From NCBI GenBank assembly GCA_040902765.1, contig JBBDWO010000030.1, positions 1,598 through 65,597 on the forward strand: a stretch of DNA of 64,000 nt, read 5' to 3'. This DNA is from Acidimicrobiia bacterium (lineage in GTDB: Bacteria; Actinomycetota; Acidimicrobiia; Spongiisociales; UBA11373). The first letter of the stretch is position 1. The number at the start of each line of letters is the position of its first letter. Below, one piece after another: positions 1 through 64,000 of the stretch. The position numbers and the translations under genes were made by a program. The notes under the pieces were generated by a model, which was not told where the DNA came from, did no database searches, and worked only from the letters and a program-made list of their open reading frames with translations.

Positions 1-519
1 GTCATCGGCATAGAACGCGAACCCGGACTCGACGGTGGCCAACGCCTCGGAGTCCCTCTCGCGAAGCCGCGCGATGAGATCCTCCACTTCCTCGGTTCGT
101 TGGCTCATGACATCGGGGTCGTCTGCCAGTCCGGAACCGGACACGAGTGCTACCGACTCGACCAGGTTCCGGTGGCGGGCAGCGATTGCAAGCGCTACCG
201 GGCCTCCGTCGGACCAGCCGATGATCGGTACCGGCCCGAGTCCGAGGGCCGCCGAGAGTTCGGCGAAGTCGTCGGCGACCTCGTTCAGGTCGTGGAAGAG
301 CGACGGGTCGGAGCGGCCCACTCCCGGGCGGTCGTAGGTGATGAGGCGGATTCCGGCGTCTGCCGTCGCCTGCTCATCCGGGCAGATCAGGCGGGACCCG
401 GGGTTTCCGTGGAGGAGGACCACCGATCGTCCAGAGGGATCGCCAAACTCCGCATGGGCGAGCCGCCGCCCATCTCGGAGGGTGATGATCCCTTCACTAT
501 GGGGTTCCGCAGTCGCCAC
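1..519 (-). CDS. alpha/beta-fold hydrolase, partial (C-terminal part runs off the window). Start GTG at 519 after GGAGACAGGAGC.
   Basis: Translating the reverse complement of 1-519 gives VATAEPHSEGIITLRDGRRLAHAEFGDPSGRSVVLLHGNPGS...IIGWSDGGPVALAIAARH. The HGxP and GxSxG (GWSDG) motifs are typical of alpha/beta hydrolases. There is an in-frame stop just upstream of the GTG. It is absent from the ORF table because there is no stop inside the window. Confidence 0.5.
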   Translation of the reverse strand, partial: MATAEPHSEGIITLRDGRRLAHAEFGDPSGRSVVLLHGNPGSRLICPDEQATADAGIRLITYDRPGVGRSDPSLFHDLNEVADDFAELSAALGLGPVPIIGWSDGGPVALAIAARHRNLVESVALVSGSGLADDPDVMSQRTEEVEDLIARLRERDSEALATVESGFAFYADD

Positions 520-639
520 GCTCCTGTCTCCTCTCGCCGTCGATCAGATTGCAGGCTAGGGAGCAGCCCCCTGGTGCGGCCAGTAGGGGCGCACCCGTCG
601 ACCGGGTCTGGCCGTGAGCGATGCCGGTATCTTTGGCAG

Positions 640-2040
640 GTGCGCCCTGTGATCACTGCTGCCGAAGTCGCGCGACTCGATGCGTCCGCCGACGCCGCCA
701 CTGATGTCCTGATGGAGCGCGCTGGTCTGGCCGTCGCCATCCAGGCGGCGCGTATGGGGGCGACCTACGGATCTCGGGTGGTGGTGCTGGCCGGAGTGGG
801 CAACAACGGTGGTGACGGCTTCGTCGCCGCCCGCCACCTGAAGGAGCGTGGGGTCGACGTGATCGTCCACTGCCTGGCCTTCCCCAAGGGTGAGCCGCTG
901 GTGCACCGGGGCATGGGGATCCGTGCGGCTCGGGCCGGGGTTCCGATCGAGCCGCTGGGGGAGCCGGTGCCCGCCGATCTCGTGATCGACGCCCTCTTCG
1001 GGGTCGGCTTCCACGGCACGCTCCCCGAGGTCGTGGAGCCATGGCTAGGGCACCCGGCCCCGGTTCTCGCCGTCGACGTGCCCAGTGGACTCGACGCCAC
1101 CACCGGTGAGGTCGAGGGTGGAGCGTTTCGTGCCGCCCACACGGTGACCTTCCATGCGTTCAAGACCGGGATGCTGGTGGGCGCAGGGCCCGACCACTGT
1201 GGGGTGGTGTCGGTGGCCGACATCGGCCTCACCGGGGAGCGGGCCGATTGGCTCTTGTGTGAGGATGGCGATGCAGCGGTTCCGGCGCGGCCCCGTGCCG
1301 CCCACAAGTGGTCGGCAGGATCGGTCGCCGTCGCCGGGGGTTCATCGGGGATCGTCGGTGCCGCCGTGCTCACCGGCTCGGCCGCCTTGTCCTTCGGGGC
1401 TGGAGCGGTGCGCGTTCTCGTGCCGGGTGCGTTGCGGTCCGAGGCGGCTTCGATGACGCCGTCACTGATGACGGAGGGTGTCGGGACGGCGACCATGCAC
1501 GACGACGCGGACGCTGTGCTCGCCGCTGCCGACCGCTTCGACGTCCTCGTCGTCGGCCCCGGGATGGGTGCGAGCGAGGTGGTGGAGGGGATCGTCACCG
1601 GTTGGGATGGCGCGCTCGTCATCGACGCCGACGCGCTCCGCGCGGTGACGCCGGATCTTCTCCGGGAACGATCAGGTCCCACCGTGATCACACCTCATGC
1701 CGGGGAGTTCGAGGCGTTGGCCGGAGAGCCGGCGAGCCCGGCAGCAGCGGCGCGACTCGCCGAACGAACCGGGGCGGTCGTGGTTCTCAAGGGGAGTCCG
1801 ACCTTCGTGATGGGTGAAGAGGCCTGGGTGGTGACCAGCGGGGGACCGGAGCTCGCCACGATCGGGACCGGAGACGTGCTGGCCGGTATGGTCGCCGCTC
1901 TCCTCGCCCGCGGGATGGACGCGGAGGCGGCGGCACGATCGGCGGCACATCGTCACGGCCGGGCCGCGGCTGCCCTGGCGGCGACCGGTACCGTCACCGC
2001 CGGCCATCTCGCCGACGAGATCAGGAGGTTCGCCTGGTGA
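640..2040 (+). CDS. nnr: bifunctional NAD(P)H-hydrate repair enzyme Nnr (YjeF_N epimerase plus YjeF_C ADP-dependent dehydratase)
   Basis: LMERAGLAVA...VVLAGVGNNGGDGF matches the YjeF N-terminal domain. The C-terminal half has carbohydrate-kinase-like motifs (GPGMG..., VLKGSPT, GTGDVLAG). I moved the start to in-frame GTG 640, because the ORF-table start at 100 would add about 180 non-homologous residues. The stop overlaps the alr start (GTGA). Confidence 0.7.
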   Translation: MRPVITAAEVARLDASADAATDVLMERAGLAVAIQAARMGATYGSRVVVLAGVGNNGGDGFVAARHLKERGVDVIVHCLAFPKGEPLVHRGMGIRAARAGVPIEPLGEPVPADLVIDALFGVGFHGTLPEVVEPWLGHPAPVLAVDVPSGLDATTGEVEGGAFRAAHTVTFHAFKTGMLVGAGPDHCGVVSVADIGLTGERADWLLCEDGDAAVPARPRAAHKWSAGSVAVAGGSSGIVGAAVLTGSAALSFGAGAVRVLVPGALRSEAASMTPSLMTEGVGTATMHDDADAVLAAADRFDVLVVGPGMGASEVVEGIVTGWDGALVIDADALRAVTPDLLRERSGPTVITPHAGEFEALAGEPASPAAAARLAERTGAVVVLKGSPTFVMGEEAWVVTSGGPELATIGTGDVLAGMVAALLARGMDAEAAARSAAHRHGRAAAALAATGTVTAGHLADEIRRFAW

Positions 2041-3125
2041 GGTTGTCGGTCATCGAGGTCGATCTCGCCGCGATCCGCCACAACGTCGTGGTGTTCGCCT
2101 CCCTCGTGGCACCGGCGCGGCTCTGCGTGGTGGTCAAGGCTGACGCCTACGGCCACGGCGACGTGCCCGTCGCCGTGGCTGCTGCCGACGCCGGAGCCGA
2201 CCGGCTCGCGGTGGCACTGGTGTCCGAGGGCATCGGGCTGCGCGAGGCCGGCGTCGAGCTACCGATACTCGTGTTGAGCGAGCCCGCTCCTACCGACGCG
2301 GTGGAGTCGGTGCGGTGGCGATTGACCCCCACCGTGTACACGGAGACCTTCATCACGGCCCTCGAGTCGGTCGCTCCGGCAGAATTGGGAGTTCATCTCA
2401 AGGTGGACACCGGCATGCACCGGGTGGGCGCGCCGTTCTCGGCTGCTCCCGACCTGGCGCGTCGGATCGCCAGCGGACCCTTGCGCCTCGAGGGACTCTG
2501 GACGCACTTCCCGGTTGCCGACGAGGACCCGGCCTTCACCTCCACCCAGGTGCGGGCCCTGCGCGAGGTCGAGGCGCGGCTCGCCGCAGACGGCATCTCA
2601 CCCGATGTCGTGCACGCCGCCAATACGGCTGCCGCCATCGGCGACCCGGAGTCCCGGCTGGGCATGGTCCGTATCGGGCTGGGGATCTACGGCCTGCTGC
2701 CGATCCCCGACGCTGCGGTCGACGTCCACCCGGCAATGCGGGTGGTCAGCGGCGTGGCGCACCTGGCGCGACTCCCCGGCGGTGCCCGTCCCTCCTACGG
2801 TCGCCGCCGTCCCCTGGCTCATGAGTCCACGGTGGCGACCGTTCCGATCGGCTATGCCGACGGGGTGCCGAGGCGCCTGTTCGACGCCGGTGGCGAGGTC
2901 CTGATCCGCGGCAACCGGTATCCGTTCGCCGGGATGATCACGATGGACCAGTGCGTGGTCGACGTCGGTGACGATCCGGTGGCGGTTGGCGACGAGGTGG
3001 TGTTGCTTGGTCGTCAGGGCGATGGCGAGATCACGGCGGAGGAGTGGGCGCAGCGCCTGGGGACCATCGTGTGGGAGGTCGTCTGCGGGTTCGGGCCCCG
3101 CCTCCCCCGGCGGTACGTCGGATGA
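2037..3125 (+). CDS. alr: alanine racemase
   Basis: VVKADAYGHGDVPVA is the PLP-lysine motif. There is an AGGAGG RBS 8 nt upstream of GTG 2037. The start is coupled to the nnr stop. Confidence 0.85.
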   Translation: MRLSVIEVDLAAIRHNVVVFASLVAPARLCVVVKADAYGHGDVPVAVAAADAGADRLAVALVSEGIGLREAGVELPILVLSEPAPTDAVESVRWRLTPTVYTETFITALESVAPAELGVHLKVDTGMHRVGAPFSAAPDLARRIASGPLRLEGLWTHFPVADEDPAFTSTQVRALREVEARLAADGISPDVVHAANTAAAIGDPESRLGMVRIGLGIYGLLPIPDAAVDVHPAMRVVSGVAHLARLPGGARPSYGRRRPLAHESTVATVPIGYADGVPRRLFDAGGEVLIRGNRYPFAGMITMDQCVVDVGDDPVAVGDEVVLLGRQGDGEITAEEWAQRLGTIVWEVVCGFGPRLPRRYVG

Positions 3126-4039
3126 CGCTCACGGCGGTTCCCGGTGTTCGCGTGGGCCACTGGACTGATGCGGTCGGGGTGACCGGGGTGACCGTGGTGG
3201 AGCTGCCGGAGCCCAACGTGACCACCGTCGAGGTGCGCGGGGCGGCTCCCGGTTCGCGGGAGACCGCATTGCTGGCACCCGGTATGCGGGTCGAGACCGT
3301 CCAGGCGATCGTTCTCGCCGGGGGTAGCGCTTTCGGTCTCGCCGCCGCCGACGGCGTTACCAGCGCTCTGGCGGCCGCAGGGAGAGGCCATCCGACGATG
3401 GCCGGTCCGGTCCCCATCGTCCCGTCGGCGATCATCTACGACCTGGCCGTGGGGGACCCGACGGCCCGGCCCGGTCCTGCCGAAGGCGCTGCCGCCTACG
3501 GGGCGTGCTCCGCCGATCCCGTTCCCATGGGCAGTGTGGGAGCGGGCACCGGCGCCTGTGTGGCCGGTTGGCGGGGTCGGGAGCACCGACGCAAAGGCGG
3601 TGTGGGATCGCACGCCGTCACCCATGAGGGGACGACGGTGGGGGCGCTCGTGGTGCTCAACGCCGTCGGCGACGCCTTCAGCCTGGAAGGCAAGTCGCTG
3701 ACCGGCGGCGACCTGCTGCCCAGGAGCACCCCGGTGATCCCATCCATCGCCGAGAACACGACGCTGGTCGTGATCACCATCGATGCCGCGGTCGACCGCG
3801 CCGCTCTCAGCAGGCTCTGTGTACAGGGTCACGACGCCCTGGCCGTCTGCCTTCGCCCGAGTCACACCCGATACGATGGCGATGCCGTCTTCGCGGTGTC
3901 CTGTGGCACCCGCGAGGCGGATCTGGATCGTCTGGGGGTGATGGCGTTCGAGGCCGTAGGGCGGTCGATCGAGGCAGCGGTCCGCCAGGCCACGACACTG
4001 GGAGGGATCCCGGCCATCGAATCGGAGGAGTCGTCGTGA
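3122..4039 (+). CDS. S58 family peptidase (DmpA / L-aminopeptidase-like, Ntn-hydrolase fold)
   Basis: [16 protein letters not shown]...GVTVVE...[13 protein letters not shown]...[12 protein letters not shown] matches the DmpA/S58 N-terminal signature. ATG 3122 overlaps the alr stop (ATGA). Confidence 0.55.
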
Positions 4040-4662
4040 ACGAAGCCGGGCTGGCCGAACTCGCCGCCCTGGCCGAACGCGCCTCGGGATGCGTCGACTG
4101 CGGGCTGTCCACCACTCGCACCACGGTCGTGTTCGGCGACGGGTCGCCGGAGGCGGACGTCATGTTCGTCGGCGAGGCGCCCGGGAAGAACGAGGACGAG
4201 CAGGGGCTTCCGTTCGTCGGCGCCGCCGGCAAGCTGCTGGACACGCTGCTCGACGAGATCGGGCTGCGGCGGCAAGACGTGTACATCGCCAACGTGATCA
4301 AGTGTCGTCCACCGAACAACCGGGATCCCCAGCAGGAGGAGATCGACGCCTGCAAGGGCTACCTGCGGTCCCAGATCGCGCTGATCGACCCGTCTGTAGT
4401 GGTGACACTCGGCAACTTCGCCACCAAGCTGCTGCTCAAGCGGGATGTCGGCATCACCCGACTGCGCGGCCAGGTCTACCCATGGTGGAACCGGCAGCTG
4501 GTACCCACCTTTCATCCGGCCGCTGCCCTGCGCGGGGGTCAGCGTGTCCTCGACGACATGCGCCACGACTTCGCCCTGGTCCGCGGGGTGCTGGATGAGG
4601 AAAGCGACGCGACGACATCGCCCGCCCCCGACACCGCCGACCAGCTGGGCCTGTTCGAATGA
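4036..4662 (+). CDS. family 4 uracil-DNA glycosylase (Fe-S type)
   Basis: GEAPG motif [11 protein letters not shown] motif B, and a CVDCGL...C..C cysteine cluster. GTG 4036 overlaps the peptidase stop. Confidence 0.75.
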
Positions 4663-4664
4663 GG

Positions 4665-4767
4665 CGCGATTCGCGATTCGCGATTCTCGGTTCGCAATTC
4701 GCGATACCGGAAGCTTGCCCGACGACGCGCTGTCGATCCCGCGAATCGCGAATCACGAATCACGAAT
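4665..4767. repeat. inverted heptamer arrays with (CGCGATT)x3, CTCGGTT, CGCAATT, CGCGATA at 4665-4706, a 33-nt spacer, then (CGCGAAT)x2 and (CACGAAT)x2 at 4740-4767. The element ends 20 nt before the tsaE ATG.
   Basis: Read from the sequence. Confidence 0.9.
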
Positions 4768-4786
4768 TGCGGAGCGAAGCGACCCC

Positions 4787-5242
4787 ATGAGCGTCTCCCT
4801 CTTGTGTCCCACCGAGGCCGACACCCGTGCGGCAGGTCGCCGCCTCGCCAGCCTGCTGCGGCCCGGTGATGTCGTACTGCTCGCCGGGGACCTGGGGGCG
4901 GGTAAGACGGTGTTCGCCGGTGGGATCGGGGAGGGCCTGGGGGTCGACGAGCCGGTCATCAGCCCCTCCTACATCCTGAGCCGGCGCTACGAGGGGTTCC
5001 TGCCGCTGGTGCACGCCGACATCTACCGCCTCGGGTCTTCTGCGGAGATCGACGATCTCGACCTCCTCGGCGACGCCGCCGACGGGGTCCTGGTGGTCGA
5101 GTGGGGCCATGCTGCCGAGCAGGTGTTTGGTGACGAGCACCTGATGATCCGTATCGAGGTGGTGGAGGACGGTGCTCGCCGGGTTGACCTCGAGCCGCAT
5201 GGTCAGTGGCGTTCTCGGCCGCTCGCGGAGATCGTCTCATGA
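4787..5242 (+). CDS. tsaE: tRNA threonylcarbamoyladenosine biosynthesis ATPase TsaE
   Basis: LLAGDLGAGKT P-loop and YjeE-like length (151 aa). ATG 4787 is preceded by GGAGCGAAG. The ORF-table entry starting at 4445 is an upstream extension through a repeat region. Confidence 0.8.
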   Translation: MSVSLLCPTEADTRAAGRRLASLLRPGDVVLLAGDLGAGKTVFAGGIGEGLGVDEPVISPSYILSRRYEGFLPLVHADIYRLGSSAEIDDLDLLGDAADGVLVVEWGHAAEQVFGDEHLMIRIEVVEDGARRVDLEPHGQWRSRPLAEIVS

Positions 5243-5943
5243 GGATCCTCGCCATCGAGACCGCCACCGCGGCATCGTCCGTCGCCCTCGGTGACGACTC
5301 CGGCGTCGTCGCCATGGCGAGCCTCCTCGACGCCCGGGGTCACGTCGAGTTCGTGATCCCTGCGGTCGAGTTCTGTTTCCATCGCGCCGGGTGGGATCCG
5401 GGGGAACTCGATGCGGTCGCGGTGGATGTCGGTCCCGGGTTGTTCAGCGGCCTCCGTACGGGCCTGGCGACGGCCCAGGCGATCGCCGGAGCCGTCGGGG
5501 TGCCACTGATCCCGGTGGGGTCCCTGGACGCCGTCGCCTTCGACGCCGCCACCGGTCGTCGACGGGTCTGGGCGGTGATCGACGTTCGGCGCGGCGAGGT
5601 GGCGGTGTGCCCGTATCGGCCGGTTCCGGGCGGCGTCGTTCGGGATGGGGCGGTCGAGCTGTGCACACCCGACGAGTTCAGAGGGATGCTCCAGGAGGAC
5701 CGTTCGGACATCCTCGTCGTCGGGGAGCACGCCGCCTTGCCCGAGGGAAGCCTGGTGGGGTTCCACTCCCTCAAGACGGGACGCCCGGAGAACCCGTCGG
5801 CCGCCGCAGTCCTGGCGATCGCTCGCACGCGCTTACTCCGCGGCGACGTTCCCCATCCTGAGGAAGTGCGACCCGCCTACCTCCGAGACCCGGACGTGAC
5901 GATCAACTGGTCCGACTTCAGGTCGGAGGGGCCATGGTCGTGA
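5239..5943 (+). CDS. tsaB: tRNA threonylcarbamoyladenosine biosynthesis protein TsaB (inactive Kae1 homologue)
   Basis: MRILAIETATAASSVAL... is a YeaZ/TsaB N-terminus. ATG 5239 overlaps the tsaE stop (ATGA). Confidence 0.8.
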   Translation: MRILAIETATAASSVALGDDSGVVAMASLLDARGHVEFVIPAVEFCFHRAGWDPGELDAVAVDVGPGLFSGLRTGLATAQAIAGAVGVPLIPVGSLDAVAFDAATGRRRVWAVIDVRRGEVAVCPYRPVPGGVVRDGAVELCTPDEFRGMLQEDRSDILVVGEHAALPEGSLVGFHSLKTGRPENPSAAAVLAIARTRLLRGDVPHPEEVRPAYLRDPDVTINWSDFRSEGPWS

Positions 5944-6431
5944 CCGTTGGCACCATCCGCCCGATGACCACCGCCGACGTGGCTGCCGTGGCCGACCTCG
6001 AGGGCGCTTCCTTCGACATGCCGTGGCCGCCCGAGGTGTTCTTCGAAGAGTTGTCCGCACCGAGCCGCTGGTACCTGGTGGCCGAGTGCGAGCACGGGGT
6101 CACCGCCTACGGCGGGATCATGCTCGTCGACGGCGACGCCCATGTGATGACCATCGCCGTAAGCCCCGATCATCGCCGCAGCGGGGCAGGGTCGCGGATG
6201 CTCATGGCACTCATCGACGCTGCGTTGGAGATGGGGGCGAACGCCATCACCCTCGAGGTGGCGGTGTCGAATCGCCCCGCCATCGCCCTGTACGAGGTTT
6301 TCGGATTCGAAGCCGTGGGTACCCGGCCGGGGTACTACGGCGGGGAGGACGCCCAGATCATGTGGGTGGTGGAGGCGGATGGTCCGAGCTATCGGGACCT
6401 CCTCGACGAGATCCGGGGCAGGTTGTCATGA
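5934..6431 (+). CDS. rimI: ribosomal-protein-alanine N-acetyltransferase RimI (GNAT)
   Basis: GNAT motifs (IAVSPDHRRSGAGSRML) and a conserved position between tsaB and tsaD. Confidence 0.8.
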   Translation: MVVTVGTIRPMTTADVAAVADLEGASFDMPWPPEVFFEELSAPSRWYLVAECEHGVTAYGGIMLVDGDAHVMTIAVSPDHRRSGAGSRMLMALIDAALEMGANAITLEVAVSNRPAIALYEVFGFEAVGTRPGYYGGEDAQIMWVVEADGPSYRDLLDEIRGRLS

Positions 6432-7438
6432 CCGACAGGCCGCTCATCCTGGGCTTCGAGACCTCGTGCGACGAGACCGGGGTCGGCGTCGTCCGGGGCC
6501 ACGAGGTGCTCGCCAACGTGATCGCCTCCCAGGTGGAGGAGCACGCCCGCTTCGGTGGGGTGGTCCCGGAGGTTGCGGCCCGGGCCCACGTCGAGGCGAT
6601 CCGATCGCTGACGCACCGGGCGTTGCGCGACGCCGGCGTGCACTCGACCGACCTCGATGCCATCGCCGCCACACGCGGTCCGGGGCTCGCCGGTGCGCTC
6701 ATGGTCGGATTCGCCTACGGGAAGGCCCTCGCCTGGGCGCTGGAGAGGCCATTCCTTGGTATCGACCACATGGAGGGGCATCTGGTGGCGCCGCGGCTGG
6801 AGGACGATCGGTTCGAGCCGCCGGCCGTGGTCCTCCTGGCCTCTGGTGGGCACAGCCAGATCGTCCATGTCGAAGCGTGGGGGCAGTACCGGACGGTCGG
6901 GTCGACCATCGACGATGCCGCCGGAGAGGCGCTCGACAAGCTGGCCCGGTTCCTCGGCCTCGGGTACCCGGGTGGACCGGCCATCGACCGCGAGGCTCGC
7001 CACGGCGACCCGTCGGCGGTGGCGTTCCCCCGGGCGCTACCGGACCGTCCTTTCGACATGTCGTTCTCGGGTCTCAAGACGGCGGTGATCACCTTCGTGC
7101 GGGAGCACCACCGGGCGGGGACCCTGCCCTCGATCGCCGATCTGGCCGCCTCCATCCAGGAGGCCGTCATCGACGTGCTCGTCGACAAGACGATGAACGC
7201 CGTCGAGGAGACCGGCGCACTGCGAGTCGCCGGCGGCGGCGGTGTCATGTCCAACAGCAGGCTCAGACAGCGGCTGGGCGAGGCGTGTGAGGAGCGGGGG
7301 ATCGACCTGCACCTGCCGTCGCCGCTGCTGTGCACCGACAACGGCGCCATGATCGCCAGCGCCGCGGTCCGTCGGTTCCTCGAGGGTGAGCGAACTCCGT
7401 GGGATTCGGCGATCGACCCGGGGTTGCGATTGGGCTGA
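6428..7438 (+). CDS. tsaD: tRNA N6-adenosine threonylcarbamoyltransferase TsaD (Kae1/Gcp)
   Basis: MTDRPLILGFETSCDETGVGVV...HMEGH is a TsaD signature. ATG 6428 overlaps the rimI stop. Confidence 0.9.
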   Translation: MTDRPLILGFETSCDETGVGVVRGHEVLANVIASQVEEHARFGGVVPEVAARAHVEAIRSLTHRALRDAGVHSTDLDAIAATRGPGLAGALMVGFAYGKALAWALERPFLGIDHMEGHLVAPRLEDDRFEPPAVVLLASGGHSQIVHVEAWGQYRTVGSTIDDAAGEALDKLARFLGLGYPGGPAIDREARHGDPSAVAFPRALPDRPFDMSFSGLKTAVITFVREHHRAGTLPSIADLAASIQEAVIDVLVDKTMNAVEETGALRVAGGGGVMSNSRLRQRLGEACEERGIDLHLPSPLLCTDNGAMIASAAVRRFLEGERTPWDSAIDPGLRLG

Positions 7439-7462
7439 GGTCAGGCTCCAGGCGCCAGCCAG

Positions 7463-7488
7463 GCGAATTGCGAATCGCGAATCGCAAC
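7463..7488. repeat. GCGAATT, (GCGAATC)x2 plus GCAAC, between tsaD and the CIRCE/groES region
   Basis: Read from the sequence. Confidence 0.85.
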
Positions 7489-7551
7489 TTGATATCCCTC
7501 CACTCACATCACCTGCTCCCGTCTGGCACTCTCCCCGGGTGATTGCTAGTG

Positions 7552-7578
7552 TTGGCACTCGGTAGCGACGAGTGCTAG
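7552..7578 (+). promoter_or_regulatory. CIRCE inverted repeat (HrcA operator) upstream of groES
   Basis: TTGGCACTC-N9-GAGTGCTAG compared with the consensus TTAGCACTC-N9-GAGTGCTAA. An extra TGGCACTC half-site lies at 7524-7531. Confidence 0.6.
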
Positions 7579-7603
7579 CGCCATGACAGGAGGAATTCGT
7601 CGT

Positions 7604-9564
<1,961 letters not shown>

Positions 9565-9570
9565 GCGCAG

Positions 9571-9618
9571 CGTTTCGAAACGAACGGTTGAGGGGCGGCC
9601 CACGGGTCGCCCCTCAAC
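9571..9618 (+). terminator. candidate intrinsic terminator after groEL: 12-nt palindrome CGTTTCGAAACG plus an 11-bp GC stem (GTTGAGGGGCG / CGCCCCTCAAC), with no U-tract
   Basis: Perfect inverted repeats immediately 3' of groEL. Confidence 0.45.
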
Positions 9619-9626
9619 GCGTCGTT

Positions 9627-9718
9627 AGTTGCCAGTTGCCAGTTGCCAGTTGCCAGTTGCCGGTCGCCGGTCCCCAGTCTCTTGGGGCGGGGCTCTGGCT
9701 GGTGGCTGATGGCTACTC
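9627..9718. repeat. heptamer arrays: (AGTTGCC)x5 plus GGTCGCC, GGTCCCC (9627-9675), a CCCCA-loop-GGGG hairpin, then GGCTCTG, GCTGGTG, GCTGATG, GCTACTC (9691-9718), which overlaps the stop of the minus-strand GNAT gene
   Basis: Read directly from the sequence. Confidence 0.85.
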
Positions 9719-10318
9719 GCCGAGCCACCCCTCTTCGACATACCGTGGCTGCTCGCGGGGGTACTCGTCGTCGAGGAGGGCCCAGAGGGAGTGGTCCACC
9801 CATTCGCCGCGGACGAGGACTTCACGGCGCAGGACGCCTTCCTGGACGAAACCGAGTTTTTCGGCGATGCGCTCACTCGCCCGGTTGCCCACCGCGATGC
9901 GCAGGGTCACCCGGTGCAGTTCGAGTTCTTCGAAGGCGGCCTGCACCACCCGCGCTCCGGCTTCGGTGGCGATGCCCTGACTGCCGACCGAGGTCCGCAC
10001 CCAGTATCCGATCTCACCCGACTGCTCGCGACGGGAGGTGTGCCACACCGAGATGTTGCCCAGGTGGCGCTCGGGATCGTCGAGGGGGCGGATCGTCATG
10101 TCGAAGGCTCGCCCATCGACCCACGCCGCCGCCGAGTCACGGATGAAACGGAGGGCATCCGCGCGGCGATAGCGGTCGGCTGCCCATGGGAGCCACGGTT
10201 CCAGTTGGGACTTGGATTCGGTGACGGCCTCGAGTAGGGAGTCGAGATCGCGCCGACGAAAGGGCCGCAGCTCCAGTCGTGGCGTGTAGCGCGATTGTGC
10301 GGCCAGCCGTGAAGGCAT
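9713..10318 (-). CDS. GNAT family N-acetyltransferase (RimJ/RimL-like)
   Basis: The PRLELRPF... N-terminal region and Acetyltransf_3-like motifs (IGYWV, RVTLRIAVGNRASERIAEKLGF). Confidence 0.7.
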   Translation of the reverse strand: MPSRLAAQSRYTPRLELRPFRRRDLDSLLEAVTESKSQLEPWLPWAADRYRRADALRFIRDSAAAWVDGRAFDMTIRPLDDPERHLGNISVWHTSRREQSGEIGYWVRTSVGSQGIATEAGARVVQAAFEELELHRVTLRIAVGNRASERIAEKLGFVQEGVLRREVLVRGEWVDHSLWALLDDEYPREQPRYVEEGWLGE

Positions 10319-10331
10319 AGCGAGAAGTTAG

Positions 10332-10395
10332 TCAACGCTCAACGCTCAACGCTCAACGCCTTCACGCTCAACGCTCAACGCTCAACGCTCAACGC
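10332..10395. repeat. (TCAACGC)x4, an 8-nt variant CTTCACGC, then (TCAACGC)x4. The array begins 13 nt upstream of the GNAT start codon.
   Basis: Read directly from the sequence. Confidence 0.9.
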
Positions 10396-10428
10396 CAGAC
10401 TCGTCGAGTACTGCGTTCAGCGTGAAGT

Positions 10429-10535
10429 GTTGAGCGTCTTCTCCTGCGTTGAGCGTTAGGCGTTGAGCGTCTTCTCTGGCGTTGAGCGTTTTCTCCTGCG
10501 TTGAGTGTCTTCTCCTGCGTTGAGCGTTCTTGTCG
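10429..10535. repeat. 19-bp tandem repeat GTTGAGCGTCTTCTCCTGC, about 6 copies (one truncated to 14 nt), in inverted orientation to the upstream TCAACGC array and ending 14 nt before the Nudix start
   Basis: Units at 10429-10447, 10462-10480, 10481-10499, 10500-10518, with variant units between and after. Confidence 0.85.
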
Positions 10536-10548
10536 TATCGTCCTCCCC

Positions 10549-11091
10549 ATGACCGACCTGTGGGCCCCCCTCGCTTCGCTGCCGTCGGTGGCGAGTCCGT
10601 CAGGGGTGCGGGCTGCCGTCCTCGTGCCGATCTATGAGGACGACGGGCGGTTGCGGGTCATCATGACGCAACGGCCTGAGGAAATGCGCAGCCATCCGGG
10701 CGATGTCGTGTTCCCCGGTGGGATGATCGAACCAGGTGACGCCGACCCGATCGCTTGCGCCATCAGGGAGGCTTCCGAGGAGGTGGGACTCCCGGCCCGC
10801 AACGTCATCGAGATCCTGGGCGGTCTCAGCCCGGTGAACACCCGGTCGGTGACGATGAAGATCGTCCCCGTGGTCGCCCGGGTGGAACGCCCCGCCGAAC
10901 TGGTGCCGCAGCCCGACGAAGTCGCCGCCATCTTCGAGCCGAGCATCGACGAGCTGCTCGACGACGATGCCTGGCGCACCACCGACTGGGGCGGTCGCAC
11001 CATGTGGTTCTACGAATTCCCCAACGCGGTGCTGTGGGGAGCCACCGCGTTCATGGTGCGAGACCTGTTGGAGTACTTCAGGAACGCGTAG
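10549..11091 (+). CDS. Nudix hydrolase (CoA pyrophosphatase-like)
   Basis: Nudix box GGMIEPGDADPIACAIREASEEVGL. The UPF0035/NudL-like context motif LVPI...DG.L.VIMTQR is present. I chose ATG 10549 because the ORF-table start at 10501 lies inside the 19-bp repeat. Confidence 0.65.
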   Translation: MTDLWAPLASLPSVASPSGVRAAVLVPIYEDDGRLRVIMTQRPEEMRSHPGDVVFPGGMIEPGDADPIACAIREASEEVGLPARNVIEILGGLSPVNTRSVTMKIVPVVARVERPAELVPQPDEVAAIFEPSIDELLDDDAWRTTDWGGRTMWFYEFPNAVLWGATAFMVRDLLEYFRNA

Positions 11092-11180
11092 TAACGCTCA
11101 ACGCAAGAGAAGACGCTCAACGCCTAACGCTCAACGCCAGATCTGGCGAGTCCTGCGTTGAGCGTTGAGCGTTGAGCGTC
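11092..11180. repeat. TCAACGC-family hairpin element with left units TAACGC, TCAACGC, ...ACGCTCAACGC, CTAACGC, TCAACGC, the loop AGATCTGGCGAGTCCT, and right units (GCGTTGA)x3
   Basis: Read from the sequence. It lies between the convergent Nudix and arsC 3' ends and starts at the Nudix TAG stop. Confidence 0.85.
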
Positions 11181-11186
11181 GGCCCC

Positions 11187-11594
11187 TTAACGGAGCGCGT
11201 CGAACTCCTTCAACAACGCTTTCACACGCTCTTTGATCTCATCCCTGAGCGGGCGGATGTCCTCGAGGGGTAGGCCCGAGGGGTCGTCCAGTTCCCAGTC
11301 GCGGTAGACGACGCCGGGGAAGTAGGGACACTCGTCTCCGCAGCCCATGGTGACCACGACGTCGGCGTCGCCGATGACGTCGTCGGTCCACTTCGCTGGC
11401 TTCGTCTCCGACATGTCGATGCCGACCTCGAGCATGGCGGCAACCGCACTGGGATTGACATGGGCGCCGGGATCGGACCCACCGGAGAACACCTCTACCC
11501 GGTCGCCGCCCAACTCCCGAGCGAACGCCGCAGCCATCTGCGATCGCCCTGCGTTGTGGACGCAAAGGAAGACGATGCGGGGCGTGGCGGTCAC
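11187..11594 (-). CDS. arsC: arsenate reductase / low-molecular-weight protein-tyrosine-phosphatase family (thioredoxin-coupled ArsC type)
   Basis: The CVHNAGRS P-loop (Cx5R), the downstream Cys pair GCGDECP and a length of 135 aa. Confidence 0.65.
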   Translation of the reverse strand: MTATPRIVFLCVHNAGRSQMAAAFARELGGDRVEVFSGGSDPGAHVNPSAVAAMLEVGIDMSETKPAKWTDDVIGDADVVVTMGCGDECPYFPGVVYRDWELDDPSGLPLEDIRPLRDEIKERVKALLKEFDALR

Positions 11595-11617
11595 AGGCGC
11601 GATTGTCCCACGCGCGA

Positions 11618-11680
11618 GAACGCTTAACGCTCAACGCTCAACGCTCAACGCAAGAGAGGGTGAGTCTGGCGTTGAGCGCT
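11618..11680. repeat. TCAACGC-family element with GAACGC, TTAACGC and (TCAACGC)x3, then AAGAGAGGGTGAGTCTGG, then GCGTTGAGCG. GGGTGAG...CTCACCC flanks the right arm.
   Basis: Read from the sequence. Confidence 0.85.
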
Positions 11681-11733
11681 CACCCCCTAAGCGTCTGCAA
11701 GGCAACGATGACCGTCTCACTAGGTTCTCCTTG

Positions 11734-12438
11734 CTACGCGCCCCACCACGCCACGAACAGCGGTGCCAGCGCGATGGCCGGCAGCATGTTCGCCACCCTG
11801 ACCTGCTTCAGGTCGAGGAGGCGCAGCGCAATGCCGAGCAGCAATATCCCGCCGGCCGTTGCCAGGGCATCGATCATCGGGTCGGTGAGGAGTCCGTCGA
11901 GCGCTCCTCCGGCGACGGCCAGGCCGCCCTGGACGACGGCGACGGTCATCGCCGCCAGTGCCACCCCCCACCCGTAGACGGCGGCAAAGGCGATCGAGGC
12001 GAATCCGTCGAGCGCCGCCTTCACCAGCAGCATCTCGTGATCTCCGAGCCCGTCGCGGATGGACCCGACGACGGTGAGCGGTCCCACGCAGAACACCAGA
12101 GAGGCGAGGACGAAGCCTTCGCTGAACCTCCGCTGGCCGCCTCCGGAGAGGTCTTCGGACGAGACTCGTGATTGGAGGAACCGGCCGAAGCGCTCCAATC
12201 CCTGTTCGATCCGCAGGCTCTCTCCCAGGAGCACACCGACGAGGACGGCGGCGATGACGAGCGGGAATTCGCCGGTGGCCATCGTCTCGCGAATCCCGAG
12301 TGCGGCGGTGATGAGGCCGAGCGTTGCCATCAGGGTGGTGCGGAACCGCTCGGGGAAGCGACTGCCGGCGACGGCTCCTATGGCACCCCCGACGAGCACG
12401 GTCACGACGTTCACCAGGGTGCCGATCGGGAGGCTCAT
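11734..12438 (-). CDS. DUF554-family integral membrane protein (YqgA-like)
   Basis: About 234 aa and polytopic hydrophobic. ATG 12438 overlaps the stop of the upstream gene (ATGA). The longer 414-aa ORF-table entry is a frame-read-through artefact. Confidence 0.45.
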   Translation of the reverse strand: MSLPIGTLVNVVTVLVGGAIGAVAGSRFPERFRTTLMATLGLITAALGIRETMATGEFPLVIAAVLVGVLLGESLRIEQGLERFGRFLQSRVSSEDLSGGGQRRFSEGFVLASLVFCVGPLTVVGSIRDGLGDHEMLLVKAALDGFASIAFAAVYGWGVALAAMTVAVVQGGLAVAGGALDGLLTDPMIDALATAGGILLLGIALRLLDLKQVRVANMLPAIALAPLFVAWWGA

Positions 12439-13517
12439 CGTCGTCCCTCCAGGGCTGCCGTCGCCTCGAAGCGCACCCGGAAGTCCTCGTCGACGGCGGC
12501 GAGGATCATGGTCTCCTCGCTCGGGCCGATGCCGAGGGCGGCGATCGCCTTTACCGCACGCCAGCGGGTCCACGCGTCGGTGTCGAAGACGGCTTCCTCG
12601 AAGAGGGGTCGGAACGCATCGTCCTCCCGGTCGGCTGCGGCATCCACGGCGGCTCGTCGCACCATCCGGGTCGGATCCCGGTAGCCGGTGACGATGGCCG
12701 CGGTGGCCACCGCCTCGTCCCCGGACAGCGCCAGGGTGACGACGGCTGCCCGGCGTCGCCTCGGCTCCGACGAGGCGAGCGCCTCGACCAGCGTCTGCTG
12801 TTGCGGCTGGTCGTCGGGGTCCATCAGGTGCAGATCCTCGGCGCGGATGGGCGTCGTGTGACGACGTCCCGCCTCCTCGAGCAGCTGTTCCCGGGTGCGA
12901 ACCGGGGGAGTGCCTGCGTCGCCGATCCAGAACAGCTCGGTGACCCGTTCGAGGACGTCGTCGAGTCGCTCCTCCCAATCGGCCGACGGGCGCAGCCCGA
13001 CGGTGACGAAGTCACCGGCCACCATCACGTCCGACACGTCCTCGTCGTCCATGAGGGCGCGGACCCGCTCGTCCTCGACGTCCTCGCCTCGGCGATGCCA
13101 GACACCCGGGGCGGGGGTCCCGCCGACGGTGAATTTGATCTTGCGGGGATGCGGCGTCTGCTCGGGTCGGACCGGCCCGGAGAACGCCCGTTGGAACAGG
13201 GTCGTCATGCTGGGTGGCTCCCCGGTCACGGCCAGGGTGTAGCGGCCGTCGCGGATCCCGTGCTCCAGCGTGAGGCCATGGCCGAGGTCGTGGACCCACC
13301 ATCCTTCGGAGAGGTGCGGAGTCACCAGGTTGCTGAGCCGCTCGGCGTCGTTCTCATCCCACGGAGCGTGTGAGAAGAACCGCTTGAGTGCTGACTTCAG
13401 CGCCACCACCCCCTCGAACGGCAGCTGGACGGCCACCGTCTCCGTGAGGTGCGCCGATGCGGCGGCGACCAATTCCAGTTCGGCGACGGCGGCGCGGGGC
13501 TCGGTTCCGGCGGACAC
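12435..13517 (-). CDS. virulence-factor/Nfu_N-like domain protein with C-terminal HEAT-like repeats (CvfC-like)
   Basis: The N-terminal ...ALKRFFSHAPWDENDAERL...KIKFTV region resembles Nfu_N / virulence-factor domains. The C-terminal AAVDAA...WRAVKAIAALG... resembles PBS-lyase HEAT repeats. This rests on my recall of these families and no search was run. Confidence 0.35.
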   Translation of the reverse strand: MSAGTEPRAAVAELELVAAASAHLTETVAVQLPFEGVVALKSALKRFFSHAPWDENDAERLSNLVTPHLSEGWWVHDLGHGLTLEHGIRDGRYTLAVTGEPPSMTTLFQRAFSGPVRPEQTPHPRKIKFTVGGTPAPGVWHRRGEDVEDERVRALMDDEDVSDVMVAGDFVTVGLRPSADWEERLDDVLERVTELFWIGDAGTPPVRTREQLLEEAGRRHTTPIRAEDLHLMDPDDQPQQQTLVEALASSEPRRRRAAVVTLALSGDEAVATAAIVTGYRDPTRMVRRAAVDAAADREDDAFRPLFEEAVFDTDAWTRWRAVKAIAALGIGPSEETMILAAVDEDFRVRFEATAALEGRR

Positions 13518-13584
13518 TCGGGCATGTTGGCACGATCACGGATGGCAGTCGGCCGCGAAGCGGCCGGTCTACCCTGCGGCCCTC

Positions 13585-14559
13585 ATGGAACGCAAGACCG
13601 CTTTTTCCGGCCTGCAGCCCACGGGCAACATCCACGTGGGCAACTACCTGGGTGCCCTGCGCAACTGGGTGCGGCTTCAGGAGGAGTACGACTGCATCTA
13701 TTGCATCGTCGATCTTCACGCCATCACACAGGACTACGACACCGGCGCATTCGCCAAGGAGCGCCAGGGGGCCGCCAAGGTCCTGATCGCCTGTGGCGTC
13801 GACCCCGAGAGGTCGCTGTTCTACTACCAGAGCCAGGTGCCCCAGCACACCGAGCTGGCGTGGATCCTCGGCACGATCACCGGAACCGGTCAGCTCGCTC
13901 GCATGACCCAGTACAAGGACAAGGCCGACGACTCGGGCTCCAATCTTGGCCTGTTTGCCTACCCGGTCCTCATGGCCGCCGACATCCTCCTCTACAGGGC
14001 GCACGCGGTGCCGGTCGGAGAGGATCAGAAGCAGCACCTGGAGTTGACCCGCGACCTCGCCGAGCGCTTCAACCATCGCTTTGGTGACGAGTTCCCGATC
14101 CCCGAGCCGATCATCCCCGAGGTCGGGGCTCGGATCATGTCGCTCCAGGATCCCACCCAGAAGATGTCGAAGTCGGACCCGGACGAGTCGAGCCGCATCC
14201 TCGTGCTCGACAGCCCGGACGAGGTCCGCGCCAAGCTGAAGCGGGCCGTCACCGACTCGGAGACCGAGGTCCGGTTGGACTGGGAGAACAAGCCCGGCGT
14301 GTCCAATCTGCTCGAGATCATGTCGCTGTTCACCGGCAGGCCGATCGCCGACCTCGAGACCGAGTTCGGGAGGGGCGGATACGGCAAGTTCAAGGAGGCG
14401 GTTGCCGAGGCGGTGATCGACGGGCTGGCGCCGATTCGCGCTCGACACCGGGAACTCGCCGACGCCGACGTCGATCGGATCATGCAGCGCGGTGCTCTTG
14501 ACGCTCGCACCCGAGCCGAAGGCTTCCAACAGCGGGTGCGCAAGCTCGTCGGCCTCTGA
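13585..14559 (+). CDS. trpS: tryptophan--tRNA ligase
   Basis: The class I signatures FSGLQPTGNIHVGNYLGA (HIGH) and KMSKS. I chose ATG 13585. The ORF-table start at 13270 adds a non-homologous leader that overlaps the divergent gene. Confidence 0.9.
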   Translation: MERKTAFSGLQPTGNIHVGNYLGALRNWVRLQEEYDCIYCIVDLHAITQDYDTGAFAKERQGAAKVLIACGVDPERSLFYYQSQVPQHTELAWILGTITGTGQLARMTQYKDKADDSGSNLGLFAYPVLMAADILLYRAHAVPVGEDQKQHLELTRDLAERFNHRFGDEFPIPEPIIPEVGARIMSLQDPTQKMSKSDPDESSRILVLDSPDEVRAKLKRAVTDSETEVRLDWENKPGVSNLLEIMSLFTGRPIADLETEFGRGGYGKFKEAVAEAVIDGLAPIRARHRELADADVDRIMQRGALDARTRAEGFQQRVRKLVGL

Positions 14560-14677
14560 CCGGTAACCAGCCTCCAGACACCGGCGGCGGTAGTGCGGGT
14601 TCTGGAGCGCCAGGGCACGGTCTGCAGGAGGCACACATCGCCGGCGTCACTACATTCCCTGGAGAAGGCGAGGTGCC

Positions 14678-16141
14678 ATGGTGGATTGGCGAGACGAGGA
14701 TCCCGGTCTCCCGATCAAGCTCGGCCCCGTCTCCAACGGCGAGTTCCTACCGGAGCCGCTCTCACCGACCGTCACCGAGGCTCTGCGCGCGGCGCGGGCG
14801 CAGTGTGATCGGGCTGCCGACAGGCTCAGCATCGACCGTCGCGAGTTTCTCAAGATGGCAGCTGCTTCCGCGATCACCCTCTACTTCCTCGACCGTTTCA
14901 CGTCCAGAGCCGAGGCGCATCCGGGCGGTCGCTTCGTCATACCCCGGGATGCCCTCTGGGAGCCTGCGGCTGCTGAGGTCCGGCTCTCCGGTGACGAATT
15001 CATCATGGACGTGCAGGGCCACCTGTTGGAGTACGACCTGAATCCGGCGACCAGGGGCCGCCGCTTTTGGGGAAGCCAGTTTCCACAGGTGAACTGTGGG
15101 GACGACGACCCCAGGGCCTGTTTCTCGATGACGCACTTCATGGAGGAGATGTTCCTGCGGTCCGACACGTCGATGGCGGTGGTGTCCGCCTTGCCCATCC
15201 ACCCGGAAGGGAGCCCGCTGCCGATCGAGGTGATGGACGAGACCCGCCGGGTCGCCCTCGGGCTCAGCCGTGACGACCGGATCCTGCTCCATGCCCAGGC
15301 ACTACCCCAGGTGGGCAACATCGACGCGACGCTCGAGGAGATGGAGGCGACGGCCGCTCGATATCCGGTCGCCGGCTGGAAGACCTTCACTCACTTTCGT
15401 GATCCGCAGACCGGCAACCGGTTCTGGCTCGACGACCACGAGTCCGGGATGCCGTTCGTCGGGCGATCCTTCATCGAGAAGTCGCTGGAGTTGGGGATCA
15501 ACATCATCTGTGTCCACAAGGGCTTGTCGGGTGGAGACCGCTACGCCTCGCCGGTGGACATCGGTGCCGTCGCTCGCGACTACCCGGACATGAACTTCGT
15601 CGTCTACCACTGCGGGTTCGAGGTGTCGGTCTCAGAGGGCCCGTATACCGAGTCGACGCGTGATGTGGGGGTCAACCGGTTCATCTCCTCGCTCGTCGAC
15701 AACGGGATCGGGCCGGGTAGCAACGTGTATGGCGAGTTGGGCTCGACCTGGTGGTACCTGATGCGGACCCCGACGCAGGCCGCGCACGTTCTCGGGAAGC
15801 TGCTCACCTACCTGGGCGAGGACCGAATCCTTTGGGGCACCGACTCGATCTTCTATGGCTCGCCCCAGGATCAGATCGAGGCGATGCGGGCTTTCGAGAT
15901 CACGCCGTCCTTCCGCGATCGGTACGAGTACCCGAAGCTGACGCCCTACGTGAAACGCAAGATCTTCGGTCTCAGTGCCGCTGATCTGTATGGGGTCGAG
16001 CCGGAGCGCCGGTGGTGGTCGTTCGACCGAGATGACATTCGCGACCTGCGGCGGACCTTCCCCGACGGGAACAAGCCATGGGGGCCAGCGACCATCGAGG
16101 AATTCCGGCGCTTTCACGAGTATCACCAGGGGTGGGCCTAA
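14678..16141 (+). CDS. amidohydrolase-2 (TIM-barrel metal-dependent hydrolase) family protein with a twin-arginine signal peptide
   Basis: DRREFLKMAAASAITLY is a Tat motif. Amidohydrolase-like H/D motifs are present (VHKG..., HCGF, WGTDS). GGAGAAGG lies upstream of ATG 14678. Confidence 0.55.
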   Translation: MVDWRDEDPGLPIKLGPVSNGEFLPEPLSPTVTEALRAARAQCDRAADRLSIDRREFLKMAAASAITLYFLDRFTSRAEAHPGGRFVIPRDALWEPAAAEVRLSGDEFIMDVQGHLLEYDLNPATRGRRFWGSQFPQVNCGDDDPRACFSMTHFMEEMFLRSDTSMAVVSALPIHPEGSPLPIEVMDETRRVALGLSRDDRILLHAQALPQVGNIDATLEEMEATAARYPVAGWKTFTHFRDPQTGNRFWLDDHESGMPFVGRSFIEKSLELGINIICVHKGLSGGDRYASPVDIGAVARDYPDMNFVVYHCGFEVSVSEGPYTESTRDVGVNRFISSLVDNGIGPGSNVYGELGSTWWYLMRTPTQAAHVLGKLLTYLGEDRILWGTDSIFYGSPQDQIEAMRAFEITPSFRDRYEYPKLTPYVKRKIFGLSAADLYGVEPERRWWSFDRDDIRDLRRTFPDGNKPWGPATIEEFRRFHEYHQGWA

Positions 16142-16213
16142 CGGCATGCCGTCGCTGGTCTCGTTCCTGGAGCCCAGGGCCTCGGGCCCGTGGCCCGGAG
16201 TAACCTCTGCGCC

Positions 16214-17371
16214 ATGGACGTCGAGATCGGGATCGGGAAGGTGGGTCGTCGGGCATGGGGCCTCGACGACATTGCCATCGTTCCCAGCCGCCGCACCCGG
16301 GACCCCGATGACGTCGACATCTCGTGGGAGGTGGACGCCTACACCTTCGACCTCCCGTTCTTGGGTTCGGCGATGGATTCGGCGATCAGCCCGGCGACCG
16401 CCGTGCAGATCGGTCGGCTCGGCGGTGTGGGGGTCCTCAACCTCGAAGGGTTGTGGACCCGGTACGCCGATCCCGAACCGCTCCTGGATGAGATCGCGGC
16501 GTTGCCCGCCGACAAGGCGACCCGCCGGATGCAGGAGATCTACCTGGAGCCGATCGATCCCGACCTGATCACCGAGCGCATCGCCGAGATGAAGAAGAGC
16601 GGCGTGGTCACCGCGGCAAGCCTCACGCCGCAGCGTGTCGCCGAGTACGCCCCGACGACGGTGAAAGCCGGGTTGGACCTGCTCGTCATCCAGGGAACCG
16701 TGGTGTCCGCGGAGCACGTGTCCACCCGCAGCGAGCCCCTCAACCTCAAGGAGTTCATCGCCGACTTCGACCTCCCTGTGATCGTGGGCGGCTGCGCCTC
16801 GTTCTCCACCGCCTTGCACCTGATGCGGACCGGGGCCGTGGGGGTTTTGGTGGGGGTGGGACCGGGGGCGGCGTGCACCACCCGTGGCGTCCTCGGCGTC
16901 GGGGTTCCACAGGCGACAGCCATCGCCGATGCCGCAGGAGCCAGGATTCGCTACCTCGATGAGACCGGTCGGTATGTCCATGTCATCGCCGACGGCGGTA
17001 TGCGCACCGGTGGGGACATCGCCAAGGCGATCGCCTGCGGAGCCGATGCGGTGATGCTGGGCTCGCCGATCGCTGCCGCCACCGAAGCCCCGGGGCGGGG
17101 TTTCCACTGGGGGATGGCGGCCTTCCATCCCACCCTGCCGAGAGGCACCCGCGTCGAGGTGGGCGACCTGGGCACCCTCGAGGAGATCCTGGTGGGGCCC
17201 GCCCACGAGAATGACGGCCGCCGGAACCTGTTCGGTGGGCTCAGGGTGTCGATGGCCACCACCGGCTATGCCGATCTCAAGGAGTTCCAGAAGGCCGAGG
17301 TGATGGTCGCCCCGGCCCTCCGGACCGAGGGGAAGAGCCTCCAGCGTGATCAGCGCGTCGGCATGGGTTGA
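16214..17371 (+). CDS. IMP dehydrogenase-family protein lacking CBS domains (GuaB3-like)
   Basis: An IMPDH/GMP-reductase barrel ([23 protein letters not shown]) with no CBS pair. It sits immediately upstream of guaA, as in the actinobacterial guaB2-guaB3-guaA order. Confidence 0.6.
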
Positions 17372-18914
17372 CCGGTTCGTGCCGACCAGCCAACGGGTCC
17401 TCGTCGTCGACTTCGGTGCCCAATACGCCCAGCTGATCGCCCGACGCGTGCGCGAGGCCCGCGTCTTCTCGGAGATCGTCCCCCGGGAGGTGACGGCAGC
17501 TGAGGTGGAGGCGGCGGCACCGATCGCCATCATCCTGTCCGGCGGCCCTGCCTCGGTCTACGCCGACGATGCCTACCGGCTCGATCCCGGGATATTCGAC
17601 CTCGGCATCCCGGTCATGGGCATCTGTTACGGCCACCAGGTGATCGCCGACACCCTCGGCGGCACGGTGGAGCGCACCGACGCGGCCGAGTTCGGTCGAA
17701 CGCCGATCACCGTCGCCGACCGGACCGGGCTGTTCTCGGGGCTACCCGCCGCCCACGAGGTGTGGATGAGCCACCGGGACGCCGTGGTGAGACCCCCCGA
17801 CGGGTTTACCGTCACCGCGGCGACGCCGGGGTCTCCGGTAGCCGCCATGGAGTCTGTGGGCCGCCGGATCGTCGGTGTGCAGTTCCACCCCGAGGTGGCG
17901 CACAGCCCTCATGGTCAGGCGGTGCTGGAGCGCTTCCTCTACGACGTGTGCGGTGCGTCGCCGTCATGGACCGCGGAGTCGATCGTGGACCAGGCGGTGG
18001 CTCGGGTCGCCGCCCAGGTCGGCGACGCCGAGGTGATCTGTGCGCTTTCGGGCGGCGTCGACTCGGCTGTGGCCGCGGCGATCGTCCATCGCGCCGTCGG
18101 CGATCGTCTCACCTGTGTCTTCGTCGATCACGGTCTGTTGCGCGAGGGTGAGCGGGCACAGGTGGAGGCGGCCTTTCGTGCGGCGCTCGACGTGCCCCTG
18201 GAGGTGGTCGACGCGTCGGACCGCTTCATCGATGCGCTCGCCGGTGTCACCGACCCCGAGGAGAAGCGCCGCATCGTCGGGGAGGCCTTCATCAGGGTGT
18301 TCGAGGAGTTCGCGCGACGGCACCGCGGCGCTCGCTTCCTGGTCCAGGGCACGCTTTATCCCGATGTCATCGAGTCGGGGAGCCGGGATGCGGCCCGGAT
18401 CAAGAGCCACCACAACGTCGGGGGGCTGCCCGAGGACATGGACTTCGAGCTCGTGGAGCCGCTGCGTGACCTGTTCAAGGACGAGGTACGGGCCGCCGGC
18501 GAGGAGCTCGGCCTACCGGAGGCCATGGTGTGGCGGCAGCCCTTCCCGGGTCCCGGTCTCGCGGTGAGGATCATCGGCGAGGTGACCCGTGAGCGTCTCT
18601 CCATCCTGCGTGCTGCCGACGCAATCGTCACCGAGGAGATCCGCAAGGCGGGGCTGGAACGCGAGGTGTGGCAGGCGTTCGGGGTCCTTCCGGCGATTCG
18701 GTCCGTGGGCGTCCAGGGGGATACCAGGACCTACGCCCATCCGCTCATCCTGCGGGCGGTGTCCTCCGAGGACGCCATGACCGCAGACTGGGTGCGGCTG
18801 CCCTACGAGGTGCTGGAAGCGATCTCGTCGAGGGTGATCAACGAGGTAGACGGGATCAACCGGGTGGCCTACGACATCTCGTCGAAGCCGCCGGCGACGA
18901 TCGAGTGGGAATAG
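17346..18914 (+). CDS. guaA: GMP synthase (glutamine-hydrolysing)
   Basis: An N-terminal GATase domain ([17 protein letters not shown]) and a C-terminal ATP-PPase domain (SGGVDSAV), with a full-length 522-aa product. The start codon is uncertain and could be GTG 17346 or a later codon. Confidence 0.9.
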
Positions 18915-18915
18915 G

Positions 18916-18946
18916 CGCGATACGCGAATCGCGAATCGCGAATTGC
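18916..18946. repeat. (CGCGAAT)x3.5 array starting 1 nt after the guaA TAG stop, followed by the GC palindrome GCCGCGGC
   Basis: Read from the sequence. Confidence 0.85.
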
Positions 18947-19021
18947 GGTGCCGCGGCGGCTTGTCTCAAGGCGCCGCGTGCCACGCCGATACCCTGACGA
19001 GTGGTAGTCCGAGGTAATCCC

Positions 19022-21037
19022 GTGTCCGCAAGCGATGAAGTAGATCTCCAATCGCTCTTCGCCGCCGAGATCGATGAGCGCAGTGCCCGTCTGGCCGAGG
19101 GTGCGACGCGTTTGCATGGCGCGCCGCTCGATGCCGAGTCCCTCGCCACGATGGTGAGGGAGGGGCACACCATCAAGGGAACGGCCCGGATGATGGGGTT
19201 CATCGCAATCTCCGACGCCGGCAAGCTCCTCGAGGACGGATGGCGATACCTGCGTGATGGGGAGCTCGAGGCCTCGAGCACCATCGCCGAGGCTCTCGCC
19301 CTGCTCACCGCGGAGGTGCGTGCCGCCGTGGACGCCGACCCGGCCACCGGCACTCCCGGTCTGGCCGCGGGGATGCGCGCCCTGCGGGTCGCTCTCCATG
19401 ACCAGGGCGCCGATGCACCCGAGCCCACGCACGATCCCGTTCCCACCGCCAGCGATCTCGACGGTCTGCTCGGCACGATCGGCACCCTCGGGTTCGGCGA
19501 CAACGTTCGGGTCGACGCCACCAACCTGTATCGCCTGATCAACGAGTTGTGCTCTCTGCGCGTCGACGTAGAAGTGCTCGCCGAGAAGGCGGGGAGCGCG
19601 GTCGCCGATGGCTCCAAGGTCGCCGAACTCGCCGCGTTGGTAGATGAGATCGACGCCTCCGTCGTCGACCTGCAAGAACGCGCCGTCGAGCTGGCCGCTA
19701 TGCCGCTCAGTGAGATCACAGCGACGTTCATCCAGCTGGTTCGCTACATCGCCCGTCGCTCCGACAAGGACGTCCGGCTCGAGATGACCGGGACGGACAC
19801 CGTCGCCGACCGCCGGGTCGTGGAGAGACTGTCGGACCCGTTGCGCCATCTCCTGGTGAATGCGGTGGAGCACGGGATCGAGACGGTCGCCGAGCGTCAG
19901 GCGCGAGGCAAACCCCGTACAGGGTCGCTGACGCTGACCGCCGAGGTCACCGGTCAGCGGCTCACCATCACGATCGAGGACGACGGGCGCGGGGTGGACT
20001 GGGCGGCGGTGCACCGCGTCGGAATTCGGCGCGGCCTGATCGACGAGAGTCAGGTGGACGATCGGGATGCGCTTCGCTCCCTGCTGTTCACCGCGGGGGT
20101 GTCGACGGTGCCGGACGGCGAGTTGGTCGGGGACGGATCCGGCCTGGCCCTGGTGGCCTCGGTGGTGGAGTCGCTCCAGGGAACGCTCACTTTCGACACC
20201 GAGCCGGGGCGGGGGACCCGGGTGGTGATCGCGGTTCCGCGAAGTAGGGCCCTTCAGGATGCGGTGATCGTCACCGCCGCCGGCCAGGACTGGGGCATTC
20301 CCGAGATCTCGATCCTCGAGTCGGTGCCCTTCGCCGATCTGGAGATCCACGAGACCGGGTCGCGCCGCGAGGTGTTCTGGCTCGATCGCTGGATCCCCGT
20401 GGTGGGATTTGCCGAGGCCGTCGGGCTGCGACCGGCTGGCGAGCCCGATCGCCTCCTGGTGGTGTCGACGACATCTGGTCCGGTGGGTCTCGCCGTCGAG
20501 TTCGAGAAGGGCCGCCGTCAGGTCGCGGCCCGCGAGCTGGGGCCGGTACTCGCAGGCATTCCCCATCTCACCGGCGCGGCGCTCCTCGGGGCAGGCGAGG
20601 TGATCGTGCTCGTCGACCCGACCCGGCTGGCCGATCGGGCCCGCGCTGCGCAGACGCCGACAGGCCCGCGGCCCAAGGTGCTCGTCGTCGATGACTCCCG
20701 AGGGGCTCGACTGGTGGTGGGCGGGGCACTCGGTTCGGCCGGGTTCGAGGTCGAGCTGGCCGGCAGCCCGACCGAGGCGCTGTCCGTTCTCGCCGAGCAG
20801 TCGTTCGATGCACTCGTCGTGGACTATCAGATGCCCACCATGGACGGTGCCACCCTGGCGGCTCGAATCAGGGAGTTGGGGATCGATTCTCCGATCATCA
20901 TGCTGTCAGGCGTGGCTACCGCCGCCGACGCCAGCCGGGCGATCGAGGCCGGCGCCAACGCCTATCTCGACAAGGACGACGTCCGTAAGGGCGCCCTCGC
21001 CGAAGCGATACGGGGATTGGTGAGGACCAGCGACTAG
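19022..21037 (+). CDS. cheA: CheA-type hybrid histidine kinase with domains Hpt(P1), dimerisation, HATPase(P4), CheW-like(P5) and C-terminal receiver (REC)
   Basis: The Hpt domain EGHTIKGTARMMGF, the HATPase region HLLVNAVEHGIE...DDGRGVD...GSGLAL, and the CheW-like region. The REC domain is KVLVVDDSR...VVDYQMPTMDG. The start is the GTG at 19022 after GAGGTAATCCC. Confidence 0.75.
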   Translation: MSASDEVDLQSLFAAEIDERSARLAEGATRLHGAPLDAESLATMVREGHTIKGTARMMGFIAISDAGKLLEDGWRYLRDGELEASSTIAEALALLTAEVRAAVDADPATGTPGLAAGMRALRVALHDQGADAPEPTHDPVPTASDLDGLLGTIGTLGFGDNVRVDATNLYRLINELCSLRVDVEVLAEKAGSAVADGSKVAELAALVDEIDASVVDLQERAVELAAMPLSEITATFIQLVRYIARRSDKDVRLEMTGTDTVADRRVVERLSDPLRHLLVNAVEHGIETVAERQARGKPRTGSLTLTAEVTGQRLTITIEDDGRGVDWAAVHRVGIRRGLIDESQVDDRDALRSLLFTAGVSTVPDGELVGDGSGLALVASVVESLQGTLTFDTEPGRGTRVVIAVPRSRALQDAVIVTAAGQDWGIPEISILESVPFADLEIHETGSRREVFWLDRWIPVVGFAEAVGLRPAGEPDRLLVVSTTSGPVGLAVEFEKGRRQVAARELGPVLAGIPHLTGAALLGAGEVIVLVDPTRLADRARAAQTPTGPRPKVLVVDDSRGARLVVGGALGSAGFEVELAGSPTEALSVLAEQSFDALVVDYQMPTMDGATLAARIRELGIDSPIIMLSGVATAADASRAIEAGANAYLDKDDVRKGALAEAIRGLVRTSD

Positions 21038-21045
21038 CGCTGGTC

Positions 21046-21141
21046 CGCGATTCGCGATTCGCGATTCGCAAGACGCACCGTGAGCCTTCCAGCGCGGCTC
21101 TGGCGTCCTGTCTGACGAATAGCGAATTGCGAATTGCGAAT
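21046..21141. repeat. inverted heptamer arrays with (CGCGATT)x3 at 21046-21066, a 44-nt spacer, and GACGAAT, AGCGAAT, (TGCGAAT)x2 at 21114-21141
   Basis: Read from the sequence. It lies between the cheA stop and the pcrA start. Confidence 0.85.
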
Positions 21142-21198
21142 AGCGCTCAAATCACAGCCCGGTGATTCGAGCCATACCCCCGCCCTAAACTCTTTCTC

Positions 21199-23382
21199 GT
21201 GGCCGAATCGACGCTCCTCGACGATCTGAACGCGTCGCAGCGCGACGCGGTGACGACCACCGAGGGACCGGTGCTCGTGGTGGCCGGCGCCGGGTCGGGC
21301 AAGACCCGCGTCCTCACCTATCGGGTCGCCCATCTGATCAGGGACCTGGGGGTGTCTCCGTACGCCATCCTCGCCATCACCTTCACCAACAAGGCCGCCG
21401 ATGAGATGAAGGAGCGAGTAGCTCGTCTCGTCGGTGGGGTGGCTCGCGGCATGTGGGTGTCGACCTTCCACTCGGCGTGCGTGCGGATCCTGCGCCGGGA
21501 GGCCCATGCCCTCGGATATCGCTCGGGATTCACCATCTACGACGACATCGACTCGCGTCGGCTCGTGGAGATGTGCGTGCGCCAGCTCGACATGGATCCG
21601 AAGCGGTTCCCTCCCAAGGCGATCCGCGGTGCCATCAGCAATGCGAAGAACGAGCTGATCGACGCCCAGTCGTTCGCCGAGAAGGGAGGCGGCCCCTATC
21701 ATGCTCGGGTCGCCGAGGTGTATCGCCTCTACCAACGGCGGCTGGTCGAGGCGTCGGCCATGGACTTCGACGACCTCCTCATGGTGACCGTCGACCTGTT
21801 CGGTGCCTTCCCCGACGTGCTCGAGCAGTACCGGCAGCGATTCCAGTACGTCCTGGTAGACGAGTACCAGGACACCAACCACGCCCAGTACCGCCTGGTG
21901 CAGATGCTCGCCGGCGCTCATCGGAACCTGTGTGTGGTGGGCGACTCAGACCAGAGCATCTACGCCTTCCGGGGCGCCGACATCCGCAACATCCTCGACT
22001 TCGAACACGACTACCCCGACGCGACGGTCGTGGTCCTCGACCGGAACTACCGATCCACTCAGACCATCCTCGACGCCGCCAATGCGGTCATCTCCAACAA
22101 CGCCAGCCGTCGCCCCAAGGAGTTGTGGACCGAGGTCGGCGTGGGGGACCCGATCACCGTGTACCGGGCCGAGGACGAGCACGACGAGGCTGCCTTCATC
22201 GCCGAGCGCCTCGCCGAGCTGCCCGAGCAGCGCCTAAACCTATCGGATGCGGCGATCTTCTATCGCACGCACGCCCAGTCGCGCGTGCTGGAGGAGGTCC
22301 TGGTGAGGTTCCGCGTGCCCTATCAGGTGATCGGCGGGCCCAAGTTCTACGACCGGCGCGAGGTCAAGGACGCCATGGCCTATCTGAAGGCCATCGTCAA
22401 CCCCGACGACCAGGTGGCTTTGAAGCGGATAGTCAACGTGCCGAAGCGGGCGATCGGTGACACGACGGTGGCTCACGTCGACCGTTTCGCCGAACGGGAA
22501 GGCATCTCATTCCACGATGCCCTCACCCGTGCCGCCGAGATCGAGGCGCTCACGTCGCGAGCGGCGAATGCTGTGGCCGAATTCGTCGCCCTGCTCAGCG
22601 TGCTCGCCGCTGCGGCGGAGGATGGCCCTCGCGCCGCGCTCGAGGCCGTTCTCCACGACACCGGCTATCTGGCTGCGTTGCAGCAAGAGGGGAGTGTGGA
22701 GGCGCTGAGCCGGGTGGAGAACCTGCAAGAACTCATCTCGGTGGCTTCCGAGTTCGAGGAGGCAGGTCCGACCGGCGACTTAGGGGACGAGCACTGGAAC
22801 GACATGACCGGTACCCGGCGTCTGGAACGCTTCCTCGAGGCAACCGCCCTCGTATCCGATGTCGACGCTCTGGAGGATTCGGGCGTGGTGACCCTGATGA
22901 CGCTCCACAACGCCAAGGGTCTCGAGTTTCCCGTGGTGTTCATCGCCGGCATGGAGGACGGGGTGTTCCCCCACATGCGCAGCCTCGGCGATCCGACCCA
23001 GTTGGAGGAGGAGCGGCGCCTCGCCTATGTCGGCATCACCAGAGCCCGCCAGAAGCTCTACCTGACCCACGCCACGACGCGGAACCTGTTCGGGGCGAAC
23101 CAGTGGAACTCGGCGAGCCGGTTCCTCACCGAGATCCCCGCCAAGTACGTCGACGAGCAGAAGCCGCGTCTCCGGGTTCGTGAGCGCGAGGAGACGGCGC
23201 CGCGTCGCACGATGCGTGGTGCCGATGTTGGTCGGGGGCACCGGGTCCGCCACGGCACATTCGGTCTCGGTACCGTAAAGGCGATACACGGTGAGGGCGA
23301 CGACGCCGAGGCGGTGGTGGTGTTCGACGAGTTCGGTGAGAAGCGGCTGGCGCTGTCGATCGCCCCTCTGGAGTCGGCGTGA
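21199..23382 (+). CDS. pcrA: ATP-dependent DNA helicase PcrA/UvrD1 (SF1)
   Basis: The Walker A motif AGAGSGKT, the UvrD motifs, and a C-terminal GHRVRHGTFGLGTV Tudor-like tail. There is no HRDC or tetracysteine region, so it is not UvrD2. Confidence 0.85.
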   Translation: MAESTLLDDLNASQRDAVTTTEGPVLVVAGAGSGKTRVLTYRVAHLIRDLGVSPYAILAITFTNKAADEMKERVARLVGGVARGMWVSTFHSACVRILRREAHALGYRSGFTIYDDIDSRRLVEMCVRQLDMDPKRFPPKAIRGAISNAKNELIDAQSFAEKGGGPYHARVAEVYRLYQRRLVEASAMDFDDLLMVTVDLFGAFPDVLEQYRQRFQYVLVDEYQDTNHAQYRLVQMLAGAHRNLCVVGDSDQSIYAFRGADIRNILDFEHDYPDATVVVLDRNYRSTQTILDAANAVISNNASRRPKELWTEVGVGDPITVYRAEDEHDEAAFIAERLAELPEQRLNLSDAAIFYRTHAQSRVLEEVLVRFRVPYQVIGGPKFYDRREVKDAMAYLKAIVNPDDQVALKRIVNVPKRAIGDTTVAHVDRFAEREGISFHDALTRAAEIEALTSRAANAVAEFVALLSVLAAAAEDGPRAALEAVLHDTGYLAALQQEGSVEALSRVENLQELISVASEFEEAGPTGDLGDEHWNDMTGTRRLERFLEATALVSDVDALEDSGVVTLMTLHNAKGLEFPVVFIAGMEDGVFPHMRSLGDPTQLEEERRLAYVGITRARQKLYLTHATTRNLFGANQWNSASRFLTEIPAKYVDEQKPRLRVREREETAPRRTMRGADVGRGHRVRHGTFGLGTVKAIHGEGDDAEAVVVFDEFGEKRLALSIAPLESA

Positions 23383-24032
23383 GCGCCGAGACGGCAGAGG
23401 TCTTGGTCCGACTCGCCGTGGCGGCAGGCCTGTCGGGCATAATCGGCTTCGAGCGTGAGGTCGCCCACAAGAACGCCGGTCTCCGCACCCACATGCTCGT
23501 CGGTCTCGGTGCCGGTGTGTTCACCCTGCTGAGCCTGGAGTTTCCCCGATCTCCGGTATCCGACCCGGCCCGTATCGCCGCGCAGATCGTCACCGGTGTC
23601 GGCTTCCTCGGAGCGGGAGCCATCTTCAGGTCTGGTCTCGCCGTTCGCGGGTTGACCACGGCCGCCGGTCTGTGGCTGGCAGCCGCCGTGGGCATGGCTG
23701 CGGGCGCCGGCGAGTACTTCATGGCCGTCGTGGCGACGATCATCGCCGTCGCCGTGCTCTACGTGGTGGGTATCGGTCAGTGGCTGGTGCGGGGCAGGCG
23801 GGAACAGGCGATCACCGTGATTCGGATCCGGGTGTCAGAACCCGCCCTCGTCGACGAGGTTCGGTCCGCCGCTCGGTCGCTCATCCCGCGCGGTGGCGAG
23901 GTGTCCATTCACGAGATCGGCGATGACCGCGCCACGATCCACACCACCGTCGAACCGAAGATGTCCGACACCCTCATGCGCCAGCTGGCGGCGATCCCCG
24001 GCGTCGATCGCGTCTTCCGCGTAGAAGGCTGA
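23379..24032 (+). CDS. mgtC: MgtC/SapB family membrane protein
   Basis: [30 protein letters not shown] is an MgtC signature. GTG 23379 overlaps the pcrA stop. Confidence 0.7.
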
Positions 24033-24047
24033 GGCTCCGCCTCAGCC
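24027..24047 (+). terminator. GC hairpin GGCTGAGG-CTCCG-CCTCAGCC overlapping the mgtC stop
   Basis: A perfect 8-bp stem. Confidence 0.45.
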
Positions 24048-24108
24048 GTTACCCGTTTCCCGTTTCCCGGCAGGCGACAGGTAACCGGCAACCGGTAACG
24101 GGTAACCT
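24048..24108. repeat. inverted heptamer arrays with GTTACCC and (GTTTCCC)x2, a 12-nt spacer, then GTAACCG, GCAACCG, GTAACGG, GTAACCT. The element ends 10 nt before the ATG of the B12-domain gene.
   Basis: Read from the sequence. Confidence 0.85.
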
Positions 24109-24118
24109 GCTGGCCGCC

Positions 24119-24514
24119 ATGCCCCGCAGGATCCTCATCGCCAAACCCGGCCTCGACGGCCATGATCGTGGCGCCAAGGTGATCGCACGAGCGCTTCGCG
24201 ACGCCGGCAATGAGGTCATCTACTCGGGTCTCCACCAGACCCCCGAGCAGATCGTCGAGACCGCCATCCAGGAGGATGTCGCCGGGGTGGGGCTCTCGGT
24301 GCTCTCAGGGGCGCACATGACCCTGTTCCCGAGGGTCGTGGAGGTACTCGCCGAGCGCGATGCCTCCGACATCATCGTGTTTGGCGGCGGCATCATCCCG
24401 CCTGCCGACATCACTGCCTTGAAGGAGCGGGGCCTCGCCGAGGTGTTCACTCCGGGCACTCCGTTGGCGACGATCGTCGACTGGGTCGAAGCGAACATCC
24501 CGGCGGAGCGCTGA
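24119..24514 (+). CDS. cobalamin (B12)-binding domain protein (methylmalonyl-CoA mutase C-terminal / IcmB-like small subunit)
   Basis: The DxHxxG motif (LDGHDRG) and the Rossmann-like B12-binding domain GGGIIP (131 aa). No mutase catalytic subunit is visible in the window. Confidence 0.6.
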
Positions 24515-24517
24515 TCG

Positions 24518-25663
24518 ATGGACCTCTTCGAGTTCCAGGGGAAGGAGCTGCTGGCGAGTGCGGGTGTGCCCACGCCGGCGGGGAGGGTGGCCACCACCGC
24601 CGCCGAAGCCCGCGCCGGGGCCGAGGCCCTCGGGGGGCCGGTGGTGGTCAAGGCACAGGTGCAGGTCGGCGGCCGGGGCAAGGCTGGTGGCATCCAGCTC
24701 GCCGCGTCTCCTGATGAGACCGAGACGGTCGCCGAGGCCATCCTCGGTATGGACATCAAGGGCCACACGGTGCGCACGGTGTGGGTCGAGGAGGCCTCGG
24801 ACCTGGCCGCCGAGTACTACGTCTCGTTCACCCTCGATCGCCGCGCCAGAAAGCACCTGGCGATGGTTTCGGCCAAGGGCGGCATGGACATCGAAGCGGT
24901 CGCCGTCGAAACACCCGAGGCGGTCGTCCGGATGCACATCGATCCTGTCGTCGGGCTCGCCAACTGGCAGGCGACCGAATTGGTGTATCGGGCGGGCTTC
25001 GACCGAACCACCGCACGCCAGGCTGCCGATGTCCTGCGCCGTCTGTATGAGGCGTTCGTGTCGCTCGACTGTGACCTGGTCGAAGTGAACCCGCTCGCCC
25101 TGACCGCCGATGGCAGGATCCTCGCCCTCGACGCCAAAGTGACCCTCGACTCGAACGCTTTCTACCGGCATCCGGACTTCGAGGCATTCCGCGAGGCATT
25201 CACCCACGATCCGCTGGAGGTGATGGCGCGTGATCGGGGGCTCAATTTCATCAAGCTGGATGGCTCGGTCGGCATCATCGGAAATGGCGCTGGCCTGGTC
25301 ATGTCGACTCTCGACCTGGTGTCGTTGGTCGGCGGGTCGGCGGCGAACTTCCTCGACGTCGGGGGCGGTGCCGGCGCCGACACGATCACCGGCGCCCTCG
25401 AGTTGCTGACCCATGACCCCCAGGTGGCATCGGTGCTCATCAACATCTTCGGTGGCATCACCCGGTGTGATCTGGTCGCAGAGGGCATTGTCGAGGCGCT
25501 AGGCCGTCTCGACGTCCCCTGGCCCATCGTGGTTCGCCTCGACGGCACCAACGCCATCGCGGGGCGCCAGATCATCGCCGATGCTGCCTCCGAGCTGGTG
25601 GTTTCGGCGGCCACGATGCGCGAGGCAGCCGAGAAGGCCGTCGAGCTGGCGCGGGGTCGCTGA
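24518..25663 (+). CDS. sucC: succinate--CoA ligase (ADP-forming) beta subunit
   Basis: An ATP-grasp N-terminus [13 protein letters not shown]...[17 protein letters not shown]. Confidence 0.9.
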
Positions 25664-26541
25664 TGGCGATCTTCGTCGACGCCAGCACGCGACTCGTCGT
25701 CCAGGGGCTCACCGGCAGCCAGGGCCGATTCCATGGCTTCCGCAACCGGGACTCGGGGACGCGCCTGGTCGCCGGGGTCACTCCTGGCAAGGGCGGGATG
25801 GATCTCGACGGCGTCCCGATCTTCGACACGGTGTCCCAGGCGGTCGAAGCGACCGGTGCCAACACGTCGATGGTGTTCGTGCCTCCCGCCTTCGCCGCCG
25901 ACGGCATCCTCGAGGCGGCCGACGCCGACGGAATCAACCTGATCGTCGCCATCACCGAGGGCATCCCCGCCCACGACGAGGCCCGGGTGTACAACTACAT
26001 TCGCCAGACCAGCCGGACACCGCTCATCGGACCCAACTGCCCGGGACTCATCTCGCCGGGGAAGGCCAATGTGGGGATCACCCCCCACGAGATCACGCTG
26101 CCGGGCTCGGTCGGCGTGGTGTCGCGCTCGGGGACCCTCACCTACCAGGCGGTCCACGAACTCACGGTGCGCGGCATCGGACAGAGCACCTGTGTTGGCA
26201 TCGGTGGCGATCCGGTTCCGGGCACGTCGTTCGTCGACGTGCTGGAGCGATTCGAGGAGGACTCCGAGACCGAGGTGATCGTGATGATCGGCGAGATCGG
26301 CGGCAGCGCCGAGGAGGAAGCAGCGCTGTTCATCCGTGACCACGTCAGCAAGCCCGTGGTCGGCTACATCGCCGGGGTCACCGCACCCGCGGGCAAGAAG
26401 ATGGGCCACGCCGGAGCGATCATCTCGGGTTCCTCCGGCACCGCCGCCGCCAAGCAAGAGGCGCTGCGCGCCGCCGGAGTCACCGTCGTCGACGACCCCA
26501 GCGCCATAGGCGAAGCAGTAGGAATAGCGATTGGCAATTAG
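25663..26541 (+). CDS. sucD: succinate--CoA ligase alpha subunit
   Basis: The CoA-binding region and the catalytic-His region (GHAGAIISG). Its ATG overlaps the sucC TGA. The last six codons (GIAIGN) and the TAG stop are encoded by heptamer units. Confidence 0.9.
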
Positions 26542-26615
26542 CAATTAGCAATTGGCAAGAGTCGGAGTGCCGGGTTCTTGGACTCTTGCTGGTAGCTGGT
26601 AGCTGGTGGCTGGCG
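26523..26615. repeat. AATAGCG, ATTGGCA, (ATTAGCA)x2, ATTGGCA overlapping the sucD 3' end; then a 9-bp hairpin GCAAGAGTC-(16 nt)-GACTCTTGC; then (GCTGGTA)x2, GCTGGTG, GCTGGCG
   Basis: Read from the sequence. Confidence 0.85.
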
Positions 26616-26634
26616 ACTGGGGCCCGGTGACTTC

Positions 26635-27303
26635 TTGTATCGTCGCCTCGTGCCCGCGCCTCCCGACTCCTGGCCCTCTTCGGGTCCTCTCGTCATCGGT
26701 ATCGCTGGGGGATCCGGGTCCGGCAAGACCACCATCGCCGAGGCCATCGTCGAGGCGATCGGTCCCGAGGACGTCTCACTCATCCAGCACGACGCCTACT
26801 ACCGCGACCTGAGTCATCTTCCGCTGGAGGAGCGGTCTCGGATCAACTACGACCACCCCGATTCGCTGGAGACCGACCTCCTCGTCGAGCATCTGACGGC
26901 CCTTCGGGCGGGCGGCGCCATCGACCGTCCTGTCTATGACTTCACGGTGCATAACCGTTCACCGGAGACGGTTCGGGTCGAGCCGTCGACCGTGGTCGTG
27001 GTCGAGGGGATCGTGGTCCTCTGGGAGCCACGACTCCGGGAACTGATGGATCTGAAGGTGTACATCGACACCGATGCCGACCTGCGGATCGTGCGCCGCC
27101 TGCAGCGTGACATCGAGGAACGGGGCCGCACCTTCGAGTCGGTCCGTACGCAATACCTGGAGACGGTCCGTCCGATGCACCTGCAGTTCGTGGAGCCGTC
27201 GAAGCGCTACGCCGACATGATCATCCCTGAGGGATACAACGTGGGGGCCGTGTCGACGGTGATCAGCATGATCCGCGACGTGATGACGCGACGCCTTGCC
27301 TGA
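26635..27303 (+). CDS. udk: uridine kinase
   Basis: VIGIAGGSGSGKTT P-loop with PRK/Udk-family layout. The start, TTG 26635 or GTG 26650, is uncertain. Confidence 0.75.
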   Translation: MYRRLVPAPPDSWPSSGPLVIGIAGGSGSGKTTIAEAIVEAIGPEDVSLIQHDAYYRDLSHLPLEERSRINYDHPDSLETDLLVEHLTALRAGGAIDRPVYDFTVHNRSPETVRVEPSTVVVVEGIVVLWEPRLRELMDLKVYIDTDADLRIVRRLQRDIEERGRTFESVRTQYLETVRPMHLQFVEPSKRYADMIIPEGYNVGAVSTVISMIRDVMTRRLA

Positions 27304-27346
27304 GGGGTCCTCGGGGCTCGACCGGCGACACCGGTAGCCTCATCTC

Positions 27347-28207
27347 GTGACCGCTCACATCCTGTCCGGAACCGACGCCGCCGCCGTGTGGCGAGCAGAA
27401 GTGGCCGGCCGCGTCGGCGCCCTCGCCGCCGAGGGGATCCGACCCCGCCTCGCCACCGTCCTGGTCGGAGACGATCCGGCGTCGGAGGTATACGTCCGCA
27501 TGAAGTTGCGGGCTGCGGCGCGTGTCGGGCTCGACGCCACTGGGATCCGGCTCGAGGCAACAGCAGCGCAGCAGGAGGTCGAGGAGGTCGTCGCCGGGCT
27601 GGCAGCCGATTCATCGATCGACGGTTTCCTGGTGCAACTCCCGTTGCCCGCTCACCTCGATTCGATCCCGATCGTGCAGGGCATCCCCCCGTCAAAGGAC
27701 GTCGACGGCCTCAATGTCGCCAGCCTCGGGCGGATGGTGCTCGGACTCCCCGGGGCGCGCCCGGCGACCCCTACCGGGATCCTGCGCCTCCTCGATCACT
27801 ACGGGATCTCCATCGCCGGGCGGCCCGTAGTCGTCGTCGGGAGGTCTCAGCTGGTTGGTCGACCGCTGTCGATCATGCTGTCGCTGGCCGGTCGTGATGC
27901 CACCGTCACCGTCGCCCATTCCAGGACCAACGACTTGCCGGACATCACCCGTCGCGGCGAGGTCCTCGTTGTGGCGGCCGGCCAGCCTGGCCTCATTGGC
28001 CGTGAGCACGTCGCACCGGGAGCGGTCGTCGTCGACGTCGGCGTCACCCGAGTCGGAGACCGCCTCGTCGGTGATGTGGCGGCGGAGGTCGCCGAGGTCG
28101 CAGGTGCACTATCACCGGTCCCGGGAGGCGTCGGCCCGATGACCATCGCCGCCCTCCTGGCGAACACGGTCCTCCTGGCGGAGGCCCGAGTAGCGAGTAG
28201 CGAGTAG
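27347..28207 (+). CDS. folD: bifunctional methylenetetrahydrofolate dehydrogenase/cyclohydrolase
   Basis: Conserved FolD motifs VYVRMK...GFLVQLPLP...VVVVGRSQLVGRPL. The C-terminal RVASSE and the TAG stop are encoded by AGTAGCG units. Confidence 0.9.
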   Translation: MTAHILSGTDAAAVWRAEVAGRVGALAAEGIRPRLATVLVGDDPASEVYVRMKLRAAARVGLDATGIRLEATAAQQEVEEVVAGLAADSSIDGFLVQLPLPAHLDSIPIVQGIPPSKDVDGLNVASLGRMVLGLPGARPATPTGILRLLDHYGISIAGRPVVVVGRSQLVGRPLSIMLSLAGRDATVTVAHSRTNDLPDITRRGEVLVVAAGQPGLIGREHVAPGAVVVDVGVTRVGDRLVGDVAAEVAEVAGALSPVPGGVGPMTIAALLANTVLLAEARVASSE

Positions 28208-28291
28208 CGAGTAGGAAGTACCAAGTACCAGGTACCAAGTACCTCTCTGGCTAATTGCCAATTGCGACTTCCCAATAGCGACTTGCGATAA
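28189..28291. repeat. 14 consecutive heptamer units: (AGTAGCG)x3, AGTAGGA, (AGTACCA)x2, GGTACCA, AGTACCT, then GCTAATT, GCCAATT, GCGACTT, CCCAATA, GCGACTT, GCGATAA. The element overlaps the folD 3' end and ends about 30 nt before icd.
   Basis: Read from the sequence. Confidence 0.85.
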
Positions 28292-28321
28292 TCCCCTTGT
28301 CCACGACTGAGGAGCCCCGCT

Positions 28322-29527
28322 TTGCCCGACACGATCACGATGAGCGCCGACGGTCTCGTCGTTCCCGATGAGCCGATCATCCCGTTCATCGAAGGCGACG
28401 GCATCGGCCCCGACATCTGGGCCGCGGCGAGTCGGGTACTCGAGGCGGCCGTGCATCGAGCGTACGACGGCAAGCGGCGCATCGCCTGGATGGAGGTCCT
28501 CGCTGGCGGTAAGGCGCACGACGAGACCGGCGAGTGGCTTCCTGAGGCCACTCTCGACGCCCTCAGGACTCACATGGTCGGGATCAAGGGTCCGCTGACC
28601 ACCCCGGTGGGTGGAGGTATCCGCAGCATCAACGTCACGCTGCGCCAGGTCATGGATCTCTACGTGTGCCTACGACCGGTGCGGTGGTACCAGGGTGTCC
28701 CGTCGCCGGTGCGTCAGCCCGAGCTGGTCGACATGGTGATCTTCAGGGAGAACACGGAGGACGTGTACGCCGGGCTCGAGGTGCCGGCTGGCTCGAAGGA
28801 GGCTGCCCGACTCATCGAGGTCTTCGCCGAGATGGGGTGGACGGTGCGTCCCGACAGCGGAGTGGGCATCAAGCCGATATCGGAGACGGGGTCGAAGCGG
28901 CTGATCCGTGCTGCCATTCGCCATGCCCTCAGCGCCGGGCGCTCGTCGGTGACCCTCGTCCACAAGGGCAACATCCAGAAGTTCACCGAGGGCGCCTTCC
29001 GCGAATGGGGCTACGAGCTCGTTCGCGAGGAGTTCGGCGACGTCGCCGTCGGCTGGGAGGACTGCGGCGGCGATCCGGGGGACCGGCTGCTGGTCAAGGA
29101 TTCGATTGCCGACGCCTTCCTCCAGCAGATCCTGCTGCGGCCCGCCGAGTACGACGTCATCGCCACCACGAACCTCAACGGGGACTACATCAGTGATGCG
29201 CTTGCCGCTCAGGTCGGTGGCATCGGTATCGCTCCCGGCGGCAACATCAACTACGACACGGGCCACGCGGTGTTCGAGGCGACCCACGGCACCGCCCCCA
29301 AGTACGCGGGTCAGGACAAGGTGAATCCGGGGTCGGTGATCCTTTCGGGGGTGATGATGCTGCGGTACCTCGGATGGGGAGAGGCTGCCGACCTGGTCGA
29401 GTCGGGTCTGGAGCGGACCATCGGCGACCGTATCGTGACCTACGACTTCGCCCGCCTCATGGATGACGCAGAAGAGGTCCGGACCAGCGAATTCGCCGAC
29501 GCGATAATCCAGCGGCTGAGTTCGTGA
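28322..29527 (+). CDS. icd: isocitrate dehydrogenase (NADP-dependent, homodimeric prokaryotic type)
   Basis: [15 protein letters not shown] and the IDH/IMDH fold motifs [23 protein letters not shown]. The start is TTG 28322 or ATG 28340. Confidence 0.85.
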
Positions 29528-29561
29528 GCGCCATCGAGGGTTGCGGGGCCCCGGGCCCGGG

Positions 29562-29636
29562 GCTGCCGGCTGCCAGCCGTCAGCCATCTGCAGCACACGG
29601 CGGGTCGAGCGAATTGCGAATTGCGAATTGCGGTCT
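29562..29636. repeat. GC palindromes (CGGGGCCCCG, CCCGGG); then (GGCTGCC)x2, AGCCGTC, AGCCATC; then (GCGAATT)x3 plus GCGGTCT, ending 6 nt before the mdh RBS
   Basis: Read from the sequence. Confidence 0.8.
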
Positions 29637-29654
29637 GCCCGGAAGGAGCGCGTC

Positions 29655-30593
29655 TTGAGCAAGGTAACCGTCGTCGGGGCAGGCAAGTACGGGTCCACGA
29701 CCGTCCAGCGGCTCGCCGAGGCCGACGTGTGCGACGAGATCGTGATGACCGACATTGTCGAGGGCCTGCCACAGGGACTCGCCCTGGACATGAACCAGGC
29801 GCGTCCCCTGGTGAGGTATCGGACCCGTGTGGTGGGGACCAACGACTACGCCGACACCGTAGGCAGCGACGTCGTGGTGATCACCGCCGGACTACCGCGC
29901 AAGCCCGGGATGAGCCGGATGGACCTGCTCGAGGTCAACGCTCGCATCGTCAAGCAGGTGGTGGACGGCGTTCTTCCCGGGTCGCCGGATGCCGTGTTCG
30001 TGGTGGTGACCAATCCGCTCGACCAGATGACGACGCTCGTGTCCGATTTCTCCGGTCTCCCGCGCCAGCGCGTCATGGGCCAGGCCGGCAATCTCGATAC
30101 CGCCCGTTTCGTCCACTTCATCGCCGAAGCGACCGGAGCCGACATCCTCGACGTCGTGGCCCTGACCCTCGGCAGTCACGGCGAAACCATGGTCCCTGTG
30201 CCGTCCCGGTGCCGGGTGGGCGGGCGTGCCCTGTCTGAGGTGCTGGATCAGGCGGCCATCGACGAGGTGGTGGAGCGCACGAGGGACGGTGGCGCCGAGA
30301 TCGTGTCGCTCCTCAAGACCGGGAGCGCCTATTACGCCCCCTCAGCGGCCGCCGCCAAGATGGTTGCCGCCGTACTGGGCGACACCGGCGAGGAGATGCC
30401 GGTGTGTGCCTGGGTGGAGGGCCAGTACGGCGTGAGCGGCGTCTACCTGGGTGTGCCCGCTCGGATCGGTGCGGGCGGGGTGACGAGTATCGTCGAGATC
30501 GACCTGACCGACTCGGAGATCACCGCACTTCGAGCCGCGGCCGAGGCAGTTCGTGAGAAGATGGGCGAACTGGAGCAGATCGCGCTGGACTGA
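29655..30593 (+). CDS. mdh: malate dehydrogenase (LDH-like, MDH type 3)
   Basis: SKVTVVGAGKYGSTT Rossmann motif and VVVTNPLD. I chose TTG 29655, with AGGAG 7 nt upstream. The ORF-table start at 29541 runs through the repeat region. Confidence 0.8.
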   Translation: MSKVTVVGAGKYGSTTVQRLAEADVCDEIVMTDIVEGLPQGLALDMNQARPLVRYRTRVVGTNDYADTVGSDVVVITAGLPRKPGMSRMDLLEVNARIVKQVVDGVLPGSPDAVFVVVTNPLDQMTTLVSDFSGLPRQRVMGQAGNLDTARFVHFIAEATGADILDVVALTLGSHGETMVPVPSRCRVGGRALSEVLDQAAIDEVVERTRDGGAEIVSLLKTGSAYYAPSAAAAKMVAAVLGDTGEEMPVCAWVEGQYGVSGVYLGVPARIGAGGVTSIVEIDLTDSEITALRAAAEAVREKMGELEQIALD

Positions 30594-30614
30594 GATCGCC
30601 TGCGCCCCGCGGAC

Positions 30615-31577
30615 TCATCCGGTAGCGGCTCCGGCGAGCTCTAGCTCCGACTGTCTGGCGGCTTCGGCCTGACGGCGGGCCCGGTTCTGAGCAGAGACCT
30701 CATCCCGTTCGCCAGCCCAGAGTCCGATGGCGGCCATGGTGGCGAGAGCGCCGCCCATCCAGGCCATGAAGACGCCCCAGGTGATCTGCACTTCCCGCAG
30801 GTCGGCCGCCGCCTCCCAGGTGGCGAACTGCATGCCGGTGAGCTGGATCCGTACGGCCGTCGCCATCGAGATTGCGACCAGCATGATCGCTGCTGCCCCG
30901 ATGATGATCATGCGGTACGGGCCGAGCTGCGGCGGGTTGCGGAACACGACCACTCCTCCGACGAGGGCGAGCCCTACGGCCAGCACCAGCCAGGTAGGGC
31001 GCTGAAGGCCGCCCACGGTCGCGCCGATGACGACGTAGATCATCAGGGGGAGTGCCACGAGCCAGACTCCCAGGCGTACCCATCGGCGGTAGCGATCCGC
31101 CACCTTGGATCCGACCGTGCGCATCGCCGTAGCCGCCACGAGGGCCGCACCGACCATCGACAGCACAACCACGCCGACGCCCCCGACCGTGGTCGGGCGG
31201 GCATCCCCGACGAAGGTGGCGGCGACGGCACCGACGATGAGGCCTCCGGTGATGGTCAGGGTCCCGACTCGGTTGGCCTTGATCTTCCCCATGACCAAGA
31301 GGATGGCGAGCACCGCGAGGATGGCGGCAGACAGCAGGATCACGAGGCCCTGCGGCGTTTCGTAGCCCCGCAGCGACCACGGAGTGATGATGAACCGGTC
31401 CCCCCGCCAGCGGGGCTGGACCCGGGCGTATTCCCAGAGGGTCGACTGGCTGAGGACGAGCAGGCCGAACAGCAGCACCGTCAGCATCCGCTTCTTCAGC
31501 ACGATCACCAGGCCGTCTCCGGGGTCGTCCAAACTGGAACGGCACTGTACACGGCCGTGGCCGGCCGCGTCCTTCAA
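30615..31577 (-). CDS. hypothetical polytopic membrane protein
   Basis: A long ORF with roughly 8 hydrophobic helices. It has codon-usage-consistent GC3 and no recognisable domain. The start is uncertain, with TTG 31577 or ATG 31487 possible. Confidence 0.4.
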   Translation of the reverse strand: MKDAAGHGRVQCRSSLDDPGDGLVIVLKKRMLTVLLFGLLVLSQSTLWEYARVQPRWRGDRFIITPWSLRGYETPQGLVILLSAAILAVLAILLVMGKIKANRVGTLTITGGLIVGAVAATFVGDARPTTVGGVGVVVLSMVGAALVAATAMRTVGSKVADRYRRWVRLGVWLVALPLMIYVVIGATVGGLQRPTWLVLAVGLALVGGVVVFRNPPQLGPYRMIIIGAAAIMLVAISMATAVRIQLTGMQFATWEAAADLREVQITWGVFMAWMGGALATMAAIGLWAGERDEVSAQNRARRQAEAARQSELELAGAATG

Positions 31578-31605
31578 GGGGGCATAAATGGCCCCATGCC
31601 CGGTA

Positions 31606-31638
31606 TTGATGGCTTTTTGTGCGCGAATCGCCTACAAT
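31606..31638 (+). promoter_or_regulatory. candidate hup promoter with TACAAT (-10-like) at 31633-31638 and TTGATG upstream at 31606-31611. The spacing is long (21 nt).
   Basis: Hexamers read from the sequence. The spacing is not ideal, so this is a weak call. Confidence 0.25.
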
Positions 31639-31672
31639 TACACGGTTGTCATTCCCTCAAGGAGGAGTGGAC

Positions 31673-31957
31673 ATGAACAAGAAGGAGCTCGGCGACGCCG
31701 TCGCCGCAGCACTCGATGGCCAGAAGACCATGGGCGGCGCCGCCGTCGATGCCGTCTTCGCTGCCGTGGCCGGTGCCCTCGCCAAGGGGGACAAGGTCTC
31801 GATCGCAGGATTCGGATCCTTCGAGGTCCGCCAGCGTGCGGCGCGTATGGGACGCAATCCGCGTACCGGACAGCCTGTGCACATCAAGGCGGCGAAGGCG
31901 CCTGCCTTCAAGGCGGCCAAGGCGCTGAAGGAAGCGGTCAACGCGTTCAACCCGTAA
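31673..31957 (+). CDS. hup: DNA-binding protein HU
   Basis: MNKKELGDAVA...GFGSFEVRQRAARMGRNPRTGQPVHIKA is an HU-family protein. AAGGAGG lies 8 nt upstream of ATG 31673. Confidence 0.85.
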   Translation: MNKKELGDAVAAALDGQKTMGGAAVDAVFAAVAGALAKGDKVSIAGFGSFEVRQRAARMGRNPRTGQPVHIKAAKAPAFKAAKALKEAVNAFNP

Positions 31958-31974
31958 CCCACGGTCGACCAAGG

Positions 31975-32016
31975 AAATGTGTGAGGGGCGCCCAACCGGG
32001 CGCCCCTCACACATTT
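31975..32016. terminator. strong bidirectional terminator candidate with a perfect 19-bp stem AAATGTGTGAGGGGCGCCC / GGGCGCCCCTCACACATTT and a 4-nt loop
   Basis: Read from the sequence. It lies between the convergent hup and SCP2 genes. Confidence 0.6.
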
Positions 32017-32017
32017 C

Positions 32018-32115
32018 AGCTATTAGCCATTAGCTATTGGCTTTTAGCCAGAACCGGGCGAAGGCCTCGCGAGCGTCTGGCCAATTGCTAATAGCCAATA
32101 GCCAATAGCCAATAG
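32018..32115. repeat. inverted heptamer arrays with AGCTATT, AGCCATT, AGCTATT, GGCTTTT, a 29-nt spacer, then CCAATTG, CTAATAG, (CCAATAG)x3
   Basis: Read from the sequence. The spacer contains CGCGAG and GCGTCTGG, which are also present in the 58814-58848 spacer. Confidence 0.85.
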
Positions 32116-32119
32116 CTCT

Positions 32120-32506
32120 CTAGTACTCCACGTCCACCGTGGATGCGGCATTGGCGAAGTCGGTCATGATCCGCTGATGCTGGAGCAGCTTGCCCATGTT
32201 CCCCGTGATCTTGATCTTGCCGGTCATGAACGCCATCTGCGTGTTGAGTTCCCCCTTGCTGATGGCGACGGCCGTCTGGTAGGTGCTACTGATGGTGGCA
32301 TCGGCGGAGTCGCTGCCACCGGAAGCGACTGCGACCGACCCATTGTCGAGGGCCAGCGTGTATGCCAACAGGCGATCTTCTGGTGGGTCGGTCACCTCGA
32401 ACGAGAGGGTGAGGTCGACGCCACCGATGGCGGAGGTGAATCCCTCATGCCCCGACAGTGCGGTCTCGAGGGCCTCGAGCCACTCATCGGTCAGAAACTT
32501 GGCCAC
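32120..32506 (-). CDS. SCP2 (sterol carrier protein-2-like) domain protein
   Basis: The SCP2 fold motif ...MTGKIKITGNMGKLLQH. The start GTG at 32506 has AAGGAG 8 nt upstream. The longer ORF-table version would overlap the dapA-like gene by 59 nt. Confidence 0.55.
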   Translation of the reverse strand: MAKFLTDEWLEALETALSGHEGFTSAIGGVDLTLSFEVTDPPEDRLLAYTLALDNGSVAVASGGSDSADATISSTYQTAVAISKGELNTQMAFMTGKIKITGNMGKLLQHQRIMTDFANAASTVDVEY

Positions 32507-32537
32507 GTGCTGAACTCCTTCGTCGCTCACCGGGAGA

Positions 32538-33425
32538 TTAGTGGGCGCTGCGAGCCGCTTCCCCCAGTGCCCGAGAAGCTTCATCGAGCGCAGCATCGAT
32601 GAGCGCCGTGGTCTTGTCGTCGGGGGACTCCAGGGGGCGACGCGGCGATCCGCATCGCAAGCCCGCCCGCGTCGCCGCGTACTTGACCGCGCCGACGCCG
32701 TGTCGTTCGACGGCTGCGGATACCGCCGTCAAGACGGCCTGTAGAGGGGTCTCCTCGCCCGTGAGAGCGAGGGCCACGACCGTCGCGGCCAGTTCGGGGG
32801 CATAGTTGGCGCTCGCCGTGATGGCGCCGTGGGCGCCGGCGGCGACGGCCGGCCATGCGATCGCCGACGATCCGACGAAGACGGTCAGTGAGGTGGCGAC
32901 GAGCGCCCGGGCCCGGTCCAGGTCGCCGCTGGAGTCCTTGATGCCGACCACGTTGGGGTGCTCCGCCAGTCGGGTCGCGGAGTCGAGGGCGAGGTCGTAG
33001 GCGGTCACGCGGGGGACCGAGTAGAGGAACACGGGGAGCGGCGATGATGTAGCGACATCCTCGTAGTACCGCTCCACCATCGCCGGTTGATGGCGGACGA
33101 GGGTGGTCGGCGTGGTGACGAGCACCGCATCGGCGTCGGTGTCCGACACTTCGGCGATGAGCTCCATCGCCGATCGGAGGGACTCGGCCACGATCCCCAC
33201 CAGCACGAAGGCGTCCGGGGCGACTTCCCGGGTCGCCCGCGCCAGGTGGGCGCGTTCACCGGGCTCCAGGTAGGGACTCTCTCCGTTCGAGCCCCCGATG
33301 ACGAACCCCTCGACGCCCCGCTCCGCGAGTAGGGACACGTTGTGCCGGTGCGCGTCGAGATCCAGTTCGCCCGCGTCGTCGAAGGGGCTGACGATGGCGG
33401 GCATGAGCCAGGGTGGCGTTCGCAT
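32538..33425 (-). CDS. DapA family lyase (4-hydroxy-tetrahydrodipicolinate synthase-like)
   Basis: IVSPFDDAGELD...GFVIGGSNGE...VGIKDSSGD is the DapA/NAL-family TIM-barrel pattern. The start, ATG 33425 or 33404, is uncertain. Confidence 0.6.
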   Translation of the reverse strand: MRTPPWLMPAIVSPFDDAGELDLDAHRHNVSLLAERGVEGFVIGGSNGESPYLEPGERAHLARATREVAPDAFVLVGIVAESLRSAMELIAEVSDTDADAVLVTTPTTLVRHQPAMVERYYEDVATSSPLPVFLYSVPRVTAYDLALDSATRLAEHPNVVGIKDSSGDLDRARALVATSLTVFVGSSAIAWPAVAAGAHGAITASANYAPELAATVVALALTGEETPLQAVLTAVSAAVERHGVGAVKYAATRAGLRCGSPRRPLESPDDKTTALIDAALDEASRALGEAARSAH

Positions 33426-33443
33426 GGGCGGAGGCTATCGCGG

Positions 33444-33470
33444 CGAGCGAAGGCTGGCGCCTTCGCTCGC
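33444..33470. promoter_or_regulatory. perfect 12-bp inverted repeat GCGAGCGAAGGC-TGG-GCCTTCGCTCGC, 19 nt upstream of the dapA-like start
   Basis: Read from the sequence. It is a candidate operator or leader hairpin. Confidence 0.35.
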
Positions 33471-33473
33471 GGA

Positions 33474-33562
33474 GGGCAGAAGGCAGAGGGCGGATGGAGT
33501 TCGCTGTCTGCTGTCTGCTATCTGCTATCTGAGGCTCTGCCCTCTGCCGTCCGCCGTCTCCT
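33474..33562. repeat. nested heptamer arrays with GGGCAGA, AGGCAGA, GGGCGGA; a central (CGCTGTC/TGCTGTC/TGCTATC)x4; and reverse-complement units CTGCCCT, CTGCCGT, CCGCCGT
   Basis: Read from the sequence. It lies in the divergent dapA-like / sdhC region. Confidence 0.8.
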
Positions 33563-33574
33563 CGGCTCCCGGTC

Positions 33575-34333
33575 TTGGCCCCACGGCCTGCAATCCGCGA
33601 TACTCCCTTTGTGACCGCCGCTGACACCAAGCCGCGATTTCAGCCGCCGTGGCTCATACGCTTCTATCGCTCGGCGGTCGTCAAGAAGTGGGCGATGGCC
33701 CTCTCAGGCATAGTGCTCATCGCCTATGTGATCGCCCACCTGTACGGCAACCTCAAGATGTACATGAGCGCCGAGCAGGTGAACCACTACGCCGAGGCGC
33801 TGCGCGACCTCGGTGGCGACCTGTTCCCGCGGACCAGCGTGCTCTGGGCGATGCGGCTGGGCCTTCTCGCCGCACTCGTCCTTCACGTCCATGCCGCCTA
33901 CTCGCTGACCTATACCAACTGGAAGGCGCGCGGCGGGCGGTATCACGAGCGTGACTACGCCGTCGCCAACTATGCCTCCCGCACCATGCGGTGGACCGGC
34001 ATCATCGTGCTCCTGTTCGTCGCCTTCCATCTCGCCGACCTCACCTGGGGCACCCAGCCCGCGGCGACTGCCGAATTCACCCGCGGCGAGGTCTACGACA
34101 ACGTCATCCGCTCGCTCCAGCGCCCCGCCGTCGCAGGCATCTACGTCGTCGCCAACCTGGCACTGGCATTCCACCTGTACCACGGGGTGTGGAGCCTCTT
34201 CCAGAGCATCGGGTGGAGCCACCCCACCTTCAACCGCTGGCGCCGGTACCTCGCCTATGCCGTCACCGGTGTGGTGACCGCGGGCAATCTTTCGTTCCCG
34301 ATAGCCGTCCAGACCGGACTGCTGAGTCTGTGA
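33575..34333 (+). CDS. sdhC: succinate dehydrogenase cytochrome b subunit (b558 / SdhC type)
   Basis: Five TM helices with conserved His (IAHLYGN, HVHAAY, HLADLTW, HLYHG). The start may be GTG 33611. Confidence 0.7.
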
Positions 34334-34340
34334 GGCCGTC

Positions 34341-36257
34341 ATGAGGCTGGATGCCAGGATCCCCGGAGGACCGATCGAGGCCAAGTGGGACGACCACCGG
34401 TTGGCCATCCCCCTGGTGTCGCCGGCGAACCGCAAGCGGTTCGACGTGATCGTGGTGGGGACTGGACTCGCCGGAGCGGCCGCGGCGGCGACGATGGGCG
34501 AGCTGGGCTATCGGGTCAAGGCGTTCACCTTCCACGACAGCCCCCGCAGGGCGCACAGCGTCGCCGCCCAGGGTGGGATCAACGCCGCCAAGAACTATCG
34601 AAACGACGGGGACAGCATCCGTCGCCTGTTCGCCGACACGATCAAGGGCGGCGACTACCGCTCCCGCGAGGCCAACGTGTTCAGGCTCGCCCAGGTGAGT
34701 ACCGAGATCATCGACCAGGCGACCGCTCAGGGCGTGCCGTTTGCCAGGGAGTACGGAGGACTCCTTGCCAACCGATCGTTCGGTGGCGTGCAGGTGTCGC
34801 GCACGTTCTACGCTCGGGGTCAGACCGGGCAGCAGCTACTTCTCGGGGCCTATCAGGCGCTCGCCAGACAGGTCACACAGGGCACGGTGACTGTGTACAC
34901 CCGGTCGGAGATGCTGGATGTCGTGGTGGCTGATGGGCGGGCTGTGGGGATCGTGGTTCGCGACCTGGTCACCGGCGAGATCACCTCTCACTCGGCGCAC
35001 GCCGTAGTCCTCGCCACCGGCGGCTACTCGAACGCCTACTTCCTGTCGACCAACGCCAAGGCAAGCAACGTGACCGCCATATGGCGCGCCCACCGCAAGG
35101 GGGCTCTGTTCGCCAACCCGTGCTTCACCCAGATCCATCCCACCTGTATCCCGGCTTGTGATGAGTTCCAGTCGAAGCTGACGCTGATGTCCGAGTCCCT
35201 GCGCAACGACGGTCGGATCTGGGTCCCCACCGACATCGGTGACGGTCGGTCCGCCGGAGACGTCCCCGCCGGCAAACGCGACTACTTCCTCGAGCGCCGC
35301 TACCCGGCTTTCGGCAACCTGGTGCCGCGCGACGTCGCGTCGCGAGCCGCCAAGGCAGTCGTCGACGAGGGGCGGGGCATCGGTGCCCTCCAGAACGGCG
35401 TGTACCTCGACTTCGCCGACGCTATCGCCACACTCGGGCGCGAGGTCATGACCGAGCGGTACGGGAACCTCTTCGAGATGTATGAGCGAATCACCGGTGA
35501 GGACCCCTACTCGGTGCCGATGCGCATCTATCCGGCGCCGCATTACACGATGGGCGGTCTCTGGGTCGACTACGACCTGATGACGACGATCCCCGGGCTC
35601 TACGCCATCGGCGAGGGGAATTTTTCGGATCACGGAGCCAACCGACTCGGCGCCTCGGCCTTGATGCAGGGGCTCGCCGACGGATACTTCATCCTGCCCA
35701 ACACGATCGCCGCCTACCTGTCGGGTCGCCTCGGGGAGGCGTCGGAGTCGCTCGACCACCCGGCGTTCGCCGAGGCCGAGACCGGGGTCCGTGAGCGGAC
35801 CGCCCGGCTATTGGCCACCAATGGTTCCCGCACCGTCGACTGGTTCCATCGTGAGCTCGGCAAGATCGTGTGGGACCACTGCGGCATGGCCCGCGACGCA
35901 GTTGGTTTGGAGAAGGCGATCGCCGAGATCCCGGCCCTCCGCGAGGAGTTCCACAGTGACGTTCGTGTGCTCGGCGACGACGCCTCGATCAATCAGTCGC
36001 TCGAGAAGGCGGGCAGGGTGGCCGACTTCTTCGAGCTGGCTGAGCTCATGTGCCGCGATGCCCTGCACCGCGAAGAGTCGTGCGGCGGGCACTTCCGGGT
36101 CGAGCACCAGTCGGACGATGGCGAAGCCAGGCGGGACGACGAGAACTTTGCCTTCGTGTCCGCCTGGGGATTCGAGGGGGTCGGTGCCGAGCCGTCGCTG
36201 GTGAAGGAGCCGCTGTCGTTTGAGAACGTCGAGTTGAAGACGAGGAGCTACACCTGA
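34341..36257 (+). CDS. sdhA: succinate dehydrogenase flavoprotein subunit
   Basis: [19 protein letters not shown]-binding motif and [14 protein letters not shown] flavinylation-site motif, with a full length of 638 aa. Confidence 0.9.
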
Positions 36258-37021
36258 TGGACCTCACGCTGCGCGTCTGGCGCCAGGAAGCTGCCGGCAA
36301 GACAGGCAGGTTCGAGGAATACCGGGCGAGCGAGATCAGCCCGGATGCCTCGTTCCTCGAGATGCTCGACGTGGTCAACGACCGTCTCACGCTGGAGGGC
36401 GAGGAACCGATCGCCTTCGAACACGACTGTCGCGAAGGGATCTGTGGCTCCTGTGGCGTCATGATCAACGGCAAACCGCATGGCTCCGAGCGAGGCACGG
36501 CGACCTGCCAGCTCCACATGCGCCACTTCAGCGACGGTGATCTCATCGTGGTCGAGCCATGGCGTGCGTCCGGCTTTCCGGTGCTGCGCGACCTGGTGGT
36601 CGATCGGAGCGCCTTCGATCGGATCGTGGAGGCGGGAGGCTTCATCAGCGTCGACACGGGTAGTGCTCCAGAAGCCAACCTGATCCAGATCCCCAAGGAG
36701 GCGGCCGAGGCCGCCATGGACGCCGCCGCCTGCATCGGCTGCGGGGCGTGTGTCGCCGCCTGCCCGAACAGTGCGGCCCAGCTGTTCACCGCGGCGAAGA
36801 TCTCCCATCTCAACCTCCTGCCCCAGGGTCAGCCGGAGCGGTGGTCCCGCGTCGAGGCCATGGTGGATACGATGGAACAGTTCTTCGGGTCCTGCACCAG
36901 CTACGGCGAGTGTGAGGTGGCGTGCCCGAAGTCGATCTCTCTCGACTTCATCGCCCTGATGAACCGGGATTACGTCCGGTCGAAGTGGAAGAACCGTCGG
37001 TTGACGGGGCAGAAGAATTAG
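36257..37021 (+). CDS. sdhB: succinate dehydrogenase iron-sulfur subunit
   Basis: Cysteine clusters for 2Fe-2S ([10 protein letters not shown]), 4Fe-4S ([12 protein letters not shown]) and 3Fe-4S (CPKSIS). The TAG stop is the first unit of an AGTAGCG array. Confidence 0.9.
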
Positions 37022-37214
37022 CGAGTAGCGAGAGAACGCTCAACGCTTAACGCTCAACGCCAGAGTTCGTCGGTCTTGCGTTGAGCGTTAAGCGTCATTC
37101 CAGCTACCAGCTACCGATTGATCAGTGGCCAGTGGCGAGTAGGACGCTCAACGCTCAACGCTCAACGCCAGAGGTTGTCGCGTCTTGCGTTGAGGCGTTA
37201 AGCGTTAAGCGTGA
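37019..37214. repeat. composite element containing (TTAGCGAG)(TAGCGAG); TCAACGC hairpin element copy 1 (37034-37096, loop AGAGTTCGTCGGTCTT); (CAGCTAC)x2 and (CAGTGGC)x2 arrays; and TCAACGC hairpin element copy 2 (37143-37214, loop AGAGGTTGTCGCGTCTT)
   Basis: Read from the sequence. Confidence 0.85.
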
Positions 37215-37244
37215 TTCCCACCTATCGAGGCCGCTTTCTCCCCA

Positions 37245-37300
37245 ATTCGCGCTTTCCGCGCGATTCCTGGTTGACTGCGCGCGCTCCGCGCGCAATACTC
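37245..37300 (+). promoter_or_regulatory. candidate whiB promoter/operator with two GC palindromes (AATTCGCGC-TTTCC-GCGCGATT and TGCGCGCG-CTC-CGCGCGCA) flanking a TTGACT -35-like hexamer (37272-37277), followed by an AT-rich stretch
   Basis: Read from the sequence. No clean -10 hexamer was found at 17-bp spacing. Confidence 0.3.
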
Positions 37301-37342
37301 ATGGGATTAATCACATCAATGTAATTCACGAGGTGAGGCCAC

Positions 37343-37624
37343 ATGCTGGATGATCTGCGGCAAGCCCTGTTGGGGACCGGGGACGATCTCGCCTGGCAGG
37401 ATCGGGCCAACTGCACCGGTGCCAACGCCGATCTGTTCTTCCCGGAGCGCGGTGCATCGACCCGCACCGCAAAAGCCATCTGTCGCGCCTGCGACGTTCG
37501 CGAGGAGTGCCTCGAGTTCGCCATTACGACCGGCGAGAAGTTCGGCATCTGGGGCGGCATGTCAGAGCGCGAACGCCGCAAGGTCCGTCGCGACCGCCAG
37601 ATAGCGGCGAGACGAGCTTCGTAG
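37343..37624 (+). CDS. whiB: WhiB-family (Wbl) Fe-S transcription regulator
   Basis: Four Cys (C-x..-CRAC..EC) and GIWGG. There is no C-terminal AT-hook, so it is not WhiB7-type. Confidence 0.85.
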   Translation: MLDDLRQALLGTGDDLAWQDRANCTGANADLFFPERGASTRTAKAICRACDVREECLEFAITTGEKFGIWGGMSERERRKVRRDRQIAARRAS

Positions 37625-37721
37625 CGGGTAGCCGGTAGCTGGGAGCTGCTCTTCACGCTCAACGCTTAACGCCCAACGCAGGACTTGACGACCTCTGGCG
37701 TTGAGCGTTGAGCGTTACACG
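37622..37721. repeat. TAGCGGG, TAGCCGG, TAGCTGG, GAGCTGC starting at the whiB TAG stop; then TCAACGC hairpin element copy 3 with TCTTCACGC, TCAACGC, TTAACGC, CCAACGC, the loop AGGACTTGACGACCTCT, and (GGCGTTGA)(GCGTTGA)GCGTTAC
   Basis: Read from the sequence. Confidence 0.85.
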
Positions 37722-37782
37722 TTCCTCAATTCCCTGACCACTGGCTCCTCCCTTAGAATCGGGTCACGTCGACCGTAGGAGC

Positions 37783-38703
37783 GTGTCTCTCGTGGAGTGG
37801 CTGGCCGTAGCCGGTGGGGTGATCGTGGTAGCCGTCGTGATTGCGTTGGTGCGCCGCGGCAGGGGATCCGAAGACTCGGGTGCCGCGGTGGCCGGTTCCG
37901 GCGATGCCGGCGACGATCGGCTTCGCCCCGCGGTGGCCGACTTTCGGGTGGCCGACGGTGCCGCCCGCGTCTACTTCGAGGTGCCGCTGTCCGATGGCGA
38001 CGACCCCGTGCTCGGCGAACTCCTGGGCCGTGAGGCCATCGAGGTGGTGCGAGAGAAGCGGCATCAGCTTCCGATCGACGACGTGACCCGGGTGGTGGCG
38101 TTCGGACGCCGCGGGACGGAGTGGGTGGAGGCGGCCCGCATCTCCCTGGACACCCCCGGGACCCTGCCGCCGCCGCTGATCCCCGAGGCTTTCGCCCACG
38201 CCCGTCGACCCGAATTGGATCTGTTCGACCGCTTCGTCGACCTGCCCGCACACGCTCCGGGCCTCGCCGACCGGGTTCGGGGTGAGGAGCTCGCCCCGCT
38301 CTCCTCCGAGTTGCGTTTCCCCGGCGTCGTCGCGGCCGGACTCCGATCCCAGGGCATCGACCCGGACAGCGCCTCGGCCGGCGACATCGTCCTCGGCGTG
38401 ATGCGGGTTGCCGGCTACCAGATCTCCGAGGCGGGAGCCGCCACCTACACGGCACTTCGCGGCGGCCAGCGCACCTTCGTGCGGGTGATCGGCCATGGGG
38501 CCGGTGAGCATCCCGAACTCGGAGAGCAGGCGATCCGCACCTTCGTCGTCGACTTCGGCTCCGCCGGTGCGGAGCGCGGCCTGCTCATCACCGAGAAGTA
38601 CGGACCCTTCGAGGTCTACGACCGCGAGCGTCGCGACAAGCGGGTGCGGTTCGTCACCAGAGAGCGTCTCCAGAGCTTTATCGATGCGCTCTCCGTGAGC
38701 TGA
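37783..38703 (+). CDS. hypothetical protein with an N-terminal TM anchor and no confidently recognisable domain
   Basis: An N-terminal hydrophobic helix LAVAGGVIVVAVVIALV and a long coding-like ORF. The C-terminal region faintly resembles restriction-endonuclease-like folds, which I did not verify. Confidence 0.35.
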   Translation: MSLVEWLAVAGGVIVVAVVIALVRRGRGSEDSGAAVAGSGDAGDDRLRPAVADFRVADGAARVYFEVPLSDGDDPVLGELLGREAIEVVREKRHQLPIDDVTRVVAFGRRGTEWVEAARISLDTPGTLPPPLIPEAFAHARRPELDLFDRFVDLPAHAPGLADRVRGEELAPLSSELRFPGVVAAGLRSQGIDPDSASAGDIVLGVMRVAGYQISEAGAATYTALRGGQRTFVRVIGHGAGEHPELGEQAIRTFVVDFGSAGAERGLLITEKYGPFEVYDRERRDKRVRFVTRERLQSFIDALSVS

Positions 38704-38719
38704 GCCACGGTCTCGTTTC

Positions 38720-38866
38720 CCTCCCCCGTAGGGGGAGGTGGCAGCGGCCGCAGGCCGATGACGGAGGGGGAGGCCAGACGCGTCGCGAGGCCTCCGTACG
38801 GTGCACCCTCCCCCCTCCCCTCCGGTCGCTCTGCTCCCTGCGGTTCTCCCCCCTTCGGGGGGAGAA
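38720..38866. terminator. cluster of C/G-homopolymer hairpins between convergent genes: CCTCCCCC-GTA-GGGGGAGG (38720-38738), long-range GGAGGGGGAGG / CCTCCCCCCTCCCCTCC arms, and TTCTCCCCCC-TTC-GGGGGGAGAA (38844-38866)
   Basis: Read from the sequence. These are plausible U-tract-less actinobacterial terminators for both strands. Confidence 0.4.
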
Positions 38867-38892
38867 AGGAATCCTGTGGGCTGTTGCCCGGC

Positions 38893-39585
38893 TCAGTCCT
38901 CATCGCGAACCGCAACCGACTCGTCCTCCGGGAATGACCCGGTGACGATGAAGGTGACGTGCTCGGCGACGTTGACGGCGTGGTCGGCGATGCGCTCCAT
39001 GTACCGGCCGACGCGGGAGAGTTCGACGGCGACGTCGAATCCGAGGTCCCCCGCCACCCGGGCGATCGCGGCGTAGAAGTCACCGACGAGTTCGTCGACG
39101 ACATCGTCCTCGCGGTCGAGCCGTGCTCCAGCGGCCGGGTCGAGGGTGTCGAAGGCGTCGAGGCCCTTGGTGAACAGATCGATCGATCCCCGACCCATCC
39201 GGGCGATCAGTCCGTGCAGCTCCTCGGGGAGGGTGTAGCCGTCCTGGTGGATCAACCCCTTGGCCATGTTGACCGCCAGGTCGCCGCTGCGTTCGATCTC
39301 GTAGAGGATCCGCGTCACCGACACCAGGAGGCGCAGGTCGCCGGCGACCGGCTGCTGTCGGGCCATGATCTCGAACACCCTGCGCTCCAGACCCGAGTAG
39401 AGCTCGTCGATCTCCCCGTCGGCCTCGACCACGCGGCGCGCCAGATCGACCTGGTTCTCGAGCATCGCCTCGGTGGCGCGTCGGGTGTTCTCGACCACCA
39501 GGGCACCCAGCTGCAGCGTCCCTCGTTTCACGGCTTCGAGGCTCTCGGCGTAGCGTGAGCGGGTCTCGTCGTGTTCCGGGGCCAT
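38893..39585 (-). CDS. phoU: phosphate signalling complex protein PhoU
   Basis: Two PhoU repeats with the conserved E/D-xxxD pattern (...ADGEIDELY..., ...REDDVVDEL...), downstream of pstB. Confidence 0.85.
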   Translation of the reverse strand: MAPEHDETRSRYAESLEAVKRGTLQLGALVVENTRRATEAMLENQVDLARRVVEADGEIDELYSGLERRVFEIMARQQPVAGDLRLLVSVTRILYEIERSGDLAVNMAKGLIHQDGYTLPEELHGLIARMGRGSIDLFTKGLDAFDTLDPAAGARLDREDDVVDELVGDFYAAIARVAGDLGFDVAVELSRVGRYMERIADHAVNVAEHVTFIVTGSFPEDESVAVRDED

Positions 39586-39599
39586 GGTCGGGTCCTCTC

Positions 39600-40487
39600 T
39601 CAGCCGAACCGGCCGGTGATGTAGTCCTCGGTCGCCTTGATCTTGGGTCTGGTGAAGAGCGTCGCGGTGTCGTCGAACTCGACGAGCCGTCCGGTTCGGC
39701 TCCCTTCGTCGGTCACATCCACCGTGAAGAAGGCGGTGCGGTCGCTGACGCGGGCTGCCTGCTGCATGTTATGGGTGACGATCAGGATCGTGTAGTCACG
39801 CTTGAGCTCGAACATGAGCTCCTCGATACGGAGCGTCGCAATCGGGTCGAGGGCCGAGCACGGCTCGTCCATGAGGACCACGTCGGGGCGGGTGGCGATG
39901 GCCCGGGCGATACAGAGGCGCTGCTGCTGACCACCCGACAGGGCCATCGCCGATTCGCCGAGCTTGTCCTTCACCTCCTCCCACAGGGCTGCCTGGCGTA
40001 GGGACTCCTCCACGAGACCGTCGAGGTCGTCGTCGCCGCCGAGCACCCGGGGGCCGAAGGCGACGTTGTCGTAGATCGACTTGGGGAACGGGTTGGGCTT
40101 CTGGAACACCATGCCGATCCGCCGGCGCACCTCGACGGGATCGACCCCGGGGCCGTAGAGGTCGACCCCGTGATACTCGACCACCCCGCTCACCCGGGCG
40201 ATCGGGATCAGGTCGTTCATCCGGTTGAGACAGCGCAGCACCGTCGACTTGCCGCAGCCGGACGGTCCGATCAGCGCGGTGATCTGGTTCTCCTGGAGGG
40301 CGAGGTCGACGTCGGCCACGGCCAGGAAGTCTCCGTAGTGGACCGACAGGCCCCGCACGTCGAGCATCACGGCGGCGTCGGGATTGGGCCTCGAGGCGCT
40401 GGTGGCCGTGGTCATGGTGGGCCGGTGGCCGGCGTCGATGCCCTCGGGGTCTGTCTGGTCCACGCTCGGGTCCTCCTCGTTGGTCAT
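39600..40487 (-). CDS. pstB: phosphate ABC transporter ATP-binding protein
   Basis: GPSGCGKST Walker [10 protein letters not shown] signature and PstB-specific length/C-terminus. The N-terminus has a roughly 35-aa extension. Confidence 0.9.
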
Positions 40488-40488
40488 G

Positions 40489-41430
40489 TCAATGCTCCCG
40501 GTACTTGGTCTCGAAGTGGTTTCGCAGCCAGACCGCGACCGAGTTCATCGCCAGCACGAGCACCAGCATGATGATGACGCCGGCGGCGGCGAGCACCCGG
40601 AACTCCTCCTGGGGTCTCGTCGAGTAGTTGTAGATGAGAACCGGCAGAGTCGTGTACCGGCTGGTGAAGGTGGGATCGAACGTGATGAAGTTCACGGCTC
40701 CCACCAGGAGCAGCGGGGCGGCCTCCCCGATGGCCCGGGCCACGGCGAGGATCACGCCGGTGAGGATCCCGGGGAGGGCGATCGGGAGCACCTGCCGCCG
40801 CGTGGTCTGCCACTGCGTCGCACCGAGGGCCATGGCTCCGTCCGAGATCGACGATGGGACCGCCTTGATGGCCTCGCGGGCCGCCAGGATCACGGTGGGG
40901 AGTACCAGCATGGCGACGGTGATGGATCCTGCGATGGCGACGAAACCGAGCCCCAGCGGTCCTCGGGCCACGAAGGCGAGGCCGAGGATGCCGAAGACGA
41001 TCGAGGGCACGCCGGCGAGGTTCTGGATGTTGAGCTCGATGAGTCGGTTCCACCAGCGGTCCTTTGAGGCGTACCGCTCCAGGTAGATGGCCGACCCGAC
41101 GCCGAGGGGCACGATCAGCATGATGACTCCGCTGATGACCCAGAGGGTGCCCAGGATCGCCGGTCGGTAGCCAGCGCCGCCGGGGTTGATCGTCGATGGT
41201 CCTTCGGTGAGGAGTGTCCAGCTGAGGCGCCCTCCGCCCTCGACGAACATGAAAACGATGAGGGAGAGCAGTCCGACCAGGGCGAACGAGAGCCCGACCA
41301 GCATGATCCCGAGGAACGCCGTGCTCGTGGCCCGACCGCGTCGGGTCCGTGCGGTCAGTGCAGCCATCGTGGCCGACCGGGCGCCCTCGGCCGCCCGGCG
41401 TACCCGGCGGGGGGTGGCGGTGGGGGGCAT
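40489..41430 (-). CDS. pstA: phosphate ABC transporter permease PstA
   Basis: PstA-type permease with the EAA-like loop and its position between pstC and pstB. Confidence 0.85.
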
Positions 41431-42386
41431 CAGTCGTACAACTCCCGGAAGCGGCGGACGAATCGGATGGCGATCGTGTTGAGGATGAGGGTGGCGGTGA
41501 AGAGAAGGGTGCCGACGGCGAATAGCGTGTCGTAGGCGAGGGTCCCCACCGGGATGTCGCCGGTCGCCCTCCCGGCGATGTAGGCGGTCATCGTCTGGAC
41601 CCCCTCGGTGAGATCGAAGGACAGCCTGGGGTTGCCGGCACCGGCGGCAATGAGCACCACCATCGTCTCGCCTACGGCCCGGGAACCGGCGAGCACGATC
41701 GCGGCGACGATGCCGGAGATCGCTGCCGGGAAGACGACCCGGAGAGACACGGCGAGCTTGCCCGAACCCAGGGCGTAGGCCCCCTCTCGCAGCGCTCGGG
41801 GTACTGCTCGCATGGCGTCGTCGGCGATCGAGGCCACGAGCGGCACGATGAGCAGCCCGACGGCGACGCCGGCCACGCCGACCGAGAAGGGGGATCGCCA
41901 GTCGCCGAGAAAGGGGAACAGGTTCTTGATCAGGGGGTGGAGGAACCAGAAGGCGAACAGGCCAATGGCCACGGTGGGGATTCCCTCGAGCACTTCGAGC
42001 GCCGGCTTGATCACGCGACGAACCTTCGGTGATGCATACTCGGACAGGTAGATCGCCGACAGCAGCCCTACCGGGATGGCCACCGTGAGGGACACGACGA
42101 GGATGATCCCGGTCCCCACCACGATGGGGAGCACGCCGAAGGAGGGCGTGGCGAACGACGGCGCCCAGGTGGTCCCGGTGAGGAACTCACCGATCGGCAC
42201 CTGGCCGAGGAACGAGATGGTCGGCCCGATCATCGAGAGCACGATGCCCATCGTGATCACGACCGACAGGGCCGCACACAGGAAGAGGAGACCCCTGATC
42301 ACGGTCTCCCCGTACCGGGACCCGGAGGGAACCAGGGGCCGGCGTGTTCCCACGCCGGCCCCTGGTTCGTCGCTGCCTCTGGTCAT
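41430..42386 (-). CDS. pstC: phosphate ABC transporter permease PstC
   Basis: PstC-type permease (GPTISFLGQV...EFLTGTTW). Confidence 0.85.
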   Translation of the reverse strand: MTRGSDEPGAGVGTRRPLVPSGSRYGETVIRGLLFLCAALSVVITMGIVLSMIGPTISFLGQVPIGEFLTGTTWAPSFATPSFGVLPIVVGTGIILVVSLTVAIPVGLLSAIYLSEYASPKVRRVIKPALEVLEGIPTVAIGLFAFWFLHPLIKNLFPFLGDWRSPFSVGVAGVAVGLLIVPLVASIADDAMRAVPRALREGAYALGSGKLAVSLRVVFPAAISGIVAAIVLAGSRAVGETMVVLIAAGAGNPRLSFDLTEGVQTMTAYIAGRATGDIPVGTLAYDTLFAVGTLLFTATLILNTIAIRFVRRFRELYD

Positions 42387-43336
42387 CCGCCGACGAGGTT
42401 AGCGACGCGCTGCCGGGCCTCTTCCTGCTGCTCGGGAGTCATCGGCACGAACTCGGCGAGTTCGGCGATGTGCAGGGCGTTCTCCACGTAGAACTCGGCG
42501 AAGGCGAGCACCTCCGGCCGGGCGAGCGCCGAATTGCTGAAGTAGACGAACAGCGGGCGTCCGAGCGGCTGATACGTCCCGTTGCGTACGTTCTCCGGGG
42601 TCGGCTCGACGCACCCGTTGCCGCCGTCTATGGCCAGACCCTTCACATCCGCCAGGACCTCCTGGTAGTAGGAGAAGGGGATATAGCCGGTGGCGCCGCG
42701 GTCGGTCTGGATGGCCCGCACTGCGGCGAGGTCGTCCTCGCCGATGTCGTTGTAGTCGGTCCGGATCTGACCGACCTCCCCCATGATCGACTCCGTGAAG
42801 AAGTCGAACGTGCCCGAGTCGGTGCCAGGCCCGTACGGGCGGAGGGGTTCGTTGGCCCACTCGTCGGGCAGGTCGAGACCGTCGACCTCTCCCCAGATGT
42901 TGACCGTGGACCCGAAGTCCCAGATCTGGCGGACCTGCTCGACGGTCAGGCACTCGATAGGCAGGTCGTTGTTGACCAGGATCGTGAGAGCGTCGTTGGC
43001 GAACTGAACGAAGTCGTACTCGATGTCGTTCGAGGTGCACAGTTCCATCTCGCTCTCGGAGATCTGCCGCGACGAGTCGTTGCCGTCCGTCTCACCGATA
43101 CAGAACTTCTGGAACCCGCCTCCGGTGCCCGAGATGGCCACCGTGACGCGAACGTCCGGGTTCTCCTCCATGAACAGCTCGGCGGCGACTTCCGTGAGCG
43201 GTCCGACGGTCGATGATCCGTCGATGAGGACGTCTCCGCTGAGTCCGTCGCCATCTCCGGAGCGCCCACCACAGGCCGCCGCGGTGAGGAGCACTGCCAG
43301 TGTGACGGCACTCAGCCGCCTCGATGATCGTGTCAT
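42383..43336 (-). CDS. pstS: phosphate-binding lipoprotein PstS
   Basis: The PBP-superfamily phosphate-binding motifs ([14 protein letters not shown]) and a lipobox LTAAAC. I chose ATG 43336, with AGGAAGGAA upstream. The ORF-table start at 43369 adds [11 protein letters not shown]. Confidence 0.8.
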
Positions 43337-43397
43337 GGGTTCCTTCCTCATTTCGTGATGCTCATGCATGTGTCGCCGGGGACGCTACGGAGCGGCG

Positions 43398-43436
43398 GTG
43401 AAGCCGACGGGACGGGTGCGTGACGCCGGCGTGAAC
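43398..43436. promoter_or_regulatory. PHO-box-like direct repeats GTGAAG / GTGAC / GTGAAC at 22- and 11-bp centre spacing, in the divergent pstS / senX3 intergenic region
   Basis: The hexamers GTGAAC/GTTCAC resemble the actinobacterial PhoP/RegX3 direct-repeat core, and the spacing is helical-periodic. This is inferred and untested. Confidence 0.35.
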
Positions 43437-43475
43437 TCTTGATCTCCTGCTGCTGTGTGGACGCGGGCTGCTCCT

Positions 43476-44708
43476 ATGCTCGGCGTCGTGGACACCGGCA
43501 CCGTGATCGCCGTGGTGGTCGCCGCGACGACGTCGATCGTGGTGGTCCTCCTCTGGATCACCCACCGCCGGAGCGCCGCGGCCGTCGATGACGCCCTGCG
43601 GCGGGTCAGCGGTTCCGTGCCGCGCAAGCGGCGTGCCAGCGCCCTGGCGTCCGCCTTGGACGCCTTGGAACGCTCCACCGCGTCGGCACAGCGCGAGCGC
43701 GGTCGGCTCGCCGGAGCGGTACATCTGGCGCCGCTAGGCATCCTCATCACCGACGACAGCGGGGGCGTCATCAGCGCCAACCCCGCGGCGGAGCGGTTCC
43801 TCGGGTCGAGGCTGGGCGAGGCCGTCGCCGAAGTTCGCGTCCGTCAGGCAGTGGAGAAGGCGGTCGTCACCCGGCGCGCCGTCGAGGTCGAGGTCGAGCT
43901 GTACACGCCGGTTCGCAGCATCATCGAGGTGACGGCCGTTCCCCTCGACTTCGGCGTGGAGAGCATCGGCGCGGTCGCCTTCATCGTCGACGTCACCGAG
44001 GAGCGACGGGTGCTCGCCATGCGGCGTGACTTCATCGCCAACGTCAGCCATGAGCTCAAGACCCCGCTGGCGGCCCTCGCCGTCCTCGCCGAGACCCTCG
44101 CCGCCGGGGTGGGGGATCCGGTCACCGCCACGGCACTGGCCGGCCGGGTCGAGGCCGAGGCGCATCGTCTTGCCGAGCTCGTCGACGACATCCTGGACCT
44201 GTCCCAGGCCGAGGCGGCCGAGGTTCGGCATCGACCGGTGCCGATCGCCGCCGTGATGGGCGAGATCGAGACCCAGTTCGCCGACCTGGCAGCCGATCGC
44301 GGGGTGTCTCTCGTCGTCGATCCCGTCCCCGAGGAGGCGCTGGTGAGCGGCGATCGGCGTCAGCTGCGAGCCATGGTCGCCAACCTGGTCGACAACGCCA
44401 TCAAGTACTCGGCGACCGGCGGGAGTCGGGAGGCGGAGGTGCGTGTTCATGTTGTCGTCGATCGTGGCCGGGTTCGGATCGCGGTGACCGACGAGGGGAT
44501 CGGAGTCTCCGAGGCCCATCTCGACCGCATCTTCGAGCGCTTCTACCGGGTGGACCGGGCGCGCAGCCGGCAGACCGGTGGCACGGGCCTCGGCCTCTCC
44601 ATCGTGCGGCACATCGCCCGGACTCACCGCGGAGATGTCACGGTGATCAGCACCGAGGGTGTCGGGTCCACGTTCACCGTGGACCTGCCGCGGTGGGAGG
44701 GCGAATGA
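43476..44708 (+). CDS. senX3: sensor histidine kinase SenX3/PhoR-like
   Basis: TM helix, PAS-like region, HisKA (NVSHELKTPL), and HATPase (DNAIKYS...GTGLGLSIV). ATG 43476. Paired with the downstream OmpR-family regulator and adjacent to the pst operon. Confidence 0.75.
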   Translation: MLGVVDTGTVIAVVVAATTSIVVVLLWITHRRSAAAVDDALRRVSGSVPRKRRASALASALDALERSTASAQRERGRLAGAVHLAPLGILITDDSGGVISANPAAERFLGSRLGEAVAEVRVRQAVEKAVVTRRAVEVEVELYTPVRSIIEVTAVPLDFGVESIGAVAFIVDVTEERRVLAMRRDFIANVSHELKTPLAALAVLAETLAAGVGDPVTATALAGRVEAEAHRLAELVDDILDLSQAEAAEVRHRPVPIAAVMGEIETQFADLAADRGVSLVVDPVPEEALVSGDRRQLRAMVANLVDNAIKYSATGGSREAEVRVHVVVDRGRVRIAVTDEGIGVSEAHLDRIFERFYRVDRARSRQTGGTGLGLSIVRHIARTHRGDVTVISTEGVGSTFTVDLPRWEGE

Positions 44709-45397
44709 CTCGCGTCCTCATCATCGAGGACGAGCCGTCCTTCGTCGACGCCCTGACCGTAGCGCTCGACCGTGAAGGGTTCGAGGTGTCGGCCGCCTCC
44801 GACGGGAAGGTCGGGCTCCAGGCGTTTCGTCGTGACCCGGTCGACATCGTGCTCCTCGACCTGATGCTTCCCGGCATGTCCGGACTCGACGTGTTGCGGG
44901 GGATCCGTAGCACTTCGGCCGTTCCGGTGATCGTCGTCAGCGCCAAGGATGCTGAGGCCGATGTCGTCACTGCCCTCGAGATCGGGGCCGACGATTACGT
45001 GACCAAGCCCTACTCGGTGCGGGAACTGATCGCCCGGATCCGAGCGGCATCGCGACGGGCGACGCCACAGGCCGACGACTCGGTCTGCACCGTCGGGACC
45101 GCCACACTCGACCTGGGAGCGATGCGTCTCACCGTCGGGGACCGAGGCGACGACCTCCCCAAGAAGGAATTTGAGGTCCTGGCGATGCTGATGCGCCAGG
45201 TGGGACGGGTGGTGTCCAGGGAGGACCTCCTCGACGAGATCTGGGGATACGCCTGGCTGTCCGAGACCCGCACCCTCGACCAGCACATCCGCCGATTGCG
45301 TCGCCGCCTGGAAGTGGATCCGGGAGCCCCCCGCATCGAGACGGTGCGCGGCGTTGGCTACCGGCTCACGGCTCCGCCGGTAACCGGTAACGGGTAA
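44705..45397 (+). CDS. regX3: OmpR-family response regulator RegX3/PhoP-like
   Basis: REC (LIIEDE...LLDLMLPGMSG) plus a winged-helix trans_reg_C domain. ATG 44705 overlaps the senX3 stop. The C-terminal PVTGNG and the TAA stop are encoded by (CGGTAAC)x3. Confidence 0.8.
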   Translation: MTRVLIIEDEPSFVDALTVALDREGFEVSAASDGKVGLQAFRRDPVDIVLLDLMLPGMSGLDVLRGIRSTSAVPVIVVSAKDAEADVVTALEIGADDYVTKPYSVRELIARIRAASRRATPQADDSVCTVGTATLDLGAMRLTVGDRGDDLPKKEFEVLAMLMRQVGRVVSREDLLDEIWGYAWLSETRTLDQHIRRLRRRLEVDPGAPRIETVRGVGYRLTAPPVTGNG

Positions 45398-45398
45398 C
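45378..45398. repeat. (CGGTAAC)x2 plus GGGTAAC. The regX3 TAA (45395-45397) and the TAG of the convergent peroxiredoxin gene (complement of 45398-45400) abut within GGGTAACTAGG.
   Basis: Read from the sequence. Confidence 0.85.
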
Positions 45399-45859
45399 TA
45401 GGAGAGGCGCCCCAGCGCCTCCACGTAGGCGTCGAACTCGCGGGCATTGGCGCGGCTGTCGGTGGCGATGATGTCACGCACGATCCCCCCCTCATCGAGC
45501 ACGAACGTGCTCCGGTTTGCGGCTCCCACCGCCTCGTCGAACGTCCCGTAGGCAGCGGTGACCGCCCCGTGGGGCCAGAAGTCCGACAGCACCGGGAAAC
45601 CGAAGCCGTTCTGGTCCGACCAGGCCTTGTTCGCTGGCAGGGTGTCGGTGGTGATGGCGACCACGTTGGCGTCGAGGTCGTCGAGCTCGGACAGGCGATC
45701 CCTGATCGCACAGAGCTCCCCCTCACAGGTCCCGGTGAACGGGAAGGGGATGAACACGACCAGCGTCTTGCGGCCCGTGAGATCGTCGAGGCTCACGAGC
45801 TCGCGGTCGACGTTTCGCAGGGAGAACGGAGGTGCCGGCTGGCCGATCTCGACGGTCAT
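45398..45859 (-). CDS. peroxiredoxin (AhpE/Bcp-like thiol peroxidase)
   Basis: Thioredoxin fold with the peroxidatic Cys context PFPFTGTCEGE and the PAPPFSL N-terminal motif (153 aa). Confidence 0.7.
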   Translation of the reverse strand: MTVEIGQPAPPFSLRNVDRELVSLDDLTGRKTLVVFIPFPFTGTCEGELCAIRDRLSELDDLDANVVAITTDTLPANKAWSDQNGFGFPVLSDFWPHGAVTAAYGTFDEAVGAANRSTFVLDEGGIVRDIIATDSRANAREFDAYVEALGRLS

Positions 45860-45972
45860 GGAGAGGTCCCTTCAGACGCTTGGAACAGCATCGTATCGGT
45901 CCGGTGGGAGTCTCCGACCTCTCAGGAGCCGATCGCCTCAAGAGCCGACCGCCCGAGTCCGATAGGAAAGTG

Positions 45973-47577
45973 ATGAGCGAAACGATCGTGCTGTCGCCGC
46001 GCCCGGTGGCGACCGACATCCCGACCCTGATCCGTCTGCGCCGCCGGACCATGGCGGCCCTGACGGTCGTGCTCGTCGTCGTCATCCTGGTGATCTGCGT
46101 CGTCGCCGCCGTGTCGGCGACACCCCGGCTCTTCGTATGGGCGGCCGTCGGGATCGCCACTGCCATTCTGCTCGTGGTTCAGATCAGGGCGGGCTCCGAC
46201 GACCTTCGCCCGGTCGCCGTGCTCCATGCGGCAGCGGCTCCTTTCATCGTCGCGCTGGCACCCTCCGGGTCGATACCGGGGGTGCTCACCGCTCTCGTCA
46301 TGTCCGCGGTCCTGGTGTTCTCCATCTCGGCTCGGACCCGCCTCACCGGCATCACCGGTGCGGCGGTACTCGCCACCTACGGCTTCGTGGCGTACACCCG
46401 GACGAGCGGCCCTGGCGGCCTCGTCGGCGCTGCCGCTCTCGTCGGTGCCGCCGCCGTGGCGTGGAGGGTGCTCGACGGCCTGGTGGGGGAGCTCCGGGAG
46501 GGGGAGGACTCGTATCGGCACCTGTTCGACCGGGTTCCGGTCGGCTTGTACCGGACGGCACTGAGCGGTGAGATTCTCGACGCCAACCATGCCCTCGGCC
46601 AGATCCTGGGCTACTCCCGCCACGAGGTGATCGGCGTCAATGCGCGAGATTTGCTCGAGGATCCCGAGGACCTCGGGCGTCTCCGATCGAAGCTCGGCGG
46701 TGATGTCGACCAGTTGACCACCGACGTGCGGTTCCGCAGAGCCGACGGAGAGCTCATCTGGATCCGGGACCGTACTCGGTTGGTCCTCGATCAGGATGGC
46801 CAGATTCTCTGTTTCGAGGGAGAGTTGCAGGACGTCACCGAGGAGCGGCGGCACCTCGAGGAGCTCGAGTCGCTGGTGAAGTCCAAGTCGGAGTTGATCG
46901 GCGCGGTGAGCCACGAGATCCGCACGCCGCTGACCGCAGTCGTCGAGTTCCTCGATCTGGTGCTCGACGGGTCGAGGCGTCTCGATCCCGAGCACGGGGA
47001 ACTGCTGGCGATGGCCTCGGAGCAGGCCTATGACGTCGCCGGGATCGTCGAGGACCTGTTGACCGCCGCTCGCATCGACAACCGCGAACTCGTCGTCCAC
47101 ATGGAGTCCGTCGACGTGCGCGCCGCCATCGACGCAGCCGTCAGGTCGCTGGGTGTAGCCGGCTCCGATGACTTCAGCGTCGACGTCGGGTCAGGGCTCG
47201 CGGTGATGGCTGACGGGGGACGCGTCCGCCAGATCGTGCGGAACCTGGCGGTGAATGCGACCCGGTACGGCGTGCCACCGATCCGGGTCTCGGCCCAGGC
47301 GACACCGGACGGCGTCGAGATCGTCGTCGCCGACCGGGGGACGGCCATTCCGACCGCCGTGGCCGATCGGATCTTCGAAGCCTTCTACTCGGGTGCGCCT
47401 GGATCGAGCCAGCCCGGCTCGATCGGTCTCGGTCTGTCGGTGTCACGACGCCTTGCCCGGCTCCTGGGGGGCGCTCTGGATCACCGTCGAGTCGACGGAG
47501 AAACCCAGTTCGTCCTCAGCCTTCAGGCGGCCTCCCAGCACGACTACGCCACGAGCACTGCAGCAGCAGCCAAATAG
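45973..47577 (+). CDS. membrane-anchored PAS-domain sensor histidine kinase (orphan)
   Basis: About 6 N-terminal TM helices, PAS (YRHLFDRVPVGLYRT...), HisKA (VSHEIRTPLTAV) and HATPase (NLAVNATRYG...GSIGLGLSV). I chose ATG 45973. The TAG stop is immediately followed by (CTACCGG)n. Confidence 0.7.
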   Translation: MSETIVLSPRPVATDIPTLIRLRRRTMAALTVVLVVVILVICVVAAVSATPRLFVWAAVGIATAILLVVQIRAGSDDLRPVAVLHAAAAPFIVALAPSGSIPGVLTALVMSAVLVFSISARTRLTGITGAAVLATYGFVAYTRTSGPGGLVGAAALVGAAAVAWRVLDGLVGELREGEDSYRHLFDRVPVGLYRTALSGEILDANHALGQILGYSRHEVIGVNARDLLEDPEDLGRLRSKLGGDVDQLTTDVRFRRADGELIWIRDRTRLVLDQDGQILCFEGELQDVTEERRHLEELESLVKSKSELIGAVSHEIRTPLTAVVEFLDLVLDGSRRLDPEHGELLAMASEQAYDVAGIVEDLLTAARIDNRELVVHMESVDVRAAIDAAVRSLGVAGSDDFSVDVGSGLAVMADGGRVRQIVRNLAVNATRYGVPPIRVSAQATPDGVEIVVADRGTAIPTAVADRIFEAFYSGAPGSSQPGSIGLGLSVSRRLARLLGGALDHRRVDGETQFVLSLQAASQHDYATSTAAAAK

Positions 47578-47661
47578 CTACCGGCTACCGGCTACCGGCT
47601 AACAGCTACCAGCTACCGGCTACCGGCTACCAGTCAGACTCCGGTTGACGGTTGACGGTTG
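47578..47661. repeat. (CTACCGG)x3, CTAACAG, CTACCAG, (CTACCGG)x2, CTACCAG, then (CGGTTGA)x3, between convergent genes
   Basis: Read from the sequence. Confidence 0.85.
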
Positions 47662-47670
47662 ACGGCCAGC

Positions 47671-48747
47671 TCAAAGAAGCACTCTCGCTGCCCAGCCGGT
47701 GGGGTCGTCGAGTTCGGTGTCGGTCGGGAGCATGTCCGGACCCTCCCAGAGGCGATCCAGGGCGTCGTCGCCCCAGCGGCGGGCGACGTCATTGCAGAAG
47801 GTGGTGCCCCTCGACGGTACACCCGGGTCGAGGCTCACGCCGAGGAAGCCGTGGGCGAGCCCCTCCTGTCCTCGAGCCTCGGACCGGCGAGCGTCGAGCG
47901 CCACCTCGATCCGGTCCAGGTCGGGCAGGTAGGCGGCTCCGACCCGCCGGACGATCGCCGCTCCACATCCTTCGATCACGGAGTAGAAGGCGGTCAGCCT
48001 TTGGTGCGACTCGCCGAACTCGGTGGGCTGATCGAAGATCTGCGGGGTGTCACCGCCATCGAGGATCCTCTGGATCGCATCGGGATCTTGGAGGAGTCGC
48101 AGCCGTTCCTGGAGCGCCTCGTCATCGATGTCCGTGCTCGCCGCGTGGGCATCGCCGAGCATCTCCAGGTGCTCGTGGGTCCAGGGGACCTCGAGGATCG
48201 CCTGGTGTGCCACTTCGCGCAGCGCCGCCCACATGGTCACCTGCTGCCGGTCGAGGTCGTGGCCGTCGGCGAGTTCGGTGAGGTTGTCGGGCACGAAAGT
48301 GGGGGCGCGCGCTGCGCTCTCGATGATCCCCCGGTCGAAGCTCGCGCAGACTCGTCGGCTCACGAGGCCGCTGAGCGCACCCACCTGCATGCCGACTAGC
48401 GACGGTGCCAGCGGCTGCAGCATCGCACCCAGCTCCCCTCCGGCGGCCCCCATGCGCTCGGCGATCGGAGCCGCCAGGTAGGTGAGGCCCTCGCTGGTCG
48501 AGCCTGCCCAGGAGCGGCGATCGAGGATGGACGGTGGTGACGGAAGTGCCGTCGCATCCAGCGGGGTACCGGCGGCAACGAGCCGCTGAGCCGTTGGCAC
48601 GAGATCCAGTAGCTGATCTGCTGCCCACGGATCGATGGGCGCGGCCGGCCCGGCGACGCTCTCGGCGATCTCCCGGGCGAGGCGCCAGTTGACCGGCCCG
48701 GGGGATCGGAACAGGTCGGCGAGCCGGTCGAAGAGGTTGTCGGTCAC
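47671..48747 (-). CDS. putative zincin-like metallo-hydrolase (DUF2342 / F420-biosynthesis-associated-type hydrolase family)
   Basis: Size, composition and the ...EVAHQAILEVPWTHEHLE... region resemble the actinobacterial Zincin_2 family from memory, but I did not identify a clean HExxH. The family call is low-confidence. The ORF itself is well supported, and its 4-nt overlap with htrA suggests co-transcription. Confidence 0.35.
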   Translation of the reverse strand: MTDNLFDRLADLFRSPGPVNWRLAREIAESVAGPAAPIDPWAADQLLDLVPTAQRLVAAGTPLDATALPSPPSILDRRSWAGSTSEGLTYLAAPIAERMGAAGGELGAMLQPLAPSLVGMQVGALSGLVSRRVCASFDRGIIESAARAPTFVPDNLTELADGHDLDRQQVTMWAALREVAHQAILEVPWTHEHLEMLGDAHAASTDIDDEALQERLRLLQDPDAIQRILDGGDTPQIFDQPTEFGESHQRLTAFYSVIEGCGAAIVRRVGAAYLPDLDRIEVALDARRSEARGQEGLAHGFLGVSLDPGVPSRGTTFCNDVARRWGDDALDRLWEGPDMLPTDTELDDPTGWAARVLL

Positions 48748-49955
48748 ACGCCCTCCGGTCGCTGGCGGAGGGTGATGTCGAAGGTGAGGCGTTCGCCGGA
48801 TCGGTCGACGACGAGCTGGACGACATCATCCACCCGGCGAAGCCGCATACGGACGACCAGGTCCTCCATCGTCGTCAGCTCGAAGCCGTCGACGGCCACG
48901 ATCACGTCGCCAGTGGCGACCCCGGCATCGGCGGCCGCGGTGTCCGCGATCACCTCCTCGACGAGCACCCCGGCAGGGCGGCTGGAACCGTCATCCGACT
49001 CCGGATAGTGGGTGCTGCCGGAGACTCCGAGGAAGGCATGGGTGACCACCCCGTCCTCGATCAGGTCGGCGACGATGCGCTCCACGATCTCGATGGGGAT
49101 GACGAACCCGACACCCTCCTGCCCGTAGTCGCTCACTCCGACGCCGGTGGTGATGCCGATGAGGAGTCCCCGTCCGTCGACGAGGGCGCCGCCGCTCGAC
49201 CCACGGGTGAATGGCGCATCGGTCTGGAGGAGGCCGAAGTGATCCCTACCGCTGATGGTGACACTGCGATTCAACGCCGAGACGACGCCGGCGGTCACCG
49301 ATGGGCCACCCCCGATGAGCTGCGGGTTCCCCACCGTGTAGGCCGAATCCCCGACGGAGATGTCCTCGGTGCTGCCTGTGGCGAGTGGCACCAGTCCGGG
49401 ACGGTCGACGGTGACGACGGCCAGATCGGTCAGGTCGTCGCTGCCGACCAGTGTCGCCGGGACGATCGTCCCGTCGCTGAAGGTGATCTGGATGGCGGCG
49501 GCATCGGCGATGACGTGGTGGTTGGTGACGATGTGGCGATCGTCGAAGATCACACCCGAGCCGCCGCCCTGTCCGACGAATCCGTCGTCGGTGGCCGTAC
49601 CGACCTGCACGACGACGATGGACGGGATGACGGCGCGAGCGACGTCGGCGAGGCTCGGGTCTGCCGGCAGTGTCGAGGTGGTAGTGGCCGGGGGCAGGGT
49701 GGTGGTGACGGTGGTGGCGACCGCTTCCACCCGGTCGGTCGCCCATCGGGTCGTCACCGCTCCGACGATCGAGCCGAAGAGCGCGGCCATGGCGACCACC
49801 AGCACGAGCGCAGCCGAGACTCGCCGCGATCGGGGCTCTCTTCGCGGGGTCGCCGCCGGTAGCGGGGGCCAAGCGATCGGCTGGGACGGCGCCGGCTCCG
49901 CGGGATCGAACGTCGGGTCGGTGCCAGCGTCGGCTGGCCCGGTAGTGTCGGCCAT
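48744..49955 (-). CDS. htrA: HtrA/DegP-family trypsin-like serine protease with C-terminal PDZ domain and N-terminal TM anchor
   Basis: The catalytic triad context (HIVTNHHV, DLAVV, GSSGGAL) and a PDZ domain. I chose ATG 49955 (MADTTGP). The ORF-table start at 50180 adds 75 Arg/Pro-rich residues. Confidence 0.8.
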   Translation of the reverse strand: MADTTGPADAGTDPTFDPAEPAPSQPIAWPPLPAATPRREPRSRRVSAALVLVVAMAALFGSIVGAVTTRWATDRVEAVATTVTTTLPPATTTSTLPADPSLADVARAVIPSIVVVQVGTATDDGFVGQGGGSGVIFDDRHIVTNHHVIADAAAIQITFSDGTIVPATLVGSDDLTDLAVVTVDRPGLVPLATGSTEDISVGDSAYTVGNPQLIGGGPSVTAGVVSALNRSVTISGRDHFGLLQTDAPFTRGSSGGALVDGRGLLIGITTGVGVSDYGQEGVGFVIPIEIVERIVADLIEDGVVTHAFLGVSGSTHYPESDDGSSRPAGVLVEEVIADTAAADAGVATGDVIVAVDGFELTTMEDLVVRMRLRRVDDVVQLVVDRSGERLTFDITLRQRPEGV

Positions 49956-49966
49956 GAGGCGATTGT

Positions 49967-50419
49967 ATGGACCCAGAATCCCTACGCCGACCCGGCGACC
50001 TGGTGGTCGTCTCGGCCGACCCCATCGACCCGACGGCCCTCGTCGCCCGGGTCGTTGTACCCGCCGCGGGCGCCGTGGTGCTGTTCCTGGGCACGGTGCG
50101 GGACCACTCTGCGGATCGCCGGGGGGTCGTCGCCCTCGAATACGAGGCGTACACGGGCGTGGTGGAGGAGTCGATCTCATCGGTCGTCGGCGAAGCCCGT
50201 GACCGCTGGCCGCTGTTGGTGGTCGCCGTGGCTCACCGCACCGGGCGACTCGCGGTGGGGGAGGCCTCGGTCGGCGTCGCCGTGTCGGCTGCTCATCGTC
50301 CCGAAGCCTTCGACGCCGCCCGCTACCTCATCGACGAGTTGAAGCAGCGCGCCCCGATCTGGAAGAAGGAGATCTGGGAAGAAGGCGAAGAGTGGGTTTC
50401 AGGAGCTGGTAGCTCATAG
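49967..50419 (+). CDS. moaE: molybdopterin synthase catalytic subunit MoaE
   Basis: MoaE-family motifs (LFLGTVRD, ALEYEAY, VAVAHRTG). The last four codons (AGSS) and the TAG stop lie within heptamer units. Confidence 0.8.
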   Translation: MDPESLRRPGDLVVVSADPIDPTALVARVVVPAAGAVVLFLGTVRDHSADRRGVVALEYEAYTGVVEESISSVVGEARDRWPLLVVAVAHRTGRLAVGEASVGVAVSAAHRPEAFDAARYLIDELKQRAPIWKKEIWEEGEEWVSGAGSS

Positions 50420-50507
50420 CTCATGGCTCATGGCCAGAGAAGCATCGGTTGACGGGTAACGGGTAACGGGTAACCGGCAACGGGTGACGCCGCTGCCCCG
50501 GCAGCGG
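50404..50507. repeat. GCTGGT, (AGCTCAT)x2, GGCTCAT, GGCCAGA overlapping the moaE 3' end; then GGTTGAC, (GGGTAAC)x3, CGGCAAC, GGGTGAC; then a small GC hairpin CCGCTGCC/GGCAGCGG
   Basis: Read from the sequence. Confidence 0.85.
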
Positions 50508-50555
50508 GGCGCCCGGCTTGGTATCGTGCTCGCCCAACGCCCCCGGGGAGTCCCG

Positions 50556-51338
50556 TTGTTGCAGCTGAAGAATCTCGAGGTCGTCTACAGCGATGTGATC
50601 CTCGTGCTTCGCGGCATCTCGCTGCAGGTTCCCGACGGCAAGATCGTCGCGCTTCTCGGCGCCAATGGCGCGGGGAAGACCACCTCGCTGCGGGCGATCA
50701 GCGGGCTGCTCGACGTACACAACGGGGATGTGACCAAGGGACAGATCCTGCTCGACGAGCGTCCGATCCATGCCCTCGCCCCACACAGGATCGTGGGGGC
50801 CGGAATCAGTCAGGTGCTCGAGGGCCGGCGGATCCTCGGCGAGATCAGCGTCGAGGAGAACCTCCGGCTGGGGGCGCACACCGCCCGCAAGCACATGGCC
50901 GAGAGTCTCGATCGCGTCTACGGGCTGTTCCCCGCCCTCAAGGAGCGACCGAAGTTCACCGCCGGCTACCTCAGCGGCGGCCAGCAGCAGATGCTGGCGA
51001 TAGGACGGGCGCTCATGTCGCGTCCGAGGTTCCTGCTCCTCGACGAGCCCAGCCTCGGGTTGGCGCCGCTGCTGGTCCAGCAGATCCGCGACATCATCGT
51101 GGAGATCAACCGGCAGGGCACCGGCGTGCTCCTCGTCGAGCAGAACGCGATGATGGCGCTGTCGATCGCCGATCACGGCTACATCCTCGAGACCGGGAAG
51201 GTGGTCATGGACAAGCCCGCCCAGACCTTGCTCCAGGACGACGACGTGCGGGAGTTCTATCTGGGCCTGCACGGTGAGGACACCGCCTCGTTCGCCCAGG
51301 TCAAGCACTACCGACGCAAGAAGAGGTGGTTGTCATGA
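50556..51338 (+). CDS. livF: branched-chain amino acid-type ABC transporter ATP-binding protein (LivF-like)
   Basis: Walker A GANGAGKTT and signature LSGGQQQML. The start is uncertain. I chose TTG 50556, with GGGAG upstream, while the ORF-table start at 50484 adds a non-conserved leader. Confidence 0.7.
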   Translation: MLQLKNLEVVYSDVILVLRGISLQVPDGKIVALLGANGAGKTTSLRAISGLLDVHNGDVTKGQILLDERPIHALAPHRIVGAGISQVLEGRRILGEISVEENLRLGAHTARKHMAESLDRVYGLFPALKERPKFTAGYLSGGQQQMLAIGRALMSRPRFLLLDEPSLGLAPLLVQQIRDIIVEINRQGTGVLLVEQNAMMALSIADHGYILETGKVVMDKPAQTLLQDDDVREFYLGLHGEDTASFAQVKHYRRKKRWLS

Positions 51339-52174
51339 GAGCTCGCTTGCTTCACGAGGTCCTCGAGCCGAGCACCGGCGACGAGGTGGTGCTCGACATC
51401 GATGATCTCCACCTCTCGTTTGCCGGCATCAAGGCGATCGACGGCGTATCACTCGCCGTCCGCAACGGTGAGATCTTCGCCATCATCGGACCCAACGGAG
51501 CCGGCAAGACGTCGATCTTCAACTGCATATCGGGTGTCTACCACCCGCAGGAGGGGTCGATCCGATTCCTGGGCGAGGACATCCTGGGTAAGAAGCCGAG
51601 CGCCATCGCCAACATGGGGGTAGCGCGCACCTTCCAGAACATCGAGCTCTTTCCGCAGATGACGGTGCTCGACAACCTCATGTTGGGCCGACATCGCCAC
51701 CTCCGCTACGGAACGGTTGCCGGAATGGTGCGGGTCGGCAGGGCGGCCCGCCAGGAGGCCGAGAACCGCGAGGTGGTCGAGGCGATCATCGACTTCCTCG
51801 ACATCCAGCCTCACCGCAAGTCCTACGTGTTGATGCTTCCCTACGGGATCCAGAAGCGGGTCGAGCTGGGTCGGGCGCTCGCCATGGCCCCCAGGGTGTT
51901 GCTCCTCGACGAGCCCGCCGCCGGGATGAACCTCGAGGAGACCGAGGACATGGCCCGGTTCATCACCGACATCCGCCGGGAGCTCGGTATCGCCGTCGTT
52001 CTCGTAGACCACGACATGCGCATGGTCATGGATCTCGCCGATCGGGTACTCGTCATCGACTTCGGCAAGCCGATAACCACCGGGACCCCGGCCGAGATTC
52101 AATCAAACCAGGACGTGATCGCCGCCTACCTGGGGCAGCCCCATGCGACCGCAGAGACAGGAGAGCACTCATGA
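51335..52174 (+). CDS. livG: branched-chain amino acid-type ABC transporter ATP-binding protein (LivG-like)
   Basis: GPNGAGKTS and the LivG-type C-terminal extension. ATG 51335 overlaps the livF stop. Confidence 0.8.
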   Translation: MRARLLHEVLEPSTGDEVVLDIDDLHLSFAGIKAIDGVSLAVRNGEIFAIIGPNGAGKTSIFNCISGVYHPQEGSIRFLGEDILGKKPSAIANMGVARTFQNIELFPQMTVLDNLMLGRHRHLRYGTVAGMVRVGRAARQEAENREVVEAIIDFLDIQPHRKSYVLMLPYGIQKRVELGRALAMAPRVLLLDEPAAGMNLEETEDMARFITDIRRELGIAVVLVDHDMRMVMDLADRVLVIDFGKPITTGTPAEIQSNQDVIAAYLGQPHATAETGEHS

Positions 52175-54021
52175 CCGCCACCCTCGATCACCAGACCACA
52201 CTGAACACGCCGGCGGCCCAGTTGCGCCGTCGTGCCGAGGAGATGCCGACCGCGGTGGCGCTGCGCGAAAAGAATCGCGGCATCTGGCGCGAGGTCACCT
52301 GGGCCGAGTATTGGGATCAGGCGGAGACGTTCGCCCACGCCCTCATCGCTCATGGCGTGGAGCGGGGCGATCGGATCGGCATCCACTCGGACAATCGACC
52401 GGAGTGGTTGTACACCGACCTCGGGTCGCTCTCCGCCGGGGCGGCCTGCATGGGCCTGTACCCCACCAACCCGGCCGCCGAAGTCCAGTACCTCCTTCAG
52501 AACTCGGGGTCGCGGATCCTGGTGGTCGAAGACGAGGAGCAGGCGGACAAGGTCCTGGCGATCCCGACGGACGTACTCCCCGCACTCGAAGTCATCGTGT
52601 ACCTGGAGCATCGGGGGGTGGACGCCTATGACGATCCCCGGCTCATCTCCTGGGATGCCTTCATGGCCGCCGGCCGCGCCCATCGCGAGGAACATCCCGA
52701 TGCCGTGGCCGAGAGGATGGCGGCGGCGACCCCGAGCGACCTCGCCTACCTGGTGTACACATCCGGCACGACCGGCCCTCCCAAGGGATCGATGCTCACC
52801 CTGGGGAATCTCCAGTTCGCCATGCAGGTGGCGAACAGTGAGGAAGGCCTCATCGGCGAGCCGCCCGGCACCGACGACCTGGTGGTGTCCTACCTGCCGC
52901 TGTGTCACATCTACGAGAAGCTGGTGTCCGTCCTCGTCGGCATAGGATCGGGCACGGTCATCCACTTCGGGGAGTCACTGGACACCCTCGTCCAGGACAT
53001 GCGTGAAGTCCAGCCCACGATCGTGCAGGGCGTCCCTCGCATCTGGGAGCGGATCCACTCCATGATGCTCGTCAAGCTGGCGTCCGGGTCCCGCCTCAAG
53101 CGGGCCAACTCGGTGATCTGGATGCGGGTGGCACGCCTCGTCGGGCGAACCCTGGTGCGTACCGAGGGTCGCCACACCCTCCTGTCCAGGGCGCTCTACA
53201 CGCTGGGCAACCTGTTCCTGTATCGGGCGCTCCGCGACCGCGTCGGGCTGCGGCGGGTGCGGTACGGGATATCCGGCGCGGCGCCGATCGCTCCCGAGAT
53301 CCTCGAGTTCTTCATGTCGATCGGTGTCCCCATCCATGAGGCCTACGGCATGACCGAGAACTCCGCCATCGCCACCCGTAACGTTCCCGGGCGTATCAAG
53401 GTGGGCACGGTCGGCGAGCCCTCACCGGAGATCGAGGTGAGACTCGATCCGGCGACCAACGAGATCCTGATGCGGCACCCGGCCGTGTTCGCCGGCTACT
53501 GGAACATGCCCGATGCTACGGCGCGCACCATCGACGCCGACGGCTGGCTCCACACGGGAGACGTGGGGGAGTGGGTCGACGGCACCCACATCCGGATAAT
53601 CGACCGCATCAAGGACATCATCATCACCAGCGGCGGCAAGAACATCTCGCCGTCGGAGATCGAGAACTCGATCAAGACGTCACCGTTCATCAAGGAGGCG
53701 ATCGTCATCGGCGATCGCCGCAAGTACCTCACCGCGCTCATCGGCATCGAGTTCGAGGTGGTCAGCGAGTGGGCTCAGCGGCGCAAGATCCCGCACACCA
53801 CCTATCGCGACCTGTCAGAGAAGCCCGAGGTGGTGGAACTGGTACGCAAGGCGGTCGATGCCACCAACGAGAAATTCGCCCGGGTCGAGCAGATCAAGAC
53901 ATTCCGCCTGCTCACCAAGGAACTCGATCATGAGGACGGCGAGCTGACGGCGACCCAGAAGGTGAAGCGCTCCATCATCGAAGAGCGGTTCGCCGACGAC
54001 ATCGAGTCGATGTATCGATGA
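52171..54021 (+). CDS. long-chain-fatty-acid--CoA ligase (AMP-dependent synthetase), embedded in the ABC transporter operon
   Basis: AMP-binding motif YTSGTTGPPKG plus the downstream adenylation-domain motifs. It shares 4-nt overlaps with both neighbours. Confidence 0.8.
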   Translation: MTATLDHQTTLNTPAAQLRRRAEEMPTAVALREKNRGIWREVTWAEYWDQAETFAHALIAHGVERGDRIGIHSDNRPEWLYTDLGSLSAGAACMGLYPTNPAAEVQYLLQNSGSRILVVEDEEQADKVLAIPTDVLPALEVIVYLEHRGVDAYDDPRLISWDAFMAAGRAHREEHPDAVAERMAAATPSDLAYLVYTSGTTGPPKGSMLTLGNLQFAMQVANSEEGLIGEPPGTDDLVVSYLPLCHIYEKLVSVLVGIGSGTVIHFGESLDTLVQDMREVQPTIVQGVPRIWERIHSMMLVKLASGSRLKRANSVIWMRVARLVGRTLVRTEGRHTLLSRALYTLGNLFLYRALRDRVGLRRVRYGISGAAPIAPEILEFFMSIGVPIHEAYGMTENSAIATRNVPGRIKVGTVGEPSPEIEVRLDPATNEILMRHPAVFAGYWNMPDATARTIDADGWLHTGDVGEWVDGTHIRIIDRIKDIIITSGGKNISPSEIENSIKTSPFIKEAIVIGDRRKYLTALIGIEFEVVSEWAQRRKIPHTTYRDLSEKPEVVELVRKAVDATNEKFARVEQIKTFRLLTKELDHEDGELTATQKVKRSIIEERFADDIESMYR

Positions 54022-54908
54022 GCCTCCTCCAGGTCCTCGTCAACGGCGTGGCCCTGGCCGCCATCTACGCGATGGTGGCGCTCGGATTCGTGATCGTCTT
54101 CAAATCGACGCAGGTGCTCAACTTCGCCCAGCCGGCCCTCCTGTTGCTCGGTGCCTACTGGGTGGTCTACTTCGCCACCGTCTGGAACTTCCCGTTCTAT
54201 ATCGCTATCGCCATCGCCGTAGTGCTGTCGGCGCTCACCGGGGTGGTGGTGGAGCGGACCGCGCTGCGCCCGATGGTGGGCAAACCGGTCTTCGCTGTGG
54301 CGATCATGACGATCGGCATCAACACGGTGCTGACCATCTTCGCCCTCGACCTCATCGGGGTGAACATCCTGGGTATGGGCGACCCCTGGGGCCTGCAGAC
54401 CCTCCAGATGGGTCCGGTGTCGATCGGGCATCGCCAGCTGGCGGCGATCGCCACCGCAGCGATCCTGGTGGTGCTCCTGCTCGCCTTCTTCCGGTACACG
54501 CGGTTCGGCCTGGCGATGCGGGCCAGCGCCTTCGATCAGGAGGTGGCGCTGACCGCGGGGGTCTCGGTGGCAGCGGTCTTCGCCGTCTCCTGGGCACTGG
54601 CGGCAGTGTTGGCGATGTTCGGCGGCCTCTTCATCGGGACCGGCTTCGGTCTCGACCGGACCGCGGGCGTGGTCGCCCTCAAGGCGTTGCCCGTGGTGGT
54701 GGTCGGCGGGCTCGACTCGATCGCGGGAGCCCTGGTCGGCGCGCTGATCGTCGCCGTCGCCGAGACGATGACGGCCTTCTACCAGCCGCAGTACGCCGAG
54801 TTCCTCGGCAGGAACTTCTCCCAGGTGGTGCCCTATCTCGTCATGTTCCTGGTGCTGTTGGTCAAGCCGCACGGCCTCTTCGGGACCGAGGAGGTCGAGC
54901 GCGTATGA
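54018..54908 (+). CDS. livH: branched-chain amino acid-type ABC transporter permease (LivH-like)
   Basis: The LivH N-terminus MSLLQVLVNGVALAAIYAMVALGF. Confidence 0.8.
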   Translation: MSLLQVLVNGVALAAIYAMVALGFVIVFKSTQVLNFAQPALLLLGAYWVVYFATVWNFPFYIAIAIAVVLSALTGVVVERTALRPMVGKPVFAVAIMTIGINTVLTIFALDLIGVNILGMGDPWGLQTLQMGPVSIGHRQLAAIATAAILVVLLLAFFRYTRFGLAMRASAFDQEVALTAGVSVAAVFAVSWALAAVLAMFGGLFIGTGFGLDRTAGVVALKALPVVVVGGLDSIAGALVGALIVAVAETMTAFYQPQYAEFLGRNFSQVVPYLVMFLVLLVKPHGLFGTEEVERV

Positions 54909-56101
54909 GGCTCCGACCCGGCCTCGTCACCGACTACGACTCGGACGGCGCCATCTTCCGCAGCAGCGTGACCCGGCTCTGGTTCGGGCTGTTGTTGGTC
55001 GGGGCCGTGATCCTGGGCCTCGGCGTGCGCATTCCGATCGTCCCGGGTGTCTTCGGGATCCAGCTCGAGGCCGACATCCGCCTTCTGGCTGTTGGCGCTT
55101 TGTTCGCCGCCATCGCCGCCATCGGCCTGAACATCGTCACCGGTCTCGCCGGGCAGGTCTCGCTCGGCCATGCCTTCTTTTTGGGCGTCGGGGCGTTCAC
55201 CGGCGCCATCCTCGGCGGGGTCGAGGTCAGCCGGCAGGTGTTCGACCTGGAGACCGGCGGTTTCGCCGAGCGGACCATCCTCTACGGCTTCGACCTCGAC
55301 CTGATCGTCTGGCTGCCGGCTGCCGGGCTGGTGGCCGCCGCCATCGGGCTCCTGGTGGCACCGGTGGCGTTTCGGCTGAAGGGGCTCTATCTGGCATTCG
55401 TCACCCTCGGCCTCGTCTTTCTCGGGGAGCACGTGTTCCGCGAGGCCGAGTCCTACACCGGCGGCGTCGGGGTCGGACGCGACACCGGCGTCCCCGAGGT
55501 CCTCGGGTTCCGTTTCGACCAGGCCGGCGAGGTGTTCGGCATCTTCCTGTCCAAGAATCAGAAGCTCTACTTCCTCGGCCTGATCCTGCTCCTCGTCATG
55601 GGTCTCGCCGCCAAGAACCTGGCGCGGTCGAAGGTGGGCCGGGCATTCGCCGCGGTGCGCGACCGGGACATCGCCGCCGAGATGATGGGCATCTCACTGA
55701 CTCGCTACAAGACGATCGCCTTCGTGGTCTCGTCGTTCTACGCCGGGGTCGCTGGCGCTCTGCTCTATGCGGCGATCGGCCGACTCGAACCTGCCGAGTT
55801 CAACCTTCTGCTCTCCATCCGCTACTTGGCGATGGTGCTCATCGGCGGCGTGGCGACCATCAGTGGGTCGATCATGGGGGCGTTCTTCATCACCTTCCTC
55901 CCCACGATGGTCAAGTGGCTGGCGGGTTTTGCGCTCTTCGGCTTCATCTCCACCACCGGCGGGGTGTTGACCACGGCCCAGTTCGAGCAGGTGATGTTCG
56001 GTCTGCTCATCGTCGGGTTTCTGATCTTCGAGCCGCTGGGGCTGTACGGTATATGGATCAGGGTCAGGAATTACTGGAAGTCCTGGCCGTTCAGCTACTG
56101 A
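54905..56101 (+). CDS. livM: branched-chain amino acid-type ABC transporter permease (LivM-like)
   Basis: BPD-transport permease of LivM type (398 aa). Confidence 0.8.
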   Translation: MRLRPGLVTDYDSDGAIFRSSVTRLWFGLLLVGAVILGLGVRIPIVPGVFGIQLEADIRLLAVGALFAAIAAIGLNIVTGLAGQVSLGHAFFLGVGAFTGAILGGVEVSRQVFDLETGGFAERTILYGFDLDLIVWLPAAGLVAAAIGLLVAPVAFRLKGLYLAFVTLGLVFLGEHVFREAESYTGGVGVGRDTGVPEVLGFRFDQAGEVFGIFLSKNQKLYFLGLILLLVMGLAAKNLARSKVGRAFAAVRDRDIAAEMMGISLTRYKTIAFVVSSFYAGVAGALLYAAIGRLEPAEFNLLLSIRYLAMVLIGGVATISGSIMGAFFITFLPTMVKWLAGFALFGFISTTGGVLTTAQFEQVMFGLLIVGFLIFEPLGLYGIWIRVRNYWKSWPFSY

Positions 56102-56177
56102 AAGTCCCGGCGACTTTGGATAGGCTTATAGTTCCGGTGTCCGACCGGCGACGTCCTAAGCGACTGAGGAGGAAGTA

Positions 56178-57566
56178 ATGAAGAGACGATGGCTCATGGC
56201 CACTGGCCTCGTGGCCGTGCTGGCCCTCGTGGCCTCGGCGTGCGGCGACGACGACACGACGACCACGACCGCCGCACCCACCACGACGGCGGCGCCCACG
56301 GCCACCACTGAGGCTCCGGATGACGAAGTCGCCTTCGATGTCGGTGTGACGCCGGCGCCGTGCGAAGATGCTGTCAACGACGGCAACGGGTGCATTTACC
56401 TCGGGATCATCTCGGACCTGAGCGACGGCCCGTTCGCCGCGGTGGCGATCCCGATCACCGACGCCCAGAAGCACTTCTGGCAACGGGTGAACGCCGACGG
56501 CGGACTCGACGGGTTCGACGTCATCATTCGTGACGAGGACACATTCGACGCCCACTACACCGGCCCCGGCACCGTGGAAGGCTTCGAGCTGATGGTCGAC
56601 CGGGTTCTGGCCTTTGCCCAGATCCTCGGCACCCCGCAGACCCAGGCGGTCATCCCCCGGATGATCGAGGAGAGCGTGGTCGCGGCACCCGCCACCTGGT
56701 GGTCGGGCTGGGCCTTCTCGGACCAGGGTGGCGATCACATCCTCGAGTCGGGTGCGCCGTACTGCCTGGAGGCCATTAACGGCATGACGGCCATGCACGG
56801 CCCGATGACAGAGAACTTCGGTGAGGACTACACCTGGGCGCTCGTCCGGTTCGGCGGCGACTACGGAGGCGACTACGGCAACGGCGCCATCATCGCCGCG
56901 GCGTTGATGGAACTCGGAGAGCCGCTGTTCGACCACCTGCAGACGTCGTTCGCAGCGGGCGGTGCTCCCGACGAGGCCGTGGGCTTGATCCTGACTCACC
57001 GTCCAGACCTCATCGTGTTCGTGACCGGGCCGCGGGAGATGGCGACGATCACCGGCGGTGCCTTCACCGCGGGCCACCAGGCCTTCCAGGTGCTCGGCGC
57101 CGCCCCGACGTGGAACGTAGGCCTCCTCCAGATCGCGGAGTTGGTTCCGCTCTTGGAGGCTGTTTACAACTCCACGATCCCGTGGGGCGGTTGGACCACC
57201 GACACGCCGGGGCACAGGGCCATGCGGGATGCCGCCGAGGCGAACGAAACCACGCCGAACGGTGGCTACGTCGCCGGTTGGGTGTGGTCGTATCCGATCA
57301 AGGCGCTGCTCGAGGCGGCCATCGCCTCCGGTGACCTGACGCGGGCCAACGTGCTCGCCGTCGCGGGCTCGCTGGCGGGCGTCGACTACGAGGGCATGCT
57401 GCCCACGCGGTCGTACGTCGGTGCCGTCAACGACCAGATCGTGCGGTCGTCGCTGCTGGCGCGGGTCCACAAGGAGGCGCCCGACGGCCTTAGGGTCGTC
57501 GCCCCCGAGTTCACCAGTCCGCTGGCGGACGGTTTCGATCTGGCCGCACCCTGCGACCTGGGGTAG
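56178..57566 (+). CDS. ABC transporter substrate-binding lipoprotein (LivJ/K-like periplasmic binding protein family)
   Basis: Signal peptide with lipobox LVASAC, a Thr/Ala-rich linker and a type I PBP fold. Confidence 0.7.
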   Translation: MKRRWLMATGLVAVLALVASACGDDDTTTTTAAPTTTAAPTATTEAPDDEVAFDVGVTPAPCEDAVNDGNGCIYLGIISDLSDGPFAAVAIPITDAQKHFWQRVNADGGLDGFDVIIRDEDTFDAHYTGPGTVEGFELMVDRVLAFAQILGTPQTQAVIPRMIEESVVAAPATWWSGWAFSDQGGDHILESGAPYCLEAINGMTAMHGPMTENFGEDYTWALVRFGGDYGGDYGNGAIIAAALMELGEPLFDHLQTSFAAGGAPDEAVGLILTHRPDLIVFVTGPREMATITGGAFTAGHQAFQVLGAAPTWNVGLLQIAELVPLLEAVYNSTIPWGGWTTDTPGHRAMRDAAEANETTPNGGYVAGWVWSYPIKALLEAAIASGDLTRANVLAVAGSLAGVDYEGMLPTRSYVGAVNDQIVRSSLLARVHKEAPDGLRVVAPEFTSPLADGFDLAAPCDLG

Positions 57567-57699
57567 CCGTCTGACATGACCGACGGGAGCGGCCCCCAAG
57601 GGCCGCTCCCGTCGCGTCCGGAGCCCTCCGGCTCTTGGCGCCGGCCGGTAGGCGGCAGCCGGTAACCGCAAGCCGCCGGTACCATCGCTTGCGGCGCTG

Positions 57700-58779
57700 A
57701 TGATCGATCCCTCCACGACCCTCACCCCACCCAGGCCAGCGCGGAGCGGCGCGCGCTGGCCGTTCTTCCTCGCCGTCACCTTTCTCGCCGTAGGTATGTC
57801 GGTTGCGTTGCTGTGGCCGGTCAAGGTCCCGTACTTCGCCATGTCTCCCGGCCCCATCGAGCCGGTGGCCGATCTGGTGACCATTAAGGATGCATCGACG
57901 TTCGAACTCGACGGGTCGGCATTCCTCCTCACCGTCGGACTCAAGGAGGTCAACGCCTTCGAGTGGTTGGAGGCGCGGTTCTTCGATCCGCAGGTCGACC
58001 TGATCCCGCGCGAGGCGGTGCGACCGTCGGGCGTGAGCCGAGAGGAGTTGACCCGCACCAATCTCCAGGCGATGGACGCCTCGATCGACACGGCCGTCTT
58101 CGTGGCGCTCGACCGAGCCGGATACGAGGTCGGTTTCACTGGCTCGGGGGTGGAGGTACTCCAGATCGTCGAGGGTTCGCCCGCGGAGGGGGTGCTCCTC
58201 CTCGGGGACCGAATCACCGAGATCGCCGGCACCGCGGTGGTCACCGAAACCGACGCCGCCGCCGTGATCCGATCGTTCGGTATCGGCGACACCATCACCC
58301 TGTCGGGCACTCGCGGCAGCGAACCGCTGAAAGTGGAAATAACCCTGGTGCCGCACACCGAGCTCCCCGACACCGCGATGGTGGGAGTCCTGCTGAGCAC
58401 CCTCGACCTGGAGATGGTCCTGCCATTCGACGTCCGGATCGACTCTCGGAACATCGGTGGACCGTCTGCCGGTCTCATTTATGCGATCACGCTGCTCGAC
58501 CTGCTCACCGAGGAGGACCTCCTCAAGGGCTACCGGGTGGCGGCCACCGGCAGCATTCACTTCGACGAGACCGTTGGTTCGATCGGCGGCGTCCGCCAGA
58601 AGATCTACGCAGCCCGTGCCCTCGGCGTCGACATCGTCTTCGTGCCCACCGCCAACTATGAGGCGGCGCTGACCGCTGAGGGGGATGGGGTCGTCATCGT
58701 CCCGGTCGACACCCTCCAGGATGCCCTCGACCACCTCGCTGCCCTGGAACCCAAGGCCCAGCGCCTGGCAGCCAATTAG
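57700..58779 (+). CDS. membrane-anchored PDZ-domain Lon-like (S16) serine peptidase (YlbL / Rv3194c-like)
   Basis: N-terminal TM helix, PDZ domain (VLQIVEGSPAEG) and Lon proteolytic-domain motif (IGGPSAGLIYAITLLD ... K). The TAG stop is the first unit of a heptamer array. Confidence 0.65.
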   Translation: MIDPSTTLTPPRPARSGARWPFFLAVTFLAVGMSVALLWPVKVPYFAMSPGPIEPVADLVTIKDASTFELDGSAFLLTVGLKEVNAFEWLEARFFDPQVDLIPREAVRPSGVSREELTRTNLQAMDASIDTAVFVALDRAGYEVGFTGSGVEVLQIVEGSPAEGVLLLGDRITEIAGTAVVTETDAAAVIRSFGIGDTITLSGTRGSEPLKVEITLVPHTELPDTAMVGVLLSTLDLEMVLPFDVRIDSRNIGGPSAGLIYAITLLDLLTEEDLLKGYRVAATGSIHFDETVGSIGGVRQKIYAARALGVDIVFVPTANYEAALTAEGDGVVIVPVDTLQDALDHLAALEPKAQRLAAN

Positions 58780-58880
58780 CTTTTGGCTATTAGTAGTTAG
58801 CGATTAGCCAGATTCGCCCTGACGCCCCGCGAGTGCTCCTGGCGTCTGGCCAATTGCCAATAGCTAATAGCCAATAGCTG
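58772..58880. repeat. inverted heptamer arrays with CCAATTA, GCTTTTG, GCTATTA, GTAGTTA, GCGATTA, GCCAGAT; a 35-nt spacer containing CGCGAG and GCGTCTGG; then GCCAATT, GCCAATA, GCTAATA, GCCAATA
   Basis: Read from the sequence. It belongs to the same sub-family as 32018-32115. Confidence 0.85.
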
Positions 58881-58902
58881 ATTCGTTGTATCGTCAGGGG
58901 CC

Positions 58903-60579
58903 ATGGCCGACGACGAACCAACGCTCAGTCGCGCGCCCGACGACCTCGGTCCGGCGACGCTGTCAACTCGTGGCGTTCCGACCGCGAGGCGCGGCTACGA
59001 GAAGAAGTCAGTGGATGCCCTGGTCGCCATCTCGGTGGAGCGGTGGGCCGAGCTGGAGCGTCGGTACCGGTTGCTCATGGACGAAGTGGACAAGGTGGGC
59101 GGTGCCGACCACCTGGTGCGTGACCTCACGGCGATCGGCGACGAAGTCGGCCGCATTCTCGAGGCGGCCAACGACGCCGCCACCGCTCTTCGCGAGCGTG
59201 CCCGCAACGATGCCGAGCGGGTTCGTACCCAGGCGCGGCAGAAGGCGGACAAGGCGACCAGCGAAGCCGACGACGCCGCGGAGCGGGCGCTCGCCGATGC
59301 CGAAGCGGCGGCTTTCGAGGTTCGACAGGCGGCCTGGGAGCAAGGGGTGGCCCTGGTCGACGGCGCCGCCACGCGGGCGACGCAGCTCGTCACCGAGGCA
59401 CGAGACGAGCTGCTGAAGTTCCGATCCGAGGGGGAGCGGGAGTCGCATCGCCGGGTCGCGGCGGCCCGGAAGGACACCGAAGACATGGTGAGGGCGGCGC
59501 GGGTGGAGGCGGAGCACCACATCGCCCGCGCTCGGATGCTCGCTGCCGAGATCCTCGAGCGAGCCGAGCTGGGTTTCGATGGGGACCTCGATGCCACCGA
59601 GCGCCGCCGGAAGGCGGTGCTCACCGACCTGGAGCTCCTCGAAGCCGAACGCTCCATCGCCGAGGTGACCGTGCTGCCCGCCGAGCCCGCCCCGGATCCA
59701 GGCTCGCTCCCGGAGCCGGTGGCCCCCGTCCACCTCGGCGACGAGTCGGGCCCCGACCCCCGCGCCGACTTCGGTGAGTCGCTGATGGCCGAGGTCGAGC
59801 AGATCCGTCGGGACGGGGAGACATCGTCCGCGCCGGGACCCGCCGACCGGGGGGCCGAGCCACGGACCCGCCGGCCCGAGCTCGGCGAGATCGGATCGTT
59901 GTTCGAAGCCCTGCGCTCGACGGCGGAGCACCAGCTGGGCTCCGGGGAGCAGTCGGGCGACGACCCGCTCGCCGTGCGGGATCGGAGACTGATGGGACTC
60001 CACAACGCGGCGTTGCGGGATGTCAAGCGCCGCATCGCCGAACTCCAGGATCGGGCGATCGAGGGGCTTGAGCAGGGCGAGTGGTCTCCGGCGGCGGAGG
60101 CCATCGGGTCAGACCTCACCGCGCTCCTGGAGCCGTTCCTGGCACGGGCTTCTTCGGCGGGCGCCGACGAGGCGCGCCAGACCACCGGTGTCGATCCGGT
60201 GATCCCCAAGGCGGGGCGGGCTCGATCGATGGTGGGCACGATGGCGGGGGAGCTCGGGAGCCAGCTGCGCGCCGCTCTCTCCCGAGGTGGCGCCGCCGCC
60301 GAGCGGATCACCGCGATCCGGTCGGTGCTGCGTACCTGGCGGGTGGACGACGCCGAGCGATGGATCGCTTCGATCCTCATCGCCGCCTTCAACGACGCGA
60401 TGATTGTCTCGCTCGAAGCCGGTGGCTTCGATCGTCTTCAGGGTCTCTCGTCGGGTGTGGGGTGCACCGATTGCCTCGGTGCCGATGGGGCGGTGTGGGA
60501 GCTGGCCGATCCACCGGCGGACAAGCGGGTGCCCCCTGCCGACGCCAACTGCCGCTGCGGCGTGGTGGTGGCCAAGTAG
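58903..60579 (+). CDS. DivIVA-domain protein with an extended coiled-coil and a Cys-containing C-terminal domain (possible Phage_Mu_F-like NCRC motif)
   Basis: The N-terminal ...RGYEKKSVDALVAISVERWAELERRY matches the DivIVA domain signature (GY-x2-x-VD-x-FL). About 250 aa are Ala/Glu/Arg-rich heptad-like sequence. The C-terminus GCTDCLGADGAVWELADPP...PPADANCRCGVVV resembles the terminal motif of SPP1 gp7 / Mu gpF domains. This C-terminal call is from recall only. Confidence 0.5.
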   Translation: MADDEPTLSRAPDDLGPATLSTRGVPTARRGYEKKSVDALVAISVERWAELERRYRLLMDEVDKVGGADHLVRDLTAIGDEVGRILEAANDAATALRERARNDAERVRTQARQKADKATSEADDAAERALADAEAAAFEVRQAAWEQGVALVDGAATRATQLVTEARDELLKFRSEGERESHRRVAAARKDTEDMVRAARVEAEHHIARARMLAAEILERAELGFDGDLDATERRRKAVLTDLELLEAERSIAEVTVLPAEPAPDPGSLPEPVAPVHLGDESGPDPRADFGESLMAEVEQIRRDGETSSAPGPADRGAEPRTRRPELGEIGSLFEALRSTAEHQLGSGEQSGDDPLAVRDRRLMGLHNAALRDVKRRIAELQDRAIEGLEQGEWSPAAEAIGSDLTALLEPFLARASSAGADEARQTTGVDPVIPKAGRARSMVGTMAGELGSQLRAALSRGGAAAERITAIRSVLRTWRVDDAERWIASILIAAFNDAMIVSLEAGGFDRLQGLSSGVGCTDCLGADGAVWELADPPADKRVPPADANCRCGVVVAK

Positions 60580-60683
60580 GTTCGCGATTCGCGAGTCGCA
60601 ATTCGCGATTCGCAGGACCGAGCCAACGCTGGCGTGGGTGGATCGAGCGCCTCTTGGCGAATAGCGAATCGCCAATCGCGAAT
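60580..60683. repeat. inverted heptamer arrays with GTTCGCG, ATTCGCG, AGTCGCA, ATTCGCG, ATTCGCA immediately after the TAG stop, a 39-nt spacer, then GGCGAAT, AGCGAAT, CGCCAAT, CGCGAAT
   Basis: Read from the sequence. Confidence 0.85.
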
Positions 60684-60737
60684 TGCGGCTTTACCCGATG
60701 CCAGCCTCATCCCAGGCTCCCCTAAAGTGCATCTCTC

Positions 60738-63638
60738 ATGATCGAACGCGACCCGATGCCTTCCCCGTTCGGGAGACCGTCACCCCGCCGGCGGTTCACC
60801 CTGACCATCCTCGGTATCGCCTTCGCGGTGCTGCTCTCCCTGCGGGGGATCGCCACGTTGTGGACCGACTACCTGTGGTTCGACTCGATGGGTTACGGGC
60901 CGGTGTGGACCACGCTGTTGTTCAACCGGGTGGTGCTCGTCATCGTGGCATCGGTCGTCGCGTTCACTCTGCTGTATCTGAACCTCGTCCTCGCCGACCG
61001 CCTCGGACCTCGCCGGCTGCTGATGGCGGGGAGCCCGGACGAGGAGATCATCGAACGCTTTCAGGAGTGGGTGTCGGCGAGGGTGCGACGGTTCCGGCTC
61101 ATGGTGTCGGGCATTCTCGGGATCCTCCTCGGCCTCGGCGCCGCTGGCTGGTGGGAGCACTGGCTCATGTACAGCAACCGGCAGTCCTTCGGCAGGACCG
61201 ACCCGCTGTTCGGCAACGACATCGGGTTCTACGTGTTTCAGGTCCCCTTTCTTCGGGACCTGTTCGGATGGGGCTTCCAGTTCGTCCTGGTGACGACCAT
61301 CGTGGTGGCGGTCCTCCACTATCTCAACGGCGGCATCCAGTTCCAGGCCCGAACACAGCAGGTGGCACCGGGGGTGAAGGTCCATCTCTCGGTTCTCCTG
61401 GCCATCGTGGCGATTCTCAAGGCGGTCGGGTATTGGCTGGGTCGCTTCGACCTGCTCTACAGCGACCGCGGCTCGGTGTTCGGCGCCACCTACACCGACG
61501 TCAATGCCCAACTGCCCGCGCTCAACCTGCTGATCGGCATCTCCCTGCTCGCCGCAGTGCTGCTGCTGGTCAACATGAGGATCCGGGGTTGGACGCTGCC
61601 CGCGGCCGCCGTCGGGCTGTGGTTGGTGACCTCTATCGCTCTCGGTGGCCTGTGGCCCGCCGCCATCCAGCGGTTCTCGGTAGAGCCCGACGAGATCAAC
61701 AAGGAGTTGCCGTTCGTAGGGCGCAACATCGAGTTCACCCGCGCCGCCTACGACCTAGAGGAGATCGCGTCGGTGAGGTATTCGGCGTCGGATCAACTCG
61801 ACGCCGATGACCTCGCGGAGAACGCGGGCACCGTGTCCAATGTCCGGCTCTGGGATCCGCAGGTGCTCCTGGTCACCTATCGCCAGCTCCAGGAGCTTCG
61901 CCCCTTCTATCAGTTCACCGATGTCGACGTGGATCGCTATCTGGTCGACGGGGAGCTGCGACAGGTGATGCTGGCGTCGCGGGAGTTGGACGACGAGCGG
62001 CTGCCGCAGACCGGATGGGTCAACCAGCATCTCGTGTTCACGCACGGCTACGGGGCGGTGGTGAGTCCGACCAACGAGGTGACCGACGAGGGCCAGCCGG
62101 ACTTCATGGTCAAGGACATCACCCCGGGACCTGACGTTCCCGAAGCCCTTCGGATCGACCAGCCGAGGATCTACTTCGGGGACTCGCAGCCGTCGGTTCC
62201 TTTCGTAATCGTCGGGACCAACGAGCGCGAAGTCGACTTCCCGGTGGAGATCGGCGAGGGTGCCGAGACCGTCGCCTTCAACACCTATGACGGGACCGGG
62301 GGCATCGAGGTCGGCGGCATTTTCCGTCGCGCCGCCTTCGCTCTGCGCTACGCCGACATCAACGTGTTGATCTCGGGCCAGCTGCGCAGCGATAGCAAGT
62401 TGCTGATGGAGCGCACGGTCCGGGGCATCGTCACCAAGGCGGCGCCGTTCCTCAGCCCGGACGCGGACCCATACCTGGTGGTGCTCGACGGGCGCCTCCT
62501 GTGGGTCCAGGACATGTACACCACGACCGACCGGTACCCGTACTCGACGCTCGCTGGCGACCCCGGTTCCTCAGCCGCCAGGGAAGCGGCAACAAGTCGA
62601 CTCAATGTCCGATCCGGACTGCCCTCCGACTTCAACTACATCCGCAACTCGGTCAAGGCGACCATCGACGCCTACGACGGCACGCTGACCTTTTACACGA
62701 TGGACGACGAGGATCCGATCCTCGGTGCGTGGCGCAGCCTGTTCCCCGACCTCTTCCAGCCCCTGTCGGAGATGCCCGATGGACTCACTGAGCACCTGCG
62801 GTATCCGGAGGACTTGTTCCGGGTTCAGTCCGACCTGTTAACCCGGTATCACATGACCGACTCCCGGGTTTTCATCAACAACGGTGACCCGTGGGAGATC
62901 GCCCGCAATCCGGCGACGACGCCACCCGAGGCCACCCGCGGCCAGTTCGAAGCCGGTAATCGGCCGATGGCCCCGTACTACCTGCTCATGCAGCTGCCTG
63001 GCGACGATGATCTCTCCTATCTGATCCTCCAGCCGTTCACCGCGGCTACGCGGCCCAACATGGTGTCGTTCCTGGTGGCCAAGTCGTCGTTGGCGGACTA
63101 TGGCGACATGATCAGCTTCGAGCTGCCCCGCGACTCGTTCGTCGACGGTCCGGGCCAGGTGGGGGCGCGCATCAATCAGAACCCGGAGATCTCGCGGGAG
63201 TTCACGCTGCTCGGCCAGCAGGGTTCGCAGGTGATCCAGGGCAACATGCTCGTGGTGCCGATCGAGGAATCGGTCGTTTACTTCCAGCCGGTGTATCTCG
63301 CCGCTCGCGGCACGGGCACCGGCAACGACATCACTGCCCTCCCGGAGTTCAAGTTCGCCATTGTCGTATTCGGCGACACGATCGTGATGCGCGAGTCCCT
63401 CGCCGAGGCACTGATGGCCGTGTTCGGTGGTTCTACCGTAGATCCGGACGATCCGGAGCTCCCGGAGGAGATCCTCGAGGCGGTCGCCGAGCTGATGTCC
63501 CGGGCCGAGCAGGCATTTGAGCGCGCCGATCTGGCGCTGCGCGATGCCGACCTGGCCGAGTTCCAGCGTCAGGTGGCCATCGCCCGCAGCCTGATCGCCC
63601 AGGCGAACCGGCTGATCGACGAGGCCGTCAGCGAGTAG
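60738..63638 (+). CDS. UPF0182-family large polytopic membrane protein (Rv3193c-like)
   Basis: Length of 966 aa, multiple N-terminal TM helices (TILGIAFAVLLSLRGIATLWTDYLWFDSMGY) and a large extracytoplasmic domain typical of UPF0182. It is adjacent to the Lon-PDZ gene, as in mycobacteria. Confidence 0.65.
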   Translation: MIERDPMPSPFGRPSPRRRFTLTILGIAFAVLLSLRGIATLWTDYLWFDSMGYGPVWTTLLFNRVVLVIVASVVAFTLLYLNLVLADRLGPRRLLMAGSPDEEIIERFQEWVSARVRRFRLMVSGILGILLGLGAAGWWEHWLMYSNRQSFGRTDPLFGNDIGFYVFQVPFLRDLFGWGFQFVLVTTIVVAVLHYLNGGIQFQARTQQVAPGVKVHLSVLLAIVAILKAVGYWLGRFDLLYSDRGSVFGATYTDVNAQLPALNLLIGISLLAAVLLLVNMRIRGWTLPAAAVGLWLVTSIALGGLWPAAIQRFSVEPDEINKELPFVGRNIEFTRAAYDLEEIASVRYSASDQLDADDLAENAGTVSNVRLWDPQVLLVTYRQLQELRPFYQFTDVDVDRYLVDGELRQVMLASRELDDERLPQTGWVNQHLVFTHGYGAVVSPTNEVTDEGQPDFMVKDITPGPDVPEALRIDQPRIYFGDSQPSVPFVIVGTNEREVDFPVEIGEGAETVAFNTYDGTGGIEVGGIFRRAAFALRYADINVLISGQLRSDSKLLMERTVRGIVTKAAPFLSPDADPYLVVLDGRLLWVQDMYTTTDRYPYSTLAGDPGSSAAREAATSRLNVRSGLPSDFNYIRNSVKATIDAYDGTLTFYTMDDEDPILGAWRSLFPDLFQPLSEMPDGLTEHLRYPEDLFRVQSDLLTRYHMTDSRVFINNGDPWEIARNPATTPPEATRGQFEAGNRPMAPYYLLMQLPGDDDLSYLILQPFTAATRPNMVSFLVAKSSLADYGDMISFELPRDSFVDGPGQVGARINQNPEISREFTLLGQQGSQVIQGNMLVVPIEESVVYFQPVYLAARGTGTGNDITALPEFKFAIVVFGDTIVMRESLAEALMAVFGGSTVDPDDPELPEEILEAVAELMSRAEQAFERADLALRDADLAEFQRQVAIARSLIAQANRLIDEAVSE

Positions 63639-63815
63639 ATCGCGACCGGTTCATTGCCAGATCGGATTCGCTTGAACCCGGGTCGTTGCCAGGTTGGGTC
63701 TCGAGTTCCGATCATCGAAGGCCAGATGCCGACAGACGCGGGGACCGCTTCGGATGGCGGTCGATTCGCCCACCGCACCGCCCGGGTGATGCGCGACGCG
63801 AGGGCCGAGGCTTCT

Positions 63816-63850
63816 CCGGTAGCCGGTAGCCGGTAGCCGGTGGCCGGTAG
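63816..63850. repeat. (CCGGTAG)x3, CCGGTGG, CCGGTAG, with a further CCCGGTAGCC at 63865-63874
   Basis: Read from the sequence. It lies upstream of a partial ORF. Confidence 0.85.
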
Positions 63851-63881
63851 CTGGGCCGCTCGTTCCCGGTAGCCTGCCGCC

Positions 63882-64000
63882 ATGGCCGACCTGACCCTGG
63901 CTGCCTCCTGGTATCGCTCTCGGGATGTGTTCGACGCCGAGCGGATTGGCGTGTGGGGCTGTGAGTGGCTGGTGTTCGCCCCGGGTGCCAGGCTCGACGC
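63882..64000 (+). CDS. 5' fragment of an unidentified protein (MADLTLAASWYRSRDVFDAERIGVWGCEWLVFAPGARLD...), possibly a Rieske-type oxygenase N-terminus
   Basis: An open frame from ATG 63882 to the window edge. The product guess is weak. Confidence 0.2.
   Translation, partial: MADLTLAASWYRSRDVFDAERIGVWGCEWLVFAPGARLD

Follow-up and report, generated by a model that had tools for sequence, protein, structure and literature searches.

Hairpins of inverted heptamer arrays abut gene ends in an Acidimicrobiia bacterium and supply the stop codons of some genes

Heptamer arrays and gene ends in the window

The DNA analysed, referred to below as the window, is a 64-kb stretch (64,000 nt) of the genome of an uncultured Acidimicrobiia bacterium (GenBank assembly GCA_040902765.1, contig JBBDWO010000030.1, positions 1,598 to 65,597 of the forward strand), about 91% of it coding. 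Hairpins occupy most of the intergenic regions into which a gene end falls, and tandem arrays of 7-nt units, inverted relative to each other, make up their two arms; nearly every arm pair in the window folds into such a long hairpin, with stems of 60-110 nt built of tandem heptamers from several families. The features are listed in Table 1.

Table 1. Coordinates of the gene ends, arrays and hairpins (positions are those of the window).
Feature	Position	Strand	Details
GNAT array	9694..9717	-	CAGCCAC CAGCCAG; stop TAG 9713-9715 inside the first, degenerate unit TAGCCAT
sucD 5' (gene-proximal) arm	26523..26561	+	AATAGCG ATTGGCA ATTAGCA ATTAGCA ATTGGCA
sucD end	26521..26541	+	codons 26521-26538 GIAIGN, stop TAG 26539-26541; 26523-26543 reads AATAGCG ATTGGCA ATTAGCA
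sucD hairpin apex	26556..26587	+	CAAGAGTC - loop - GACTCTTG
sucD 3' (distal) arm	26584..26622	+	(GCTGGTA)n; G:U wobbles pair with the 5' arm
folD array	28187..28214	+	(CGAGTAG)x4; supplies RVASSE and stop TAG 28205-28207; TAG in all three frames
Array immediately 3' of folD array	28216..28243	+	(AAGTACC)x4
sdhB stop	37019..37098	+	TAG 37019-37021 is the first of two TAGCGAG units
Hairpin after the sdhB units	within 37019..37098	+	ACGCTCA / GCGTTRA, apex CCAGAG..GTCTTG
whiB stop	37619..37649	+	TAG 37622-37624 is the first of TAGCGGG TAGCCGG TAGCTGG
regX3 (+) / peroxiredoxin (-) array	45375..45401	.	(CCGGTAA)n between convergent genes, common to both ends
regX3 stop	45395..45397	+	TAA; last codons PVTGNG
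Peroxiredoxin stop	45398..45400	-	TAG
PAS kinase (+) / zincin (-) hairpin	47573..47668	.	PAS kinase TAG 47575-47577 at the junction with (GCTACCG)x8
moaE array	50402..50436	+	GGTAGCT CATAGCT CATGGCT CATGG; last codons (GAGSS) and stop TAG 50417-50419
Lon-PDZ hairpin	58777..58882	+	stop TAG 58777-58779, in phase with TAG at +14, +21, +28
Lon-PDZ hairpin parts	within 58777..58882	+	degenerate 5' arm, apex CCAGA..TCTGG, 3' arm (GCCAATA)n
UDG (4036-4662)	4660..4773	+	stop TGA 4660-4662; (CGCGATT)n / (CGCGAAT)n hairpin 2 nt later; counter-example
Nudix (+) / LMWPc (-) common hairpin	11089..11189	.	arms ACGCTCA / GCGTTGA; Nudix own TAG 11089-11091
LMWPc (11187-11594)	11187..11189	-	stop TAA; counter-example
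guaA	18912..18949	+	own TAG 18912-18914, then stop-free (CGCGAAT)x3
cheA-like kinase	21035..21147	+	own TAG 21035-21037; stem begins within the stop (TAGCGCT..AGCGCT); arms (CGCGATT)x3, (CGAATWG)x4
MgtC (23379-24032)	24030..24107	+	stop TGA 24030-24032, then (CCGTTTC)n / (GGTAACC)n hairpin; counter-example
SCP2	32014..32122	-	own TAG 32120-32122, then GCTATTG / GCCAATA hairpin, apex CCAGA..TCTGG
Zincin (47671-48747)	47671..47673	-	own TGA adjoining stop-free TCAACCG arm
59011-60579 gene	60577..60688	+	own TAG 60577-60579; (TTCGCGA)n / (GCGAATN)n hairpin 1 nt later

Period-7 arrays numbered 30, against 0-2 at any other period among periods 4-12, and TRF returned about 50 period-7 rows in the window. 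As in heptanucleotide simple sequence repeats (SSRs), the units are head-to-tail 7-nt copies, at least three in a row and in excess over other periods, and they are largely excluded from coding sequence, their length being no multiple of 3: 35 of 36 arrays were intergenic, and 171 of the 1558 bases under the period-7 mask lay within coding sequence. The mask covers 2.4% of the window, yet it overlaps 10 of 59 stop codons (binomial p=1.5e-6); with control lags the same test gave 0-1. Arrays were present in 18/26 intergenic regions with a gene end and in 2/8 divergent regions (p=0.04).

In sucD, folD, moaE and regX3, repeat units make up the stop and the 4-7 codons before it. At six further genes (sdhB, whiB, Lon-PDZ, PAS kinase and, on the minus strand, GNAT and peroxiredoxin) the stop shares the phase of the first units, some of which are degenerate. 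The initial annotation had derived the GIAIGN codons and TAG of sucD from AATAGCG, ATTGGCA and ATTAGCA units, and both the letters and the coordinates (26523-26543) agree with this. It had also placed many other stops in first units. All of the stops that it named exist, and the tails of sucD, folD, moaE and regX3 are indeed repeat-encoded, but guaA, cheA and Nudix keep their own TAG outside any unit. The same is seen at SCP2 (minus strand) and the 59011-60579 gene, and at all five the array starts 0-9 nt later. Overall, the observation holds but was overstated. On the other side of the SCP2 hairpin, HU has a separate GC-rich hairpin of its own.

TAG stood on one strand in 10 of the 36 arrays and read TAGC in each of the ten; TGA stood on one strand in nine, and TAG occupied all three frames in five. 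That the heptamer core contains TAGC, as first proposed, therefore holds for every TAG-bearing array, but these are only 10/36, and the commonest families carry no gene-facing stop: CGCGAAT is stop-free on either strand, and TCAACGC/ACGCTCA is stop-free when read as ACGCTCA, its gene-facing orientation. By plain counts, a sense-orientation stop was found in about half of the gene-proximal arms and in about 35% of all array orientations. Where gene-proximal arms bear a stop in the window lineage, they belong to the NNTAGCN type, and the TGA-bearing units (GCGTTGA, CGGTTGA) always form the distal arm. Relative to the stop codon, stop-free proximal arms started at -1 to +13 and stop-bearing ones at -26 to -3 (Mann-Whitney p=0.06, with a noisy classification).

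Stop codon usage

A gene was scored as abutting an array when the array overlapped its stop or began within 12 nt of it (17 genes). These genes end in TAG (12), TGA (3; UDG, MgtC and zincin) or TAA (2; regX3 and LMWPc). Where arrays lay 13-120 nt downstream the stops were TAG 3, TGA 4 and TAA 3, and in genes without an array they were TAG 2, TGA 29 and TAA 1. TAG is accordingly enriched at arrays (12/17 vs 2/32, p=5e-6), although less steeply than in the earlier count of fourteen TAG genes in fifteen, which had left out UDG, MgtC, zincin and LMWPc. Array-free genes mostly used TGA (29/32), and much of the TAG contrast reflects TGA that is forced by ATGA/GTGA overlaps: closely coupled genes without arrays used TGA in 21 of 22 cases, mostly in such overlaps. 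When the comparison was restricted to free-standing stops without arrays (gap of at least 20 nt), it stood at 12/17 vs 2/10 (p=0.018). Genes with their own stop beside a stop-free arm used TAG in 5/9 cases, not significantly above 2/10 (p=0.17) or the pooled 17/64 (p=0.12). The sample is small, with 59 genes in the window and about 100 in relatives.

In relatives, stops overlapped or abutted by an array were TAG 5 and TGA 6, and the background TAG frequency in L028 and other relatives was about 10-25%. The contigs matched by a metagenome scan with (ACGCTCA)3.5 spanned GC 0.40-0.74 and many taxa and added nothing to this lineage. They served as a wide test of whether the stop follows the unit: their (GCGTTGA)n arrays supplied TGA 7, TAA 3 and TAG 1, with TGA or TAA in unrelated high-GC contigs. 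The supplied stop is whichever stop the unit carries, and TAG is not intrinsic to the process; the view of TAG as a special property of the arrays is not supported by these counts or by the TGA of folD in the relative L151. Reassignment of TAG was rejected, as the conserved C-termini of guaA and whiB are closed by TAG.

Comparison with relatives

The consensus of 120 SucD homologues ends in ..EAVAxLL at 290 aa, whereas the window protein ends in GIAIGN-TAG from ATTRGCA units. In the relative L153 sucD ends in DALGIRS-TAG, from TTAGGNN units unrelated to those of the window. For folD the end is AAMSDER-TGA in L151, from GCGATGA units, and RVASSE-TAG in the window; orthologues without arrays stop 3-5 aa earlier. 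Judged by these alignments, the sucD and folD tails are lineage-specific. Arrays have overrun udk in L153 and mgtC in L155 as they have sucD and folD, and the sequences indicate that a given gene was overrun more than once, independently, in separate lineages and by unlike units. The earlier proposal that arrays repeatedly encroach on 3' ends, supplying the stop and last codons, is therefore upheld by separate events in the window, L153, L151 and L155. The ancestral ends of the overrun genes are given by the 290-aa SucD consensus and by the relative L028, which is array-free and has ordinary stops and hairpins. Relatives of the window genome include GCA_040878325.1, GCA_012974985.1 and CP129495.1, the last of them free of arrays.

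Not every end beside an array is new. The guaA C-terminus ATIEWE is identical across all orthologues, and guaA of L026 and L155, without an array, also ends in TAG. The whiB C-terminus and TAG are the same in L153, where an array begins just downstream of the stop, so that TAG is the gene's own. The idea that terminal residues are lineage-specific additions thus holds for sucD and folD and fails for guaA and whiB, whose ends and TAG are shared with orthologues that have no overlapping array. The MoaE tail lies beyond the last residue aligned to the PDB structure (query residue 133 of 138), but MoaE C-termini vary in length; likewise the RegX3 alignment with 2oqr runs to query residue 221 of 230, and OmpR-family C-termini vary in length anyway. 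A FolD search of genome contigs gave relatives of at most 54% identity among the matches listed, and no exact match to the window SucD was on record. SucD-bearing contigs of the window lineage are mostly short (1-5 kb), for which breakage at repeats may be a cause.

Between the window and L024 (97% SucD identity) the sucD arm differs by exactly one 7-nt unit, the CGAGTAG units at folD number 4 in the window and 7 in L024, and the (AAGTACC)x4 stretch of the window corresponds to CGAGTAG units in a gap-free alignment. A concerted change from GGTAGCT to GGGGGCT was also seen between 97%-identical relatives. Such change by whole units between close relatives is the slippage signature of heptanucleotide SSRs. 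At syntenic positions, relatives carry quite different unit families.

RNA folding, terminators and element searches

The RNA of the sucD hairpin folds with -45.3 kcal/mol on the + strand (z -4.5) and -21.4 kcal/mol on the - strand, the only clear case of strand-specificity; among 13 co-directional regions the sense strand folded better in 6 and the antisense strand in 7. Given this 6 vs 7 split and the isolation of sucD, G:U wobble pairing was dropped as a general proof of RNA function.

A search for canonical U-tract terminators between 18 and 38 kb found 4 terminator-like sites against 5.1 expected, and 0 at array hairpins, which lack the T-run that follows the GC-rich stem-loop of an intrinsic terminator. 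Since canonical terminators are not above chance in that interval, the array hairpins are the main candidate 3'-end structures, and they would act, once transcribed, as terminators or mRNA stabilisers. Rfam 15 covariance models gave 0 matches at gathering score in the whole window. No specific account of heptamer hairpins from Acidimicrobiia or actinobacteria came up in the literature searched.

Discussion

The reading that we favour, with moderate confidence, is that slippage-prone hairpin repeats packed against the ends of open reading frames (ORFs) sometimes overrun them, the effect on the stop being a by-product filtered by tolerance. Arrays change fast: whole units are gained or lost, and all units of an arm change in concert. 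Growth or rewriting of an arm across the native stop would make the ORF read into the repeat. A unit with a stop trinucleotide on the sense strand must then bring an in-frame stop no later than the third unit (21 nt), 7 and 3 being coprime, and the protein would swap or gain just 1-7 terminal residues, a change that may be tolerable. An arm with no sense stop that crossed the native stop would give a long tail, and such arms appear to halt 0-13 nt past the stop; only overruns by stop-bearing units would be tolerated. TAG would dominate in the window lineage because its stop-bearing proximal arms are of the NNTAGCN type.

Direct support comes from the anatomy of the arrays, the lineage-specific C-termini, the independent recurrences, the dynamics of the arrays and the way in which stop identity follows the unit. 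The generator of the arrays was probably slippage or template switching, and purifying selection presumably acts as the filter on overruns. Several points run against the favoured reading. The 5/9 TAG at own-stop genes beside stop-free arms is unexplained, though not significant; constant arm polarity within families and an apex CCAGA..TCTGG common to several families of this lineage are easier to reconcile with the copying of entire hairpins than with slippage that is purely local; the controlled TAG test reaches p=0.018 only, in a small sample; and results at the RNA level are mixed.

The hairpins could instead be mobile elements of REP or MITE type, with a terminal TAG of their own or a preference for targets containing TAG. 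There is precedent: Di Nocera et al. (2013; PMC3733652) reported that the termini of GTAG-tagged REPs often serve as the TAG stop of neighbouring ORFs. In the window a given unit family turns up at many loci, TAGC is read in each of the ten TAG-bearing units, arm polarity is constant within families (ACGCTCA first in 6/6, CGCGATT first in 3/3), and the CCAGA..TCTGG apex is common to different heptamer families. We nevertheless regard mobility as unlikely: the array ends in the window show neither a constant junction nor a target duplication, G precedes TAG in 8/17 cases, about the GC3 expectation, so that a GTAG context is not enriched, and a Pfam scan of 20 of the 60 window proteins gave no match to a Y1 transposase. 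Moreover, relatives have quite different unit families at the same syntenic positions, and close relatives differ by single-unit indels and concerted change in place, not by presence or absence.

In the initial annotation, selection for a combined stop and 3'-UTR module had also been suggested. The hairpin would be kept as a device that stops ribosomes in all frames, including those in readthrough or frameshifted, with RF1 termination at TAG coupled to folding of the hairpin. The stop is base-paired in the stem or at its base in sucD, cheA, Lon-PDZ and the 59011-60579 gene, a hairpin starts no more than 12 nt from the stop at 17 genes, and five arrays offer TAG in all three frames. In E. coli, translation is affected by REPs that lie within 15 nt of a stop (PMC12306157). 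The arithmetic of the frame-independent stop is correct for any unit with a stop trinucleotide, but an all-frame stop is automatic from the unit length and is no evidence of function. About half of the gene-proximal arms lack any sense stop (the other half compares with about 35% overall), the commonest families are stop-free on the gene-facing strand, CGCGAAT even on both, the ends of guaA and whiB are unchanged, TAG and TGA are nearly balanced (5 vs 6) at arrays in relatives, and the array-free L028 copes with ordinary stops and hairpins. Such selection is quite improbable.

A bolder proposal, which we rate a long shot, is an undescribed, actively propagated element of uncultured Acidimicrobiia, with the CCAGA..TCTGG apex and self-renewing heptamer arms, copied or rewritten whole by a dedicated enzyme and selected to sit on the stop so that RF1 release gates hairpin folding and transcript 3'-end formation or decay. 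If so, the stop codon would belong to the element and be no by-product.

An indirect association, in which operon-terminal genes prefer TAG and arrays lie where terminators lie, neither being causal, draws on the TGA largely forced by ATGA/GTGA/TGATG overlaps in 21/22 coupled genes, on the conserved ends and TAG of guaA (also in L026 and L155) and whiB (also in L153), and on three TAG genes without an abutting array (56196-57566, 60738-63638, 11734-12438), but it is very unlikely, as free-standing array-free stops are TGA 8 and TAG 2, clearly terminal convergent genes (mdh, 30615-31532) included, at 9-10 genes the TAG can be shown to be a repeat unit that keeps phase with the units beside it, and the C-termini of sucD and folD are altered.

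On the favoured reading, of overrun by slippage-prone repeats, what happens to the stop codons appears to be a by-product. Fast-evolving intergenic repeats have rewritten the C-termini and stops of core housekeeping genes (sucD, folD, udk, mgtC), repeatedly and independently within one bacterial clade. This bears on the annotation of gene ends in metagenome-assembled genomes, on statistics of stop usage and on alignments of protein C-termini, and the array-rich lineages beside the array-free relative CP129495.1 offer a natural comparison for the roles of long repeat-built hairpins at the gene ends of organisms that appear to lack canonical U-tract terminators.

Comparison with known repeat systems

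Cyanobacterial STRR heptamers are intergenic and slippage-prone. Period 7 is the favoured unit of long SSRs in many bacteria (Mrazek et al. 2007, as cited in PMC4679880 and PMC4692102). For STRR and general heptanucleotide SSRs, the cited sources describe neither a systematic inverted-arm architecture nor the supply of stop codons.

The GTAG-tagged REPs resemble the window arrays as high-copy intergenic hairpin repeats near or over ORF ends. They differ in being single palindromes of 20-40 bp with an unpaired GTAG/CGTC head and a link to RAYT transposases, whereas the multicopy hairpins of the window have 60-110 nt stems of tandem 7-nt units from many families, in which TAG mostly lies within the stem and a constant head is missing; GTAG is confined to some of the units (AGTAGCG, GGTAGCC). 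No RAYT gene is known from the window lineage.

The TAACTGA repeats of marine Beggiatoaceae, cyanobacteria and Bacteroidetes are likewise intergenic heptamer arrays. Forward repeats stop all three frames, overlap with ORF ends is thus at most 18 nt, and 13 ORFs end in such repeats (MacGregor 2015; PMC4679880). They consist of one unit in direct repeats only, with no inverted-arm hairpins, lie mostly upstream of genes (on the 5' UTR side) and have been proposed to regulate translation. The heptamer SSRs of Xanthomonas (GGGAATC) and Nostoc (GGGGAYT) are enriched between co-oriented ORFs with a strong bias to less than 50 bp from the stop or overlapping it, are transcribed and occasionally form inverted pairs (Rehm et al. 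2015; PMC4692102). Each genus has one G-rich unit, read as G-quadruplex forming, whereas the window units are diverse, not G-rich and paired in Watson-Crick hairpins. GTAG REPs, TAACTGA repeats and the Xanthomonas and Nostoc heptamers are close precedents, and the inverted-arm heptamer hairpins of the window are a variant on this known theme.

Period-7 arrays and gene ends

With a match-run detector, 30 arrays were found in the window at period 7, against 0-2 at each other period from 4 to 12; Tandem Repeats Finder listed about 50 period-7 rows. The window has a GC content of 67%, and 35 of 36 arrays were intergenic despite a coding share of about 91%. Most arrays were laid out as two inverted arms with a short apex between them and folded into long hairpins. 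The stops of 10 of the 59 complete genes fell within the period-7 mask, although its share of the window is 2.4% (binomial p = 1.5e-6). Such overlaps numbered 0-1 at the control lags of 5, 6, 8, 9, 10 and 11. Arrays were present in 18 of 26 intergenic regions containing a gene end versus 2 of 8 divergent regions (p = 0.04). Convergent pairs (e.g. groEL/GNAT, HU/SCP2) had a separate hairpin for each gene.

Three arrangements were seen at array-bearing gene ends (minus-strand genes are marked (-)). The last codons and the stop were repeat-encoded in sucD, folD (CGAGTAG x4, giving RVASSE-TAG), moaE (GAGSS-TAG) and regX3 (CCGGTAA x3, giving PVTGNG-TAA). In sdhB, whiB, Lon-PDZ, GNAT(-), peroxiredoxin(-) and PAS kinase, the stop was the opening unit of the array, in some cases a degenerate one, and kept the phase of the units after it. 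An own stop was followed 0-13 nt downstream by a stop-free arm in guaA, cheA, SCP2(-), Nudix and the 59011-60579 gene (TAG), UDG, MgtC and zincin(-) (TGA) and LMWPc(-) (TAA). The embedded stops proposed in the initial annotation, which had placed the sucD units correctly, thus hold for the ten genes of the first two arrangements; guaA, cheA and Nudix have their own stops. Relative to the stop, stop-free arms began at -1 to +13 and stop-bearing arms at -26 to -3, the latter encoding about 7 codons per gene at most. Pfam agreed with the names GNAT, Nudix, WhiB, PAS kinase, Lon-PDZ, MoaE, peroxiredoxin and OmpR-type regulator; other gene names were taken from Pfam domains of syntenic loci.

Positions of repeat elements and associated features (window unless another sequence is named)
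Feature	Position	Strand	Remarks
sucD terminal units	26523-26543	+	AATAGCG ATTGGCA ATTAGCA; last six codons GIAIGN; stop TAG 26539-26541
sucD 3' arm	26584-26613; L024 1609-1634		three units, GGTAGCT in window, GGGGGCT in L024
folD AAGTACC units	28216-28243; L024 3220-3244		gap-free alignment to L024 CGAGTAG units
Apex motif sites	11138-11146, 11651-11669, 21069-21103, 26556-26580, 32048-32080, 37060-37078, 37168-37187, 58808-58849
Apex motif sites, relatives	L024 1574-1602, L024 3248-3262, L026 8198-8217
ACGCTCA-family hairpins	10332-10470, 11113-11179, 11619-11700, 37035-37098, 37144-37212, 37655-37716		ACGCTCA first, GCGTTGA second (6/6)
CGCGATT-family hairpins	4665-4771, 21046-21145, 60581-60687		CGCGATT first, GCGAATN second (3/3)
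Composite repeat cluster	10329-10530		upstream of Nudix gene
GNAT gene call	9713-10099	-
GC-rich hairpins	9585-9620, 31975-32015, 57580-57615		groEL, HU, solute-binding protein gene
Arrays GCTGTCT/GCTATCT and CTCTGCC	33469-33559		exception to gene-end placement; divergent promoter region, DHDPS (-)/sdhC (+) starts
Second dispersed element	38790-38880		on the minus strand; between 37783-38703 gene and 38893-39585 gene
Second dispersed element	L151 14784-14850		downstream of icd
Array-free syntenic region, L028	CP129495.1, 1747321-1768196		no period-7 array in 20.9 kb

Stop-codon usage

All window genes were classed by a single criterion, the position of the array relative to the stop. Where an array overlapped the stop or started within 12 nt, the stops were TAG 12, TGA 3 and TAA 2; with an array 13-120 nt downstream they were TAG 3, TGA 4 and TAA 3, and with no array TAG 2, TGA 29 and TAA 1. 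The initial count of 14 TAG among 15 array-abutting genes had omitted several counter-examples. TAG enrichment at arrays is nevertheless real (p = 5e-6 against all window genes without arrays). A large part of the contrast is a confound, because TGA is forced in the ATGA, GTGA and TGATG overlaps that make up most of the closely coupled array-free genes; the TGA preference noted for these was borne out (21 of 22). Limited to array-free genes with free-standing stops (TAG 2, TGA 8), the comparison gave p = 0.018. In the window, stops that are repeat units were TAG in 9 of 10 cases, and own stops adjoining stop-free arms in 5 of 9, which is not significantly above free-standing array-free stops (2/10 in the window, p = 0.17; 17/64 pooled with relatives, p = 0.12). 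TAG-bearing and TGA-bearing arrays were about equally frequent (10 and 9), and TGA-bearing units (GCGTTGA, CGGTTGA) invariably lay in the distal arm, so that the reading frame never meets them first.

Relatives and metagenome contigs

SucD homologues placed the window among uncultured Acidimicrobiia. Among the best 120 homologues, SucD mostly had 290 aa and ended ..IGEAVAxLL; in the window it is 292 aa long, with ..EAVGIAIGN at the C-terminus. The syntenic guaA-to-sdh region was compared in seven relatives. L024 (97% SucD identity) shares the arrays of the window, in different copy numbers; in L026, L156, L155, L151 and L153 (84-85%) the arrays belong to other unit families and sit at gene ends that are partly different. 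L028 (84%), with the gene order of the window and TGA at 15 of 18 gene ends, provides a natural control genome free of arrays. TTAGGNN units gave DALGIRS-TAG in L153 sucD and GADRS-TAG in L153 udk, (GCGATGA)n gave AAMSDER-TGA in L151 folD, and the final TAG of L155 mgtC abuts a (CCGGTCG)n array. The comparison shows overruns of gene ends by arrays as independent events in relatives. In relatives' genes with an array overlapping or abutting the stop, TAG was found 5 times and TGA 6.

Array-free orthologues of overrun genes had shorter and different tails. The proposal that arrays altered C-termini was upheld for sucD and folD. The C-termini of guaA (ATIEWE) and whiB (RRAS) were identical in all compared orthologues, and TAG occurs without an overlapping array in guaA of L026 and L155 (no array nearby) and in L153 whiB (array just downstream of the stop); their stop is not array-supplied.

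An indel of exactly 7 nt separates the sucD 5' arms of the window and L024, and the three units of the 3' arm are all altered together. At folD, seven CGAGTAG units are present in L024; the window has four, then four AAGTACC units (CGAGTAG to CAAGTAC). Repeats that are prone to slippage and evolve in concert behave in this way, and whole-arm unit changes between 97%-identical relatives point to concerted evolution within arrays, beyond copy-number slippage.

A metagenome scan for (ACGCTCA)n yielded 120 contigs (L031-L150) of very different GC. These (ACGCTCA/GCGTTGA)n contigs span GC 0.40-0.74 and many environments, with a large group near GC 0.55 carrying other AACNNNC-type heptamers; gene-end heptamer arrays are therefore widespread outside the Acidimicrobiia clade. 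In the high-GC subset, ORF ends often fall exactly on the first GCGTTGA unit and stops overlapping arrays were TGA 7, TAA 3 and TAG 1; the supplied stop is therefore whichever the unit contains.

Hairpin architecture

In the window lineage, inner arm ends read C(C/A)AGA ...loop... TCT(T/G)G irrespective of heptamer family. Of 15 matches in the window, 8 lay exactly between array arms and 6 in coding sequence (91% of the window); the motif was absent from L155, L151 and L153. It looks like an apical module common to the hairpins of this lineage. Hairpin polarity is identical from either strand, so its conservation within families may reflect either a structural constraint or the copying of hairpins as units. 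Among the metagenome contigs, other taxa had GCGTTGA as the gene-facing arm, opposite to the window.

The composite cluster comprises (TCAACGC)x9, a CCAGAC apex and several tandem 19-nt blocks (TCTTCTCCTGCGTTGAGCG), with Tandem Repeats Finder periods of 19 and 33; the block looks like a repeat of the apex's 3' half together with the beginning of the distal arm. The GNAT call probably lacks part of the N-terminus, and the intergenic region is therefore smaller than the listed 506 nt. A second dispersed element (TCTCCCCCCGAAGGGGGGAGA, about 20 nt, GGAGGGGAGGGGGGAGGG) occupies non-orthologous sites in two lineages; the 38893-39585 gene is putatively phoU by its position in the pst cluster.

Proposed origin of the stops and possible role at 3' ends

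The best-supported account of array-supplied stops is that they are a by-product. Hairpin repeats are packed against the stop codon; an arm without a sense-strand stop could not cross it without a long added tail and would halt just past it. A stop-bearing arm could cross, and as 7 and 3 have no common factor the ORF would then have to end in 21 nt or less. The frame-independent stop described initially is correct, but is pure arithmetic of unit length, as already stated for TAACTGA repeats (PMC4679880). A selected stop/3'-UTR module, also suggested there, is unnecessary to explain the data, since by raw counts stop-bearing arms show no clear excess beside genes (about half of proximal arms versus about 35% of all arm orientations).

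The hairpins may act as transcript 3'-end structures, because arrays favour gene-end regions, convergent genes each have one, and canonical U-tract terminators, searched in 18-38 kb of the window, were not above chance expectation. The first structure after groEL, HU and the solute-binding protein gene is in each case a perfect GC-rich hairpin lacking a U-tract, and the heptamer hairpin comes second. The predicted RNA fold of the sucD hairpin was -45.3 kcal/mol (z -4.5) for the sense strand versus -21.4 for the antisense; strand-specific (RNA-level) pairing is clear in these predictions for sucD only, with no consistent folding bias across 13 co-directional regions.

Comparison with known systems

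No Rfam family matched the window elements, and the literature searched gave no account of hairpins built from inverted heptamer arrays in Acidimicrobiia. Three known systems come close. In one of them, GTAG REPs, the element ends are reported to supply the TAG stop of neighbouring ORFs in many cases. Unlike GTAG-tagged REP elements (Di Nocera et al., 2013; PMC3733652), the window hairpins have neither a short single palindrome nor a constant unpaired GTAG head, and by these features fall outside the REP definition. The element family behind the stop supply appears to be undescribed, its unexplained features being conserved arm polarity and a common apex. The arrays fit the definition of heptanucleotide SSRs. 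In Xanthomonas and Nostoc, heptamer repeats are reported to show a bias towards stop codons, next to them or across them, and to form inverted pairs now and then (Rehm et al., PMC4692102). ORFs are also reported to end in TAACTGA repeats, where every frame has a stop (MacGregor, PMC4679880); stop supply by repeats is ordinary in principle.

Follow-up and report, generated by a model that had tools for sequence, protein, structure and literature searches.

The two paired heptamer arrays described here, element 1 between the hup and SCP2 genes and element 2 between a Lon-PDZ gene and a DivIVA-like gene, belong to a class of intergenic hairpins that is genome-wide in this Acidimicrobiia lineage, at fixed places behind genes. 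With a probability of roughly 60%, we read them as selected stem-loops of RNA 3' ends, whose arms would be driven by slippage and whose likeness to each other would come from a shared architecture plus occasional exchange. The architecture of the class consists of a conserved GCCAGA/TCTGGC stem (loosened elsewhere to GCMRGA/TCYKGC), a GC-rich loop of ~10 to 35 nt, and arms of tandem 7-nt units; in relatives diverged by ~10%, the arms differ in copy number and even in unit sequence. All coordinates refer to the window, that is, the whole 64-kb stretch of an Acidimicrobiia MAG (~67% GC) that was analyzed.

Both elements are imperfect hairpins of ~100 nt with inversely complementary arms, the left one made of degenerate GCTATTR-type heptamers and the right one of GCYAATW heptamers, around a GC-rich loop of 23 nt in element 1 and 32 nt in element 2. 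Element 1 (32019-32116, its parts given without strand) is flanked by hup (Bac_DNA_binding) and SCP2, two convergent genes. Its left arm at 32019-32046, four degenerate heptamers (GCTATTA, GCCATTA, GCTATTG, and GCTTTTA), pairs in the folds with the right arm at 32082-32116 (CAATTGC and TAATAGC, then CAATAGC three times), and TRF assigns period 7 to both. Between them, the inner half-stems GCCAGA (32047-32052) and TCTGGC (32076-32081), read from the sequence, enclose the 23-nt loop ACCGGGCGAAGGCCTCGCGAGCG (32053-32075); this whole segment, 32047-32081, is what the first-pass annotation had called the spacer. The SCP2 stop codon (32120-32122, minus strand) is 3 nt from the end of the right arm. 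The deposited SCP2 start is later than that of the open reading frame (ORF) called here (128 aa versus 158).

Element 2 (58771-58878, plus strand) repeats this layout. A left arm of degenerate heptamers recognized by sequence and fold (58771-58806), which contains the Lon-PDZ stop codon TAG (58777-58779), is followed by the GCCAGA half-stem (58807-58812), the 32-nt loop TTCGCCCTGACGCCCCGCGAGTGCTCCTGGCG (58813-58844), the TCTGGC half-stem (58845-58850), and a right arm of CAATTGC, CAATAGC, TAATAGC, and CAATAGC (58851-58878, sequence and TRF). Over 57613-64000, a stretch that includes element 2, the window is identical to a Logan contig (L121) that was assembled independently. The initial description of two such elements, at ~32018-32115 and 58772-58880, thus holds in its arms, spacer, and units as read from the sequence, and the corresponding TRF period-7 rows are 32018-32048, 32080-32116, and 58849-58878.

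These two elements are not special within the window, where they belong to the same class as many other arrays and hairpins. Thirty period-7 arrays (823 nt) were found versus 0.1 expected from shuffles, and period 7 is the sole over-represented one, the other periods from 4 to 12 giving 0 to 1 array each. Most array bases (725/823, 88%) fall outside called genes, and of the 30 spacers that are 40 nt or longer, 20 contain arrays, all seven convergent ones among them. TRF and our own scan together give ~30 to 40 period-7 arrays of many units, among them CGCGATT, AACGCTC, AGTTGCC, GCTACCG, CGAGTAG, AAGTACC, and GGCAGAG. Many are inverted pairs that fold into long hairpins, some lie in divergent, promoter-side spacers, and some are single, with no partner. 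As in heptanucleotide long simple sequence repeats (LSSRs), 7-nt copies stand head to tail beyond chance, and close relatives differ in how many they have. Only three sites match the degenerate three-unit pattern GCYAATWGCYAATWGCYAATWGC, namely 26534-26556 (minus), 32080-32116, and 58849-58878, with 0 expected. Two related unit sets had also been reported, and both are present: ATTAGCA/ATTGGCA units overlap the sucD stop, since the array at 26527-26558 covers the TAG at 26539-26541, which lies inside the left arm of a sister hairpin; and a short GCTAATT/GCCAATT array with TCTG before it lies at 28250-28291 (plus strand), with two units at 28250-28263. The L128 ortholog of the latter has about ten GCCAATT/GCGAATT/GCGAATA units.

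The sequence shared by the two spacers was examined as the proposed signature of a propagated family. As had been noted, both spacers contain CGCGAG and GCGTCTGG, and the elements have in common an exact 16-mer, GCGTCTGGCCAATTGC, which occurs nowhere else in the window; at up to three mismatches it has 4 matches in the window versus 0.54 expected. The two motifs overlap by one G in element 1 and are separated by 9 nt in element 2. TCTGGC, with GCCAGA opposite, is the inner stem that closes the arms of both elements. In its loosened form, GC[CA][AG]GA ... TC[CT][GT]GC, this stem is found 17 times versus 6.75 expected (maximum of 14 in 200 shuffles), and 11 of these 17 matches lie within heptamer hairpins of four unit types, including AACGCTC hairpins (at 10394, 11103, 11136, 11650, 37059, 37167, and 37678), a CGCGATT hairpin (21068), and an ATTGGCA hairpin (26555). 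Since the loosened stem also closes hairpins of other units, the TCTGG in GCGTCTGG is a matter of architecture and not a family marker. For the remainder after removal of TCTGG (CGCGAG plus GCG), the local alignment of loop 1 with loop 2 gives p ~0.08 against shuffled loops, a similarity that is not significant, and neither CGCGAG nor the GCG before TCTGG is present in any ortholog of element 1. Furthermore, when aligned to L125, element 1 has CGCGAG on the 3' side of a GC(Y)TC block, and element 2 has it on the 5' side of TGCTCC; with the hexamer on opposite sides of the GCTCC block, it is probably not homologous between the elements, even if the loops are. The shared spacer motif is therefore not supported as a family signature.

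Comparison of orthologous spacers is the decisive evidence against a recent insertion of element 1. The relatives compared at the hup/SCP2 locus were L125 and four contigs (L128 to L131) found through SCP2 homologs with 87 to 91% amino acid identity; nucleotide identity to the window is ~87 to 92% for L125, L128, and L129 and ~79 to 87% for L130 and L131. L125 carries the ortholog of element 1 in a syntenic position, at 87 to 90% nucleotide identity. All six spacers, counting that of the window, keep the compact hairpin behind hup and TCTGGC, and five of the six have the second, long hairpin, closed by GCCAGA (GCTAGA in L131), L130 being the one that lacks it. Every unit at this locus consists of GC and five variable bases. 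The left and right arms are made, respectively, of GCTATTR and GCCAATW in the window and L125, of GCTATTC, GCGATTC and GCGAATY in L128, of GCRATGC and GCGCATY in L131, and of GCTAACA and TGTGAGC in L129; in L130 the left arm is lost, and the right arm consists of TGTSAGC. The right arm is built of 10 units in L125, compared with 5 in the window. The loop of element 1 can still be aligned with those of its orthologs but changes fast, being only ~50% identical to that of L125, the mean column identity of the aligned region being 82%. At position 2375-2550 of L130, a compact perfect GC hairpin, GCGGCCGAGC-TTT-GCTCGGCCGC, adjoins the SCP2 stop, as if replacing the lost hairpin.

Two other spacers behave similarly. 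Between icd and mdh, the window has GCGAATT (3.4 units), L125 has GCGAATY (at least 8), L128 has AAGTACC, and L130 has CACGTAG/GCGACGT; between DHDPS and sdhC, the window has GGCAGAG/CTCTGCC, L128 has AAGTACC, and L130 has an AACGCTY hairpin. Because the same spacer holds different heptamers according to lineage, the unit "families" are states of a fixed locus and not lineages of a mobile element. The units appear to be drawn from a vocabulary shared across the clade and to be interchangeable at fixed loci, and element 1, judged from these comparisons, appears to be an old, locus-fixed, structurally selected hairpin and not a recently propagated copy.

Covariation was counted over the inner 27 pairs of the five long hup/SCP2 hairpins, anchored by hand on the inner stem and joined by an artificial loop; across hairpins in general, arm and loop lengths vary too much for one alignment. 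In 87.4% of the cells the bases pair, versus 28 to 38% when the partner is slid by 1 to 3 columns. Both sides have changed in 11 of the 27 pairs, and none of 500 shuffles reached any of the five measures, with the proviso that the arm units are internally repeated in these five sequences, so that the pair changes cannot be counted as separate events. GC returns at 7-position intervals, without exception, in each arm of all five. Thus, both arms change together and pairing is kept.

Elements 1 and 2 fold as long hairpins on both strands (z of -5.4 to -6.9), with none of 200 shuffles equaling them. Element 2 folds equally well on the plus and minus strands, and element 1 gives -57.9 kcal/mol on the minus strand (SCP2-sense RNA) versus -46.5 kcal/mol on the plus strand. 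The SCP2-sense strand is the better fold in four of the five hairpin-forming hup/SCP2 spacers (the window and four relatives). On that strand, the inner 27 bp of these hairpins contain 8 G.U versus 5 A.C pairs, a count that is not decisive between RNA and DNA. The sister hairpin at the sucD/udk junction (26527-26617, plus strand) has a left arm of GCAATTR units, the inner stem GCAAGAGTC/GACTCTTGC, and a right arm of TGGTAGC units. Its GCAATTA-type and TGGTAGC arms pair solely through G.U, and the predicted energy of -47.3 kcal/mol for the plus (sense) RNA falls to -23.9 for the minus strand and to -27.4 when G.U is disallowed. A good fold on the plus-strand RNA only, by way of G.U, suggests that pairing at this site takes place at the RNA level.

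The start of the hairpins coincides with the upstream gene's stop codon or is at most 3 nt away from it. Neither element 1 nor element 2 is followed by a U-tract, so that neither has the GC-rich stem and subsequent U-tract of a canonical intrinsic terminator, and terminator-like sites are absent at 31800-32300 and 58600-59100. No Rfam match at the gathering threshold was obtained in the window; in E-value mode there were sub-threshold matches only, to miRNA precursors and one sRNA (STnc320), that is, to generic hairpins. A scan for consensus promoters returned nothing usable. Separate from element 1, a perfect 19-bp GC-rich hairpin lies directly after hup (31975-32016, without strand), with short T-runs on each side; it has undergone compensatory changes and yet is kept in all orthologs (GTGTGAGGGGCGCCC, GCGTGAGGGGCGCC, and GAGTGAAGGCGCC). 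The terminator scan made no U-tract terminator call for it, and we consider it likely, from its sequence and setting, to be a bidirectional terminator of the convergent hup/SCP2 pair. Stem-loop terminators without a U-tract are known in Actinobacteria as compact GC-rich stems directly after the stop codon. The elements resemble them in having a long stem after the stop and no U-run, and the hup hairpin is compact as they are; unlike elements 1 and 2, they are not stems of 100 nt built from repeats.

Beyond the hup/SCP2 locus, a metagenome scan with the pattern GCCAGA, a gap of 10 to 40 nt, and TCTGGCCAATWGCYAATWGC picked out four high-GC loci. One of them, L125, is the ortholog of element 1 treated above; two more, L124 and L126, are further hairpins that have the arms and the GCCAGA/TCTGGCC stem of elements 1 and 2, although their loops are unrelated, and the last, L127, has the right arm only. 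The search for further copies, on which the proposed second propagated family was to stand or fall, therefore did find them in related metagenomic Acidimicrobiia (L124, L125, and L126). Loop 2 is similar to the loops found at the hup locus in L125 and L128 (p ~0.004 each, these two not being mutually independent), with GACGCCCCGCGAGTGCTCCTGG aligned to GACCCGCCGAAAGTG--CCTGG, and ten other loops compared with it in forward orientation gave p >0.1. The minus strand carries a third copy of the inner module, ACCGTACGGAGGCCTCGCGACGCGTCTGGCC, at 38772-38802, where it is part of a hairpin whose 7-mer arms are G/C-rich. Loop 1 with its right stem half (32053-32082) matches it at 27/31 positions with one gap, which is the best match in the window, with a score reached by none of 400 shuffled queries. 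Toward its own orthologs, loop 1 gives p of 0.2 to 0.4 and is less alike than to 38772-38802; being closer to a paralogous site than to its orthologs, it suggests conversion.

The surroundings of this third copy are themselves repeated elsewhere. The 69 nt adjoining it (38719-38787) recur at 94% identity at a non-syntenic site of L128 (8416-8484), and another 62-nt part of the spacer 38705-38895 recurs at 87% in L134 (2999-3060). This spacer, between a 306-aa ORF and PhoU, contains the G/C-rich hairpins CCCTCCCCC..GGGGGAGG and GGAGGCC..GGCCTCC, and the orthologous spacer of L129 has a GTATTTG/CAAATAC heptamer hairpin instead. Its sequence looks like a genuinely dispersed short element, and some copying between loci is likely on these alignments. 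That a few units come back at many loci is also not predicted by purely independent microsatellite growth. In GTDB contigs, the degenerate GCYAATW pattern finds arrays at at least 120 loci of many phyla; the matches listed include cyanobacteria, Acidobacteriota, Gemmatimonadota, Bacteroidota, and others, and the source lineage is absent among them. Nine of the 123 arrays listed have an inverted partner, and in these the order is an ATTGGC-type arm, the loop, and a GCCAAT-type arm, the swapped order never appearing among the matches listed.

Signs of transposition were looked for at the copies themselves. The flanks, whose inspection for short direct duplications had been advised, show none around element 1 (TTTCA|..|TCTCT), element 2 (TGGCA|..|TGATT), L124 (GACCA|..|TGCCC), or L126 (CAGTA|..|GGGGC), and none of the ten ORFs scanned within the 64-kb window is a transposase. 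For element 2, the comparison was restricted to relatives with a 69 to 77% identical Lon-PDZ protein, and of their Lon/DivIVA spacers, that of L122 is free of arrays, that of L123 has direct arrays built from other units, and that of L133 forms another hairpin. Relatives of this type are too diverged to define an empty site for element 2.

It is important to consider how these hairpins would arise and persist. In the reading that we prefer, the arms would grow and turn over by replication slippage, 7 nt being a slippage-prone period, and their complementarity would be kept by selection or by one arm being copied from the other. Once transcribed, the hairpin could act as a factor-independent 3'-end stem-loop that would terminate transcription, block 3' exonucleases, or insulate neighboring transcription units; we infer this termination or stabilization role from position and structure only. 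The resemblance between elements 1 and 2 would then reflect their shared architecture and occasional exchange between loci, by ectopic gene conversion or copying of the inner module, and not transposition. Arrays are also found in divergent spacers and as unpaired singles, and consequently a 3'-end role cannot explain all of them. Moreover, slippage by itself does not account for a small vocabulary of units that recurs at different loci and in different lineages. A more far-reaching possibility, which we hold to be unlikely, is a self-renewing system in which the inner module (GCCAGA, loop, and TCTGGC) would be copied or converted between sites and both arms would be rebuilt from the clade-wide 7-nt vocabulary on a template, for example through strand-switch or hairpin-primed synthesis or through ectopic conversion from array to array. 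If true, it would mean concerted, compensatory evolution of long RNA stems at most transcription-unit ends and a way of making and maintaining terminator-like structures that has not been described for bacteria.

The family interpretation of the first-pass annotation was sound in that arms and inner stem are alike beyond chance, further copies exist, and some loops match; it is the mobile element that the data do not favor. A MITE- or REPIN-like family, in which a transposase encoded elsewhere would copy the whole unit of arms and conserved spacer into further intergenic positions, would account for the common arms, inner stem, and exact 16-mer of elements 1 and 2, for the copies with the same arms and stem in L124 and L126, for the resemblance of loop 2 to the L125 and L128 hup loops, for the match of loop 1 and its stem half to 38772-38802, and for the neighboring 69-nt segment at a non-syntenic L128 site. 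The lack of element 2 in the Lon/DivIVA spacer of relatives with 69 to 77% protein identity would also fit. Nevertheless, we rate it as improbable, since the hup/SCP2 site is occupied in all relatives examined with differing arm units, the L124 and L126 loops are unrelated, CGCGAG is unconserved in orthologs and falls on one side of the GCTCC block in element 1 and on the other in element 2, hairpins of other units close on the loosened inner stem, and neither target-site duplications at the copies examined nor a transposase among the ten scanned ORFs were seen. An equally improbable account takes the heptamer as the most slippage-prone period of the replisome, with functionless arrays and inverted duplications piling up in non-coding DNA. 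It has to accommodate compensatory change of both arms in five hup/SCP2 spacers, an inner stem kept while loop and arms diverge, a hairpin (26527-26617) that pairs through G.U only and on one strand only, the occupation of 7/7 convergent spacers, and the replacement of the L130 hairpin by a compact one. Very fast array turnover with replacement of units at orthologous sites and the presence of arrays in every spacer type, some without a partner, agree with it, as does the heptanucleotide excess in many bacteria that Mrazek 2007, as summarized in PMC4679880, attributed to polymerase slippage.

The least probable of these explanations would place the structure in the DNA, either as cruciform extrusion or as phased sites for nucleoid or replication proteins, with the 7-bp GC periodicity read on the duplex. 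Folding of most elements on both strands with similar energy is compatible with this, and so are the GC recurring every 7 bp on both arms of all five aligned hup/SCP2 sequences and the arrays in promoter-side spacers. However, as DNA, the arms of 26527-26617 would face each other with about a dozen G.T mismatches, the better fold is that of the sense strand in four of the five hairpin-forming hup/SCP2 spacers, and the hairpins abut stop codons and not any recognizable DNA site.

Among known systems, the closest precedent for these hairpins is provided by the inverted heptamer pairs of Xanthomonas, in which GGGAATC heptamers form 70 to 75 convergent array pairs able to form stem-loops (Rehm et al. 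2015, PMC4692102). Those arrays are mostly intergenic and near the upstream ORF, and their position and single or paired type are kept between species while lengths vary (PMC4692102). The likeness lies in complementary convergent arrays within one spacer, at a position that is kept. Xanthomonas, however, uses one G-rich unit genome-wide, with G-quadruplex potential, whereas many units without G-runs (such as GCYAATW and GCTATTR) occur here, together with a conserved inner stem, compensatory unit replacement on both arms, and G.U-dependent pairing suggestive of RNA. In the survey of Mrazek, Guo and Shah 2007, as summarized in PMC4679880 and PMC4692102, heptanucleotides were the most abundant of the long SSRs of 5 to 11 nt, and slippage was proposed. 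The present arrays share with those LSSRs an excess of period 7 in non-coding sequence at high genomic GC. Neither summary of the survey describes paired arms, a common inner stem, or compensatory evolution, all of which are present here.

REP, BIME, and REPIN sequences of Proteobacteria are abundant dispersed intergenic hairpins, often in 3' UTRs, with proposed effects on termination and mRNA decay, and REPs have a fixed palindrome of ~20 to 40 nt, a conserved 5' tetranucleotide, and mobilization by a RAYT transposase (PMC3333891, PMC3116915). The present repeats are likewise dispersed, intergenic, and hairpin forming. In contrast, their arms consist of tandem heptamers that vary, the flanks show no tetranucleotide in common, and the ten ORFs scanned in the 64-kb window include no RAYT. 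Because the arm units differ between copies and between orthologs, there is no fixed palindrome with a flanking tetranucleotide, and in this the elements do not fit the REP or REPIN pattern. Nor do they behave as MITEs, given that duplications are absent at element 1, element 2, L124, and L126 and that the orthologous sites of element 1 are occupied. Cyanobacterial STRR and the TAACTGA repeats of Beggiatoaceae are intergenic tandem heptamers with several unit types per genome and a scattered phylogenetic distribution (PMC4679880). They are intergenic and tandem like ours and have no established function, but they are mostly direct arrays upstream of start codons (PMC4679880), and TAACTGA has one inverted case among 170 sets (PMC4679880), whereas inverted pairs are many here. 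A literature search, incomplete in coverage, did not turn up such hairpins for Acidimicrobiia or for any other Actinobacteria. Three further candidates were considered and rejected: integron attC sites, where AACGCTC fits RYYYAAC/GTTRRRY but the units are tandem, there is no integrase, and the neighbors are housekeeping genes; stop-codon "traps," as several units have no stop codon on either strand; and suppliers of -35 boxes, as many units lack TTG.

In many bacteria, no long simple repeat is as over-represented as the heptamer, and the hup/SCP2 locus offers a clean case of paired heptamer arrays probably selected for pairing, in which genomes within ~10% divergence have different units in both arms, around a 6-bp inner stem that stays in place. 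The same repeat unit in several hairpins need not mean a mobile family, and heptamer arrays can mislead repeat-family annotation. If the 3'-end role is true, a high-GC actinobacterial lineage would be making U-tract-free terminators or stabilizers from slippage-prone DNA, and these would be a tractable model for the concerted evolution of RNA stems.

Several minor observations accompany these results. The NUDIX gene lies between inverted, near-identical copies of a complex AACGCTC segment (10446-10480 and 11103-11137), which include an odd TTAGGCG variant and TCTTCTC, and a higher-order repeat of 19/33 nt, GCGTTGAGCGTCTTCTCCTGC, occupies 10411-10527. Two AACGCTC hairpins only 110 bp apart (37028-37102 and 37136-37218) have near-identical loops and common flanks, GCGAGTAG.. 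on the left and AAGCGTSATTCC on the right, which points to a whole hairpin duplicated locally in tandem. Flanked by AACGCTC hairpins, the minus strand at ~37340-37620 carries a gene that synteny with L129 identifies as WhiB-like. A 320-aa ORF without a Pfam match (30615-31577, minus strand) is also found in L128 to L131, and in L125 it is replaced by 26 bp.

On the promoter side, a GTATCGTC box is found 4 to 8 nt before the start codons of the DivIVA-like gene (58888-58905), udk (26622-26637), and the NUDIX gene (10527-10542). Before the DivIVA-like gene, its TATCGT core (58889-58894) is 10 nt past the right-arm end of element 2 and 8 nt before the ATG at 58903; the box is kept in L123, L132, and L133, and the L122 version is GTAACGTC, with TAACGT in place of TATCGT. 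By its sequence and placement, the box is probably a -10 box driving leaderless mRNAs. Finally, contigs of the clade tend to start or end in or beside heptamer arrays, as in L125 (1-58) and L135 (1-16), the latter starting 16 nt before udk, which suggests that heptamer arrays break short-read assemblies.
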